A stretch of 64,000 nucleotides of DNA from Isurus oxyrinchus (Eukaryota). The stretch lies in NCBI GenBank assembly GCA_026770705.1, contig JANJGN010000095.1:1736001-1800000 (forward strand). The letters are read 5' to 3'. The notes under the pieces are model-generated. The model saw only the letters and a program-made list of their open reading frames with translations. It was not told where the DNA came from and did not search any database. Positions 1 through 64,000 of this stretch are shown here, piece after piece. The translations under genes were made by a program, and so were the position numbers. Every line of letters begins with the position of its first letter. The stretch's first letter is position 1.

Positions 1-97
1 CGGGAACACATTGAGGGAAAAATACCCAAATGTTAAAATGGAAGGTGAATATATAGATGTTCACCCTGCAGTGACTGGGAGATCCCCACTCTCATTG

Positions 98-215
98 TAA
101 AACAAAAACAGAATTACCTGGAAAAACTCAGCAGATCTGGCAGACCTGCTGAGATTTTCCAGGTAATTCTGTTTTTGTTTTGGATTTCCAGCATCCGCAG
201 TTTTTTTGTTTTTAT
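98..215 (+). mobile_element. Short Penelope-derived palindromic insertion with a 13-bp target-site duplication
   Basis: 99-181 is a near-perfect inverted repeat (aaaacaaaaacagaattacctggaaaaactcagcag...ctgctgagattttccaggtaattctgtttttgtttt). It is flanked by cccactctcattg (85-97) and cccactcttattg (216-228). The 3' sequence matches the element at 41828-41980. Confidence 0.75.
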
Positions 216-1229
216 CCCACTCTTATTGCGTCCAGTTCCTGCTGGGCCGCCGTCTTGCATTTGTGCAGCAGCTGTTTATTATTCGGTTCAGCTCTGTATC
301 TCCCGACATTGGTTCACCATCCTGTCGATGCTGCTGTCTCATGAACTCCGAGAAGGTAACGCATTCGCTTATTAAAATCACAAGAGAGACGCTCTTTTAC
401 TGAAACATTTGGTCCCAGACCGAGTGTTTAGTTCACCATCCAACAGCTCCTGGGAATTACATGCAATATATTTACTTTCTTCATAAATGCCTGGCTACTG
501 GTTGATATGTGTACTCACCGTTGACTGTCTCAATGACCATTAAGGGTAAAGGCTTCCTCCCGTCTTCTGTAGAAGCTGTGCCCCTGCAGCTTGAGTTCAG
601 AAGGACATCACTAGTGAAGAGTGCATGCACCAGGCGGCTTATAACCAGATTTCTCTTTTCTAACTATTTCAGAGTCTCCAATTTTTCCGGTGCAACAAAA
701 AATGTTTGACGATGTTGCACTTTCACTTTCTCTTGCCCAGGTTTCTGAAAGTTAGGGAATTAATTTGAGATCCTGATAGTCTGATGGCTGCAAATGCGTG
801 TTGCTGCTAAAACACGATAGGATGTGAAAACTGGACAATGTGCTTTCATGTCCTGAGTGAATTGTACTTGCCTCAAATCTTCATTCCCACTCCCATTCTT
901 CAATCCTGCCTCCAGGAGGTATTCTTTGTGTGAAAATGCGGCTCTGCATCTATGTAATTACGGCATTAATGGGTGGTTGATTGGCAGTTACCCCCTGAGG
1001 TTGGCATAATGCTCGGAATAACTGCTGGTCGCTTTGAAAAATATTATTAAAAATGTTTCAATGATGGACACTGAACCATCGTAAAGAGCGAGTCAAAGCG
1101 TGATCGCTGCGATTTCTCATTTAATTTCCCAACCTGGTGACAAGAATCACTCAAAGCGTCGAGGCTGAGCTAGGCAGACCACTATGTGCCTTACAGAGCG
1201 ATAGAGCAAGGACTTTCTTCATTCTCTCC

Positions 1230-1530
1230 AATGTAACATCCCTGACAAGGCCGGCATCCCCATCCCTTGAGAATGGTTAAGTGTCAACCACATTTCTGCA
1301 GACCAGGCTGGGCAAGGACAGCAGATTTCCTTCCGTACGGGACATTTATGAACCGGCTTTTTTTTACAACAACCGACGATACTCTAATGTTGGCCAGCAT
1401 TATTTAAATTAGTTTTATATCCCAGAATGTCTCAACTGATTTGAAATTCGATCAGCTGCCATAGTTGGATTTGAACCTATGTCCCCTGAGCACTAGCCTC
1501 TCTGGATTACTAATCCAGTGACATCAACAG
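1230..1530 (-). mobile_element. tRNA-headed SINE in a BEN-gene intron
   Basis: The reverse complement starts gtcactggattagtaatccagag...ggttcaaatcc (tRNA-like head with B box). The body motif cagatttccttcc recurs, degraded, near 39380-39560 and 60715-60900. Confidence 0.6.
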
Positions 1531-3001
1531 AGAAAAAGGCCAGTCAATTGATGTAGGTACCATTGTCTCTGATCAATTGCTTGTGAGTATATTCTTGGCA
1601 AAGTCAAGGGTGAGAACATGATGTGATCTCTCAGTTTGACCTAAATTCACATATTGTTGGGAGGGTTCCACAAGCACTCACCGACTTTTCATCTTCACGC
1701 CTGCTGTCAATTGCCACTGGGACCAAAGGGACCAAAAATCTCCCGCATGAGCTTTCCAGGATTCACAGCTTCAATGGAAAGGGGAAAGTCGCTGGTTGCT
1801 TTATCTTGCTCTCCAGAGGAATCCAAGGGCTATAGATTCAGAAGCTGTGGAGAGGCAGAAGGGCGGGGGCCACGTGGGGATGATCCACGTGAATTTCATT
1901 ACATTCAATTGCAGGATCTCTATTCACAGAACTCTGTTTTCAGGTGCCTCAAACAATTCATCATAATGTGCAGGGACCCGGCAATCACTGACTGTAGAGG
2001 AAGCTGCTGATTTGTGGAGTGCAGCATGGAACAGGGAATTCTTACCCAGCTTGTCACACAGAGGACATGCTAGTGCCTTGGTCCAGCTGTTAAATTGAGC
2101 CCGCGGTCTATGGTACTCTGCACACAGGATACCATTCTCCTGCCTCTGGGCTTCTATTTCAGCCTGTCATACTCGCTGTCTGACCACTGATATTTATGGA
2201 GATGGATAAAGTGGTGTTGGATCTGCGATGCTGGACTGTGCATGTGCATTACCCACCCATGTAAGTTCAGCTGTTACCAAAGGAAGCTCAGCAGCATGTG
2301 ACTTTGAAAGCAGCTGGTGAGGGGCTCTGATTGGCCTGATGTGGCTGTTGTCATTCTGACTGGGGGCTAAACGTTGAGACTCTGCCTCATGCTGCCATTC
2401 GTCCTTCCCTCTGGCTGCCTCACTTGGCTCCTTTCCGCTGTCACTGTAGAGAGTGGCAGTTTCACCAATGCCGACCACTGCTTGGTGCCACTGGTGGAGG
2501 TTCACACCGTCCTGTTGGTAGGTCGTTCCTCCTCCTGATCATCCTCCAGCTTGGCCACTAACCCTGCACACTTCTGTCGGCTAGTCTACAACCTAAGCCC
2601 AGGTGAATGACACTACTTTCCCTTTTTTCTGTGCTGAGCCACCCCATTGCCTTGGAGTCCAGCAGTGGGAGGGTGCACACTGCCCTTGGTCTTTATTCAC
2701 CTTCTGTGCGCTCGCTCCTGCAGCACGGTCAGCAGCAGCACCCAGCTGCAGATCAGCAGGTTGCTGAGCGGTCCTCAGCTCCTTCTTTAACTCTCCAAGA
2801 GTAATATTTGAATGTCTCAGAAATCAGTCAATTCACAATGAAAAGGATTGAATAAAAGGGTTCTTTGTTTATTGCAGCTATTAATATCTGCCTCTGTAAC
2901 AGTGCAATGATCATTGTTTGTGCTGCACTCTGATGACAAGAACCTAAATCATTTACATGAGTTCACTATTGCAGGCGGTCAAGTTGATCCTCTGAGCAGG
3001 G

Positions 3002-3413
3002 ATGGCTTATACCAAACAGATAGCCTGGAAGTCCAACAACGGCAATGCGCCCAGGAAGCAGCTGGCCTCCAAGGCAGCCCAGAAATATGACCCCTCCACT
3101 GGCGAAGTGAGGAGATCTCATCGCTACAGGCTGGGTACAGTCGCACTCTGAGAAATCTGCCGATGCCAGAATTCCAGATAGAGTTGTTTATCCGCAAAGT
3201 GTCCTTCCAGCGCCTGGTGAGGGAAATTGCCCAGGGTTTCGAAACTGACCTGACGTTTCAGGGTATGGCAATTGGAGCATTGCAGGAAGCCAATGAGGCC
3301 TAGTTGGCTGGAATGTTTGAGGACACCAACCTGTGTGCCATCCATGTCAAAAGAGTGACCGTTATGCCCTAAGAAACCCAGCTGGTACAACGGATCCGGG
3401 GGAGCGTGCTTAA
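3002..3413 (+). pseudogene. Processed histone H3.3 pseudogene
   Basis: ATG at 3002, intronless H3 reading [26 protein letters not shown]...[17 protein letters not shown]...IRGERA*. H3.3-type residues PSTG and xAIGALQEA. Several stops and frameshifts, no stem-loop. AATAAA at 3620-3625 and an A-run at 3641-3647. Confidence 0.9.
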
Positions 3414-5559
3414 ACTCTTTGCTTTATTACTCACCTCCAGACTATTTTGAGGTGATATTCAAACATTTTCTGAAACATTATTGGACTGTAGGTTTGGCTT
3501 CTTTTGGACGCTGGGCCTTTATTTTGTATTTTTGTTAGTTTTGAGTATTGATCGTGTCCTAAAGTTGAAATAGCGAAACATTTTGTAAACATTCCTTCGA
3601 ACTCTTGCTCAGGTTGGAAAATAAACTTTAGTATCTTTTTAAAAAAATGAAATGGTCGTGTTTGACCTATACACTCCCATCTAAACGGGAGCATTGAAGA
3701 AATTATTGTGCAGAGTGTTTTTTTTAAACAGTTTTCTGGCTAGTTTTGCACTCTACGTTGTTCGCCATGACCCCAGGCCTATTTACTAACCTCGCTTCTC
3801 CCTGTCACTGTGGCCTACTCTATGTTACAGGAGGAGAAAATGAAGAACAAATGCTTCCACTTATTCTCAAAATTTTTCTCAAGACCTTTCCTCGCCCCTT
3901 CCATTTGACACAGCGCGTCCCCCCTTCCTCTCGATCCTTCTTGTCGCTCATGCCAGACAGCGGCTCAATCCTGGTCAGCAGCTCCACGATCTAGAAAACC
4001 AGACATAACCTTTGGGTCGCTGTGGCTTGCTCTGCTGGGGACACTGAGTCCTTGGCAGCAATAATATCACTGATGTCCAGATGGCCAAAAGGCACGGTAA
4101 TCACAGTGGACAAAGCCTGATATGAACCTGCTGATGGACTGAGAATAGACAATGGTCAGAGTGGCAGCATTGGTCAGAAAAGACTGAAAATTAGGGTCGG
4201 GAAGCAAAAAGATCTGGAAACACGTTATGACAAGGATTGATGACTACACCAATGTAGAGTTTTGTTTGACCTCTATTGTACTGCAGATGTTTCTAGACCA
4301 TTTTCAAGTGGGTGTAAATATTAAACCTCAAATGGACATTTTGTCCACTGTAAACTAAGTTGAAGAAAACATCTCCCTATGTGCGGGAGTGGCACTGAGA
4401 AAGGGTGGAAACTGAAACAATTCTTGAATAAAGCACGAGCGGCAGATGAAGAGACTTCTGCAGTTGAGATAAACATGTCGCGGGGATCATCTCCCAAATG
4501 TGCTGGAGGCTTTTCAGATCCCCTTCAGGTGATGGCTGGCCTGCGGTCATATTTTCTTTTCTCTCTATCCTGAAAGCAGGGAGTCCAATTTGTAGCCCAG
4601 GATGCACCATGCAGTCTGACTCAGCACAGGGCTGAGTGCTGCATTACTAGCGGCCTCATCATGTGGAGGAGGTTTCAAACTGCAGCAGCCATGTGCCCCG
4701 TCTCCCTAAAGATCACATTCAGAGGATGAAGCAGAGAATTCTCTCAATGTAACAGCTCTTACACGCGGAAAGATTCTGTTAATGGGCCACTTATTTCAAA
4801 GAATATGCCAAAAAACATCAGGGTAGAAGTTTCAAGCCAGTTCTTCCCCCCTCTCACTCGCCTCCCCCATTAAAAACAACTCCAGGCCGGTCTTGCTTCC
4901 CTCCTCCCACATTCTATCACCATGCCATCCTGGCTCCCCGTTCTCCGTATCCATGCTTGCCTGACTCCCCAATTACCCCCACCCCTCACCCCTACCATGC
5001 CCCAATATCAGAATAATTGTTTTCATTCACCAATCCTCGCTCTCTCGGGATCCACATGGTTCTGGCCTTGCCCTTCACCTCTGCCCGACTTAAAACGTTG
5101 TGGCCTCTCCCATCTCGGTCCAAAGGCTCCAACCTCTCGTATTCTCGGTCCCGCTCACTCCTGATTCACCTGGAAATTTTTCAATTACCGATAACAAGCA
5201 GAAAAGGGGCACCGAACAGCACAGGATGTGGAAATACCCCTGGGAGCAGCAGGTACTGTGGGTGCGGCCTGTGGACCACACATAGGGATTTTAATGTGCC
5301 CACCTTTGTGTGGCCGGGAGGGGCAGAGGCCAATCCTCTAATACTGACCTTCCCAGGTACAGGTTGCATTCCCACTTCCTGTCCCGGAACAAGAGGGGAT
5401 TAGATGATTGTTGGAGAACTAACAATGCGCGGGGTTGCGGGGAGAAGGCAGGTGAATTACACCTGGTGAAATGTTCATGTTTTAAAATCTTGTATAAATT
5501 GTGGTTCGTTCTGCTATCGCTTTCAAAAATTAATGGCGGGAATAGCTCCCCATTCACAA

Positions 5560-5830
5560 CATTCTAAAAATGACAAATGAGACTTGAACATGTGGCAAGG
5601 CTGTTAAACAAGTACGACACAATTGTAGGTCGTAAAGTAAGTTGTGAAGAGGGCGTAAGGATCTTGATATGTTACGTGATTGGACAAAGACCTGGCAAAT
5701 GGAGTAGAAAGTAGTAAAACGTCAGGTTGTCCATTTTGTCAGCACGGACAAAAAAGAGGCACATAATCCAACCGGTGAGAGATAGCAAAGCTCTGAGATG
5801 CAAAGGAGTTTGGGTGTCCTAGTGCATGAA
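5560..5830 (+). mobile_element. CR1 LINE RT fragment (paralogues near 15370-15670 and 50090-50365)
   Basis: Degenerate DDTK...KVSCEE...DWTKTWQME...VVHF motif of CR1 ORF2. Confidence 0.65.
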
Positions 5831-6419
5831 ACTTTTGGTTTCCGTGTGCTGCTAAACTCTCATTGAAAATCGGACAGTCCAGAGTCCCAGGCGAGATCCT
5901 TCCTGTCTCTGAGACCAGAATGGTTGCTTTTGAAAAGTTCCCAATCGCTGAAAAAGCCTCAGTTTCGACTTAAACCTATTTTATTGCTGCAGAGATCGCC
6001 CTCTCTCACCCATTTGCTGACATGTTCTTTACTTTCCTACTGAAATCATAAAATCAACTAAATCTTTCCGTTTAACTCCCACTTCAGAGGTGAGTAAGTA
6101 TTAATTATTGCCCTGTCCCAGCAAATTCGCTAGCCTCCTCAATCCTCCCATGTTTCTGCAGGATTGCTTTGTGAAAATGGGCTCGTAAACAGCAAATGCC
6201 CTGTGGAGAATGGTCACAAATTGAGCTTCCTAAAAGGACAAGTCCGATTTTTTCATTCTTCTCTGACCTTTCCCCATCTCCAGTTCTTTTGTTCAGATGC
6301 TGATCAAAGTGAATTGTAGAAAATGTTGATTTCAGTTGCTGATTTGCAGCGGAAAACCACGCATGAGGTATTTAGTCCCATAGCGAATGCTGCTTGTTTG
6401 TGAGTTGGAGACTGAAAGA

Positions 6420-6765
6420 TACAGAATCAATCCCACACTCACAGCTAGTAGCAGAGATTGATATTTACCGAATCAATCTCAGATCCACCGATGGAAGCAA
6501 AGACTGATATTCATCGAATCAATCACACATTTGCAGATAGTGCCAGGGATTGCAATTGATCGAATCAATCCCACAATGACAGACAGTATCAGAGACTGAT
6601 ATTTACAGAATCAATTCCACACTGGCAGATAGTGCCAGGGACTGAAATTGATCGAATCAATACAACAAATACAGACAGTATCAGAGACTGATAGTCCCAG
6701 AATCAGTTCCACAATCACAGACAGTACCAGAGACTGTTATTTATAGAATCCATCCGCACTCACAT
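6420..6765. repeat. 46-bp minisatellite, about 7.5 units
   Basis: gaatcaat recurs at 6424, 6470, 6516, 6562, 6608, 6654, about 6699 and about 6746. Unit is approximately gaatcaatcccacaatgacagacagtatcagagactgatatttaca. Confidence 0.9.
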
Positions 6766-7739
6766 GCATAGAAAAACATTGCAGGGTTACGCGGAGTGGC
6801 AGTGGGTGAATTGTTCCTTTAGAGGGCCAGAACAGATTAGATGGCCCAAATAGCCTCTTTCAGAGTTGTCGCCATTCTATGATTCTAATGTAAAATACTG
6901 GAAAAACTGAGTAGCTCTGGCAGTATCGATGCTTCGATAGCGGGTCGATTTGTTAAAACTTCTATCAAGGTGAAATGTGAAACCCCATATCCTGTCTCCG
7001 GAGATGCTGCAGGACCTGCTGAGTTTTTCCAGCACCTTCTGTTATTATTTCAGATTCCCAGCGTGAGCAGTCTGTCACTTTATGAACAATAAAACAATCC
7101 CTGCGCAGGAATCGGTATTCAAATAAGATATTGGAAGCAGCAGATGGAAAATATTCAGAGAATCGCTGAATGTTACAAATCTGAGTAATTCTATCCCGGC
7201 TCCACACTACAGCTCAGGAAAAGCCTTAATTATCATCAAGAAGGAATACATCTGAGTTACATTTTAAATGGAAGATAAGTGGAGGTGGGAATTAATTATA
7301 TTTCTATTAAACCCGCCCATGTGTTCGGAGCAAAATTTCATCGAAACGGATCAAATTCAGCTTCAAGCTTGGGGTTTCCGATTTGAGAGGTTAAAAAAAA
7401 ACAAGAAATTGCGGCTGCTGGAAATCGAACTGGGGGTCAAATAATTCGAAAGCAGCTATGCTCCACTGTATCACCATCGCTAAATACTGATATTGGCACA
7501 TAGCCATAAGTCACAAAAGTCTTATCAAGAGGGTTATAATGACAAATAAAGCAAAAATAATGCTGAGCCACAGAAGGAGATATTAGATCAGATGACAAAA
7601 GCTTGGTCAAAGGGGAAACTGTTAAGTAACATCTTAAAGATCAGAAGGAGCTGTAGAAGTGGAGTAGTTTAGGGAGGGAATGCAGAATTTTAGACCAGAT
7701 CGGCATTAAGCACGGTTGTCAATTTGCAGAGAATAAAAT

Positions 7740-8860
7740 CCCATCTCTAGTTTCCCTTGAGAAAATGCTGCTGAATTGCATTGTCCATTCCACGTGGTGT
7801 ATGTACACCCACAGTTCCGTTAGCGGTGGGGTGAGGGGGGTGGTGGGGGACCGGGGTTTCTAGGGTATTGATCCAGAGGTAGTGAAGGAACAGCGATATG
7901 TTTCCATGTCAGAATGGTGTGAGGGTTGGAGGAGAACTCCCAAGTAGCGGTGTCCCCGTGCATCTGCTGCCCTTGTCCTTCCAGATGGTAGTGTTCGTGG
8001 GTTTGGAATTTGCTGTCCAAGGAGTCTTGGTGAGTTCCTACAGTGCATCGTCTGGGTGAAGAACACTTCTGCTACTGTACTCTCGTGGTGGAGGGATTTT
8101 GGGTGGATAGGGTGCCAGTCAAGCGGGTTATCTTCTCCTGGACGGTGTCAAGCTTCTGGAGGTTTGTTGCTGCACTCATCCAGGCCAATTGAGAGTATTC
8201 AAACACGCTCTTGACTTGTGTCTTGTAGATGGTAGACAGTCTTTGGGGAGTCATGAAGTGAGTTACTGGCCGCAGGGTTCCTCACCTCTAACCTGTCTTG
8301 CAGCCATTGTATTTGTATGGCTACTCCAGTTCAGTTTCTGGTCAATGGTATCCCAGGATTTTGATAATGAGAGATTCAGTACTGATAATGCCATTAGACT
8401 CAAGGAGCAATGGTTAGATTCTCCCTTGTTTGAGGTGGCCATTGCCTGGCGTTTGTGTGTCACGAATGTTACTTGCCACTTGTCAACAGAAGCCTGGAAA
8501 TTGTCCACGTCTTGATACATTTGCACGTGGACTGCTTCAGTGTGTGAGGATTTGCGAATGGTGCTGAACATTGTGCCATCATCAGTAAACATCAGCACTT
8601 CTGACCTTAAGATGAATTGAACGTCATTGATGAAGCATCTGAAGATGCTTAGGCCGAGGTCTCTATCCCAAGGAACTCCTGCAGTGATGTCCTGTAACTC
8701 AGATGATTGACCTCCAACAACAACTTACATTTGTGATAGTATGACCCCAAGTATCGGAGTGTTTTCTCTCTGCTTCCCATTAACTCCTCTTGTGCTCGGG
8801 ATCCATGACGTTGCACTCGGACAAAAACTGCCTTGATGTCGACGTTAGCCAAGCTCATCA
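7740..8860 (-). mobile_element. CR1-group LINE 3' fragment
   Basis: ORFs MFTDDGTMFSTIR...VDNFQASVDKWQVTF and TPQRLSTIYKTQVKSVFEYSQLAWMSA are non-LTR RT C-terminal motifs. Same family at 28030-29207 and 52860-53797. Confidence 0.85.
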
Positions 8861-9419
8861 CACCTGTAAAGGGGAAAGTACTGAAGACAGACATAATGAA
8901 GAAGGAACAAAAAATCTCCATAAATCAAGGCAGTCGAAAACATTGAATCTCTGAAAAGAAAAAGAAAAAGTGTGCAGGGATCAGGGAAGGCGGGGAAATG
9001 ATTTTAGAATAATTTCTCCTTCAAAGAACGAGAACAGACACGTTGGGCCAAATAATCCATTCCATGCTTATAAGAATCTGCGATTAGGAAACTTGAACTT
9101 CAAATGTAATTTACTGAAGTCCGGAATCACAATGGTGAATCAGCATTGCTTCAATCCAAGTTAGATATAACCCCAGTGTTTCCTCTGTGTGGTGTCTGCA
9201 AGAACATGAGAAATAGGCGCAAGTGTATAATGTGTCTTCCAGCTTCTCAAACATTCCATAACTTCCTGGTTGAATATCTGCCTTAATTTACCTTCCTGCA
9301 AATTCTCAGTTCTCGCTGCCACCCAGCCCCTTAGCAGATGAAGAATTCCCAATGTGTTAGTCGCAAAATAGTAGAATATGGTTCAAAACATTGCATCCTG
9401 GTGTTGTTCATAACTTTAT

Positions 9420-9488
9420 GCTGTGGTTTGGTGCATGATATCGTGTATCACTAATGCAGATGATCCTGAGTTCTAAATTCAATGGCGC
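9420..9488 (+). pseudogene. Highly decayed tRNA-Pro-like relic
   Basis: Paralogue of 41577-41646, followed by a T-run. Confidence 0.35.
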
Positions 9489-10399
9489 TTTTACTTTATT
9501 CAAATTAACCAGGCAATGAGCTGAGCATTTTTGATCAGGGGAAAGCATTTAGAATATTGTGCGAATATAAAGAAGAACAATAGGATCGGAATTCCCTTTA
9601 AACCGAGTGCACACAGTTGTGCTGAAGCATCTCTTCCTCTTCAGATCATTCTAATGAACGAATGGGTTTGTCTGGTTAAGTGAATGATAACCGCTTCTGG
9701 CTCAGAGCAGGAAGTTATGCAGGAAATCCCATTTTCTTTTGCTCTTTGACCTTGATCCGGCGCACACACCTTCACAAAGAGGGATATAATGGATTAAGTG
9801 ATGTCTCAAGGGATTTGAGAAGTAATTCTGGCAAAAAGAAAAACAATGCTTCTAAGGCATCTCCATCAACTATAATTTATTTCAGTACATTTTGTTCCCC
9901 TGTTTCATGCCTACTGGAAACTCCTTGACATGAATCTCAGTGAAACAGAGGGTGACCTTGTGATATCTGTCAATGTGTCAGAGAAGCGGATTGGGCCACT
10001 GTGGAACCCTTTCAACAGCGACTGGAATTGGACCCCAGGGTAGGATTGCTGTGATTCCCGGAATACATTGACAGCTTTTTATTATTGCTTCGTGGATGTG
10101 AAAACCACTGGGAAGGCCAGCATTTATATGTGGAGCTTACTTCTCCAGTCAGTGTTTAATTGTCTACCACTATTCACAACTAGATGTGGAAGGCCTGCAC
10201 AGCTTATGTCTGATCCAATGCTTATGGGGTCACTTCGAATGTCTGAGAGGGCAGGAGTCAATCGTTTTCATGACCCTAAAACCAAAGAGTGTTGTAATGG
10301 GAATAAGAGAAACAAGATTTGTAGAAGGCTCTGGTTCAGCCTCAGCTGGTGCATCCCACCCGGTTTTATTCGCTTCTCATTTGTAAGGATGTGAAAATG

Positions 10400-10885
10400 T
10401 GAAGGATGTTGGAAGGAGGGAAGAAAATGTTCATGAGACTGTTTCCTAGGATGAGGACCTTCAGTTGTGAGGATAGATTGGAGAAGTTAGGACTGATTCC
10501 CTGGGAGAAGGGAAGGTTGAGAGAAGATTTGCTAGAGGGATTGAGTATCACGAAAGTTCTGGAGAGGTTGGAGGGGAAGCATATGTCCCCATCCATGAAA
10601 TAATCAAGTTCGAGCTAGCGCAGTTGTTTAAAAAAAACAAAAGAGACAGGACGAAAAAAAAAACACATTTCTTTCTCGTGGAAAATGGTTAAGTTCTGGC
10701 ATGCACCGCCTGACAGTGTGGTGAAGGTAGATTCAAGGGAAGCGTAAAGAGGACAGTGAGACTGTTTTCTCGAAATGAAGACCGTCAATATAGGGAGAAG
10801 GCGGGGAACGGCACTAAGTGAATTGCTCATTCAGACACCATGGGTCGAATGACCTTCTCCTGCGCTGTAATATTTCCGAACATTT
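10400..10885 (+). mobile_element. CR1 LINE 3' end
   Basis: ORF FMRLFPRMRTFSCEDRLEKLGLIPWEKGRLREDL is the CR1 ORF2 C-terminus, followed by the CR1 3' UTR. Confidence 0.85.
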
Positions 10886-12269
10886 GTGATTGTAGGAGTA
10901 TAATAAGGAAAGTGAAGGTCTGTCCAGCTTAGGTGTGAGTGGCAGCACAGCAACGGCCCGAATGTAACATGGAGAATAAAGAAAGAAACGTCACAAACGA
11001 AACGAACAAAAAGAAAAAAAATACACTCTACAAACAACAGTGAGGCAGATATTAGGATCTAAATTTGTTGAACTCACGGTTGAGACCAGAAGGCTGCAGA
11101 TTACCCAGTTCGAAGTTGATCTGTTGTCCCTCGAATTTTGTTGCTCTTAAGGCCATTTAGTCCCTAGAACATGTTCAATGATGTTGTGTCTGATTGGTGA
11201 CTATCGCTATATGCTCGCATTTGCCCCATAGCCCTTAATATCCTGTAAAAAAACTCTTGCATTCTTAGGTTTAAAATACAATAATCGATCAAGGATTAAG
11301 TCCCTTGTACTGAAGAGAGTTCTGAAGTTCTGCGACCTTTTGTGCATTGAATTGTTTCCTAATTTCCAAGCTGGAACTCCTGGCTTGAATATTTTCACTG
11401 TGGACCTTAATCGGAGATGCCCAGGAAACTGAAATAGGTCTTGGATTGATTTTCTGTTTCCCTTAGCATTCCAGCATTTTGGATCAAATAAGTGAAGAAA
11501 TCACGGGGGAAAATTCGTTACAGGGGTAGCCACTGTCTTCAACAAAGGGACTGAGCTGTATTTTAGTGTCCGGAATTGAGGGACGTTCGGACGAAGCTGT
11601 AGCGGCCATATACGTGAAACAGGCTGGCCGGCAATAGGCAGTTTAACATTTATCCCATTTTTTTGAATCTGGATGTAACAGTTTCAATCATCCACTCTTG
11701 TGGAAGCAATGGGTGACTCTGCCTCTCTCGCTCACCAAAATTTCGATAGTTACCTGCCCTTCTATCTCACACATTTTCACAATTGCACTTTGCAGTTTTA
11801 TATATAATTGATTGTTTTTACGATTATTCTCATTTGAGTGAGTTGGATTTATATGAACACTGTATACAATATAAATACGATGAATAACTGTGCATTATAG
11901 TTATGTGGATGAACGTTGCTTACAGTATTCCAGATGCAATTAATTTTGAGCTCGCTATCTGTGTCAGGAGGGTACAGAACACATTTGTATGGTGGGCTGT
12001 CGGTGATCTCCAGTCCAATGTTTGTCGCAGAAACTGTGTGTAGGGACTTCACTCTGGCTCGAATTGTTTAGATAACAATTTACTTTTGACTTATCAGATT
12101 ACTAATCCAGTTGCATTACGAGAGAGAGATGCCATCCAATTGGCATAAACCCTGGTCTCTCTGATCCACTGCTTGTGAGCATGTTCATGGGAAAAGCAAG
12201 ATTGAGGGCATGATGTAACTTCTCAGTGTGACCTAAGTTCACATAATGTAGAGACAGTTCCAAAAGTAT

Positions 12270-13980
12270 TCAGCCCCTTTTCACCTTCAGGCCTGCTGTC
12301 GAAGCCACCATTACCCTTCAAGAGATCAACATTGTGCCACATGAACTGCAGATTTCCAGGATTCACATCTTGAATGGAAAGAGTAAAGTCACTCATTGCT
12401 CTCTATTTCTACCCAGAACAATCGAATGGCTATAAATTCAGCAGTTATGGGGCGGGGTTGGTTAAAAAGGGGACAGGAGTGATACACGTTCATTGCATGA
12501 CATCCAATTGCAAATCTCTACCAGGGTTAGGGGTGGTCACTTCCAAGTTCACAGTTCACCGTTTTCAGGTCCCTGAAACAATACATCAAAATGTGCAGCA
12601 ATCACAAACTGTAGTGCCATGTTCTTACCCAATTGCTCAACTGAGCCCTCCTGTTCTCTGTACTCAGGTACAGAGTACCTCCTGCCTCAGGGTTTCCATT
12701 TCACCCAAAGTCTCTCATAGGGCCAAGTGCGATTGTCCATCTGCCACACCTCGGACTCTGACCCCTGTTACGCATGGAGGTGGGTAAAGTGGTGTTGGAT
12801 CTGTGATGCTGGACACTCCTTGTCCATTTAGCACCCATGTACGTTCAATTGTTACCAGGTGATGCTCAGCCTTTTTTGGCGGCGAATGCAGCTGGTGAGT
12901 GGCTCTGTGTCTCATTGGCCTGATGTGGCTGTTTTCATTCTGACTGAGGGCAACGTTGAGCCTCTGCCTGATGCTACCCTTCCTCCTTCCCTCTGGCTGG
13001 CTCACTCAGCTCCTTTCCGCTGGCACTGTGTGCAGTGCCCGTTATCATCAATGCTGATCATTGCTCGGTTCCACTGGTGGGCATTGACACGTTTCCAGCT
13101 GTAGATGGTTCCTCCTGCTCCTCATCCTCCAACTTGGCCATTATTCCTGCACACAGCATTCGGCTAGTCTCCAACCCAGGCCCGGGTGAATGACACTGTT
13201 TTCCCTTTCCCTGTGGAGGGCCACTCCCAGTGTCATGGAGTCCAGTGGCAGGAGGCTGCACACTGTCCTTGGTCATCACATTCTTCACCTTCTGTGCGCT
13301 CGCTCCTGTAGTAAAGTCAGCAGCAGCGTCCAGCTGCAGGTCAATAGCTCCTTCCTTAACTCTGCAAAATTAATGTTGCAATGTCCCAGAAATCAGTCAC
13401 CTCACAATGAATACGATTGACTAAAAGTTTCTTTATATCATGCTTATCGCAGATATTAGTATCTGAATCTTTAACAGTGCAATGGTCACTGCCTTGGGCT
13501 GCGCTGTGCAGACAAGAACATAAATCATGTGCCTTAGTTCATTACGAAATGATCAACTTTGTCCTGTAGACACTCGCATAAACGGAAGTATTGAATAAAC
13601 AATTGTGCAGGCTGAATTGTAAACATTTTTCTGCTCAGTTTTACATTCTAACTTGTTTGGCATGTTCCCAGGCCTATTTATTTGTTTAGTTTCACCCTGC
13701 CAAATGGGCTCAAGTTCAGCTTCTATGTGCTATAACAGAAGAAAATAAAAATCCTACCACTGACTTTCAAAGTTTTCCCGAAGAACTTCCCTCTTCCCTT
13801 CCATTTGATGAGGCCCGTCTAATCTTCCGCTCTATCCTTCTGCTCACTCATGGCAGACAGCAGCTCAATCCTGGTCAGCAGCTCCGCGATCCAGTAAATC
13901 AGACATAACTTTCGGCTCACTGCGGCTCGTTCTGCTGGGAGCGCCGAACTCTCTGCAGCAATAAGGTCACTGAAATCCAT
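12270..13980 (-). pseudogene. BEN-domain gene copy 2, 5' exons only
   Basis: Retains the ATG at 13980 (MDFSDLIAAESSALPAERAAVSRKLCLIYWIAELLTRIELLSAMSEQKDRAED*TGLIKWKGRGKFFGKTLK) and the GT donor near 13757. The BEN exons are absent. Confidence 0.7.
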
Positions 13981-16900
13981 TTGAGAGGTGCTGATATGGC
14001 TGTAACAGATGATATTAAAAGCGGAGAAGTGTGGTAAGAAGCAGCTGATGGAGTGAGAGTTGTCAATGACAGAAAGGACTGAAAATTAGTGGCTGGAAGC
14101 AAAAACATCTGGGAACACTTAATGACAAGAATTTGGGTGACTGTACCATATTTTGTGACCTCGATTGGAACGCAAATGTTTCTAGGCCATTTTTAGCTGG
14201 ATATAATTATTAGACTTCAAGTGGGTAAAAACAGTCTGTCTACTCTTGACTGGGAAACAGTCTGTCCACTATAAACGTAGTTGAAGAAAACATCTCTCTA
14301 TGTCCGGAGATAGCATGGAGAAATGATGCAAACTATGATAATGTTTGAACAAATATCGAGCAGCATTTGAAGAGGCTCCTACAGTAGAGATAAAAACATG
14401 TAGCGAGGAACATCTCCCGAATGTGCTGGAGGTTTTGCAGGTCCCTTTGTGATGAGGACTGGCCTGTGGTCATGTTTTGTTTTTTTGCCCTGCATCCAGA
14501 AAGCAGAGAATCCAAGTTCTATACCAGGTTGCACCATGCAGGCTGACTCAGCACAGGGCCGAGTGCTGCATTGCCAGCGGCCTCATCGTGTGGATGAGGT
14601 TCCAAACTACAGTAGCCATGTACCCCACCTCCTTAAAGATCACATTCCAAGTTAAAAGCAGAGAATTATCTTACCTTGAAGTATCAAGTTAATGGACCAT
14701 TTATTTCAAAGAAAATCCGAAGAAAAGCACGATGTTTGTTTCAAGCCAATTCTTCCCCTCACCCCGTCACTGCTCACCCCTGCCCCCACAAACCCACCCC
14801 CCCCCCACCCCCACCGCCGGACCCTCTGAAGCCAACTCCATGCTAGCCTGGCTTCCATCTTCCCACCTGTTATATTCGTGCTGGCCTGACTCCCCCCTCC
14901 CCATTTCTATGGCCTATACACCCCTTCCCCAGAAAGTCCATTATAGGCCCCAATCTCTCGCATTCTCGACCCCACTCACTCAGAATCCATATGGAGCTGT
15001 TCCGATCACAAGCAGTAACGTAGCATACACCAGCACAGGAAATGGAAATACGCCTGGGAGCAGCAGGTTCTGAGGGAGTGGCCTCGGGACCACAGAATGG
15101 ATTTTTATTGTGCCCACCTTTGTGCGGCTAGGAGGAGCAAAGGCCACCCCTCCAATACCCTCCTTCCAAGAAATAGGCTGCATTCGCACTGCCTGTTCAG
15201 GTGCAAGAGGCGATGAGATGATAGTTGGAAAACCATCAATGCGCAGGGATGCGGGGAGATAGCAGAAGAATGGACCTTGTAAAAATGTTTATGTTTTAAA
15301 ATCCTTCCTTGATTGTGATTCACGCTGCTATCACTTTCAAACTTTACCATGCAGGCATAATTCCCCATTCACAACAATGCCTGAGCAGAAACATTTCTAA
15401 AAGCGACACATGTGACTGGAACAACCGTCAAAGTAGATGGGGAAGTAAGGATCACACAAATGGAGGTAGGAAAGTTAGTTGTGAAGGGGATGGAAGGATA
15501 TAGATAGGTTACGTGATTAGACTAAGAGATGGCAAATGGGATGTAAAGTAGGAAAACATGAGTTTGACCATTTTGGCAGGACAAACAAAAAGGGGCACAT
15601 ATTATAAACGGTGAGAGATTGCAGAGCTCGGAGTTACAGAGGGAACTGGGTGTCCTAATGCATGAAAGATTTTGTTCCTTTCTGCTGTTAAACTCTCCAA
15701 AGCCATTGAAATTCGGACAGTCCAGAGTGCCAAGATGGTTGTTCTTGAAAAAGGCTTCTTTCACTGAAAAAACCTTAGTTTAGTTTTAAACCTCTGTTAC
15801 TTCTGCACTGGTCATGTTGTCTCATCCATTCGCTGACACACTCTCTTCCTTTCGCCTGAAATCTCAAAATCAACTCAATCTTCCCATTTTATTCTCACTT
15901 CAGAGCTGGCAGCAGAGTGATCGTATGACAGGGAAATCATTTTGTTCCACACAAGAGGGGCACAGAAATCAGGCACTGAGGGCAGATACAGAAACACAGG
16001 GACATCATTTTAACCCGCCAGCCCCTTTCACACTCTCTGTCCTGCATAATGTTCACGTTTGCACATTCACAGGACAAAACTCCCCCAGATTGACAGTTCC
16101 CGGGATAGGCTTCCCACTCCGCTCGGCCTCTGCTATGGATTCTCCGGGGTTATTTGTAGTTTTGCAGCTCTGCTCACATTGTCTGATCCCCAGATTCGGG
16201 CTGAAACGCATCGCAGCTCTGGCTGGATTAAGACAGGTCTAATGTTACATTATTAGATCATTCACAACCAGCAATATGTTTAATTAATATGGAAATACAA
16301 ATGGTGCGATCTGGCCCTTCAGTAAGCGTATCCCACGTTGTATTATAGGGCAAGGGAGAAAAGGGAGAGAGGGCGGAGTAAAAGACAAAGTCAGGGTGAG
16401 TTCAGGAAGTGAGGCACAGACAGTCAGGCAAAGTATCGATTGCAGAATACATTGTTCAATCCAGTTTTACGAAGGTACAATTGGAACGGCAGAAGATGCT
16501 GTCTCATTTCTCACTGATATTTCATTGGAGAACAATACATTATTAATCACACTCAGGGTCAGTATCAGAGAGTGATCCAAAGCCTCATATTTAAGCCCAC
16601 TTCCCACTTCCCTTTGACTCTCTGCAGTCTTGCAGGACAGGGTTGCTAGGTATTGCTCTCAGTAACGGAGTGTTTCACTTCGATTAAATGAATCTCGGGG
16701 TCTCCCTGTCAGATATTAACTATTGCACGGTCCCAGCAAATCACTACCTCCCTCATTCTTCCCATGTTTCTGCAGGATTGCTTTCTGAAGATGGGCTCGT
16801 GAACAGCAAATCCCCTGCAGGGAATGATGCTAAATTGGAGTTGGTAAAGGGTCAAGCCCCTCACTTTTAAATGTTCTGTGATCTTTTCCCAATCACAACC

Positions 16901-17029
16901 CTTTTGCGCAGATAGTGATCTAAGTGAATTGCAGAAAAAGTTGATTCTAGTTGCTGATTTACAGCAGACATCCGCACATGACTTATTTTGTGCAACCCGA
17001 ACGCTGATTGTTCGTGAGTCAGAGAAAGA

Positions 17030-17245
17030 CAGATACAGAATCAAGACCACACTCACAGGTAGTAAGTGAGACTGATACTTACACAACTAATCCCACAATC
17101 ACAGATAATACCAGAGACTGATATTGATTGAACGAATCCCACAATCGCAGGTAGTATCAAAAACTGATATTTACAGAATCAATTCCAAAATCACAGATAG
17201 TGCCAGAGACTGATATTGATAGAACCAATCCGCACTCAGATGAAT
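17030..17245. repeat. 46-bp minisatellite, about 4.5 units
   Basis: Same unit as 6420-6765. Confidence 0.8.
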
Positions 17246-17499
17246 AGTGAAACATTGGAGGATTACAGGGAGCAGCATTCGGTGAATTGCTCTTTCAGAG
17301 GGCCAGCACAGATTAGACAGCCCGAATAGCCTTTTCCTGTGTTGTTGCTATTCCATGATTCAAATGGAAAAAACTGGAAGAACTTCGTAGCTCTGGCAAT
17401 TTCGACGTTCCGATAACAGATCTATTCGTTAAAACTTCAATTGACCTGAAGTGTGAATCCTCTCTTCCTCTCTCCACAGCAAATTTTCAACCTTTGATT

Positions 17500-18300
17500 G
17501 CAACAGTTTTTTTCGGTTATTTGAACGGTAGAAGCAGCGGAAAATGAGGTGGAAATGAGGACTCGAGTTACCTCGTTTTCCAAGAGGAAGAAGGGCACCA
17601 CTTTGAATTCGGCAGCAGCAGGAAACAAGATTATGGGTCAATTATTTTTGGAGGTGGTTTGGACACTGAGGAGGGACTAAGTCTTCTGTGACAATTGTTG
17701 GATAGGTTTTATATTGAAGGTGATTTGTTAGAAGTCTACGTAGCTTGGTCAACGTTTGATAAATTAGCGATGACAGACCATCAATCCATGGAAGAGTATA
17801 TTCTAGAGTTTAATAGGTGTTATGAGAGATTGACAAATTTTGCCCTAGATGTTCCGAGTCTGTGTTTCTATTAAAAGTACGTGATTGTACCCAAATTTCT
17901 AGAACTGACGGGGATTCCATTTCATGGAGGAGACTCTTCTAGAACAAATGGTTACTTTCCTAAAAAGAAGGTGGGCATTCATTCATTTCCGACCATTTTC
18001 AGTTCAAATGCAGACGCTTCTGCATTGATTAAAAGTATGGAGGCCTCCATGATTGCTGAATTTGGAGATCGATTGAACGTAGGTGCTGGCATCAGTACAA
18101 TTACAAGAGTTGCTGATAGGCAAACTGAAGGTGGTTGCTCTTTTAGCCAATTTTGGAATTCTGAGCAAAGGTGGGCCTAAAATGACAGTGGAGACGATTG
18201 AACCCTAGAAATTCATGGGGAATGATCAATAGTTGTTTGTTGTGATTACCAATATATTGTCCAAAGCACAACAATCAAATCTTTTCGGCAACATGTAAAA
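17500..18300 (+). mobile_element. Degenerate LTR-retrotransposon gag fragment
   Basis: Frameshifted translation gives KNEVEMRTRVTS...EEGL...LDRFY...DLLEVYVAWSTFDK...SMEEYILEFNRCYERL, then NPRNSWGMINSC leading into a decayed zinc knuckle. Confidence 0.6.
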
Positions 18301-18459
18301 TGGAGAAGACTGACGTTGAGTATGATGATGACTGGCCTGAGAATTTGGATTGGTTGATAGAAGATTGAGGCAGAGATGAACGTTTTGGTAGATGTGCGGT
18401 GCTGCAGGGCGATACCAGATTCTGCCTCGCATATTCATATGTCTTGCGGTGTAGAGAGA

Positions 18460-20150
18460 GAATCACAGAATTGTTACAGTGCAAGAATTAGGCCATTCAA
18501 CTCATCATGTCTGCAGCGGCTCTTGTGAATGAGCACCTTATCTAATGCCATTCTCCTGCCTTCTCCTCGTAACAGTGAAATTATTTATTTTCGAAGAAAG
18601 CACCAATTCCCTCTTGAATGCCTCGATTGAACCTGGCTCCACCTTCTAAAAGTCCATTCCAGACCCATCCACTCATTGGTTAAAAAAGTTATTTTTTCCT
18701 ATTACTTTTGTTTTGTTTTGCCAATTATTATAAATCTGTGCTCACTTTTTTTTATATTCCTTCCACCAATGGGAACACTTTATCCCTAACTTCCCTCTCC
18801 AGTCTCCTCAGGGTTTTGGATACTTCTATCAAAGCTCCTCCTAGATTATTTTATCCAAAGAAAAGTGTTTCAATTTCTCCTACCTCTCTTCATAACTAAT
18901 GAATCCTACATCTTAATCCCGTAAACCTCTACTGCTCTCTCTCTCCAATGACATAAATCCTTCCTAAAATGTGAGGCCTAGGACTGACCGCAGAACTCTA
19001 GTTGAGGTCTAAATACAGCTGAACATATCCTCCTTGCTTTTGTAACCTATGTTCTTATTAATAATGGTGAAGAAACTTTATACTTCATTAACTGCCCTCC
19101 CAACCTATCCTGCCACCCTTAACTATATATAGACATATACACCAATATCCCTCTGCTCCAGAACCTCTCTTGCACTTGTATGCCTTACCTTATATGCACT
19201 TTTTACCGAAGTGTACCGGCTCACATTTTGCTACTTTGAATTCATCTGCCACTTATAAACCAATTCCAGCAACTTGTATATGTCCTTTTGCAGCTCTAAA
19301 CTGCACTCCCCACAGTGCACAATGCTTTCAAGTTTTGTATCGTCCGAGAAATTTGAAATTGTTCCCTGTACACCAAGGTGTAGATCATTAATATTTTTTC
19401 AGGCGAAAGCAATGATGCCATGCAGACGTCTGGGGAATTCCAACACAAGCCATCATCCAGCTTGAAAAATATGCATAAACCATTACTTCCTGTCACTCAG
19501 CCAGTTTTGTAAATATGTTGCTACTGTCCCATTTATTCCATTGGCTACATGTTTTTTCTCACATGACTGTTGTGTGGCACTGTATCACCTGTGTTGGGAG
19601 TCCATGCACAACAATAGTTAAGCCTTTATCGACACTGTATGTTAATTTTTTTTTTAAAAAGTAGGTTAGCTATGATTTCCCATTCAGAATTCTATACTGG
19701 TTTCCTTAATTAACTTGCATATGTCCACCTCTATTAATTCTGTCGCTAATTGTACTTTCTAGAAGTTTCTGATCAGCGAATTTAAACTGACAAATCTGTA
19801 GTTTAATCCCTTGACGCTTCTTTGAGTAAGGGTGCATTGATTGAAACTTTCCAGTCATCTAGGACGATCCTTGAATCTACATAAGACCGAAACTTTATAG
19901 GCAGTACCCCTTCAATTTTTACTCTCCCGCTTCCCTCATTCGACGGCTTCCAGTGCAGCTAACCTAGCCAATACTTCCTCCTTATCAATTTTAAATCTTT
20001 TAGTGACTTTATTCCTTCCTGTTTCACTATGGCCTATCCAGCATATTCTTCCTTCGTAAAAACAGGTGCAAAGCATTCATTTATTATCTCACATGCCCTG
20101 CCGTCCCCGGAATCCTCGTTCTGGTCCCTAAACGCCCCTGCTCTCCTTCC
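18460..20150 (-). mobile_element. Old CR1 LINE fragment
   Basis: CR1 3' tail (agaatcacagaat...ggccattca) at the left end, followed by degenerate RT sequence. Confidence 0.7.
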
Positions 20151-20685
20151 GCAGAGGAACAATTTATGATGGATCAGGGCTTAGTTATCGATAGAAAATA
20201 TTGTCAAAAACGTGTCAGGACGTCCGCGCAGTTTGGGATGTGTAACAACAACTTAAATTCACTGCACTGGACATTGGAAGTTTTGGGACCTTAGCTGTTT
20301 ACTAAACTGGCGCTTCTTATTGCAGTTCCTGCCGTTCACCGGAGTTAAGGCCAACACAGAAAGGGTTTATTCTACTGTTGTAACATGTTAATGACTGTTC
20401 TCCACGTACCCTGAGTAGCAAGCACGCTGCAAATGGAAGAAACAATTCTAATCCCCGTGGAAAATCAGCAGATATGAAATACATGACACAATGTGGGACA
20501 AAGTTTTCTGATATTATTTAAATAAAACAACATGTTGTCGTGGCAGCAGAAAGGGCACGTTCTAACCGGCAACACTGGAGAAAATTTAACTATGGTCAGA
20601 ATAGGAAGAGTTTGTTTCATTTTGCATTTTGTTTTTATCAGTATCAGAATAATTGTCCAAGGAGATTTCACTATCTTCTTCAGCT

Positions 20686-23600
20686 CTACCCGGAATTTAT
20701 TTGTGTAGCTGCATAAATAAACGCGTTTGTGCAGGAACTCAAATACATGAGCATTTGTCCAGTTTGAGTGGCGATGTATGCGGGAGCTGTATAATCCGGA
20801 CGTACATGAATGAACATACCATTGACTAATGTAGAAACGACTGCTGTCAGCCACAATAGTATAAAATTACCCGATACAGTGAACAGTAATATAATCGATT
20901 TCCTTCGGTTCTGTATTTCCGGTTCACTGTGATTCTCGTTGCTGTGACCCCGGAGCTCCTTACGGGCTCGACTGGCTACTAAAATCCGTCTGACAGTCAA
21001 ACAATTAAACAGTAATATCAAAGTGAAAGGAATCCAAGTCAATGAAATACTTTGTAGCCAAGTGAATGTTACACCAATAAGAGATGTATAAAATTCCAGG
21101 CTGGGTTGGAAACCCCAGTGAACATTGTCAATTATTCGCTTAGGTTCATATGCAAACCAAAAGGGGATGCACTGTAAACACGAAAGGACAGAGATTGCTG
21201 TTAGAACTGTCACCGCAGTTCTCATTGTGCAATATCTTGTCTTAAACGTGTGAATACAGATAGATACAAAGCGTTCAAATGTGAAGCAGATTGTAAACCA
21301 GACCGAAAAATACAGGTTGACATTATTTGTGTACATTATGAACTTGCAAATGGGTGTATTTGGCAGGATTATATGTGGAAAATGCTTACTCAGGATTTGA
21401 TACACGAGAACATTATTGAGCATGACCAGTAAATCAGCTATTGCCAGGGACAACATATAGAAAGAAGTACATTTTGATAGGCCGCAGGTTCCTCTGGAGA
21501 GAATCACGATTGCCATCAGGTTCGCTGTGGGAAAAAGGGAGAGAAAGTAGCTAGCATGGACACTCACAAACATTCCACAGAATATTACTGAAAATAGTAC
21601 TGCGCATTTCTGCCTTGCATTATATACACATATCCGATTTATAATATTGGACAGTGTTCACGAAATTCCTAAAATAAATAAACGTATATGCACTCTATTG
21701 AGCTTATTTTCAAAAGCAGTATCTTTGAGAAGCTCCTAGCTGAAGCAGAGACTGGAACCAGATTTCTGGCAGTGGGATCTTCAAATTGGAAAACAGACTT
21801 CTGAGAAATGAAGCTGTGCATGTAATTGGTATGGAAATGGAAACTGATTAGGGACTATAATCAGATTGGGAGATAGGATTTCAGTCTGTGGTCAAAACAA
21901 GCAGGAGTCTAAGAAATTGAATTGCTTTTCAGCAGAACCAATGCAGGCCCAGGGGCTCTCGGTGAATCTGTGAATGGGAGCAATCTTTAAAGACTAAAAC
22001 CTGAGAAAATCTTTGAGCCAACCAGGCAAGCTGAAGAGCTGGGAGTTATTTTTGTAAGCAGAGCTGATCATACAGTGTACCAGAGAGCCATTGAATGGTG
22101 GGGTGACAGTGCTTCTGGGAAAACTCCGCCATCAGGACTGTTGTGACCCGAGTGAAAGATGCTACACAGAATTAGGCCTTGTTGATGATTATCGTAATTG
22201 AGGACTGCAGGAGCAAGGTGGAGTTGTGAGAGACACTGGGACTGAACACACTGCCAAATATGTGCTGAGGACTAGCCGAGAAATCCGTCAGATTTACAAC
22301 TGTCGGATCAGCTACTCCAACTCTAATAAACGCTTTCTACTGAATACAATTATCAATTAATTATATATTTTTGTCTATGGTTTGATTTTTTACAGTACAT
22401 GTTAAAAGAAGTGAAATCTTGACCATTGTTTCCTTCCATCGGAGTCCTATGAGAAGTTCGGTTCCAAAAGGTAATTGATTCTCAAGTGGACTGTAACACT
22501 TTGTACAGGGACTGGGACTCTGCCGTCCTCCCGGTAAATTTCAGTCTGATGTTTTCATGGTGCTGAGAGAAGGGTCACTCGAATTCAGTCTAGAGGATGG
22601 TAACGGAGAGTCGCCCCAGGCTGCTGCTACTCCGACCGACACTTATGTATTGATGCCTCAACTGGAGCTAATGTTGACGTAGCTTAATTGTGTAAAACAG
22701 GCAAAATGTGATCCAGCGTCCGTCATACATATCTCCCGATTCTCTTTCAGAGACCATTGCCAATGACATTGGATTGAGGTTTAATTTACATTTAAACTGT
22801 ACAGTGCTAGTCACCCGTGAGTACCTCACAGAGACAGTCCACTTACCGATAAAAAGTTTTGTAAAGGGAAAATGGGATATTTCTTTAACTTGTTGTATTT
22901 AAACGGTCAAATAATAAACACATTTCCTGACATATAACCTACCTGTCATCAGGCCGTTCCCGTGTGATACACCGAGTGAATTTGATAAATTGCCACTGAG
23001 GCTCCATGTTACACTAAAGAGAATTTTACAACCTGCTCCTCCTGATTATTTGGTGATGGGAATCTCGGGAGGGACACCAGATGCCAGCGGTGTACAATAT
23101 AATTTCCAATCCAATACAGGAAGCAATAAATTCTAATAAAATATTCAGCTAAAGAAAATAACTCTGCAATTTAATTCAATACATATCTATTTGACTTTTT
23201 ATAATCGCTCTGAAGGACCCGGTCATGAACTAAACGGGAACAGATGGATCTGCAAAGATTCTTTGCGAGGGAGGAATGAGGAGCAACTTCCTATTCCTCA
23301 AAATATCTTTCTGTTCTCTGCTGGCTGGAGGATGCTGCAGCACTTGGAATTATCAGTGTAAGCTCGGCAATAGGCAACATGACATCTGAGATTGTTAACA
23401 TGGACACTAAGCAACACATTCTTTAATGATCTATGAACTGTTAGAGTTGCGGCAATTCAAACCCCCTCTCCTTAAGGGTGAGGATGAAAATTAAACTCCA
23501 GGTGCCCATAATGCGCCGAGCAGAACCACGGCTCACAGGCCCTGTGAACAGTTATATTTCCCGTTGATATTCAGCATTCATCCCGGTAGAAATATGACTG

Positions 23601-23750
23601 GGCAGTGAGACATTCCCACAATCAGCCACATAACCACTAGCAGTGAAATACCCAGCAGTTACCAGCCAATAATGACTTACCGGGAATACCAAAGGCTGCT
23701 AGAATTGGATAGTAAATTTGCTTTACTTGTAGAATCGTTGGCAGGATCAT
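20686..23750 (-). CDS. Two-exon GPR139/GPR142-like class A GPCR (about 302 aa), possibly pseudogenising
   Basis: Exon 1 at 23750-23681 (MILPTILQVKQIYYPILAAFGIP, donor GTAAGT) joins in phase to exon 2 at 21524-20686 (acceptor ttcccacag; ANLMAIVILSRGTCGLSKC...ADLL...ICKF...TFERF...WIPF...NAFIY). Seven hydrophobic segments. An in-frame upstream ATG lies at 23795. Confidence 0.85.
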
Positions 23751-26679
23751 GTTTGTAGAAGAATGCGATGGATCACTCAGTTTTCTGAATTGCATTAAAG
23801 ATCCGTAACTGTTTTCCCCTTTATAGGCCAATTCATGTCGCGGTGAGGAAATCAGCTTACGCAATAATTCATGTTAGTTATAGTCACTTAACAAACAAGC
23901 GAGTAATTTACCTCTTAGAGACCCCGGTCCGTCAATTGCGAAATTGGCCAGCTCAGTTCCAGAATCTTCGTCACTTAAATTAATGTTCAGGAAGCAACCC
24001 CAGGTGGAATGTGTTCTGCGCATGCACCCCTTGAACGTGGAATGCAATACCCCTCTGTACAGTGTTGGATTCCTGGGGCTTCATATTATTCTTTTGCGAT
24101 CTTGGCTCATCCATTGCAGAATGTAAACATGTTATAGACTGTAATTCTTAAACTTAAACTTCCTGTCTTCTATGGCGAAACCTCGTGATGACTCGGCGTT
24201 ATTATTGCTGACGATGATATTGCTCTGACATTAAGAATACTGCGATGTCCGTATATTTATGCTGTTGCTATCAGTCAGCTGCTACTCATTATAAACTCTA
24301 ACATTAATAGTGGGAAACATATTGGAAAATAATCCGTGCTGACTTTAATCTATCATTAGCAATACAAACTCCACTCAAACATCGGGATGCCCTGCTCCAA
24401 CATTATTAGTTGGGAAATGCAAGCAGAAAAAGCTGGAATTCTCAGCAGATCCTGCTGCATCAGTGGAGAGTCAATCAGAGTTAATATTTCAGGTAACGGT
24501 CAGCATTGACTTTTTCAATTTCAGGTTTCCAGCATCGCCGTATTTTGTTTCTGGATTATTGTTTTTGATCCTATTCCAGAATTTTCATGGTGACTTTATT
24601 CTAGTGTTCATGGTGATATTGGCGTAACATCACTGGTGGGTACACAACTGTCGGGTTACAGGACAGACTGCTGCTCAACTCTTACTCGTGATTTCCTTTC
24701 CCTAACAATACTGTTGCTGAGGTCACAGTAGCTTTTCTTACGGTGAATTTAATATTAATGAGGAAGACCCTACTCGAGCATTAATAGCTGTGTCTGTGCA
24801 GAGAATTATTACAATATTTCGAGCTGTAACCCAATTCCAACGTTATTTTTGAGGCCTCTACGCGGTGTTATTCGTGATAAAATCATTCAAACATTGCTAG
24901 GGGTGATCCAGTGCCTCCAAGTTCTTTTCTTGTGTTGTTTTATTTCCTCCCTAAATCAGAGCGCCCGATTATAAGTAAAAATTCCGCATTGCCGTAATTA
25001 ATGCGGTTATATTTTAATCAATACTCTGGGTAAAATGGAAAGCCCCTATCATATGAAAGCGATGCTTCATGCAATCCTCTATTTCACATTTGGAGTATTT
25101 TAATGCTTTGGTTAAGTATCATGACACACGTACTCTTGGGCATAACTAAAAGAGGAATAAGAAAATTTCTCAGATACATTTAGGTTGTAACTGCGCTTGG
25201 AGAATGAAAGGGTAGCTTGACATGTCACTGAAAAAAATTTGATAGATCAGAGCAGTGTGTTATTACCTCAAACCAAATGCAGGAGGAATGTTTTTATCCT
25301 TGAATATGCACATTTGATATTGACGTTTACACCGTACACACAAAGCGGAGCCACAAAATGAAACAGCACGTCAACCTATGGAGAATACGACTGCATCCAA
25401 TTGGCGAGACACCGATTGTGTATCACACCAATCGACAGCGAACAAAACAGTTATAATTCACTTAAGCACAATGGATTTACGAACGACAATAGTCGCTTTA
25501 AAGAGAGCGGCTAAATCTAGCTATTAAACTAAGAGCACATGCAAGGGACAGCTGCACCCCATCTGCCAATAGCAATCAGTTATGCAATAGATAGCGGGTA
25601 GGAGAACAAACTCCACATGTTTCTCACTCATACACCAATCACTTAACGCATGTTTAGTTTGTTGTGAAGCAGCCATTTGTCGCATGTGACAGCGGTTAAT
25701 TCAAGGACACTGCTCTCCACATCTTGCAATCAGGTGAAAAGGCTCCTTGTGTTGCAGAAGCGAGAGGTCACTCATTCTTTCATTTAACTGGTGTTTCTTC
25801 ATTCCACCTGCTATAATTCAAAGCCATTTTGAGTAGTGAGTGTCATCCGAATTTAAATTGTGTTCGCCGCACTTGTTACTGGTTTTACAGCATCGGAGGC
25901 GACGCTTGTATCAATTTCTGCGTCAATATTATTTTTATTGTCAACCCTGCAGTGATGCATAGAGCTCGTAAACAGAGAGCGTGTCTTGCACAATTATCAT
26001 TGCCGGCAAAACAGGCCACAGCAAAGTAATAGAACTGGTATTTCACTCCTCCCAGCGTTTGTATGTAAACCGATCAAGAAAAGAGAGGGGCATGGTGGGG
26101 TGCGGTGTGGCGGGGGAGCGGGAGAATTTTTCATCCCTCACAAACATACAGGAAAAGACTGGCCACAGCTGTCCTTACAGGTTAAAAATAAACAGAGAAT
26201 CCCGAGAATACTCGGCGGGTCTAGCAGCTTCTGTAATGAGTGAAAACAAAGTTAACGTTTTTAGGTCGATGACTTGGTCAGAACTGACATACTTATTTCG
26301 TGTGTGCAGGGAATGTGCCGCAAGTTTGATTGTCCAAAAATCACGCTGAGGAATTACTTACTATCGCGATCAGGTTTCTAGGATGCTGGCGGAGGGTGAC
26401 AGGGATACGTGGGGAAGCTGGTGTGGCGGGGAACTTCTAGTCATGTCTCACATGGCGTGGATCTATAAAGCAAATTATTCCCTATTGCCTGTGGATAAAT
26501 AATCTGAAGTAAATGATTTAGATGCACTTTATACATAAAATATGTGCTAATCCCTCGGAGTGCGCATGTCTTCCATTGTCCTGATTCTTATGTATAATGC
26601 AATCAGTTATTTTGTCCGCAGTACCTGCATAGTTTGGGTAGCAGGGCATTAAAACAGGGTTACCCATAGAGTTATATAA

Positions 26680-27560
26680 CGGTCATAGCACAAAAGGAGG
26701 CCATTCAGCACATTGTCTCCCTGCCGTTTCTCTGCAACAGCAACTCAGCCAGTCCCACTCCTCCGCTTTTTCTATGTAGCCATGGAAATATTGTGTTTTC
26801 AGATAATTACCTACTACAATTGAATCTGCCTCCACCACACACTCAGCCAGTAGCTTCCAGATCCAAATCTCTTGCTGCATAAAGAAGCTTATCTTCATGT
26901 CGCCTCTGGTAATTTTTAAAATCAGTTTAGGGTTCTCGACCTCCCGCCGATGGCAGCAATTTCACCATTTTCATTATCTAGATCCCTAATGATTTTGAGC
27001 ACGGCTGAAAAATCTCCCCTCAAACTTCTCTTCTCCAAGAAGAACAGCCCCAGCTTCACCCATCTATCCACATATCTGAAGTCTCCCATCCTCGGAATCA
27101 TTCTCGTAAATCTTTTCTGAACCCTTTGCAAAACCTTCGTTTAAGTTGAACCAGTATTTTATGAACGTTCACAACTTAGTTTCTTTGGTACTCTATGCCC
27201 TGATTAATAAAACGCAGGATTAGGGGCCCAGTGCTGCTTTCATAAACTGCCCTGACAGCTTCAATGATTTTTGCAGATACGCACCCAGGTTCTTCTGCTC
27301 CTGCATCAATTTAGAATTACGCCCTTCATTTTAGGTCACCCCTCCTCGTTCATTTGACCAAAGTGTATCACTTCGCACTCCTGCACATTAAAGTTCAGCT
27401 ACCCCGAGTCTTCCCATCCCACCAGCCTATCTATAACCTCTTGAAGTCCATCATTTCTCCAGAAAGTTCACAATACTTCCAAGTCTTGCATCATCCTCCA
27501 ATTCTGAAACTCTGCCCTGCACACCCAGGCCTAGGTTATTGATATCAATCAAGAAATGCG
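26680..27560 (-). mobile_element. CR1 LINE 3' fragment
   Basis: ORF QRVQKRFTRMIPRMGDFRYVDRWVKLGLFFLEKRSLRGD. Confidence 0.85.
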
Positions 27561-28029
27561 GTGGCTCAGCTACATCCCGCCACCACAGTCAGAATTAAAT
27601 AAAATTTTCTGTAATTCACGCTTTAATAGTCTTGAAATATAATATTGAGCTGTGGCATAATGAAATTCTAGCTATTCTAACGACTAACCGTTCACAACAC
27701 AACATGGTTCGAAATGAACTCTTTCAGGGAACTGATCGTGTTCACTAAAAAGCATAGGTTCACTGAAATTTGGGGGCTCAAATGATTAACACAGAGGGAA
27801 AGAACGTAAGAGTCGATTTAGAAATGATATGGCCAACTCGTTTGATTAGCGCTCCTGCACCTCAAAATCTCCCACTTCATCACTGCATTTGTATCAGTCA
27901 TAGTGTTATTAACAACTGCATCAAGTCGCATGTATATATCACCTCTAAAATAGCTGATAAGAAGGACTTGTGGACTCAACCAGGAACACGGGTTATAATT
28001 GCCACTCATGGGTGTGATGACCACTAATT

Positions 28030-29207
28030 ATTTTTATTAATTTACAGGATATTGTCTTTGCTGGATCAGCCAGCATTAATTGCCCATTCTTAATACCCCT
28101 TGAGAAGCTGGTGAGCTGCCCTCTTGAACTGCCGCAGTCCTTGTTGTGTAGATACATCATCAGTGCTGTTAGGACTAGAGTTCCAGGAATATGACCCAGT
28201 GACATTGAAGGAAGGGCAATATATTTCCAAGTCAGGATGGTGAACGGCTTGGATGGGAACATCCAAGTAGTGCTGTTCTCATGTATCCGCGGCATTTCTC
28301 GTCCTCGATTGTAGTGGTCATTTGTTTGGACTGTGATGTTTAAGGAGCCTTTGTGAATTTCTGCATTATATCTTATAGATGGTACACGCTGCAGCTACTC
28401 TGCTTCGATGGTGCAGGGTATTCATTTTTGTGGAAGGGGTTCCAATCAAGCGGGCTACTTTGTATTGGTGGTGCAAATCTTATTGAGTGTTATTTGAGCT
28501 GCACTTATCCAGGAAAGTGGAGAGTATTCCATCCCACACCTGGCATTTGCATTGTTCACGGTGGGCAGGCTTTGGGCAGAAAGGAAGTGAGTTACTCGCC
28601 GCAGGGTTCCTAGCCTCTGACCTGCTCTCGTAGCCACAGTAATTATATGGCTAGTACAGCTCAGTTTCTGTTCGTTATTAATTCCCAGGAGGCTGATAGA
28701 TGGGAATTCATTTTCATTTTGCCATTAGACGCCAAGGTGCAAAGGTTAGATGCACTCTTGCTGGAGATGGTCATTGCCTGGCGCTTGTGTGGCGTGACTG
28801 CTACTTGCCACTTATTAGCTCAAGCCTGGATATTGCCCAGGTCTTGTTGCATTTGGACATGGGCTGCTTCAGTGTCTGAGGAGTTGCAAATAGCGCTGAA
28901 CATTATGCAATCATCAGCAAACATCGCCACTTCTGACGTCCTGATGGAAAAAAAAAGCCACTGATCAAGCAGCTGAAGATAGTTGGGCTGACAACACTGC
29001 CCTGAGGAATTTCTCCAGTGATGCCCTGGAACTGAAATTGTTGACCTCCAACAACTATAATCATCTTCATTTGTGCGAGGTATGACTCCAATCAGCAGAT
29101 TTTCCCTGCTGCTACCCGTAGACTTCAATTTTGCAAGTGCTCCTTTATGCCACACTCGGTCAAATGCTGCGTTGATATACTGTGCAGTCACTCCCACCTT
29201 ACCCAGG
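28030..29207 (-). mobile_element. CR1-group LINE, 5'-truncated
   Basis: AAFDRVWH, IPQGSVVSP, MFADDC and QQDLGNIQA RT motifs spread across frameshifted ORFs. Confidence 0.9.
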
Positions 29208-30054
29208 GAACTCACTGAAGACAAACAAATCGAACAGTTCAAGCCAATGACTTTTCATCAGAATTGTACAAAGCTCCGAATGAGGTTTCTTGCTTTCAGC
29301 GGGATGGTTTCACACTTTCCCAAAACAAACACCATATGATATCGTTTACTCACTGGCGAAATAAACCGCACTGGTATTGTATCTTCCTGGAATTTCTGCA
29401 AATTAATATCTCCCCTAAAAACATGCAATATTCAAAGTTGTTCTTGTCTCTAGTGCTGTTTGCTGGGTGAGGTGAGAGTGACAGCATTCTATATCAACGC
29501 AGCATTTGACTGAGTGTGGCATTAAACAACCCTACACAAATTCCAGTCAACGGGAATTCGGGGTTAAACTTGCTGCTGAATTTCGTGCTGGAGCTTTTTG
29601 AGGAAGGCTTTGGGATTTTTATTATTCTCAGAATTTAGAACCTTATTCCCAATGAGCTTTCTTGTTTTAATAGGGTTAATATCACACTTTCCCACAACAA
29701 ACACAAAATGGATTTTTTTACCAATTCGCAAAATCCAACTTTGTGAGCTTGGAGTTTTCTCTCCAATTTCTTCAACTTAACTTTTCGGCACGATAAACAC
29801 AATCTTCAAAACGTTGAAGGTTCAGTGCAGACAGCTGTGTAACAACAGTTGTCACATCACAAGCCTTGAGTGAGGAGCGAGTAGTTGGTGTAATTTTGGA
29901 GATTTGTGAAATGAAGCCAAAGGGAGGCTTCTGGTCTGCTTGTGAAGGAAAGGTGCTGAATAGGGTGAATTACCAAACACGGGAATGCAAGCAAAATATG
30001 GTTGCAGTGCCTCGTGTCAGATTGTGAAGGCATCTGTGGGAAGCACGTGGGATC

Positions 30055-30121
30055 CAGCTGGATATCTCAAACAGTAAAACATAAAATCTGCGGGTCTGTG
30101 GTTCAAGTCCCGGTCCAAACA
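30055..30121 (+). pseudogene. Decayed tRNA-Lys-like relic
   Basis: gctggatatctca...aatctgcgggtctgtggttcaagtcccggtcc, in the position paralogous to 40609-40669. Confidence 0.45.
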
Positions 30122-31943
30122 CTGCCTTCTGACTCCAGGTGACTTCCCCATCTGCGCCCCCTTACCGCCACCCCCGCCGTGAAGCTACTGGGAGGAAAAG
30201 GTTAAGGGATGCTGAATTCTTCAAGAGAGCGGAAGAGACATATACTTCTTCATTTGCAAATAGATACTTCCTTCTCGAAATTATTGTAGATTCGATCAAC
30301 CTCTAAGAATTATTTCTCAATTTCCAACTGCCCTAAATATGAAAAGAGCATCTTAATTTTCCTCTTGGTTGACCTAGACACCATTGCAGTGAATCAGTGG
30401 CAAAAGTATAACCTGATTTCACCTCACGCCTACCGCCAGGGAAAGCAGTTTCTCTCCTTTTAACCTAACTTGTGGTTAAACTGGAATGGAAACTTCGATC
30501 AGCTCACCCTTCATTCTTCTTTTCTCAGGAGAAAATAAACAGGATGTAGCCCTAAAAGGAAAAAAAAATGTGCGGGACAAGGTGGCGGATTGGCAATAGG
30601 TGAATCTCTCTTTCAGAGAGCAAGCACAGACAGCTTGGAACAAACGTTTTGTGCTGTATCCATTCTATGATTTTGCCTTTCTAAAATTATCAAACCTGAA
30701 CTCCTGAAGTAATGGACCGAACTCTGAAATCCCACTGTTCCAACTCCAAGGCCAGCACACTCCTTGTTGTTCCTCTGAGTAATGCCTATAAGAACGTGAG
30801 AAACAGGAGCAGGTGTATCATAGATTTCACGGCTTCTCAACCAATTCCAGATCTTTCTGGTTGATCTTCTGCCTCAACTGCACCTTCCCGAGAATTCTCA
30901 ATTCCCCCTGTCGTACAGCGCCATCCCAGATAAAGAATGTCTGATCAATTTCAAGCCACAGAAGAGGTGAACAATAATGTCTACTGCATAAATAATAGGC
31001 TACAACTCAAAACATTTTATGAGAATACTTGTTTCTTGGTTTTTATGCCTGTTTTAGTGGCATGCATTTGTATTCTAATTGCAGGAGCAAATTCAGGACA
31101 GTTGGCTGATTATCGATTGTAATGAGTGTTAACTCAGATATGACAGCCTGGAAATTGTGGTCTTCAAATGAATTCTTCGTGTACATGTGCACTGTGAGCA
31201 CTGCACCTGTAGACTTAAATCCCTTAGCTTTTCTACAGCCCCTTGTTTCTCACCATATAGAAAATACTCTCATTGCTCAATTGGTCCATGAAAGATATGT
31301 TCCTTGTGTATTCTGCTTTACCCTTACTGACTGGCTCTCCATCTACTGTCCATTGTTTTCCCATTCCGTTTCTTGTGTTCCGAATACACACACACAGCCT
31401 GAGAAAGCAGATTATTTCGATCCATTGTATCGATTCATAAGCACATTTCTTGGTAGTTTCCCAAATTTAGATTGCAGAATGAACACGAAACTTGAAAATG
31501 ATAATCGAATACAAATAGATTATTTTTGTGCTTCTATCAACAAAACCTTTATTTCCTGTTGCAGAATGGGTGACAGCAGATTCTCAATGTATAAATATTT
31601 ATAATTAAAATTGTGATGTTTGAAAATGGATTTCGTGTTTCTTGGTGTGCCAGTTCTGAATCAATATGTGTGTAACTGTGTTATCTCTCAATGCACTTGT
31701 GTGTATCTGCGTTGTGTGTAAGTATATTTAGGAGTGATTGGGAAAAGAAAAGAAACAGGCAGAATAAAATATTTCCACATCAAACCAGATTCAGACTGAA
31801 TGAGGAAAATACAGATCACTGTAACCAGCAGAATGATAAAGTACACATAGGCAGCACAATAAGTCAAGATCACACCAAAGAGGGTTACTTTCTGAGCGTT
31901 GTTTTGGGCGGAGATCAGTGTGGTTTATTGACTACCAAGTTAT

Positions 31944-32025
31944 GTAGTTGTGGCCAAGGGGTTGACGCGATGAACTAGAAATCCATTCGGGTATTCTCGC
32001 GGAGATACGAATCCTGCCGACTGCA
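31944..32025 (+). pseudogene. tRNA-Ser(AGA) pseudogene
   Basis: 82 nt, colinear with vertebrate tRNA-Ser (gtagttgtggccaaggggttgacgcgatgaactAGAaatccatt...gaatcctgccgactgca). The B box is mutated (gatacgaatcc) and a T-run follows. Confidence 0.85.
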
Positions 32026-33689
32026 CAGCTTCTTTTACTTGCTCAGTTTCAAAATTTGATTAAGTTCCTTTTACAAAAATCATATCTTAGGTGGGATGAT
32101 ACCCCACACCTTTCAACAACAGAATTCGGTTTCCTTGGTCTTATTCTTCTGCGTGTATTCACGAAATTCCTGTCCTGATTACAGCAAATATCAGCTAAAC
32201 TAACGACACCCACATTTTCGACCCTCTCTCACACTGGGAAGTCACTTTATGTCTAATTATAAATGTCATATTGTGTGCGTGGGCATATGTGTGTGTGCAT
32301 TTGTACTGTACCTTTGTGTGTTGTTTTTGTTTATTGCTTCTGAGTAGTTCTTGTTTATTGTGCTTTTGTAAGACCCTCGCCTTCAAAAGCCTTTCCAATT
32401 TTCTTCTAATATTATTCACAAAATTATCTTCTACCACCTTTTCAGGTGGGGCGTTGCAGTTCCCACCAACTGAGTGGAAATGTCTCTGCTAACGTTCTCT
32501 GTATATATTTTGGTCAATCACTATGTATCCATGTCCCTTATGTATTGACCTACAAGCAGAGTGACTCTTTTCCTGTTTACCCTCCCCAAACCTCAGGTGA
32601 TCGGAAAAATAGGTGATTTTCTAATCTTCTATGTCCGTAGTGCAACAGCCGGAACTTACCCAGCAACACCTCATGACTGAACTATTTCATCCTTGAAAAC
32701 CTCCCTGCGAGCATCCTTTGCCCCCTTTTGCATGACTTGCTGAAGATTGGTGACCATCCTTATCCACAGGGTTCCTTACTAATGTCGAACTGTAGTTGCT
32801 AATGGTCTAGCAAGATCCCGATGCTTGAATACACTATATCTCGATGTCTAAATCCAAATAACCAATATGCTTTTCGAACTACATTGCAAACTTTGTGGTA
32901 TGGAGACAAATGTCCCTCTGCCCATCGACAATTTACAAAAATCTCGCACTTAGTGTGTAGTGACTTTCCATAATAGTCCTCCCAAATTTGATAATTTCAT
33001 CGCTTACACCCTCGTATTGAAATTTGTATAGTTTTTAATGTGTTATTATTATGTGTGCGTCTTACTTTCTGAACTCCTTTCTCAGCGGGTCTTTCTTTCC
33101 CTGGAAGCCTTTCTCATTGCCACTTTCAACAAATGAAATGGTAGAATTGCGCGGTGTATCTGTGCCCTTCATTCTCTACCTGACACGTTTTGACTGTCTG
33201 TCTGTTTGTCTCTGTTTCCCTCTCCTTGACCTCTCGATTTAACAAAAACAATCTTCCAATCGGACGGATTAATAGGCACAGGATCATTCTCATCTCCCGT
33301 GATCTCCTCAGTATTCAATAATCAATGGATCTCACCTTTGAATACATTGAGCTCTCCCAGTCCTGTAGGATAGGGAGCTTAAAAAATTCACAAACATTTG
33401 AATGAAGAAATTTCTACTCATCACTAATTATACTAAACTCCAAAGAGAATAACCTTATTTTACCCAATGACTGTCCTGAATCCAGGAATGAATTTAAGGA
33501 TCAAGCTCTATTATCAGCACGTGCAGTTCGACTTTCAGAAAATGCTGGCCTTATTCAGCAGCTCAGACAGCACCTTTGGCTTTTCGTCCTGAAAGAATAA
33601 TATTGATTCTCTCCATGGAAGCTGTCGTGTTTGCAGAGTATAACAGGAATTTTCTATTCTTACTTCAGATTTCTAATATCTGCAGTTGC

Positions 33690-34980
33690 TACGAACGTAC
33701 GGAATAATAGCAGAAATTGGCCAATTGGCCCCGGGATGCTGCTCCTCCTTTCACCAAGTTCATGGCTGATTTGTTTGTATTTCGAGTTCCACATTCCCAT
33801 CTACCCTGAAACCTTTGAACCCTTTGTTTCACAAGTATCTATCTACCTCCATCTTTGAAATATTAAATGACACCGCCTCCACTGCTTTCTGAGGCAGGAA
33901 TTTCCAACGTCGCATAACATTCTGAGAGAAAAAAATCCTCATTTCTGCCCTACAAGGAACACACCTAATTTTGAGGGAGTACACCCTAGTCTTGGGCTCA
34001 CCCATAAGAGGAAGCATCCTTTCCATGTCCTCAAGGCCAGTTAGGATCTTATATGCATCAATCAAGACACCCCTCACTCTTCTAAACTACAATGGAAACA
34101 AACATAGCCTGTACAAACTATCCTCATAAGAGAACCCACTCGTTCCAAGTATCAACGTAGTGAAACCCATCTGAACAGCCGATAACTCACTTACATCACA
34201 CCTTATGTAAACTGCAATACAGTATTACAGATGTGGCGTCATCAATGCCCTAGAAAACCGAAACATAGCATCCTTACTTTGGTGATTCATTCCTGTAGTA
34301 ATAAAGGATAGCATTCTATTAGGCTTCTGCATTACTTGTCGTATTTGCATGCTAACTTTTTTGACTCATGAACTAAGACACCTAGAGCCCCCTGCACCTT
34401 GGAACTCTGCAGTCGTTCATTGTATAATTAATGATTTTATTTAAATTCTCCGTGGCAAAATGAATAACTTCATGTTTTCCAGCATTATAATCCATCTGCC
34501 AGATATTTGCCCCCTTACTCAACCCGTCTAATTCAATGTGCAAATTGCTTCGGCCTTCTTCACAACTTTCCTACCTATCTTTCTGTCATTCGCAAATTTA
34601 GCTTCCAGGCCTTCACTCCACTCATGTAAGCTATTGATGTAAATTGTAAAAAGTTGAGGCCACAGCATGTATCCCTGCGCTACCCCACTCGTCACATCTT
34701 GCCAATCAGACAAAGGCCCATTTACACTTACTCTCTGGTTCTGACAGAAAGCCAGCCTTCTCTCCATGCCAATGTGTTACCCCCTATACCATGAGCATTT
34801 ATTTTCTGCGATAACCTTCGACGTGGCACGTTCTCAAATGCCTTTTCGAAATCGAAGTACAGCACGTCTACTGGTTCCTCTTCATCCACGAAACAAGCTT
34901 CTCCTTCAAAAAAATCTCAAATAAATTGGTTAAACATGATTTCCCTTTCAGAAAACCATGCTGAGCGTGGCTTTTGCGAA
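33690..34980 (-). mobile_element. CR1 LINE, 5'-truncated
   Basis: ORFs RGVLIDAYKILTGL...FFSQNVMRRWKFLPQKAVEA and VTSGVAQGYMLWPQLFTIYIN...KFAND. Confidence 0.9.
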
Positions 34981-36218
34981 GGTCTGGTGAACCATCGTTA
35001 TATCACATCATCCGGAAGTATTTCATCCTTCAGGGAGGGACTCCATCCTGACATTTATTCGTTTATTTCAAGTCTTTTGCAGCAAAGGCTGCCCATAAGA
35101 AAGAGAAATATGCAGATGTCAACATCCTGGGACTCCCTCCCTCGCAAAACGCTTAGTGTACCCACTCTGCTAATATTCAAGAAGTCAGCACGCGACCAGG
35201 TTCTCTATGAGAATTAGGGATAGGCAATGAATGATGGCTTAGCCAATGACACCCGCGCCACATCAATGAATTAACAATTACACCGGCCTTCATTATAGAA
35301 TAAGCAATATGATTTTGGTGATTTATTTTTTACACAGACGGTGCTGGGTGTGTGTAATGGAGCAGCAAAGGAGGCAGTGGGAGCTGATTGTTGCAAAAAA
35401 TTCGCGAGAGTTGTTGAAGCCCTTCATAGCAGCGACGGGCAATGCCTTGGGTTTGACTGCCTCGAAACTGGGAGTTTAACAGTATTTTTCGTACACATCT
35501 AGAAGTACAGATTGAATTTTGTACTGGGAGACCAATTCCACTTTGCTTCCTTGCTCCATGGTTCCTAGTTTCGCATCGCTGAGAAAATATTATGCCGGTT
35601 TATCACCATCTGCTCTTTCTGTAAATCCAACATTCTTACTGATGGGCTGTGCTTCTACTGTTCACTATTCTTCCCTTTCGCCCCCTGTGTCCTGTACACT
35701 CAGTTCAAGGAGGGAATTATTTCCATTCATCCTAGCAAAACCTGTAGCCATTTCAGCTGGTAGGCTTTCAAATCAAAATGATACAAGGGATACGGCTTTG
35801 CTTTCAATATGTAAATGGGTCCCCTACACATTTCTAGAAACAAAAACTGGCATCTTCATAGCTCTTTTAACAAAGCTGCTGTGGTGTCTCCAATCTGGAT
35901 TACACCCGCTTCGAGGTATGTCTATTTATGAATGATATTCTAATATTTGCAAACGGATTGTGGGTGTTCAATATTCGGGAGATATGTGTGAACCTGTGTG
36001 CTAGTTCTCATTGTACTTATGTTTTGAGGGGTATTTCAATGTAATTGATCCAAATGAAGTCAGATCAGGCGAATTAATGAACAGAAAATAGAAATACATC
36101 TCAGTAGAACTGTAACCAGCTGAGTCATAAAATACATCACATAAAGTCAAAAGGATTTCAAAATGAGCTCTGGTCAGTTCAATTATATGTTCGATGATCC
36201 CTGAACGATCAGAACCGT

Positions 36219-36278
36219 TTCCTGGTGACCTAGTACTTAGGGTTTGTGCAATTTCGCCACCTCTGCCCAATCAGGAAA
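36219..36278 (+). pseudogene. tRNA-Glu-like relic lacking the T-arm
   Basis: ttcctggtgacctagtacttagggtttgtgcaatttcgccacctctgccc-aatcaggaaa aligns to tRNA-Glu TCCCTGGTGGTCTAGTGGTTAGG...GGCCC[GGGTTCGATTCCC]GGTCAGGGAA. Confidence 0.55.
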
Positions 36279-36489
36279 GTGCATTTTACAGAAAAACTAA
36301 CCTCTTAGATAGTTTTGTCGCTGAAGGCCAATTCTGTTTACAGCATGAAGAGCCGCTCTACATGGAACCAAACATTTGTCAAGTGATAACGGACCTTTCA
36401 CGTGTCATCAACATTCATAATATCCACACAATGCAAACACTTAATTTTATGCTCACGGGTGAAAGAAAGTCTTCAGGGAGACAGTAAAA

Positions 36490-37870
36490 TTCAGAATTCC
36501 ACAGATGAGCTCTGCTCTGGGAGAAAAAAGAAAACCTTCATCGCCTCTTAAAATGGAGACCTCTCATTTTTCAACTGTGCCCCCAATTCTAGCCTCAACC
36601 CCGTCAAGTCCCCTCGGGATCGCCTATGAGTTCTCTAAACTCCAATGGGTGCAGGCCCAGACTGTCATCATAAGATAAACCCTTCATCCTAGGAATGAAT
36701 TGAGTAAACTTTCTCTGAAATGCTTCTTACGCATTTGTTATGACATGGCTGATGTTATGTGCCAGTTGGGCCAAATACACAAGGGAAACCTGGCCACTCT
36801 ATGACAACGGTTTTGGCAATTTGTATTTATTACGAGAAGGCTTTTCCAATGAACTCAGAGGAATTGATTGCAATAACACATTTAGATATTTGAAATTAAG
36901 TGAAAACATTTATTAAGGAAAGGAAAAAAAAAACAATGAATGCACAAAAGATTAGTTACACCGATAGTTAGTATTAACATTTCTCAAAATTCTTAATTAA
37001 ACAGGTTGCAAACTCCACTTCCCCTTTAACGCAACAGTCCAAGATAGATTTGCAACTAAAAAATCAACTGAGCACACGAACCACTGGACAGTGGATTCCC
37101 AAAGTCTTGTAACCCAACATTTTTGTTACTGGACAGAGCAGACTTCTGCTAAAAGGGCTGGAAGCTTTTGCACAAGGACTGCTTCACACGGTGCAACTTT
37201 CAATCTCAAAAGGCTAAAGCCCCTATCCAGTCTTTCATCCATCTGCATATATGTTCCTCTCTCTTTAATCTCCGAGTTTCATTATTCCACAGGTCTTTGG
37301 AAGTTTAATTTTCCCGGTATGTAAAAATCTTTCATAAAGTCAATAAAAATAATAACCTTGTCCTATTTATTTTGTCAGTTGCAAACACCCTACTATACCT
37401 TTCAACTCCAACCACCTTTCCACTTGATTCAAATTGCAAATTTATTTCACACTCTACATGCTGCTCTCATTCATGTTTATCCATTAGCATTTCAAATGTC
37501 TTTTTGCACCTCACATGTTTTGATCAGTTCAACCTTACAGTCTATCTGACTCTGATTCAATTAATTCAGTCACAAAGGCAGAACCAACCATACACACACA
37601 TATAAGCCTACAATAATATTATGAAACATATTATCATTTCATGACGAATTCGTATCTCTTTTTTTCAAATAGGGAGGCCAAGACTGTACACAGTATTCCA
37701 GATTAATCCTCACCAAGCTCCTGTACAGCCGCAGTAAAAGTTCACTACTTTATACTCCATTCTTCCTCAATAGACGTCAACATAGCCTTTGTCATCCTAA
37801 CACTTGTTGGACCGGCATACAAACTTTTTTAGTGGTTCCTGTACTCGGGCACCAATATCCTTGTACTGAT
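36490..37870 (-). mobile_element. CR1 fragment interrupted by a solo LTR
   Basis: CR1-like sequence at 36490-36735 resumes at 37647 (…tgcttcttacgcatt | cgtatctc…gggaggccaagactgtacacagtattccag). Confidence 0.65.
36736..37646. mobile_element. Probable solo LTR (about 910 bp)
   Basis: Ends tgttatga...tcatgacg (terminal inverted repeat, CA changed to CG), flanked by catt and aatt. It splits a CR1. Confidence 0.6.
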
Positions 37871-38164
37871 ATGGTCAGTGGAAGAAATTCTTTCTCTTCG
37901 CTTGGAATTTGGGACTATGGGCGACAGTTAAAAGAAAAGATACATTTCAACATTGAAATTAGGAAACAATCCCACACACCAAGGGTGGTCTAAGTTCTGA
38001 GCTCCCTTCTGTACACGATAACTGGTGGTTTTAATATAAATCTGTGATCGATAGTGTTCTTGCAAAAAAGTCATTAAATTGCAGAAGCGACTTGGTTCCC
38101 AATCGACCACGATATCTCTGAATAAGCGAACACAATCTAGTGACTAAATCGGCCCACCAAAAGC

Positions 38165-38250
38165 AATATTGAGGAAAAGCGGATCATCATTCGGCTCAGC
38201 GCTCTGCAGCCTCCTGAACTCAAAACTGTGTTCATCAATTTTAGACCATA
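38165..38250 (+). mobile_element. Penelope GIY-YIG C-terminal fragment (others on the minus strand near 11040-11140, 42850-42930 and 43850-43955)
   Basis: Translates EEKRIIIRLSALQPPELKTVFINFR. The ORF at 43643-43924 begins SRIEPSGLNIQFNNFR. Confidence 0.65.
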
Positions 38251-39137
38251 ATATTCACCTCCATCATGTTTACTATTTTTATTCCCTTTGCCGGCTTGGT
38301 TTGGTCCCGTTTATTTAATTATTCCACCATATTGTCTTTGGGCGGCTGCTGTGCAGCCATTCATAACCTCACTTTGACAAATTGCATTTTAACCTATATT
38401 GCAAGGGAATTGGAGTACAAGAAGAAATAAGTGTTGCAAAAATAGTACATGGCTTTGATGACACCATAACTTTAATATTGTTTGCAGTTGTGGTCTCCCA
38501 TTTAAGGAAGGATACAATTCATTGGAAGTGGCACACAGAATAGGTCACTCATAGGTCCCCAGGGTGAGGGGACTGTCCTATGATGAGAGGCTGAGTAAGA
38601 TGGAGCAGCATTCCGGCTCTCCCATGCGGTGGTTCCATATGTTACTGTCCTGAGCTACCAAAGCAGGCGTCCATCATGCTCCTGGATTAAGTTCCTTTGC
38701 CATCGCCCTTGACTAGAGGTTCAATCTCTCCTCGCACCATAACTGTGCAGATGAGGCCATCACGAGTAGCTCGCAGGGACGGCATAGTTTTATATGTAAA
38801 AGTCCGTTTAAGGAAACTTTGGATTGTTCTATAAATTGAACATTTTTGGCCGTCAATAAAATAATGGAGTTACTTACATAACTCCACATAGATATTTCAT
38901 TGCAGTATTCAGCACTAAAACCATTCCACAAAAGGGCTTGTGCCTTGTGAAGTCATGTTATCGGTTACCCCCGCCGTTTCAGGATTAATAGATGGCTTCA
39001 TTTAGTTCCTAGGTTTATGTGGAGAGAGTGAATCGCCGGAGCCGGAATCAGAGGTCATCCCATGTAATTTCCAAATCTTTACTGGAAAGACAGGATTTTT
39101 TTGAAAAGCCTTGCACAGGAATAATACTCCTGTGCAC

Positions 39138-39272
39138 AACCTGTGCACTATCCATGCCAAGCGAGTCACCATCTTTACCAAAGACATCCAGTTGGACGCC
39201 GCATCCGCGGGGAGCGAGTCTAAAACACGGCTTCAGTACCAGGTGGAACAACGGCTCATTTCGGAGCTACCA
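39138..39272 (+). pseudogene. 3' fragment of a replication-dependent histone H3 with stem-loop
   Basis: NLCTIHAKRVTIFTKDIQL..RIRGERV* (TAA 39221-39223), with a degenerate stem-loop ggctcatttcggagct-acca at 39253-39272. Confidence 0.85.
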
Positions 39273-40608
39273 CATGGACAAAGGGAAAAGGCGTGATCTG
39301 TCAGTGCTGAGAGCAGCATTTCCCCACCCGTTAAATGTTCTGTACAACTGCGTGATTTTAATAAGACCCAGTGCTTTGCAGGGCCATTTCAGGGGGACAG
39401 TTCAGAGCCCTGTGTCTGGAGTCACATGTTGACCAATCCATGGTCTTGATGACAGATCTGTAACCTGTGATCTGTGTCTGCTTCCGGTAATGGGACTGAT
39501 CGTTAATAAATGGAGTGTGAGCCTGATATCTGGCCTGGAATTCAGAAGCAGCATCTCCCGCACCTGCTGGAACCACATTTTCGTACGAGAAACAGACTAT
39601 GAAATTGTTTCCCCATTCGCAAAATCAATCCCTGTCCCTTTGTTCCTCTGAATGGAATTTCAGCAACGTAATATCTCACCGAAAGAAGCGCAATCTTCAA
39701 AGCTTTGAAAGCCCAGTGCAGATCAACGTTCTAATTTCGCACTCTCATACAGCCCGTAACAGATGAACAGCAATGTTTGCAGCAAAGCAGTGGGATATAA
39801 TTCACAACTTTGCATTGCAAAGCTTGGGTTAGAGTAGGCGTTGTGAATTGGTTGGTTAAAAAGCCTGTTGAATACACATAAGATTCTGCGTTCAAATCTT
39901 AGAGGTTCCTTTATCCGTTTTGTCGATTCATGGTTTTAAATTAAACCAATGATGTTCAGGAACAGCATTGAGAATTAGCCGCCTATATAATGAAGCCGAA
40001 TCGGACCATCGTTTCCTCGGGAGGTTCATGCAGAAGGATCATTTCGAAATATTGCCGGCGATAATTGTGAGCGAGGATTGAATGATTTATGCAACTGCGC
40101 GTTAGGCAGGAAAGAGCGGGGAGGGATAAGTGTTGGAGTTTCTTCGATGAAGGCCTTGGACTGACACTTCTATTTCCACTCCACACGTTGTGATTCGTTC
40201 AATTTAGAACATTGCTCCGAATGAGCTTTGATGTTTTTTCGTGCGATGGTATCATACTTTCCCACAACAAACACCGCATGAAATTGTTTAACTACCTGCG
40301 AAATCCATCTCGGGTCTTTTTAGCTTCCCACTACAATTGTACCTTCCAGGAATCTTTGCAATATTCAAAACCTTAAAGGACTAGTGCAGATATCTGGGTA
40401 TCAAGAGCTGTCACATCGCATGCCACTGGTCAGAGCGAGTAGTAATTGCAAGTTAGAAGATTTGTGAAATGAAACCAAAGGTAGCTGCCGGTCTGTCTGT
40501 GAGGGAAATACTCTGCATCGGGTGAATCAACAAATAAGGAAACACATAATAAGTTTGACTTGATTCTTGTTAAACAATGAAGATGGATATCGGGAAAGGC
40601 AGAGTGAA

Positions 40609-40669
40609 GCCTGGGTTGCTCAGTCGGTAGAGCATCTGAGGGTCCAGGGTTCAAATCCCTGTCTATGCG
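40609..40669 (+). pseudogene. tRNA-Lys(TTT)-type pseudogene with the anticodon arm deleted
   Basis: gcctgggttgctcagtcggtagagcatc-tgagggtccagggttcaaatccctgtctatgcg matches tRNA-Lys lacking agacttttaatc. Confidence 0.85.
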
Positions 40670-41576
40670 CTGCCAATTGACAGAAGGTGCTCGCTACCCG
40701 TGAAATGGCAAAAACCAACAATGCTACCTGAATTTTTGAAGGAGAGCTGAAGAAATGGAGTCATTGTCTTGATGTCCAAGAAAAGATCCAATTTTGAGAA
40801 TTGTTCCAGATACTCCAAGTGTGGAAAGTACTCGTTGACTTTCCTCTTGTTTGGCACTATCGCTGTGGAGCTGTGGCAGGAAGATATGTTAAAATTCAGC
40901 CCGGTTCCTGCCGCCGGGAGAATGGCTTCTCCGTGTTTAACCTAACAATTCATTTTAACAGGTTAGAAACCTCGATCAAATCACAAAGATAAAAGCAAAC
41001 TACCGCAGATGCGGGAAATCTGACACAAAAACAGAAAATGCTGGATCAGATCACACTTCATTGTTTAATAATCAAGAGAATAGAAAACAGTGAATCCCTG
41101 AAAGTAAAAACAACGAACAAGGAATGAGGAGAAGGCGTGGGATTGATCGTGGGCCAGCACAGAAAGGATGGGCCAAATGGCCTCTTCTTCTGTTGTACCC
41201 ATTCCATGATCCTTTGAATCTAGGATTATGAAACTTGACCTCCAAATATAAACTACTGAATTCTGGAATCCCACTGCTGAATCAACTCCGCTTCCATTCC
41301 AAGGTCAATATATTCCTCGTGTTCCCTGTGTGTGGCGTCTGTAAGAAAATGACAACAGCGGCAGGTGTGTCATGGATTTCCCGGCTTCTCAAACATTCAA
41401 GAATCTCCTGATTGAGTATCTCCATTCATTGAATGGATCAAGTCTCCATTCCTGAAAATTCTCACTTCACACTGCCTTACAGCCCCGTAGCAGGTGACGA
41501 ATTTCCAATGAGTTTGCAGCAAAATAGTGGAATACGCTTCAAAACATCGTTGCCTGGTGTTGTTTCGACTTTTTTT

Positions 41577-41646
41577 GCCGTTGGTTAGTGGATGATATCT
41601 TAGATCTAGTAATGGAGACGATCCTGTGTTCAAATCTCAAATGCGC
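41577..41646 (+). pseudogene. Decayed tRNA-Pro-like relic
   Basis: gccgttggttagtggatgat...gagacgatcctgtgttcaaatctc, then a T-run. Resembles tRNA-Pro GGCTCGTTGGTCTAGGGGTATGAT...GGTTCAAATCCC. Confidence 0.45.
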
Positions 41647-41827
41647 TTTTACTTATTTCAAATTCATCAGGCAAAGCACTGAGCATTTTTGAGTAGGTGG
41701 AAAGCGTTTAGAATGACGTGTAAATATAAAGAAGGACAATAGGATTGAAATTTCCTTTGAAGCGAACGTGCACCGTTGTCCTTAAGTATCGTTCCCTATT
41801 CAGTTCAGCCGAATGAACCAGTGGGTT

Positions 41828-41980
41828 CACGTTTCGAGTCTTCATGACCCTTCAAACCTTCATGAAGACTCGAAACGTCAACTCTTTTCTTCTCCGCCGA
41901 TGCTGCCAGACCTGCTGAGTTTTTCCAGGTAATTCTGTTTTTGTTTTGGATTTCCAGCATCCGCAGTTCTCTTTGTTTTT
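41828..41980 (+). mobile_element. Young Penelope-derived insertion with a perfect 12-bp TSD
   Basis: TSD aaccagtgggtt at 41816-41827 and 41981-41992. A 19-bp inverted repeat lies at 41829-41847 and 41860-41878. The empty paralogous site is at 9657-9668. Confidence 0.85.
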
Positions 41981-44900
41981 AACCAGTGGGTTTGTCGGGT
42001 TACACGAATGAAAACCGCTTTGGGGTTAGCGCAGAAGTTTTGCAGGAAATCCCATTTTTTCCCTCTTTGATCTGGATCCGCCTCACACACTTTCACAAAG
42101 AGAATCATTACGGATCAATCTTCGAAAACCTCGAGGGTTTTGAGAAGTAATTCTGGCAAAAAAAAACACCAGGCTTTAAAGACATCTCGATCAAACGCAA
42201 TACATTTCAGTGAATTTGGTTCTCCGCTTTCAATCCACCTGGAAACTGTTCTTGACATGAATCTCACTAAAATAGAGGGTGACCGTGTGGAATCTGCCAA
42301 CGTGTAGGTGATGCAATTTGGGCAATTGCAGCACTCTCAATTGGGACTAACACAGGACCCCAGGCTAGGATTGCTGCAATGCTTGGGACACATTGACAGC
42401 TTTTTCTTTTATTGCTTTGTGGATGTGAGAATCGCTGGTAAGGCCATCATTTATTTGTGGAGCCCCTTTCTCCAGTCAGTGTTAAATTGACCACTATCAT
42501 TCAGGACTGGATATAACAGGATTACAGAGCTTCAACCTGACCTGTTGGTTATGGGGTTAATTTGAAAGCGATTGTCTGTGAGGACAGGAGTCAGAATTTT
42601 CCTGGCACAAAACTCATTCGGAGAAGTGGGGCAGACAAATTGGTTCGAATGACCCCCTCCTGCGTTGTAACATTTCTGAGTTTCTGTAATTCTGTGAGTA
42701 AAATAAGGAAAGAAAAGATGTGCCTAGGTGAGGTTGCGAATGGCAGCACAGCAACCGCCCGAACGTAACATGGAGAATAAAGATAGAAACCTCACAGACC
42801 AAACCGGCAGGAAGAAAATAATACACCCTGGAAACAACATGGAGGCAGATGCTAGGGTGTAAAATCATTGAACTCAATGTTGAGTCCAGAGGGCTGCAGT
42901 TGGAAGATGAGGTGTGCTCCTTGGAATTTTGCTGTTGTTAACGTCATTTAGTCCCGAGAACACGTTCAGTGACATTGTGCCTGATTGGAGAGGAGCTGCA
43001 TATGTTCGCTTTTGTCTCATATTCCCTCATACCCTCTCATAAAACAATACGAATCTTAGGTTGTAAATACAACAATCGATCGATCATTAGTTTCCACGTC
43101 CAGAGGGAGCTCTGAAGTTCCAGCGCTCTTTCTGTGTAGAATTGTTTCTCAATTTCCATTCTGTCTTTAGATTTATGACTGTGGCCCTTAGTCCAGATTC
43201 CCAGGAAACGGAAATAGGTTCTGGCACTGATTTTATGTTTCGCTTGGCATCTGGAATTCTTGGATCAAATCAGTGCATGAATCATGAAGGACGATTCGTT
43301 GCAGGGACAGCCAGTGTCTTCCACGGGTTTAGCTGTGTTTTACTTTCGGGAATTGAGGAGCACGAGGAAGGAGTTCAAGAAGCAAACGGTTTTGCAGAGC
43401 AAGAAAGTTGAAAGATTGGCGACAAGCTAGAGTGAGGGATTTGAATGGAGATCAGGATTTTTTCCAAAATGCCTTCAGATAGAGAAGGAAAGCAGTACAG
43501 ATACTGGAAAACTGAGATCAAAATAAACAGAACATTCTGGAAATATTCAACTGCTCATAGAGCATGTATGGAGACAAAAGGTGACCTGTTCAGGTCGATG
43601 ACTTTATATCAAAATTGAAGAAAGATGTGAATATAACAGGGTTTAAAGCAGTGGAGTGCGGAAGTAGGTGGAATGTGCATAAGAGAATTTCAATGAGGAT
43701 CGAGGGCGTGGGAAAGGATTCATGGTTACAAAAATACACAATGGCTGTTGGAAAGAAAGCAAAAGAGATGCGTCCATATAAGTTTGTGAATGACCACTTA
43801 GCAGCGGTCCGAATGTAACATGAAGGAATAAAGAAAGAAACGTGACCAAACAATGTTGAAGCAGATGTTCTGATCTAAAATTGTTGAACTGAATGTTCAG
43901 TCCAGAAGGCTCTATCCTACTCAATTGGGTGACCAGGGGCAGTTCCTCGAGCTTTGTTCTTGTTGAGATCCTTTATTAGCTGGAGCATGTTCTGTTATTC
44001 TGAGATCATGGGTGTTTGGTGACTACTTCAATATGACCGTTTTTCGCTCATATTCCTTTAAACCCACTTTTAAGAAGACTCTTTGAATCTCAGATTTAAA
44101 ATAAAGCAATGGGTTCGATATTCATTACCGTAATCAGAAGCTCCAGCGTCATTTGTGTATAGAATTACATTTTAATTCCCCTGTTAAAATCTCTGGCTTT
44201 AATTCTTTGACTGTGACCTGGGTCCTAGATTCCCAGTCAGCAGATGTAGTTTGTGGGCCGATCTTATCCGTTCAACGCCACAAATAAAAGTATCAAATCC
44301 CCCCTGCAATCATGAGGAAGGACTTCGGTAAAGGGACAGTCAATGGGTTAAATGTTGGGACTGAGCTCTTGTTTAGTGTCGGGAATTGAAGAGGGTTAGG
44401 AGGGAGCTCAAGAGACAGAGGTACAGAGGAAGAAAACTGAAAGATTGGCGAGGAGGAAGAGCGCGCGATATAAATGACGTTCAACATTTTTCAAATATTG
44501 CTCAATGAAAGACCAAAAGAGAAATTAATCTCTGAGCCAAGGAGCTGCTGATCCGTGCAGTGACCATAAAATAGAATTGAAATTTGCAGAACCATGGGTT
44601 TTACTCAGGGAGAGGTAATGGGAAAGCAGATAAATAAAGATGGAGGATGATTGGCAAGATACTAAACAGCTGTCGTCCGGAAACAAGAATAGAAGGGAGA
44701 AAGTAAATATTAAATCCAAAAAAGAAAATGGTGGCAGAGATTAGAATGTAATTCAATCTGTCATGTTCATGTCACCCTTTTCAAGATGCACTTTTGCCAT
44801 CAGATTATTAATGAATTCTGGCTCGTTACTCATTACTAAATAGAGTATGGCCAGTTCCTCTCGGTTTCAAAGTGTCTTGTTTCAGCAAACTGCTTTGGAT

Positions 44901-45160
44901 TGAAGCTACCGATTCACCGATTTTTCGGATATTCTAATTCAAACCAGTTTAGGTGAAATAAAAACAGTTTTTTATGCTAAAACACACACAGGAATGTCGT
45001 CCAACTATTGACACACATTTTCTCACACTCTCAAACACCTTTGAAAACAACTGCTGTTCCTTTATTTGCACAAAATGTTTACTTTATATCAACAAATTTC
45101 CAATTCTAAAGCCGTTTCCAATTTTGTGTGCTTACTTTGTGTTAATTTGTAATAAAATAC

Positions 45161-45224
45161 CTCCGCGTCAGGGAATTGTCTCCCCCTTGACAGGCGGGGA
45201 TACTGACCACCATTGTAACGAGGA
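45161..45224 (-). pseudogene. tRNA-Asp(GTC) pseudogene with the B box deleted
   Basis: Reverse complement tcctcgttacaatggtggtcagtatccccgcctGTCaagggggagac-aattccctgacgcggag. Confidence 0.85.
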
Positions 45225-45412
45225 ATACACAGAAATTATTCGAAGTAAAGGAACCTGGGGTTAGCTTCACACATTAACAAATGAAATTGAATAGTTGGTC
45301 TTACGTAGGGCTGCAGGGGGTGCCGGCTTTCTTCAGTGATCCCAGAGAGAAGGATGGCAGGATAACTTCCATAAGTGAAGTCACAGTGTCTCATTTCCAA
45401 TCTGGGTTTTAT

Positions 45413-45622
45413 GAAACAAAAACAAAACATGCTGGAAAAACTCAGCAGCTCTGACAGAATCTGTAGTGAGAAAGACAGAGTTACTTTTTCGAGTCAATAG
45501 CGTCTTATGGACTTGAACCGTGAACTCTGCCTTTGTCTCCACAGATGCTTTCAGAGGTGCTGAGTTTATCCAGCATTTTTTGTTTTTGTTTCAGATTTCC
45601 AGCGTCCACAGTATTTTACCTT
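45413..45622 (+). mobile_element. Older Penelope-derived palindrome (similar relics near 6890-7080, 24420-24550, 33535-33690, 52060-52230, 59095-59260 and 62150-62258)
   Basis: Inverted arms gaaacaaaaacaaaacatgctggaaaaactcagc and gctgagtttatccagcattttttgtttttgtttc, with a degenerate flanking duplication ctgggttttatg / ctggacttaatg. Confidence 0.7.
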
Positions 45623-46581
45623 TAGCCTGGACTTAATGATACTTATAACCCACAGATTGACAGAATTATTGAACAATAGAAATGGAGTGGTCCCATGCTC
45701 AATACAGTTATATGGTGAAGAATTCCTTGTGAGTATAGTGGTTCCATTTCTGAATGAGAACATGCGGCCGACAGTGAGACCTGCGCATATAATACTCACA
45801 TTACATTTCCAGGAAAGTTGCCAATTTCGGCGATCGCCAGACTTCCGATTTTATTTATTAATTTCAATTTATTTATTTCAGGATTTTTGTTTATCAAAGC
45901 TTCCCCGCCACTGATTGGTCTGTAATAGGCAGGTTGATTTCCTCCCGTTTTTTGAATATGGATGGAACATTGTCAATCCACAAGTCCTCTGGCACCAATG
46001 AATGACTCTCTCTCTCTCTCTCTCTTACCACATCGCTATCGCTACTTCCCTTTCTCCCATATATTTTTACATTTGCAGTTTGAGGTTTTATATGTACTTG
46101 ATAGTTTTTACACAGAACGATAATTATTCTCGTTTGGGTGAGTCAGATCTATGACAACACATTCTGCAATATGATTATGATCAATAATTACTTATTCTAA
46201 TTATGTGGATGAATATTGCTTACAGTATTCCAAATGTGATTAAGTCTGAGGCCGATATCTGTGGCACGAGGGTACAGAACACATTTGTAGGGTGGGTTGT
46301 CGGTGAGCTCCAGTCCATTGTTTGTTGTAGAAACGGTTTGTTGTAATTTCAGTCTGGCTAGAATTGATTAGATGAATAGTTTACGAATGATTGATTAGAT
46401 TACTAATCCATTGGTATTGCAATCAAGAGTAATGGAGAAACCACAAATTGGCATATGAGTTGTTCTCTATGATCCACTACTTGTGAGCATGTTCACCAGA
46501 AAGTCGAGGGCGAGGACATAATGCGACCTCTCACTGAGACCTGAGTTCACATAATGGAGGGAGGGTTCCACAAAGACTCAC

Positions 46582-48943
46582 CCACTTTTCATCTACAGGC
46601 CCGCTGTCAGTGCCAACATTGCCCCCCAAGAGAGCAACAATGCTTCGTATGAACTGCAGCTTTCCAGGAATCACAGCTTCAGCGGGGAGAGGAAAGTCAG
46701 AGGTTACTTTCTCTGTCTACGCAGAGGAATCCAAAGGCTATGAATGCAGCAGGTATGAGATGGGTGGTGAATGGGGAGGTGGCGGGGATGATCCACATAC
46801 ATTGCACGACATCCAATTGCAGAACCTGCACCAGGTTTAGGGGTGGCCAATTCCAAATCACACAACACCGGTTCAGGTGTCTCAAATAATCCATCATAAT
46901 GTGCAGGGAGACAACAACCCCACACTGTATTGTGTTGTCCTTGTCCATAAGTTAAACTGGAGCTGCAATATCTCGTTCTCTGTAAGCAGTACATCATTCT
47001 CCTGCCTCAGGGTTTCCATTTCACACAGAATCTCTCGTAGGCCAGTATGTGCTTGTCCACCGAAAACACCTGGGTGTCTGACGCCTGGTATTTAAGGATG
47101 TGGCTAAAGTGGTGTTGGATCTGTGATGCTGGCCCGTCCATGTCCATTTCCCACCCATGTAGGTTCAGCTGCTGCCAAATGAAACTCAGCCTGATGTGGC
47201 TGTGAACATTGGCCTGATGTGTGACTGTTTTCAATCTGACTGACAGCGGAACGTTAAACCTTATGCTCACGTTCCCTTACCACCAACTCTCTGGATGGCT
47301 CACTTGGCTCCTTTCAGTTGTCACTGTACACACTGTCCGTTTTCACCAATTTTGACCACTGTTCGTGCCACTGCTGGAGGATGAAACAATCCTGATGACA
47401 GGTAATTCCACCTTTTCCTCCTCATCTTCCAGCTTGTTCACTATTCCTGCACACAGCAGTCGGCTAGTCTCCAAACTAGGCCCGGGAGAATGGCAGTATT
47501 TGACTTTGTTTCTGTGGTGAGCCACATCCAGTGCCATGTCGACAAGAGACAGGAGGTTGCACACTGACCTTGGTCTTCAAATGATTCATCTTCTGTCTGC
47601 TCGCTCAGCTGCAGATGAACAGTGTGCTGGACAATCGTCAGCTCTTTCCTTAACTCTGTAAATGTAACATCGGAATGTCTGAAAAATCAGCCAATTCATA
47701 ATGAATAGGATTAACTAGAAGGATTATTTGTTCATCGCTTATTGCAGCTTTTAGTATCTGCCTCAGTAACAGTGCAATGATCATTGCTTGTGCTGTGCTC
47801 TGCAGCCAAACACATAAATCAGGCATCCGAGTTCACAATTGCAGGTGGATAAGGCCATTGTTTGAGCGGTGTTGGCTCATACCAAACAGGTCGCCCGTAA
47901 ATCCACCAATGGCAAAGCACCCAGGAAGCAGCTGGCCACCAAGGCAGCCCGGAAATGTGCCCCCGCCACTGGCGAATTGAAGAAACCTCATTGCTACAGG
48001 CCGGGTAAAGTCGCACTCTGAGAAATACGCCGTTACCAGAATTCCATATAGAGTGGCTTATCCAAAACCTGATGAGGGAAATTGTCCAGGGCTTCTAAAC
48101 TAACCTGTGGTTTCAGAGTGCTGCAATTGGGGCTTTGGAGGAAGCCAGTGAGGCCTACTTGGTTGGCCTGTTTGAGGAGACCAACCTGTGTGCCATCCAT
48201 GTCAAAAAGTGATCGTAATGCCCAAACGCCCCCAGTTGGCAAGACTGATCCCGAGGGAGCATGATTCATTATATTTTCTCCAGACGATTTTGAAGTGACA
48301 TTCAAACAATTTCTAAAGCATTATTGGACTGTAATCTTGGCTTCTTGTGGAGGCTGGGCCTTTATTGTATACGTTTGTTAGTATTGAGTATGATCATGTC
48401 TTAATGTGGAAGTTGCAAAATGTTTCGCAAACATTCCTTCGAACTCTTGGCTCAGTTTGAAAAATAAAACATTTTATCTTTAAAGATATAATAAAAGAAA
48501 ATTGTGGAGTGTGATCTATACATGCACGTCTAAATGGGCATATCGAAAAAAACGATTGAGCCGAGTTATTTTGTAAGCAGTTTTTTTGGCTAGTTTTACA
48601 CTCTACATTGCTTGCCAGCCCCCCAGGCCTATTCACTAACCTTGCTTTCCCCTGTCAAATACGCTCAACTTCACTGCGGCCTTCCCTATCTTACAGTCGG
48701 AGAAAATAAAGAACAAATCTTCCATCTTAGTCTCAAAATCTTCCCCAAGAACTTCCCTCGCCCCTTCTATTTGACCAGGCCCGGCGCCCCTTCCTCACGA
48801 TCCTGGTCGCTCTGGGCAGACAGCGGCTCAATCCTAGTCAGCAGCTCAGCGATCCAAAACACCAGCCACAACTTTCAAGTCACTGCAGCTGGATCTGCCG
48901 GGGGCGCCGAGTGCTCGGCAGCAATAAGGTCAATGATGTCCAG
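46582..48943 (-). pseudogene. BEN-domain gene copy 3, 5' exons only
   Basis: LVFWIAELLTRIEPLSAQSDQDREEGAPGLVK*KGRGKFLGKILRL; coiled-coil-like EMETLRQENDVLLTENEILQLQF; exon VTSDFPLPAEAVIPGKLQFIRSIVALLGGNVGTDSGPVDEKW with a GTGAGT donor at 46581. Confidence 0.7.
47872..48268 (+). pseudogene. Processed histone H3.3 pseudogene (duplicate of 3002-3413)
   Basis: TTG start, [14 protein letters not shown]...[30 protein letters not shown], with an internal deletion. AATAAA at 48463-48468. Confidence 0.88.
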
Positions 48944-51900
48944 GTGGACGAAAGAGATGTTAATAATAGTGGACAAAGCCTGATAGGAACCTGCTGAGCG
49001 AATCAGATGGGCATTGGTCTGAATGGCAGCAATGGTCAGAAAAGACTGGAAATTAGTGGCAGTGGCAGGAAGCTAAAAGATCTTGGAACACCTTATGACA
49101 AGGATTGGAGTGATTATACAATTTTGTGCGATCTCTGTTGAAATGCAAGCGTTTCTACACCATTTTCAACTGAGTGTAATTATTAAAGTTCAAGCGGGTG
49201 GAAATATTCTGTCCTCTTTAAACTAAGTTGAAGAAAACATCTGTCTGTATCCGGGTATGGGACTGAGATAGGCTGCAAACAAATAATGCTTGAATAAAAC
49301 ACGAACAGCAGATGAAGAGACTGTCACTGTTGATATAAAAACGTGAGGATCATTTTATTAGTAAAAAATCAGGGTCGATGTTTCAAGACAGTTCCTCCCC
49401 ATTTTCACCCGCCTCCTCCACTAAAAACAATTCCACGCTGGTCTTGCTTCCCTCCTCCCTGCCTCTATCATCATGCCGTCCTAGCTCCCACTCTCCCATC
49501 TGCGTGCTGGCCTGACTCCACCCTGCCCTTCCCCAATATCACAATAATTGTTTGCATTCTCCACTCCTCCCTCTCTCGGGATCCATATGGTCCCGGCCTC
49601 GCCCTTCACCCGCGTCCGATTTAAAAAGTTTTGTACTCTCCCAGCTCGGGAGTGAGGCTCCAACCTCACGCATTCTCGGTCCCGCTCACTCCCCATCGAC
49701 ATGGAACTGCTTCACTTACTGATATCTAGCAGAAATAGGGCACCGAGCAGCGCAGGAAGTGGGAATACCCCTGGGAGCAGCAGGTACTGGGGTAGTGGCT
49801 TCCAAACCACACAAAGGGTTTTTAATGTGATCACCTTTGTGTGGCTGGGAGGAGCAGAGGCCAATCCTCTAATACTGACCGTCCCAGGCACAGGTTGCAT
49901 TCCCACTTCCTGTCCCGGAGCAAGAGGGGATTAGATGATAGTTGGAAGATAAACAACGTGCAGGGTTATTGGGAGAAGGCAGGAGAATGGCACCAGGTGA
50001 AATGTTCATGTTTTAAAATTCTATATAAATTGTAGTTCGTTCTGCCATCGCTTTCAAACTTTACCGACGGGAATATCTCGGCAATCACAACATTCTTAAA
50101 GTGACACCTGAGACGTGAACATCCGGAAAGGTGGGTACGAAAGTGAGTATGACACAGATGTAGGTCGGAAAGTAAGGTGTGAAGGGGACGTAATGATATA
50201 GATAAGTTACGTGATTGGACAAAGACCTGGCAAATGTGGTATAAAGTAGTAAAACATGAGGTTTCCCATTTTGGCAGGATGAACAAAAAAGAGGCACATA
50301 ATCCAAACGGTGAGAGATTGCAGAACCATGAGATGCAGAGGGGTCAGGGTGTCCTAGTGCATGAACCATTTTGTTTATTTCTGCTGCAAAACTCTCCAAT
50401 ACCATTGAAATTTGAATGATCCAGAGTCCCAGGGCAGATCCTTCCTTTTCCTGAGGCCAGTATGGTTGCATTTGAAAAGGCCTCATTTGCTAACAAAAAA
50501 GCCTCAGTTTCGAATTAAACCTTTTTTTTTTTTATTGCTGCAACTTTCGTGCTGTCTCGCCCATTCGCTGACATGTTCTCTACTTTTCTGCTGAAATCTT
50601 AAGATCAGGGCAATCTTTCCATTTAATTCTCACTTCAAAGCTGGGTAAGGCAGCAGAGTCATCCTCTGACAGGGAAACCGTTTTGTTTTAAGCAAGAGGG
50701 ACTCAGAAATCATGCGAGGAGAGCGGACACGGAAACACAGGGGCAATATTCTAACCCACCAGTCCCTTTCACACACACTCTCTGACATAATGTTGAGCTC
50801 TGCACTTTCACAGGACAAACTGTTGCCAGATTGACAGATCCATTGATAGGCTTCCCTCTCTGCACGGCTTGTTCTATGGATTCTTAGGGGTTAGTTGTAG
50901 TTTCCCAGGTCTGCTCAAAGTGCCTGTTCCTCAGATTCAGGACTGAAACCAATCACAGCTCTAGTTGGATTAACACAGATCTAATTTTATGTTGTTAAAT
51001 TGTTCACAGGCAGAAATACCTTTGATTAAGATGGGGGAAAAAAAAACAAATTGTACGCTCTAGCCCTCCCATATTCATATCCCACTTTGTTTTACAGTAC
51101 AAGAGATAAAAGAGAGAGCGCGGAGTGATAGACAGAAACAGGGTGCGTTCAGGCAATGAGAAACAGACTGTCAGACAAAGTAACTGTTCCAGGAAGCCTT
51201 GTACAGTCTAATTTAACATAAAAATCCTGAACTGGAGAGGTAGAAGATGCAGCCTCATCTATCACGGATATTGTACCAGAGACAAAGATGGTATTAATCT
51301 TACACTCAGGGGCAGTGCCAGCGAGTGAACGAAAGTCGCTTCCCTGCTGAAATCTCTGCCGTCTTTCAGGTCAGAGTTGCTGTGTATTGCTCTCAGTAAC
51401 CGAATGTTTCACTTCAATTATGTGAATCTGGGAGCCCCATGTCAGATATTAACTATTGCACAATCCTAGCAAACCTACCAATTTCCTGACTCCTCCCATG
51501 TTTCTGCAGGATGGCTTTGTGAAAATGAGCTCGTGAGCAGCTAATCCCTGCAGGAATGATCCCAAATTGAGCTTCTTAAACGGACAAGCCCCACTTTTCA
51601 TTGTTCTCTAACATTTTCCACATCTTCAGTCCTTTTGTTCAGATATTGGTCAAAGTAAATTGCGAAAAAATGTTGATTTTAATTGCTGATTCAATGCGGA
51701 AATCCACGCATGAGGTATTTAGTCCCAAACTGAACGCTGATTGCTCGTGAGTTGGAGACTGATCAATACAGAATTAATCCTAGACTCACGGAGAGTGCCA
51801 GAGATTCATATTGATAAAATCAATCCCACAATCATAGACAGTACCAGAGATTGATATTTACAGGCTCAAATCCAAAATGATAGAGAGAACCAGAGACTGC

Positions 51901-53805
51901 TATTGATAGAATTAATCCGCACTCACATCAATGGTAAAACATTGCAGGGTTACATGAAGTGGCAGTGGGTGAATTGTTCCTTTAGAGGGCCAGCACAGAT
52001 TGGACTGCCCGAATAGCCCCTTTCTGTGATGTAGCCATTGTATGATTCTTACGGAAAATTCTGGAAGAACTCAGTAGCTCTGGCAGTTTCGATGCTTTGA
52101 TAGTGGATCTATCCTTTAAACCTTCTGTCAACCAGAATTCCTTTCTGCACAGATGCTGCCGGACCTGCTGAATTTTTCTAGAATCTTCTCTTATTATTTG
52201 AGGTTCCCAGTGCGAGCAGTATCTCACTTTCTGAACAATAAAACAATCCCTGTACAGGAATCAATATTCAAATAAGAAATGGGAAGCTGCAGAGTGAAAA
52301 GAGAATGGGTGAATTTTACGATTCTATCCTGGCTCCACACTATGGATCAGGGAAAACCTTCATTATCAGCAGAAATGAACAAACCTGAGATACATATTAA
52401 AAGGAAAATAATTGGAGGTCGGAAATCTTGTTCTTTGCATTAAACCTGGCCGTGTTTTCAGAGAAAAAACCTCACCGCAGATATTCAAACTCAACACCGA
52501 GCTTGGGATTTCAAGTTGATAGTTTTAGAAACCAACTAACTGTGATGGCTGGGAAGCGAACCCGATTCAAATGCTTGGAAAGAAATTATATTCACCACTG
52601 TACCACTTTCGCTTTGCACCATGATGCAACGATAGTAAAATGCCTCAAGTCTCTTCACAAGAGCGTTATTATTATAAGTAAAAGAAAGTTGATGCTGAGC
52701 CACAGCAGGATATATTCGGTCAGATGGCAAAAAAATTGGTGAAAGCGGAAGCTTTTAAACAGAATCTAAAGAGCAGAGTGAGCTAGAGAAGTGGAGATGT
52801 TTAGGAAGAGATACAGAGTTTCAGACCAGGTCAGCTGAAAGCATGGTTGTCAATGCTGTAGAGATTAAAATCCCATCAATACTTGCCCTTGAGAAGGTGG
52901 TATGAGCTGCCTTGTTCATTCCACGTGGTGTAGGTACACCCACAGTGCTGTTAGTGGTGGGGTGGGGAGACGTTTTAGGGTGTTGATCCAGGGGCAGTAT
53001 AAGAACGGCAAAATATTTCCAAGTCAAAATGGTGTGAGGGTTGGAGCAGTACTTCCAAGTACCGGTGTTCCCGTGCATCTGCTGCTCTTGTTCTTCTAGA
53101 TGTTCGCTTTAGTGGGAATGGAATTTGCTGTTCAAGGAGCCTTGGTGAGTTCCTACAGTGCATCTTCTGGATGATGCACACTGCTGCTACTGTACGCTCA
53201 TGTTGGAAGGATATTGGGTGGATGGGCTGCAAGCCAAGTTGGTTAACTTGCCCTTGATGGTGTGAAGCCTCTGGAGGGTCGTCGTGGCACTCATCCAGGC
53301 CAGTGGAGAGTATTGCATCACAATCTTGACTTGTGCAATGTAGATGGTGGACGGTCTTTGGGGAGTCATCAGTTCAATTACTCGCCTCAGTGTTCCTCGC
53401 CTCTAACTTGCTCTTGCAACCAGTGCATTTGTATGGCTAGTCCAGTTCAGCTTCTAGTCAATGGTATCCCAGTATTTTGATACTGAGAGATTCACTAATG
53501 ACAATGCCATTGGAATCAATGAGCAATGGCTATATTGTCTCTTGTTGGAGCTGGGCATTGCCCGGTGCTTGAGTGGCTCGAATGAAGCTTGCCACTTGTC
53601 AACCCAAGCCTGGATAATGTCCAGCTTTTGATGCATTTGGACGTGGAATACTTCAATATGTGACGATTTGAGAATGGTGCTGAACATTGTGCCATCATCA
53701 CTGACATCCACACTCCTGAACTTATGATGGAGGGAACGTCATTTGATGAAGCAACTGAAGATGCTTAGGCCGAGAACACTAACCTGAGGAACTCCAGCGT
53801 CTTCT

Positions 53806-54980
53806 GGTCAGGGCTGATGGAGCGATGCACTGTCAGTGGTTAAGGAATGGGGGGAGCGCTGCACTGTACGAGGGTGCCACTGATTGATCGCTGCACTGTC
53901 AGAGGTTTAGGCATGAGGGAGCTCTGTTTTGTCAGAAGGTCATGAATCCGGGAGTGCTGCACAGTCAGAGGGTCAGGACTGAGTGGACACTGCACTGTCA
54001 AAGTATGAGGGCTGAGGGAGCGCAGCATTGTTGGAGGGTCAGGACTGCGAGGACACTGCACTGTCAAAGGATTAGGCATGAGGCAACGCTGCATTGTTCG
54101 AGGGTCACGATGAGGGAACACTGCACTGTCTAAAGGTTAGACATGAGAAAACGCTGCATTGTTAGATGGTCAGAACTGAGGGAGCACTGCGCAGTCAAAG
54201 GGTCAGGGCTGAGGGAGCGCTGTATTGTTGGAGGGTCAGGACTGAGGGAACACTGCACTATAAATGTGTCAGGGCTGAGGAAGCGGCGCATTGGCAATTG
54301 TCACGGCTGAGGGTGTGCTGTACTGTCGGAGGGGCAAGACTGAGGAACCACTTCTTTGTCAGAGGGTGCGGATTGTGGGAGTGCTGAACTGTCATATGGT
54401 GGTAGCTCTGCAGTGTCAGAGTGGCAGAACGAAGGAACACCCGACTGACCAGCATCAGGACTGAGGGAGCACTTCACTCTCAAAGCTTCAGTGCTGAGAG
54501 TGCGTTGCACTGTCAGACGGTTTGGTCTGAGAGAACGCTGCACAGATAGATGGTGAGGATTGAGAGAACGCTGCACTGTCATAGGGTCAAGACTGAGGGA
54601 GAGCTGTACTTTTGGAGGATCAGAGCTGAGGCTGTTGCACGATTAGATTCAAACGAATGAAGGAGCAATGCTCAGTCAGTGGGAGAGGACTTAGGGACCG
54701 CTGCACTGTCAGAGGGTCAGGACTGATGGAGCGTTGCACTGTCAGAGAGTTAGGACTGATCGAGCGCTGCACTGTCAGAGGGTTAGGCATGAGGGAACGC
54801 TGCACTGTCAGGGGGTCAGGAATAAGGGAGCGATATGCTTTCAGATGGTCAAAACAGAGGGAGAGCTGCACTCTCAGTGGGTCAGAAATGAGGGAGTGCT
54901 TCACTGTCAAGATTTTCTTGAATGGGGGAGATATGCACAACCAGTGGGTAAGGACTGTGAGGGCTGCATTGTCAGAGGGG
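53806..54980. repeat. 33-bp minisatellite, about 35 diverged units
   Basis: Consensus is approximately gcactgtcagagggtcaggactgagggagcgct. It explains the repetitive ORFs (PLTVQRSLSPD) on both strands. Confidence 0.95.
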
Positions 54981-55110
54981 AGCTGACCCTGGACCGAGCT
55001 CTCAAACTGACCCTATTCCACTCTTTAATAATCCCACTCCGAACTGGAACACAGCTGGCAACTTTTGATAATAAGAGGATTAGCCAGTGAACATTTCAGA
55101 AACTAAATTC

Positions 55111-55142
55111 AGACAGAGAGAGAGAGAGTAAGACAGAGAGAC

Positions 55143-55173
<31 letters not shown>

Positions 55174-55192
55174 TAGAGCAAGGGAGAGAGAG
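55111..55192. repeat. Imperfect (GA)n microsatellite
   Basis: Direct inspection. Confidence 0.95.
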
Positions 55193-55744
55193 TAGGGCCT
55201 AAATAGAGCAACTGGAAAGAAGCTGAAAGCCTTGCTGGAGTGCAAGCTGACTACATCAAATCCATTGCTCTCATCTACAGACCTCAACAGGAGGGATATT
55301 CGTGGAGAGTGAGCCACTGAAAGGAAATCAATGCACGGTCAATTGATAGCGGAACTGTTCGGTGGAAGTGGATGAGCAAGGGACTAGACTTTGCTGTAAG
55401 AAATTTGCTATTCTAGTTGATAGAACCCCGCCTCCCCTACAAATGTGGCAGAGCGTATTCTCTCGATTCATCCTTGTGATGGAATATGTAATTTAAAAGC
55501 TTGCTTTATGTTTTGAGGCAGATCCAAACTGAAAATGGAAACAGGGGACGGAAATTGACCCTCACAGTTTCTAAGGAGGCAAAAGCTGAATCTGAAGTTT
55601 GTAAACCAAACCTTCTGTGCAGACTGAAACTTGTTGCACCGATGTAAAGGGATGCAGAGGCATCCAGGTTCGAAAGTGGAAGCTGATCAGTCACATGGTG
55701 CAACCAGGGCAAGCTGAAGGAGACAGAGGCCCAACTCCTAAGCT

Positions 55745-56790
55745 GACTATAAGATGCTACATCTTTTTATTTACACACATAGAGCGCAGAAGCGAAATGG
55801 AACTTACTTCGAGACACCATCTCCAATGACGCACTCTACACATATGCGAAGCAAAAGCGGGAAAGCACTGATTGATTCGAGGCTAACATGATGGCCGAAC
55901 CTGCCATTGAAGCCAAGTGGTCCACTCATTATTTACAGCAAAGATCGGAATAACAAAACTTTGAATGCCGTAGGAGCCATTTGAGGTAAAAGTCCAACAT
56001 GTTGCAAGGCGGTGCATCAATGACTACTGGCTACAAAACTGCCAGAACTTTGAGATGTCCTTCCACACAGGGGTGTCGGTGTTGGGAAGTGTGCGGGTGT
56101 GGTGTGGGTGGGGGTGGGGTTGGGGTTGGATTAAGCAATCAAATGCAACAGATTCATCAGCAAAACAAAAATAACACAAATGAAACCAGTGGAAGCCATC
56201 ACTGCCTGCAGTAAATATGGACAGGTTTTGGAACTCCTCCTTGAGGGGCATGTTAGCGTTAACATTGTTACCCAGGAAGATCTAGACTCCATAGAAAGCC
56301 TGCCTGCCTTAGCAGAGCTGGATGTCGAAGCCACAGTGAAGGGGCTTATCAAACATACTCAGTCACTTGCTATGGGCAAAGCTCCAGATGTTGACACTAG
56401 CATGCCTGAACACAACAAACAGGAAACTGGAATTCCTGCTGCACAAAGTTCTCTGTCTCTGCTGGAGGGAGGGGGCAGTGGCCAAGGAAATGCACAATGC
56501 AAATATTGTGAGGCTGCACAATAACAAGGGCGGCCACAGTGATTGCAACAACTATCCAGGCATTGCCTTGCTCGGTATCAGGGGAAATTTATTTGCACAT
56601 ACTGCCCTTGGCAGACTGCAGATCTTCGGAGAACGCATCTCGTCCGAATCCAAGTGTGGTTTCATTACTGAAAGATTTACAATTGACATCACCTTCTCAG
56701 CCCGGAAGCTGCAAGTAAAATGATGGGAATTAAGCAGACCACAATATCTTGCCTTCACCGATCTCACCAAAACATTCGTCCATGTGAGTG
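55745..56790 (+). mobile_element. RTE-clade LINE internal fragment
   Basis: LCLCWREGAVAKEMHNANIVRLHNNKGGHSDCNNYPGIALL...ESKCGF...TIDITFSARKLQ, then LAFTDLTK: RTE-type RT N-terminal motifs. Confidence 0.85.
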
Positions 56791-57389
56791 AAGCAGACTA
56801 TTTGTTTGTTTACTATATACATTACAACTCTCATTGGCCTTTGTACCATGAAACATTTGTGTCCTGCCCACCATCCTCACAGACCAGTCCCTTTGTAATT
56901 CCCAATTGTTACATTTATGCCTGTCTTCAGTTTTGAAGAATATTGATCGGCTGAGCAGTTGGCTCTGTTTTTTTCCACAGATGGCCCTGACATTAGGAGA
57001 AATTCCAACATTCTCAGTCCATTTCAGTTTTCCAACGTGCTCACTATTTTGTTTCTCTATGTGGCAGGATGGAGGAAACAAATTCAGGTGGAATAAAAGA
57101 GAACTGATTCACAGGATGATGGGGAAAAGCTGAATTGTGGGACAAAACTGGCAACCCTTTCCAAGATTCGATACAGGCTCAAGGGGCAGAAATTTCCTCT
57201 TCTGAATGGTAGCGTTTTATGATTTGACGAGTTTAATTTCCACATGAACTGGGGGATTGAGAAACGGTCGAAGTTGTGAAGGTGATGGAACAATGATCTC
57301 GGACAATTACCTGATGTTCTGTACCAACCAGTTTATGGACACAAGAAGGCAGCATTTTTCCAGCTGTGTTTAGAGAAATCTGGAAGATT

Positions 57390-57495
57390 TGTTGGGCTGG
57401 AGGAGGTTCCAGAGAAAGGGAAGGGTGAGGTCATGGAGGGATTTGAATGTAAGGATTAGAAATTTAAAGTTGGGATACTGACAAGCCAGGCGCCA

Positions 57496-57538
<43 letters not shown>

Positions 57539-57750
57539 CAGCAAACATCGTTTGATTAGGGAACTGAACTTGATTCTGGTAAAGTTTTGAGCAGCAGAAT
57601 TTTGGATGAGCACAACCATTTGTAGGGTGGAAGATGGGAGGCTGGCAAGGGGAACACTGGGATAGTCAAGTCTCGGAGATGAGGGTTTCAGCAGCTGTTG
57701 AACTGAGTGAGGGTCGGAGTTAGGCAATGTTTCGGATGTGGAATAATAGT
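57390..57750 (-). mobile_element. L2 LINE fragment containing a G42 homopolymer (57496-57537)
   Basis: ORF RLDYPSVPLASLPSSTLQMVVLIQNSAA is the L2 ORF2 C-terminal motif. Confidence 0.75.
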
Positions 57751-58046
57751 GTATTCAGCTGATAACATACTGTCATCTTACCAATATCATGTAGTTTAAT
57801 CAGGCATATTGGGTGTGAAATGAAGACAGTGTCAGTCATTATTGTCCAATGTATCTTTGGAAAAGGACTCTATCCAATTTAGTTCTGTTGGAGAGTCATA
57901 TTCTACTCAAAGCATGAACTCTGTTTTTTCTTACCACAGATATTGTCAGAGGAGATTGCAGAATTTTCTGGTTTTGAGCAGAATCAGCAGCGTTTGTTTT
58001 TAAATACTACTTTCAATTTTGTGACTCGTTCAAGTATAGCAAATCT

Positions 58047-58119
58047 TCCTACTTTCGCGAAATGAACTTCCATCTTCCATGTGGTAGGCGGGAGATACTA
58101 ACCGCTAGACCATCGAGGA
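58047..58119 (-). pseudogene. Decayed tRNA-Asp-like relic
   Basis: Reverse complement tcctcgatggtctagcggttagtatctcccgcctaccacatggaagatggaagttcatttcgcg. Confidence 0.6.
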
Positions 58120-58682
58120 CGACCTTGACGCCGTGACCCGAATAATTATGGGATAATTCAATTTATATAATTCAACAGGTCTGTCAATATGTGCTTTAAT
58201 ATGCAATATAAATTCCAGAAAAGACAGTCAGTCCACTTAGAGAAGGGTTCTAGGGGTTAATTCCTGGTAGGATTGGGCTACCCTCACATTTTCAGCTGGA
58301 TTTTTTAATGCCTGGAGTGAAAAGTGGATTTATCTACTCCGTTTGGTACTTAAAACATTCCTTGTTGATTTAATTTTTAGTTTCCTTGTTTATTACGCGT
58401 GTCACCACGGTTCAATTCCCTAATGGGCAATGACTTCATTCAAATTAAAAAATAGAATACATGGAATTGGATATGGTGTTTAGAATTGGAAATTGTTTGA
58501 TATGTAGGAGACGGTGAGCACGAATAAAGATTATATGTCAGGAACAGCAGTTTTGTTTCCGAGATCCTTGGCGCTATGTGCATTGCACATTTGTTGCCAA
58601 TGGTTGAATAAAAAACAGGTACCAACAGGGAACAGTTCAGTTTCAAAATCCAGAGTGATACTGTGTACTTAGGTCGCAGTCA

Positions 58683-58754
58683 GCGATGGTGGTGCAGTGG
58701 TGAGCATAGCTGCTTCCCCGGTACTTAACGTGGGTTCGTTAGACGTCCATCACA
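58683..58754 (+). pseudogene. tRNA-Gly(TCC)-type pseudogene
   Basis: 72 nt, gcgatggtggtgcagtggtgagcatagctgcttccccggtacttaacgtgggttcgttagacgtccatcaca, colinear with tRNA-Gly GCGTTGGTGGTATAGTGGTGAGCATAGCTGCCTTCCAAGC... Confidence 0.8.
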
Positions 58755-59617
58755 ATCTTTCACCTTCAGACCCGTCAGCAATTGATCGGCTTTTAAGAGT
58801 TAAACAGCGCAGAAACAGGCCCTTCGTACCCTTGCAGGTCATTTAAGTTCGATCAATTCTAATCCCATTTTCCAGCACTTAGTCCGTGGGAATGGCCCAT
58901 TAATTTACATCGGTATTCTTTGGCGTTTCAAACGTTCATCATAATATCCCTTAACTTTCAAATGTACGCGGGCATAATTCAAATAAAAATATGCTCCCGT
59001 TTTGTTTATAATTTTACTAACATTTGAACCTCGTTGATTTATAACTAAGATTTTCCATGAAATGCAGTGTGAAATCGGAATGGAATTACTGGGGCTAAAA
59101 AAAAAATAATAGTGCTGGAAAAACTAAGCAGGTTTGGCAGCTTCTGTGGAAAAAAAACGAAAAGTTAACATTTCGAGCCCAGTATGACTCTTCTTCGGAA
59201 CAAGGGAGAAGTAGAAATGTGATGGGTTTTATGCTATTTAGTAAAATGGAGTGGGGTACGTTTAGCAGAATAGATCTGGTTTCGATTGAATTCAGAAAAC
59301 TGTGAATGAAAGCCACTTCACACCGTCTTGTTAAATGTTTGTCGTGATGATTATGTAAAATACAAACTAAAAGCAGATTTTATTTTATTGAAGCCGTTGG
59401 TTCCAACAGGTGTTGAAATTGTCGAAATAAAGATCAGCCAAGGTGAACGCTTGTTTTCCATGTGGCATTTCATGGTCAGAGTTAGGTTTTAACCTGGCTG
59501 GGCCTAGCTAATCCCTTCTCGGGGTGTTCCTGACAGTGTTTAAAAAGGCAAGCGTTCAACAGACACGGTTTTAACAGTTCCTGTGTTACAGATTGTGCTG
59601 ACAACTCTTCAGAAAAT

Positions 59618-60159
59618 CCATGTTGATAACTTAAATACCCTTGCACTGCCTGACTGTCTGTAATGACCATATTGAATTGATTGGAATAATGATTGATTGA
59701 ATTGAAGCACCTCCTGATAGATGTGTAAAAAGTTGAATCTGACTGCACGTTTTGTGATGGCGATTAAGGATTGTTTTGCAATGTTCTTTCGGATATTTTA
59801 AAATTAAAATATTTTTTTCAAAAAAAAGCTGTTCTCAACAAGGGACTGGAAAAGGTACAGACCCCTTGAGCTGACGGCTCACCAAGAATGCATGCATTGT
59901 CAGTTATTGTATTGTAATTGTATTAACGCACCTCAGAGTGCAACATGATGTATATTGATAACTCCAATATCATTGCACTGCCTGACTGTCTGTAATCACC
60001 ATGTTGAAATGAGTGTAATGTTCATTGGTTGTATTGAAGCACCAGGTGAACCATGTGTAAAAGTGGAGTCTGATTGCACTTTTTTCATTGCGATTTAGAA
60101 ATGTTTTGTAATGTTCTTCCAGATATTGTATGAATAAGGTATGTATTTCAATTAAAAAA
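59618..60159 (+). mobile_element. Two tandem 5'-truncated poly(A)-tailed retroelement 3' ends inserted at the H3 start
   Basis: 59618-59827 and about 59950-60160 are direct repeats, each ending in an A-run. The whole insert is flanked by aactcttcagaaaat (59603-59617) and aactcttcaggaaat (60160-60174). Confidence 0.75.
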
Positions 60160-60172
60160 AACTCTTCAGGAA

Positions 60173-60606
60173 ATTGCCAGCGCCAAGCAGACAAATCAGC
60201 CCGTGGGAAAGCACCGCGCAAACAGCTCCCCCGCCGGAAGAGCGCTCCACACACTGGCCGAGTGAAGAAACCTCATCGCTGCAGAGCCGGCAGTGTGGCT
60301 CTGAGGGAGATCCACCGCGAGCAGAAATCCGCCCGAGGTGTTCATCCGCAACTGCCCTTCGAGCGCCTGGTGCGGGAGATCGCTCAGGACTTCAAGGCAG
60401 ACCTGAGCTTCCAGAGCTCGGCCAACATGAACCTGCTGGAGGCCAGCGAGTCTGACCTGGGGTGGGGCTCATTGAGGACATCAAACTGTACCATCCAAGT
60501 AAGTCATCATCATGCCCAAAGACAACCAGCTGGCCCGCCGCAACTGCAGGGAGCGAGTCTAAACCCCGGCTTCAACACCAAGTGTAACAGCTTTTCAGAG
60601 CCACCA
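60173..60606 (+). pseudogene. Replication-dependent histone H3 (H3.2-type) pseudogene
   Basis: [23 protein letters not shown]...[33 protein letters not shown]. Start codon is ATT, with deletions and frameshifts, TAA at 60560-60562, and a partial stem-loop cttttcagagccacc. Confidence 0.92.
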
Positions 60607-61526
60607 AATGGAAAAAGGGAACAGGTGTGAACTTTCACGGCTGAGACCAACATTTCGTCGCCCCCTAAGTGATCTTTACAGCTGAGTTATTTTAATAACC
60701 ACCAATGGTTTGTTGGACCATTTCAGGGGGCAGTGAAGGGCACTGTGCCTGGAGACACATGTCGACCAATCCATGATGAGGATGACAGATCTGTAACCAA
60801 TGACCTGTGTCTGATTCCGGTGATGCGGCCAATCTTTAATTAATGGAGCGTGAGTCTGATATCTGACCTAGAATTCTAAAACAGCATCTTCCGTACATGA
60901 CAGGCCTCAGATGACAGGTTTTCTTAAATTAATGAATAATGTTGCTGATTTACAAAGAATTGTTGTTTTCAAACACTATTTTTAGGAGCGGATATGTGTG
61001 AGCAGAAGGTGTAGGGAAATAAATGCGGATAAACTGAAAAAAGGGCCGGGGTTTGAGTTATTCGCCCAGTCCATGAAAGCGTCTGACGCCGGTATACTGG
61101 GCAAACTAAGGCACAGACGTGGCCTAACCCGCGGACGTAACCAGCATTGTCTGACTTTAATACTGGTTAACCTGGCCGCTATAATTCAATTGCTCTGGAG
61201 AATTGAACAATGTTTCTGATCTCTTGGAAATCACAACGCGCCTTTTACTTATTGTATTCAGTGTTTACATTTCAGGGTTTTGTATCATTTTAAACAATTC
61301 AACTTGAACAGGATGCAGTGCTAACAGGTGAATCTCACACATGGAAACAGATTAATCTCACAGTTATAACGAGGAACTACGACAGTAATGACCGTCAGTA
61401 AATACCTAATCACGGCCTCAAATATCGGACTGTATTTCCCAACCCATTCCACTCTGCTCATTTTTGGTATCATTAAATGAGTGCATATTTCAGACAGTAA
61501 CCAACCCTTTCACAGAGACTGTGGGT

Positions 61527-61542
61527 GGCTCTGAAAGGAGCC
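61527..61542 (-). promoter_or_regulatory. Histone mRNA 3' stem-loop of the H2A pseudogene
   Basis: Minus strand aaaGGCTCCTTTCAGAGCCacccac, one mismatch from consensus, followed by purine-rich gaaaggg. Confidence 0.85.
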
Positions 61543-61574
61543 TTTGGATTTTTTCAGGTAAAAGTATTCCCATT

Positions 61575-61965
61575 TCAGTTGCTCTTGCAGCTCACAGCGC
61601 TGCTATTCCTGGGCAGCAGCCCGGCCTGGATATTAGGCAGCGCCCCCGTCCTGAGCGATGGTGACACTCCCCAGCAGCTTGTTGAGTTCCTGATGGTTGA
61701 GGAAGGGCAGCTGCAGTACTCCGGGGATGTTGCGTCTCTTCTTATTGTCCGGGGGACGCGTTACCGGCCAGCCCCAGGATTTTAGTGGTCAGATACTCGA
61801 GCACAGCAGCCAGATTGATCGGGGCTCCGGCACCCACACGCTCAGCATTGTTCCCATTTCACAGGAAACAGTGAACTTGGCCACAACAAACTGTAGTCCG
61901 GCCCGGGGTGAGTAGACTTGGTCTTGGCCCGAGCTTTTCCTCTAATACTTCCCGTTCCGAAATTT
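61575..61965 (-). pseudogene. Histone H2A pseudogene, convergent with H3
   Basis: Minus strand GKARAKTKS...RAGLQF...[20 protein letters not shown]...[15 protein letters not shown]...ELNKLLG...[15 protein letters not shown] with frameshifts and a lost ATG. Confidence 0.92.
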
Positions 61966-62258
61966 TCCAGTGCCAGACTTTTACAGGGAATAACAAGATT
62001 ATTCAGCATTTACTTTTCTTATTGACCGAGAACTGTTCTGATTGATCGTTCTTTAGTACACATCATTTGCCTATATTTTCCTCCAATCTGATAACTGAAA
62101 CAGAATAGGTGTAGGAATGAGAGGTTTAAAGTAGGAGAGTTTTAAAATCTTCAGTGTTCTGAAGAAGAGTCATTCGGACTAGAATCGTTAAATATGTCTT
62201 TCTCTCCACAGATGCTGTCCGGCCTGCTGTGTTTTTCCAGCATTTTTTTTGTTTCAAA

Positions 62259-64000
62259 TTCTTCTTCTTATCATGTCCCCGGACAATCTATACATGGCCC
62301 AGCCAGAACTGGACAGATTTTTGCGCCTTGTTGTAGAATTCGGCAAGATCTGCAACAGTGCGGAGTTCCTCTACTGATAGGCATTGCAGGAGATGTTGCA
62401 TAGTCTGTGGCTCGGTTCCTCATTCACAAGTTATCGGTCTGGTTGTATATCCTCATTTGCTTAGTGACACCTTTGAACGACCGACACCAGTGCTAAGTCT
62501 GTTAAGGCACTTCCAGGTTGCTCAGTTGCAATTAGCTTCTGGGAGAAGGCTTTCATCCGACAGAATTTCCATCGCTCGGTGTTGTTGGAGACTGGCAAGC
62601 CAGTCTTTCCACAAGGCAATGCAGGCTTCAGGTGGGGTTGATTGTAATGGAACAACACTGTCCATGAAGGTCTTCCTTGACTTTCGGCGGCTGGGTGTAG
62701 GTGTATCACCATGTAGAGCGTGCCTCTCATCTGATGTTTGATGGAGTCACTCTTTCTTGCTCGATGCCATTCTTCTTATATCAGGGTGAGTGGTACCAGC
62801 CAGGATATACAGGCAGTTGGGCTTTGTTGGTTTTAAGCAACCTGTGATAAGTCAGCAGCTTGCAATCAGAAAAGCATCCATCTTCCTAGCATCAGTAGAT
62901 CTTTCCGATGCAGGGCCGGCGTAATCGGCAGTGGAATAGCAAAGAGCAAGGGCACTGGTTTACAATGTTTTTGAGCTTGCTCCCAATTTTGTGTTAGTGA
63001 GCTTATTCAGGATGTTGTTTCATGGGCTCACTTTTGCCTCTGTGTTTTCGATGTGGTTCTTGAAGGTGAGGCATCTGTCCAGGGTGACTCCTAAGTAGAT
63101 AGGCTGCTCACAATGTGTCAGTGTTGCTCCACACCAGGTTACTTTAAGCTGGTGTTTGGCTTCAAGGTTTCCGAGGTGGAATGCACAAACTTGTGTCTTT
63201 GATGGGTTTGTGCGAAGGTAGTTTGCCTCAGAAAGCGTTTTCCCCACGGTGATAAAATCAGTGCTTTGGGCAGTGATACTTATGTCATCAGCATATATAA
63301 AACGACATGTGACACCGTCTAAAGGTTGGTCATTCGTGAACATGTTGTACAGCAGCAGTGCATGCACGTTTCCCTGAGGAAGACCATTCTTCTGAATATG
63401 CCAACTGCTGCGCTTCCCACTCAGTTCAATATAGAACGGGCCATTCTGACGCATGCTTTCTAACATGTTTGTTAAGTGAATATGTTTTGTCATCTCAAGG
63501 ATCTTGCAGATGAGACGTCTATGGTTCACTGTATCATATGCTGCTGATAGGTCTACAAAAAACAGCACCTTCCTCACGCCTTGCTCAAAACCATCTTCGA
63601 TATGTTATGTGAGGTTCAGCAGTTGGCATGTTCTTGATTTGCCGGGGCAGAAACCTGCTTGCTCTGGAATGATCTTCGCATCTACACTTGGTGCTACCCT
63701 ATTGAGTATCAAATAGCTTATTGGTTTGGCAAAGCAGTGAAATTGGCCGAAAACTCTTAGGATCTGAGGGATCTTTTCCGGGCTTTAATTGTGCTATTAC
63801 ATCTGCCTTCTGCCAAATATTCTGGTTGAATAATTGTAGGAGCTACCTCTTTGCTTGCTGTCCAATATGCTTTATCTGCTCCGTTGCTTTGTTGTCAATA
63901 CCAATTGCTTTCCCGTGTTTTAGGCTAGATATACCATTTTCAGGCTCTTCCATGGTGAATGATCCAGTGAAGCCAGGGTCATCGCTGTACATCTTCCTAT
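62259..64000 (-). mobile_element. Vingi-like (Ingi/I-group) LINE, running off the window end
   Basis: ORF 63020-63577 has VDLSAAYDTVNH, KNGLPQG, YADD and YLGVTLDR. Downstream frames give WGAS...TSALALCYSTADYAGP...ITGCLKPT and a C-terminal CxCG..QTMQHLLQC zinc motif. The 3' end is gataagaagaagaa. Confidence 0.75.

What the first reader, a model, noticed from the sequence alone, without database searches (positions are those of the whole stretch)
223..4080. Hidden spliced BEN-domain gene, invisible in the ORF track
Seen: five minus-strand exons, mostly with canonical splice sites. They encode an N-terminal beta-rich module (CLVFWIAELLTRIEPLSA...VKWKGRGKFLGKILRIS), a low-complexity linker, a coiled-coil-like stretch (EMETLRQENDVL) and a C-terminal LVHALFTSDVLLNSSCRG...RKPLP...ELNRIINSCCTNARR. 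Established: this pattern is typical of BEN domains, which are DNA-binding/chromatin repressor modules (BEND3/5/6, BANP, Insensitive) also found in viruses and mobile elements. Inference: it does not look like a one-to-one orthologue of a mammalian BEND gene and may belong to a lineage-specific, amplified BEN family lodged in a histone/tRNA cluster, possibly transposon-borne. All three copies here are disabled, so a functional source gene would lie elsewhere.
Basis: partly seen in the sequence, partly recalled or inferred. Interest (0 to 1): 0.7.

Follow-up and report, generated by a model that had tools for sequence, protein, structure and literature searches.

The report
Shark transposon's dead BEN helper gene
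This is a broken copy of a predicted DNA-binding helper gene that an apparently extinct jumping-gene family, likely of a shark, carried beside its cutting enzyme, and it was likely copied over a hundred times only because it sits next to a transfer-RNA gene in a repeated cluster.

Summary
The spliced gene is real: five exons, and a BEN domain closest to NACC1 (profile E 1.8e-11; Pfam BEN stays below cut-off). It is not a host gene. Older copies on many large contigs lie inside DNA elements with 21-bp terminal inverted repeats starting CCCTA (114 genome hits, 0 for the control), 2-bp target duplications (11 of 29 end pairs) and, in six loci, an EnSpm/CACTA-type transposase, five of them head-to-head with the BEN gene. 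The gene is therefore the second (accessory) gene of an animal CACTA/'TRC' transposon, likely a TnpA-like end binder. The window copy has lost the termini, transposase, start codon and three splice sites; copies 2 and 3 lack the BEN exons. Its at least 133 genomic relatives are mostly one clade beside a tRNA-Asp gene (32 of 35 loci), already broken at the last acceptor (28 of 32), with that exon evolving neutrally: a passenger of tRNA-array amplification. No intact source gene was found. The BEN-EnSpm pairing was not in the papers I searched, but this scan noted it before on other animals' DNA.

The parts
3858..4020 (-). Exon 1, N-terminal module of unknown fold. ATG replaced by GCG at 4020, TAG at 3993, donor GT lost.
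   Evidence: open frame in dispersed copies
1893..2792 (-). Exon 2, low-complexity linker plus coiled-coil-like stretch. Several stops and frameshifts; donor lost.
872..923 (-). Exon 3, small exon matching the N-terminal part of the basking-shark model P0001. TGA at 883, GC donor.
519..744 (-). Exon 4, N-terminal two thirds of the BEN domain. Canonical splice sites, TAG at 666, short compensated frameshift.
223..347 (-). Exon 5, C-terminal BEN helices (..CCTNARR..) and stop codon. Acceptor CAG changed to CGG.
4021..4544 (-). Element-derived 5' non-coding DNA, homologous to the dispersed copies. No TIR, left end or transposase beyond it.
99..181 (.). Short inverted-repeat interspersed repeat inserted just after the stop codon, also present in unrelated loci
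12307..14466 (-). Copy 2: exons 1-2 only, disabled, no BEN exons
46617..49340 (-). Copy 3: exons 1-2 only, disabled, no BEN exons
45161..45225 (-). Decayed tRNA-Asp-like sequence downstream of copy 3 (77% identical to the tRNA-Asp that follows copy 1)
60112..60630 (+). Histone H3-like pseudogene (cluster context)

Best explanation
The region is a broken, end-less fragment of the second gene of an animal EnSpm/CACTA ('TRC') cut-and-paste transposon family, whose BEN protein likely bound the element's own ends, and it was likely multiplied passively as spacer DNA of a tRNA-Asp repeat. Shown: the full element is TIR (5'-CCCTA) - left end - transposase (reverse strand) - GC-rich tract - five-exon BEN gene - right end - TIR, with 2-bp (sometimes 3-bp) target duplications and many internal-deletion derivatives. 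Inferred: the protein (N-module, coiled coil, NACC-like BEN) dimerised through the coiled coil and bound the short subterminal repeats, like maize TnpA, to help pair the ends or regulate the shared promoter. The family died; one truncated copy landed beside a tRNA-Asp gene, lost its last splice acceptor, and was then spread by segmental amplification of tRNA/histone clusters. The window copy makes no functional protein.
For: BEN: P0001 vs NACC1 BEN E 3e-8; profile A1 E 1.8e-11, the only PDB hits. Dispersed intron-containing copies on many large contigs. Sharp shared ends that are inverted repeats; 114 TIR hits vs 0 control. 2-bp TSD in 11 of 29 pairs (P 7e-7) and 3-bp in 3 of 29. Transposase_21-like remnants (E 1.6e-5, below cut-off): 5 of the 8 closest loci have BEN-gene pieces nearby, plus a sixth locus on C23. 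Internal-deletion derivatives join exon 1 to the right end. Past coding constraint between dispersed copies: omega about 0.55-0.64. Amplified clade: tRNA-Asp adjacent in 32 of 35 distinct loci vs 0 of 8 dispersed; last acceptor lost in 28 of 32; exon-1 stop in 13 of 13 near copies; exon 5 omega 0.92, neutral; BEN exons diverge about as fast as introns while the tRNA is better kept in 6 of 10 pairs.
Against: No single element was seen with both TIRs, a TSD, transposase and all five exons intact; C23 and C3:145.8 Mb come closest and have decayed ends. 15 of 29 TIR pairs show no exact TSD. Two of the 8 close transposase loci have neither BEN nor TIR nearby, one has a TIR but no BEN, and one (C21) has the genes on the same strand, with a local inversion. 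Pfam BEN and Transposase_21 both stay below their curated cut-offs. Exon 4 of the amplified clade shows omega 0.64 (p 0.02) and pairwise omega 0.50 vs 0.93 in shifted frames. That may be ascertainment, since the loci were picked by protein similarity to exon 4, or a phase of real constraint. In 4 of 10 pairs the tRNA is no better kept than the flanks. End binding by the BEN protein is untested. The window copy itself has no TIR, so its origin rests on homology.
Confidence: 0.82

Rival explanations
1. The amplified clade is a domesticated BEN gene family: one transposon copy became a host gene, expanded in the tRNA/histone clusters, and only later decayed in part.
For: Loss of TIRs and transposase in 20 amplified sequences. 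Exon 4 frame is open in most of the 133 hits. Exon 4 omega 0.64. An earlier scan note reports a domesticated relative in carpet sharks (e1-9819357, unchecked).
Against: The in-frame acceptor of exon 5 is absent across all subfamilies sampled (28 of 32). The 4 that have it form one nested subclade that also carries the exon-1 stop. Exon 5 evolves neutrally. No intact exon 2 was found (4 matches among 117 candidates, longest open frame 193 aa of about 314).
Confidence: 0.1
2. A host NACC-like gene was captured by the transposon as inert cargo (Pack-CACTA-like) and never served transposition.
For: The BEN domain is much closer to NACC1 than to any other solved BEN. Many TIR-bounded derivatives carry unrelated inserts.
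Against: Fixed head-to-head position beside the transposase in five loci. Coding constraint among dispersed copies. No BTB or NACC-like architecture; no parent host locus among the hits.
Confidence: 0.06
3. The recent amplification is the element's own transposition rather than hitchhiking.
For: High copy number and 94-98% identity among near copies.
Against: Identity runs through the flanks and the tRNA gene with no TIR or TSD. The copies cluster on small contigs and one region of C20.
Confidence: 0.02

Closest known systems
Animal CACTA/EnSpm 'TRC' elements: SmTRC1 of Schistosoma and the Tribolium and Aedes TRCs (PMC1636069, passages read)
   Same: CCC-starting TIRs (the Tribolium TIR also starts CCCTA), 2-bp TSD in about half of the copies, Transposase_21 similarity
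   Different: SmTRC1 makes its extra proteins by alternative splicing of one unit and no BEN domain was reported in the passages read. Here a separate, divergently oriented five-exon BEN gene is present, and all copies seen are dead.
Maize En/Spm TnpD + TnpA (roles as stated in PMC1636069 background passages; subterminal binding recalled)
   Same: Transposase plus a second, predicted DNA-binding protein; short repeats in both subterminal regions
   Different: No sequence link to TnpA was tested. The genes are head-to-head rather than spliced from one transcript, and the DNA-binding domain is BEN.
NACC1 BEN domain (PDB 8yzs, 7bv9)
   Same: Whole BEN domain aligns, including the KLELV-like start and CTNARR end
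   Different: No BTB domain; instead a short N-module and coiled coil. The NACC CATG-type site (PMC11514455, passage) is not enriched in the element ends.
XP_078415413.1, Cetorhinus maximus uncharacterized LOC144691243 (P0001)
   Same: Only clear protein homologue found; 82-87% identical to a locus on C15
   Different: It covers exons 3-5 only. Its counterpart here is frameshifted and has no exon 1-2 or element ends within 30 kb, so it looks like a gene model on a fragment.
BEND5-type layout: N-module, coiled coil, BEN (recalled, not tested)
   Same: Same order of parts
   Different: No sequence comparison with BEND5 was possible; the one single-BEN host exon tested (L045) gave only a marginal match (probability 5%).

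Membership tests
BEN domain (PF10523) | Pfam BEN score above the curated cut-off (23.2 bits) | tested here: not met
   13-14 bits, E 0.05-0.09, right region of the model
BEN domain (PF10523) | Significant full-length similarity to a solved BEN domain | tested here: met
   NACC1 BEN E 3e-8, 1.8e-11
BEN domain (PF10523) | BEN fold in a confident model | tested here: inconclusive
   pLDDT 48 single-sequence model; NACC1 ranked third at E 0.7
BEN domain (PF10523) | Sequence-specific DNA binding | not testable with these tools
   needs a binding assay
CACTA/EnSpm (CMC), animal TRC type | TIRs beginning CAC/CCC | tested here: met
   5'-CCCTA, a few CACTA, in dispersed copies; absent from the window copy
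CACTA/EnSpm (CMC), animal TRC type | 2-3 bp target-site duplication | tested here: met
   11 of 29 pairs with 2 bp, 3 of 29 with 3 bp
CACTA/EnSpm (CMC), animal TRC type | Transposase_21-related transposase inside the TIRs | tested here: met
   E 1.6e-5, 24.7 bits vs cut-off 28.6 for one piece; E 0.01-0.04 for two others; position between the ends
CACTA/EnSpm (CMC), animal TRC type | C(2)C and H(3-4)H motifs, DDE triad (PMC12730594, passages) | tested here: inconclusive
   CPNC, DG..FKSS, CDLPA and DYMH are seen in the majority translation; the second H and the last E were not identified
CACTA/EnSpm (CMC), animal TRC type | Subterminal repeats | tested here: inconclusive
   TGACATCA-type words 0.94 per end vs 0.02 shuffled, three in one left end; ends are homologous, so counts are not independent
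CACTA/EnSpm (CMC), animal TRC type | Present-day mobility | tested here: not met
   all transposase hits are broken; copies about 25-35% diverged
NACC1/NACC2 (BTB-BEN) | N-terminal BTB domain and single-copy synteny | tested here: not met
   exon 1 and the stop-free exon-2 pieces scanned give no BTB hit; at least 133 copies
Tudor-like N-module (label from earlier scan notes) | Beta-barrel fold or profile hit | tested here: inconclusive
   no Pfam or PDB hit; low-confidence helical model

The most novel reading that the evidence does not exclude
Animal EnSpm transposons use a BEN protein as their TnpA-like partner, and this shark family's NACC-like BEN marks the transposon lineage from which vertebrate NACC1/2 (and BEND5-type genes) took their DNA-binding domain; the relic here also shows dead transposon cargo riding tRNA-array amplification to more than 130 copies.
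Probability: 0.22. Interest if true: 0.75.

Novelty: new variant of a known kind. Interest (0 to 1): 0.45.

Why it matters
It ties a BEN-domain gene to a vertebrate CACTA/EnSpm transposon and gives a testable idea for the origin of vertebrate BEN transcription factors, since the cargo domain is specifically NACC-like. It also warns that a 130-copy 'gene family' in a shark tRNA/histone cluster, and a database gene model in basking shark, can be transposon debris. The locus itself is dead, and the scan has better, intact examples of the pairing elsewhere.

Tried and rejected
Homologue searches with longer proteins found nothing (weak evidence); the 'near' search found only P0001; P0002 is a low-complexity artefact. 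The ESM Atlas was unavailable. Both AlphaFold models were uninformative. No RNA holder was listed, and no reads were laid, so expression is untested. The Pfam BEN genome search did not ring on this family (5 hits at two other loci). A BTB genome search was of no use. Codon-model omega timed out and was replaced by counting tests. The interiors of short TIR-bounded derivatives showed no transposase. Retrocopy origin was rejected because introns are kept. A Harbinger or piggyBac assignment was rejected: no TAA/TTAA target, and the transposase is EnSpm-like. A TIR-like hit at window 54905 (4 mismatches) lies in a tandem repeat and is treated as chance. Three key papers were not held (Pan 2023, tried by DOI and PMC id, and an id recalled for the 2008 BEN paper); Repbase could not be searched, and no supplements were read; any of these may already mention the pairing.

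Full report
Observation. The quoted peptides are on the minus strand. Projecting the exon structure of older copies onto the window gives exons at 4020-3858, 2792-1893, 923-872, 744-519 and 347-223, with consistent phases. Copy 1 has lost its ATG, has stops at 3993, 883 and 666 and several in exon 2, and 3 of 8 splice sites are destroyed, including the exon-5 acceptor. Copies 2 and 3 hold exons 1-2 only.

BEN identity. Pfam BEN matches the right region but stays below the cut-off (E 0.05-0.09). A search of 1.84 billion representatives gave 2 hits. One is low-complexity noise; the other is P0001, a 142-aa basking-shark model. P0001 matches the NACC1 BEN domain at E 3e-8. A profile that includes the window's exons 4 and 5 does so at E 1.8e-11, with no other PDB hit. 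Folding added nothing. That the host is a shark is inferred from this homologue.

Two classes of copies. Exon 4 has 133 matches among 149 candidates, a lower bound, mostly on small contigs and C20 79-81 Mb. Eleven near copies are 94-98% identical, introns included, over 5-6 kb. A second class is dispersed on large contigs, about 25-35% diverged, with introns kept.

The element. Dispersed copies share sharp ends that are inverted repeats beginning CCCTA. The 21-mer has 114 genome matches at up to 1 mismatch against 0 for the reversed control. One search listed 31 end pairs; I dropped 2 nested alternatives. Of 29, 11 have a 2-bp and 3 a 3-bp duplication; 15 have none, as expected in part from decay or mis-pairing. 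Many copies are internal deletions joining exon 1 to the right end. A Transposase_21 search found one weak locus, whose frame scores E 1.6e-5. Searching with it gave 16 matches at 10 loci. Two of these are distant (about 30% identity). Of the other 8, five have BEN-gene pieces nearby, one has a TIR only and two have neither; a further locus on C23 runs TIR, left end, transposase, exon 1, BEN exons, right end. The genes are head-to-head in five loci and on the same strand in one, which has a local inversion. These features match animal CACTA 'TRC' elements: CCC termini, 2-bp TSD and Transposase_21 (PMC1636069, passages; PMC6004678 and PMC12730594, passages). Dispersed copies show moderate past coding constraint (omega 0.55-0.64, p 0.008-0.017, 6 copies). 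No intact gene or transposase turned up.

The window clade. The window and 19 amplified-region stretches have no TIR, end segments or transposase by profile search; one search gave only marginal wrong-strand transposase hits (E 0.006 or worse). A tRNA-Asp gene follows the BEN fragment in 15 of 18 loci and 18 of 18 loci, one shared, so 32 of 35; 0 of 8 dispersed loci have one. The exon-5 acceptor is lost in 28 of 32 amplified copies and kept in 5 of 6 dispersed ones. The four amplified exceptions are a nested subclade that carries the exon-1 stop. Exon 5, which was not used to pick the loci, evolves neutrally (omega 0.92, p 0.45). Exon 4 gives 0.64 (p 0.02), which may be ascertainment and is the main point against pure hitchhiking. 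Across five subfamilies the exons differ about as much as the introns, while the tRNA is better kept in 6 of 10 pairs. Large tRNA clusters that co-occur with histone genes are reported for elasmobranchs (bioRxiv 10.1101/2025.06.08.657570, passages).

Mechanism. Shown: the element anatomy and the decay of the window copy. Inferred: a coiled-coil dimer with BEN domains binding repeated end motifs (TGACATCA-type words are enriched in the ends, counts not independent), analogous to TnpA; and passive amplification with the tRNA array.

Literature. EnSpm plus BEN domain gave 0 papers. CACTA plus BEN gave 2, BEN plus transposon terms 9 and 19, and BEND5 plus domestication 2; none of the listings appeared to be on this pairing (listings only). 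Searches were also listings. Passages were read in PMC10789644 and PMC11514455, neither of which contains 'transpos'. Key BEN papers and Repbase were not available, so absence from print is not established. Earlier scan notes report the same pairing in several animals and a NACC-like dead copy in this genome without the transposon link; I found the element before reading.

Verdict. The feature is real and well explained, and the locus is dead. The interest lies in the family: a vertebrate EnSpm with a NACC-like BEN partner gene. Interest 0.45.

Noticed in passing
G000:C95:1735328-1735401 (L040 9328-9401, minus), about 600 bp before window base 1: tRNA-Asp(GTC) gene linked to the BEN fragment; five loci of one subfamily carry an ATC anticodon variant (L053-L057)
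   Followed up: yes
window 20686-21657 (-): Single-exon rhodopsin-family 7TM receptor frame (Pfam E 8e-24), no clear start; resembles the expanded shark GPR139-like receptors (label recalled)
   Followed up: no
window 60112-60630 (+): Histone H3-like pseudogene; related pieces near 3097-3385 and 39152-39566 by self-BLAST
   Followed up: partly
window 53805-54979: Degenerate tandem repeat array of about 33 bp with long open frames on both strands
   Followed up: no
window 40609-40669 (+): Decayed tRNA (Rfam 37 bits), missed by ARAGORN
   Followed up: no
window 63020-63604 (-): Reverse transcriptase fragment (Pfam RVT_1 E 5e-15)
   Followed up: no
L160 7982-9697 (C5) and L158 7029-9336 (C14): A second, more distant EnSpm/Plavaka-like transposase family with longer surviving frames and no BEN gene detected nearby
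   Followed up: partly
L061 3281-3771 (C15:35.49 Mb): Counterpart of the basking-shark model LOC144691243, frameshifted here; suggests the insertion predates the split of the two sharks
   Followed up: partly
L107 interior: Decayed LTR-retrotransposon (Gypsy-like) insertion inside a TIR-bounded copy
   Followed up: no
L100, L108, L110, L111, L116, L123 and L113, L114, L131: Other non-autonomous subfamilies share the same TIR but have different interiors
   Followed up: partly
L041-L044 (C6:151.43 Mb) and L045 (C13:140.95 Mb): Host BEN genes: a four-BEN 758-aa frame (BEND3-like, recalled) and a single-BEN exon; neither is close to this family
   Followed up: partly
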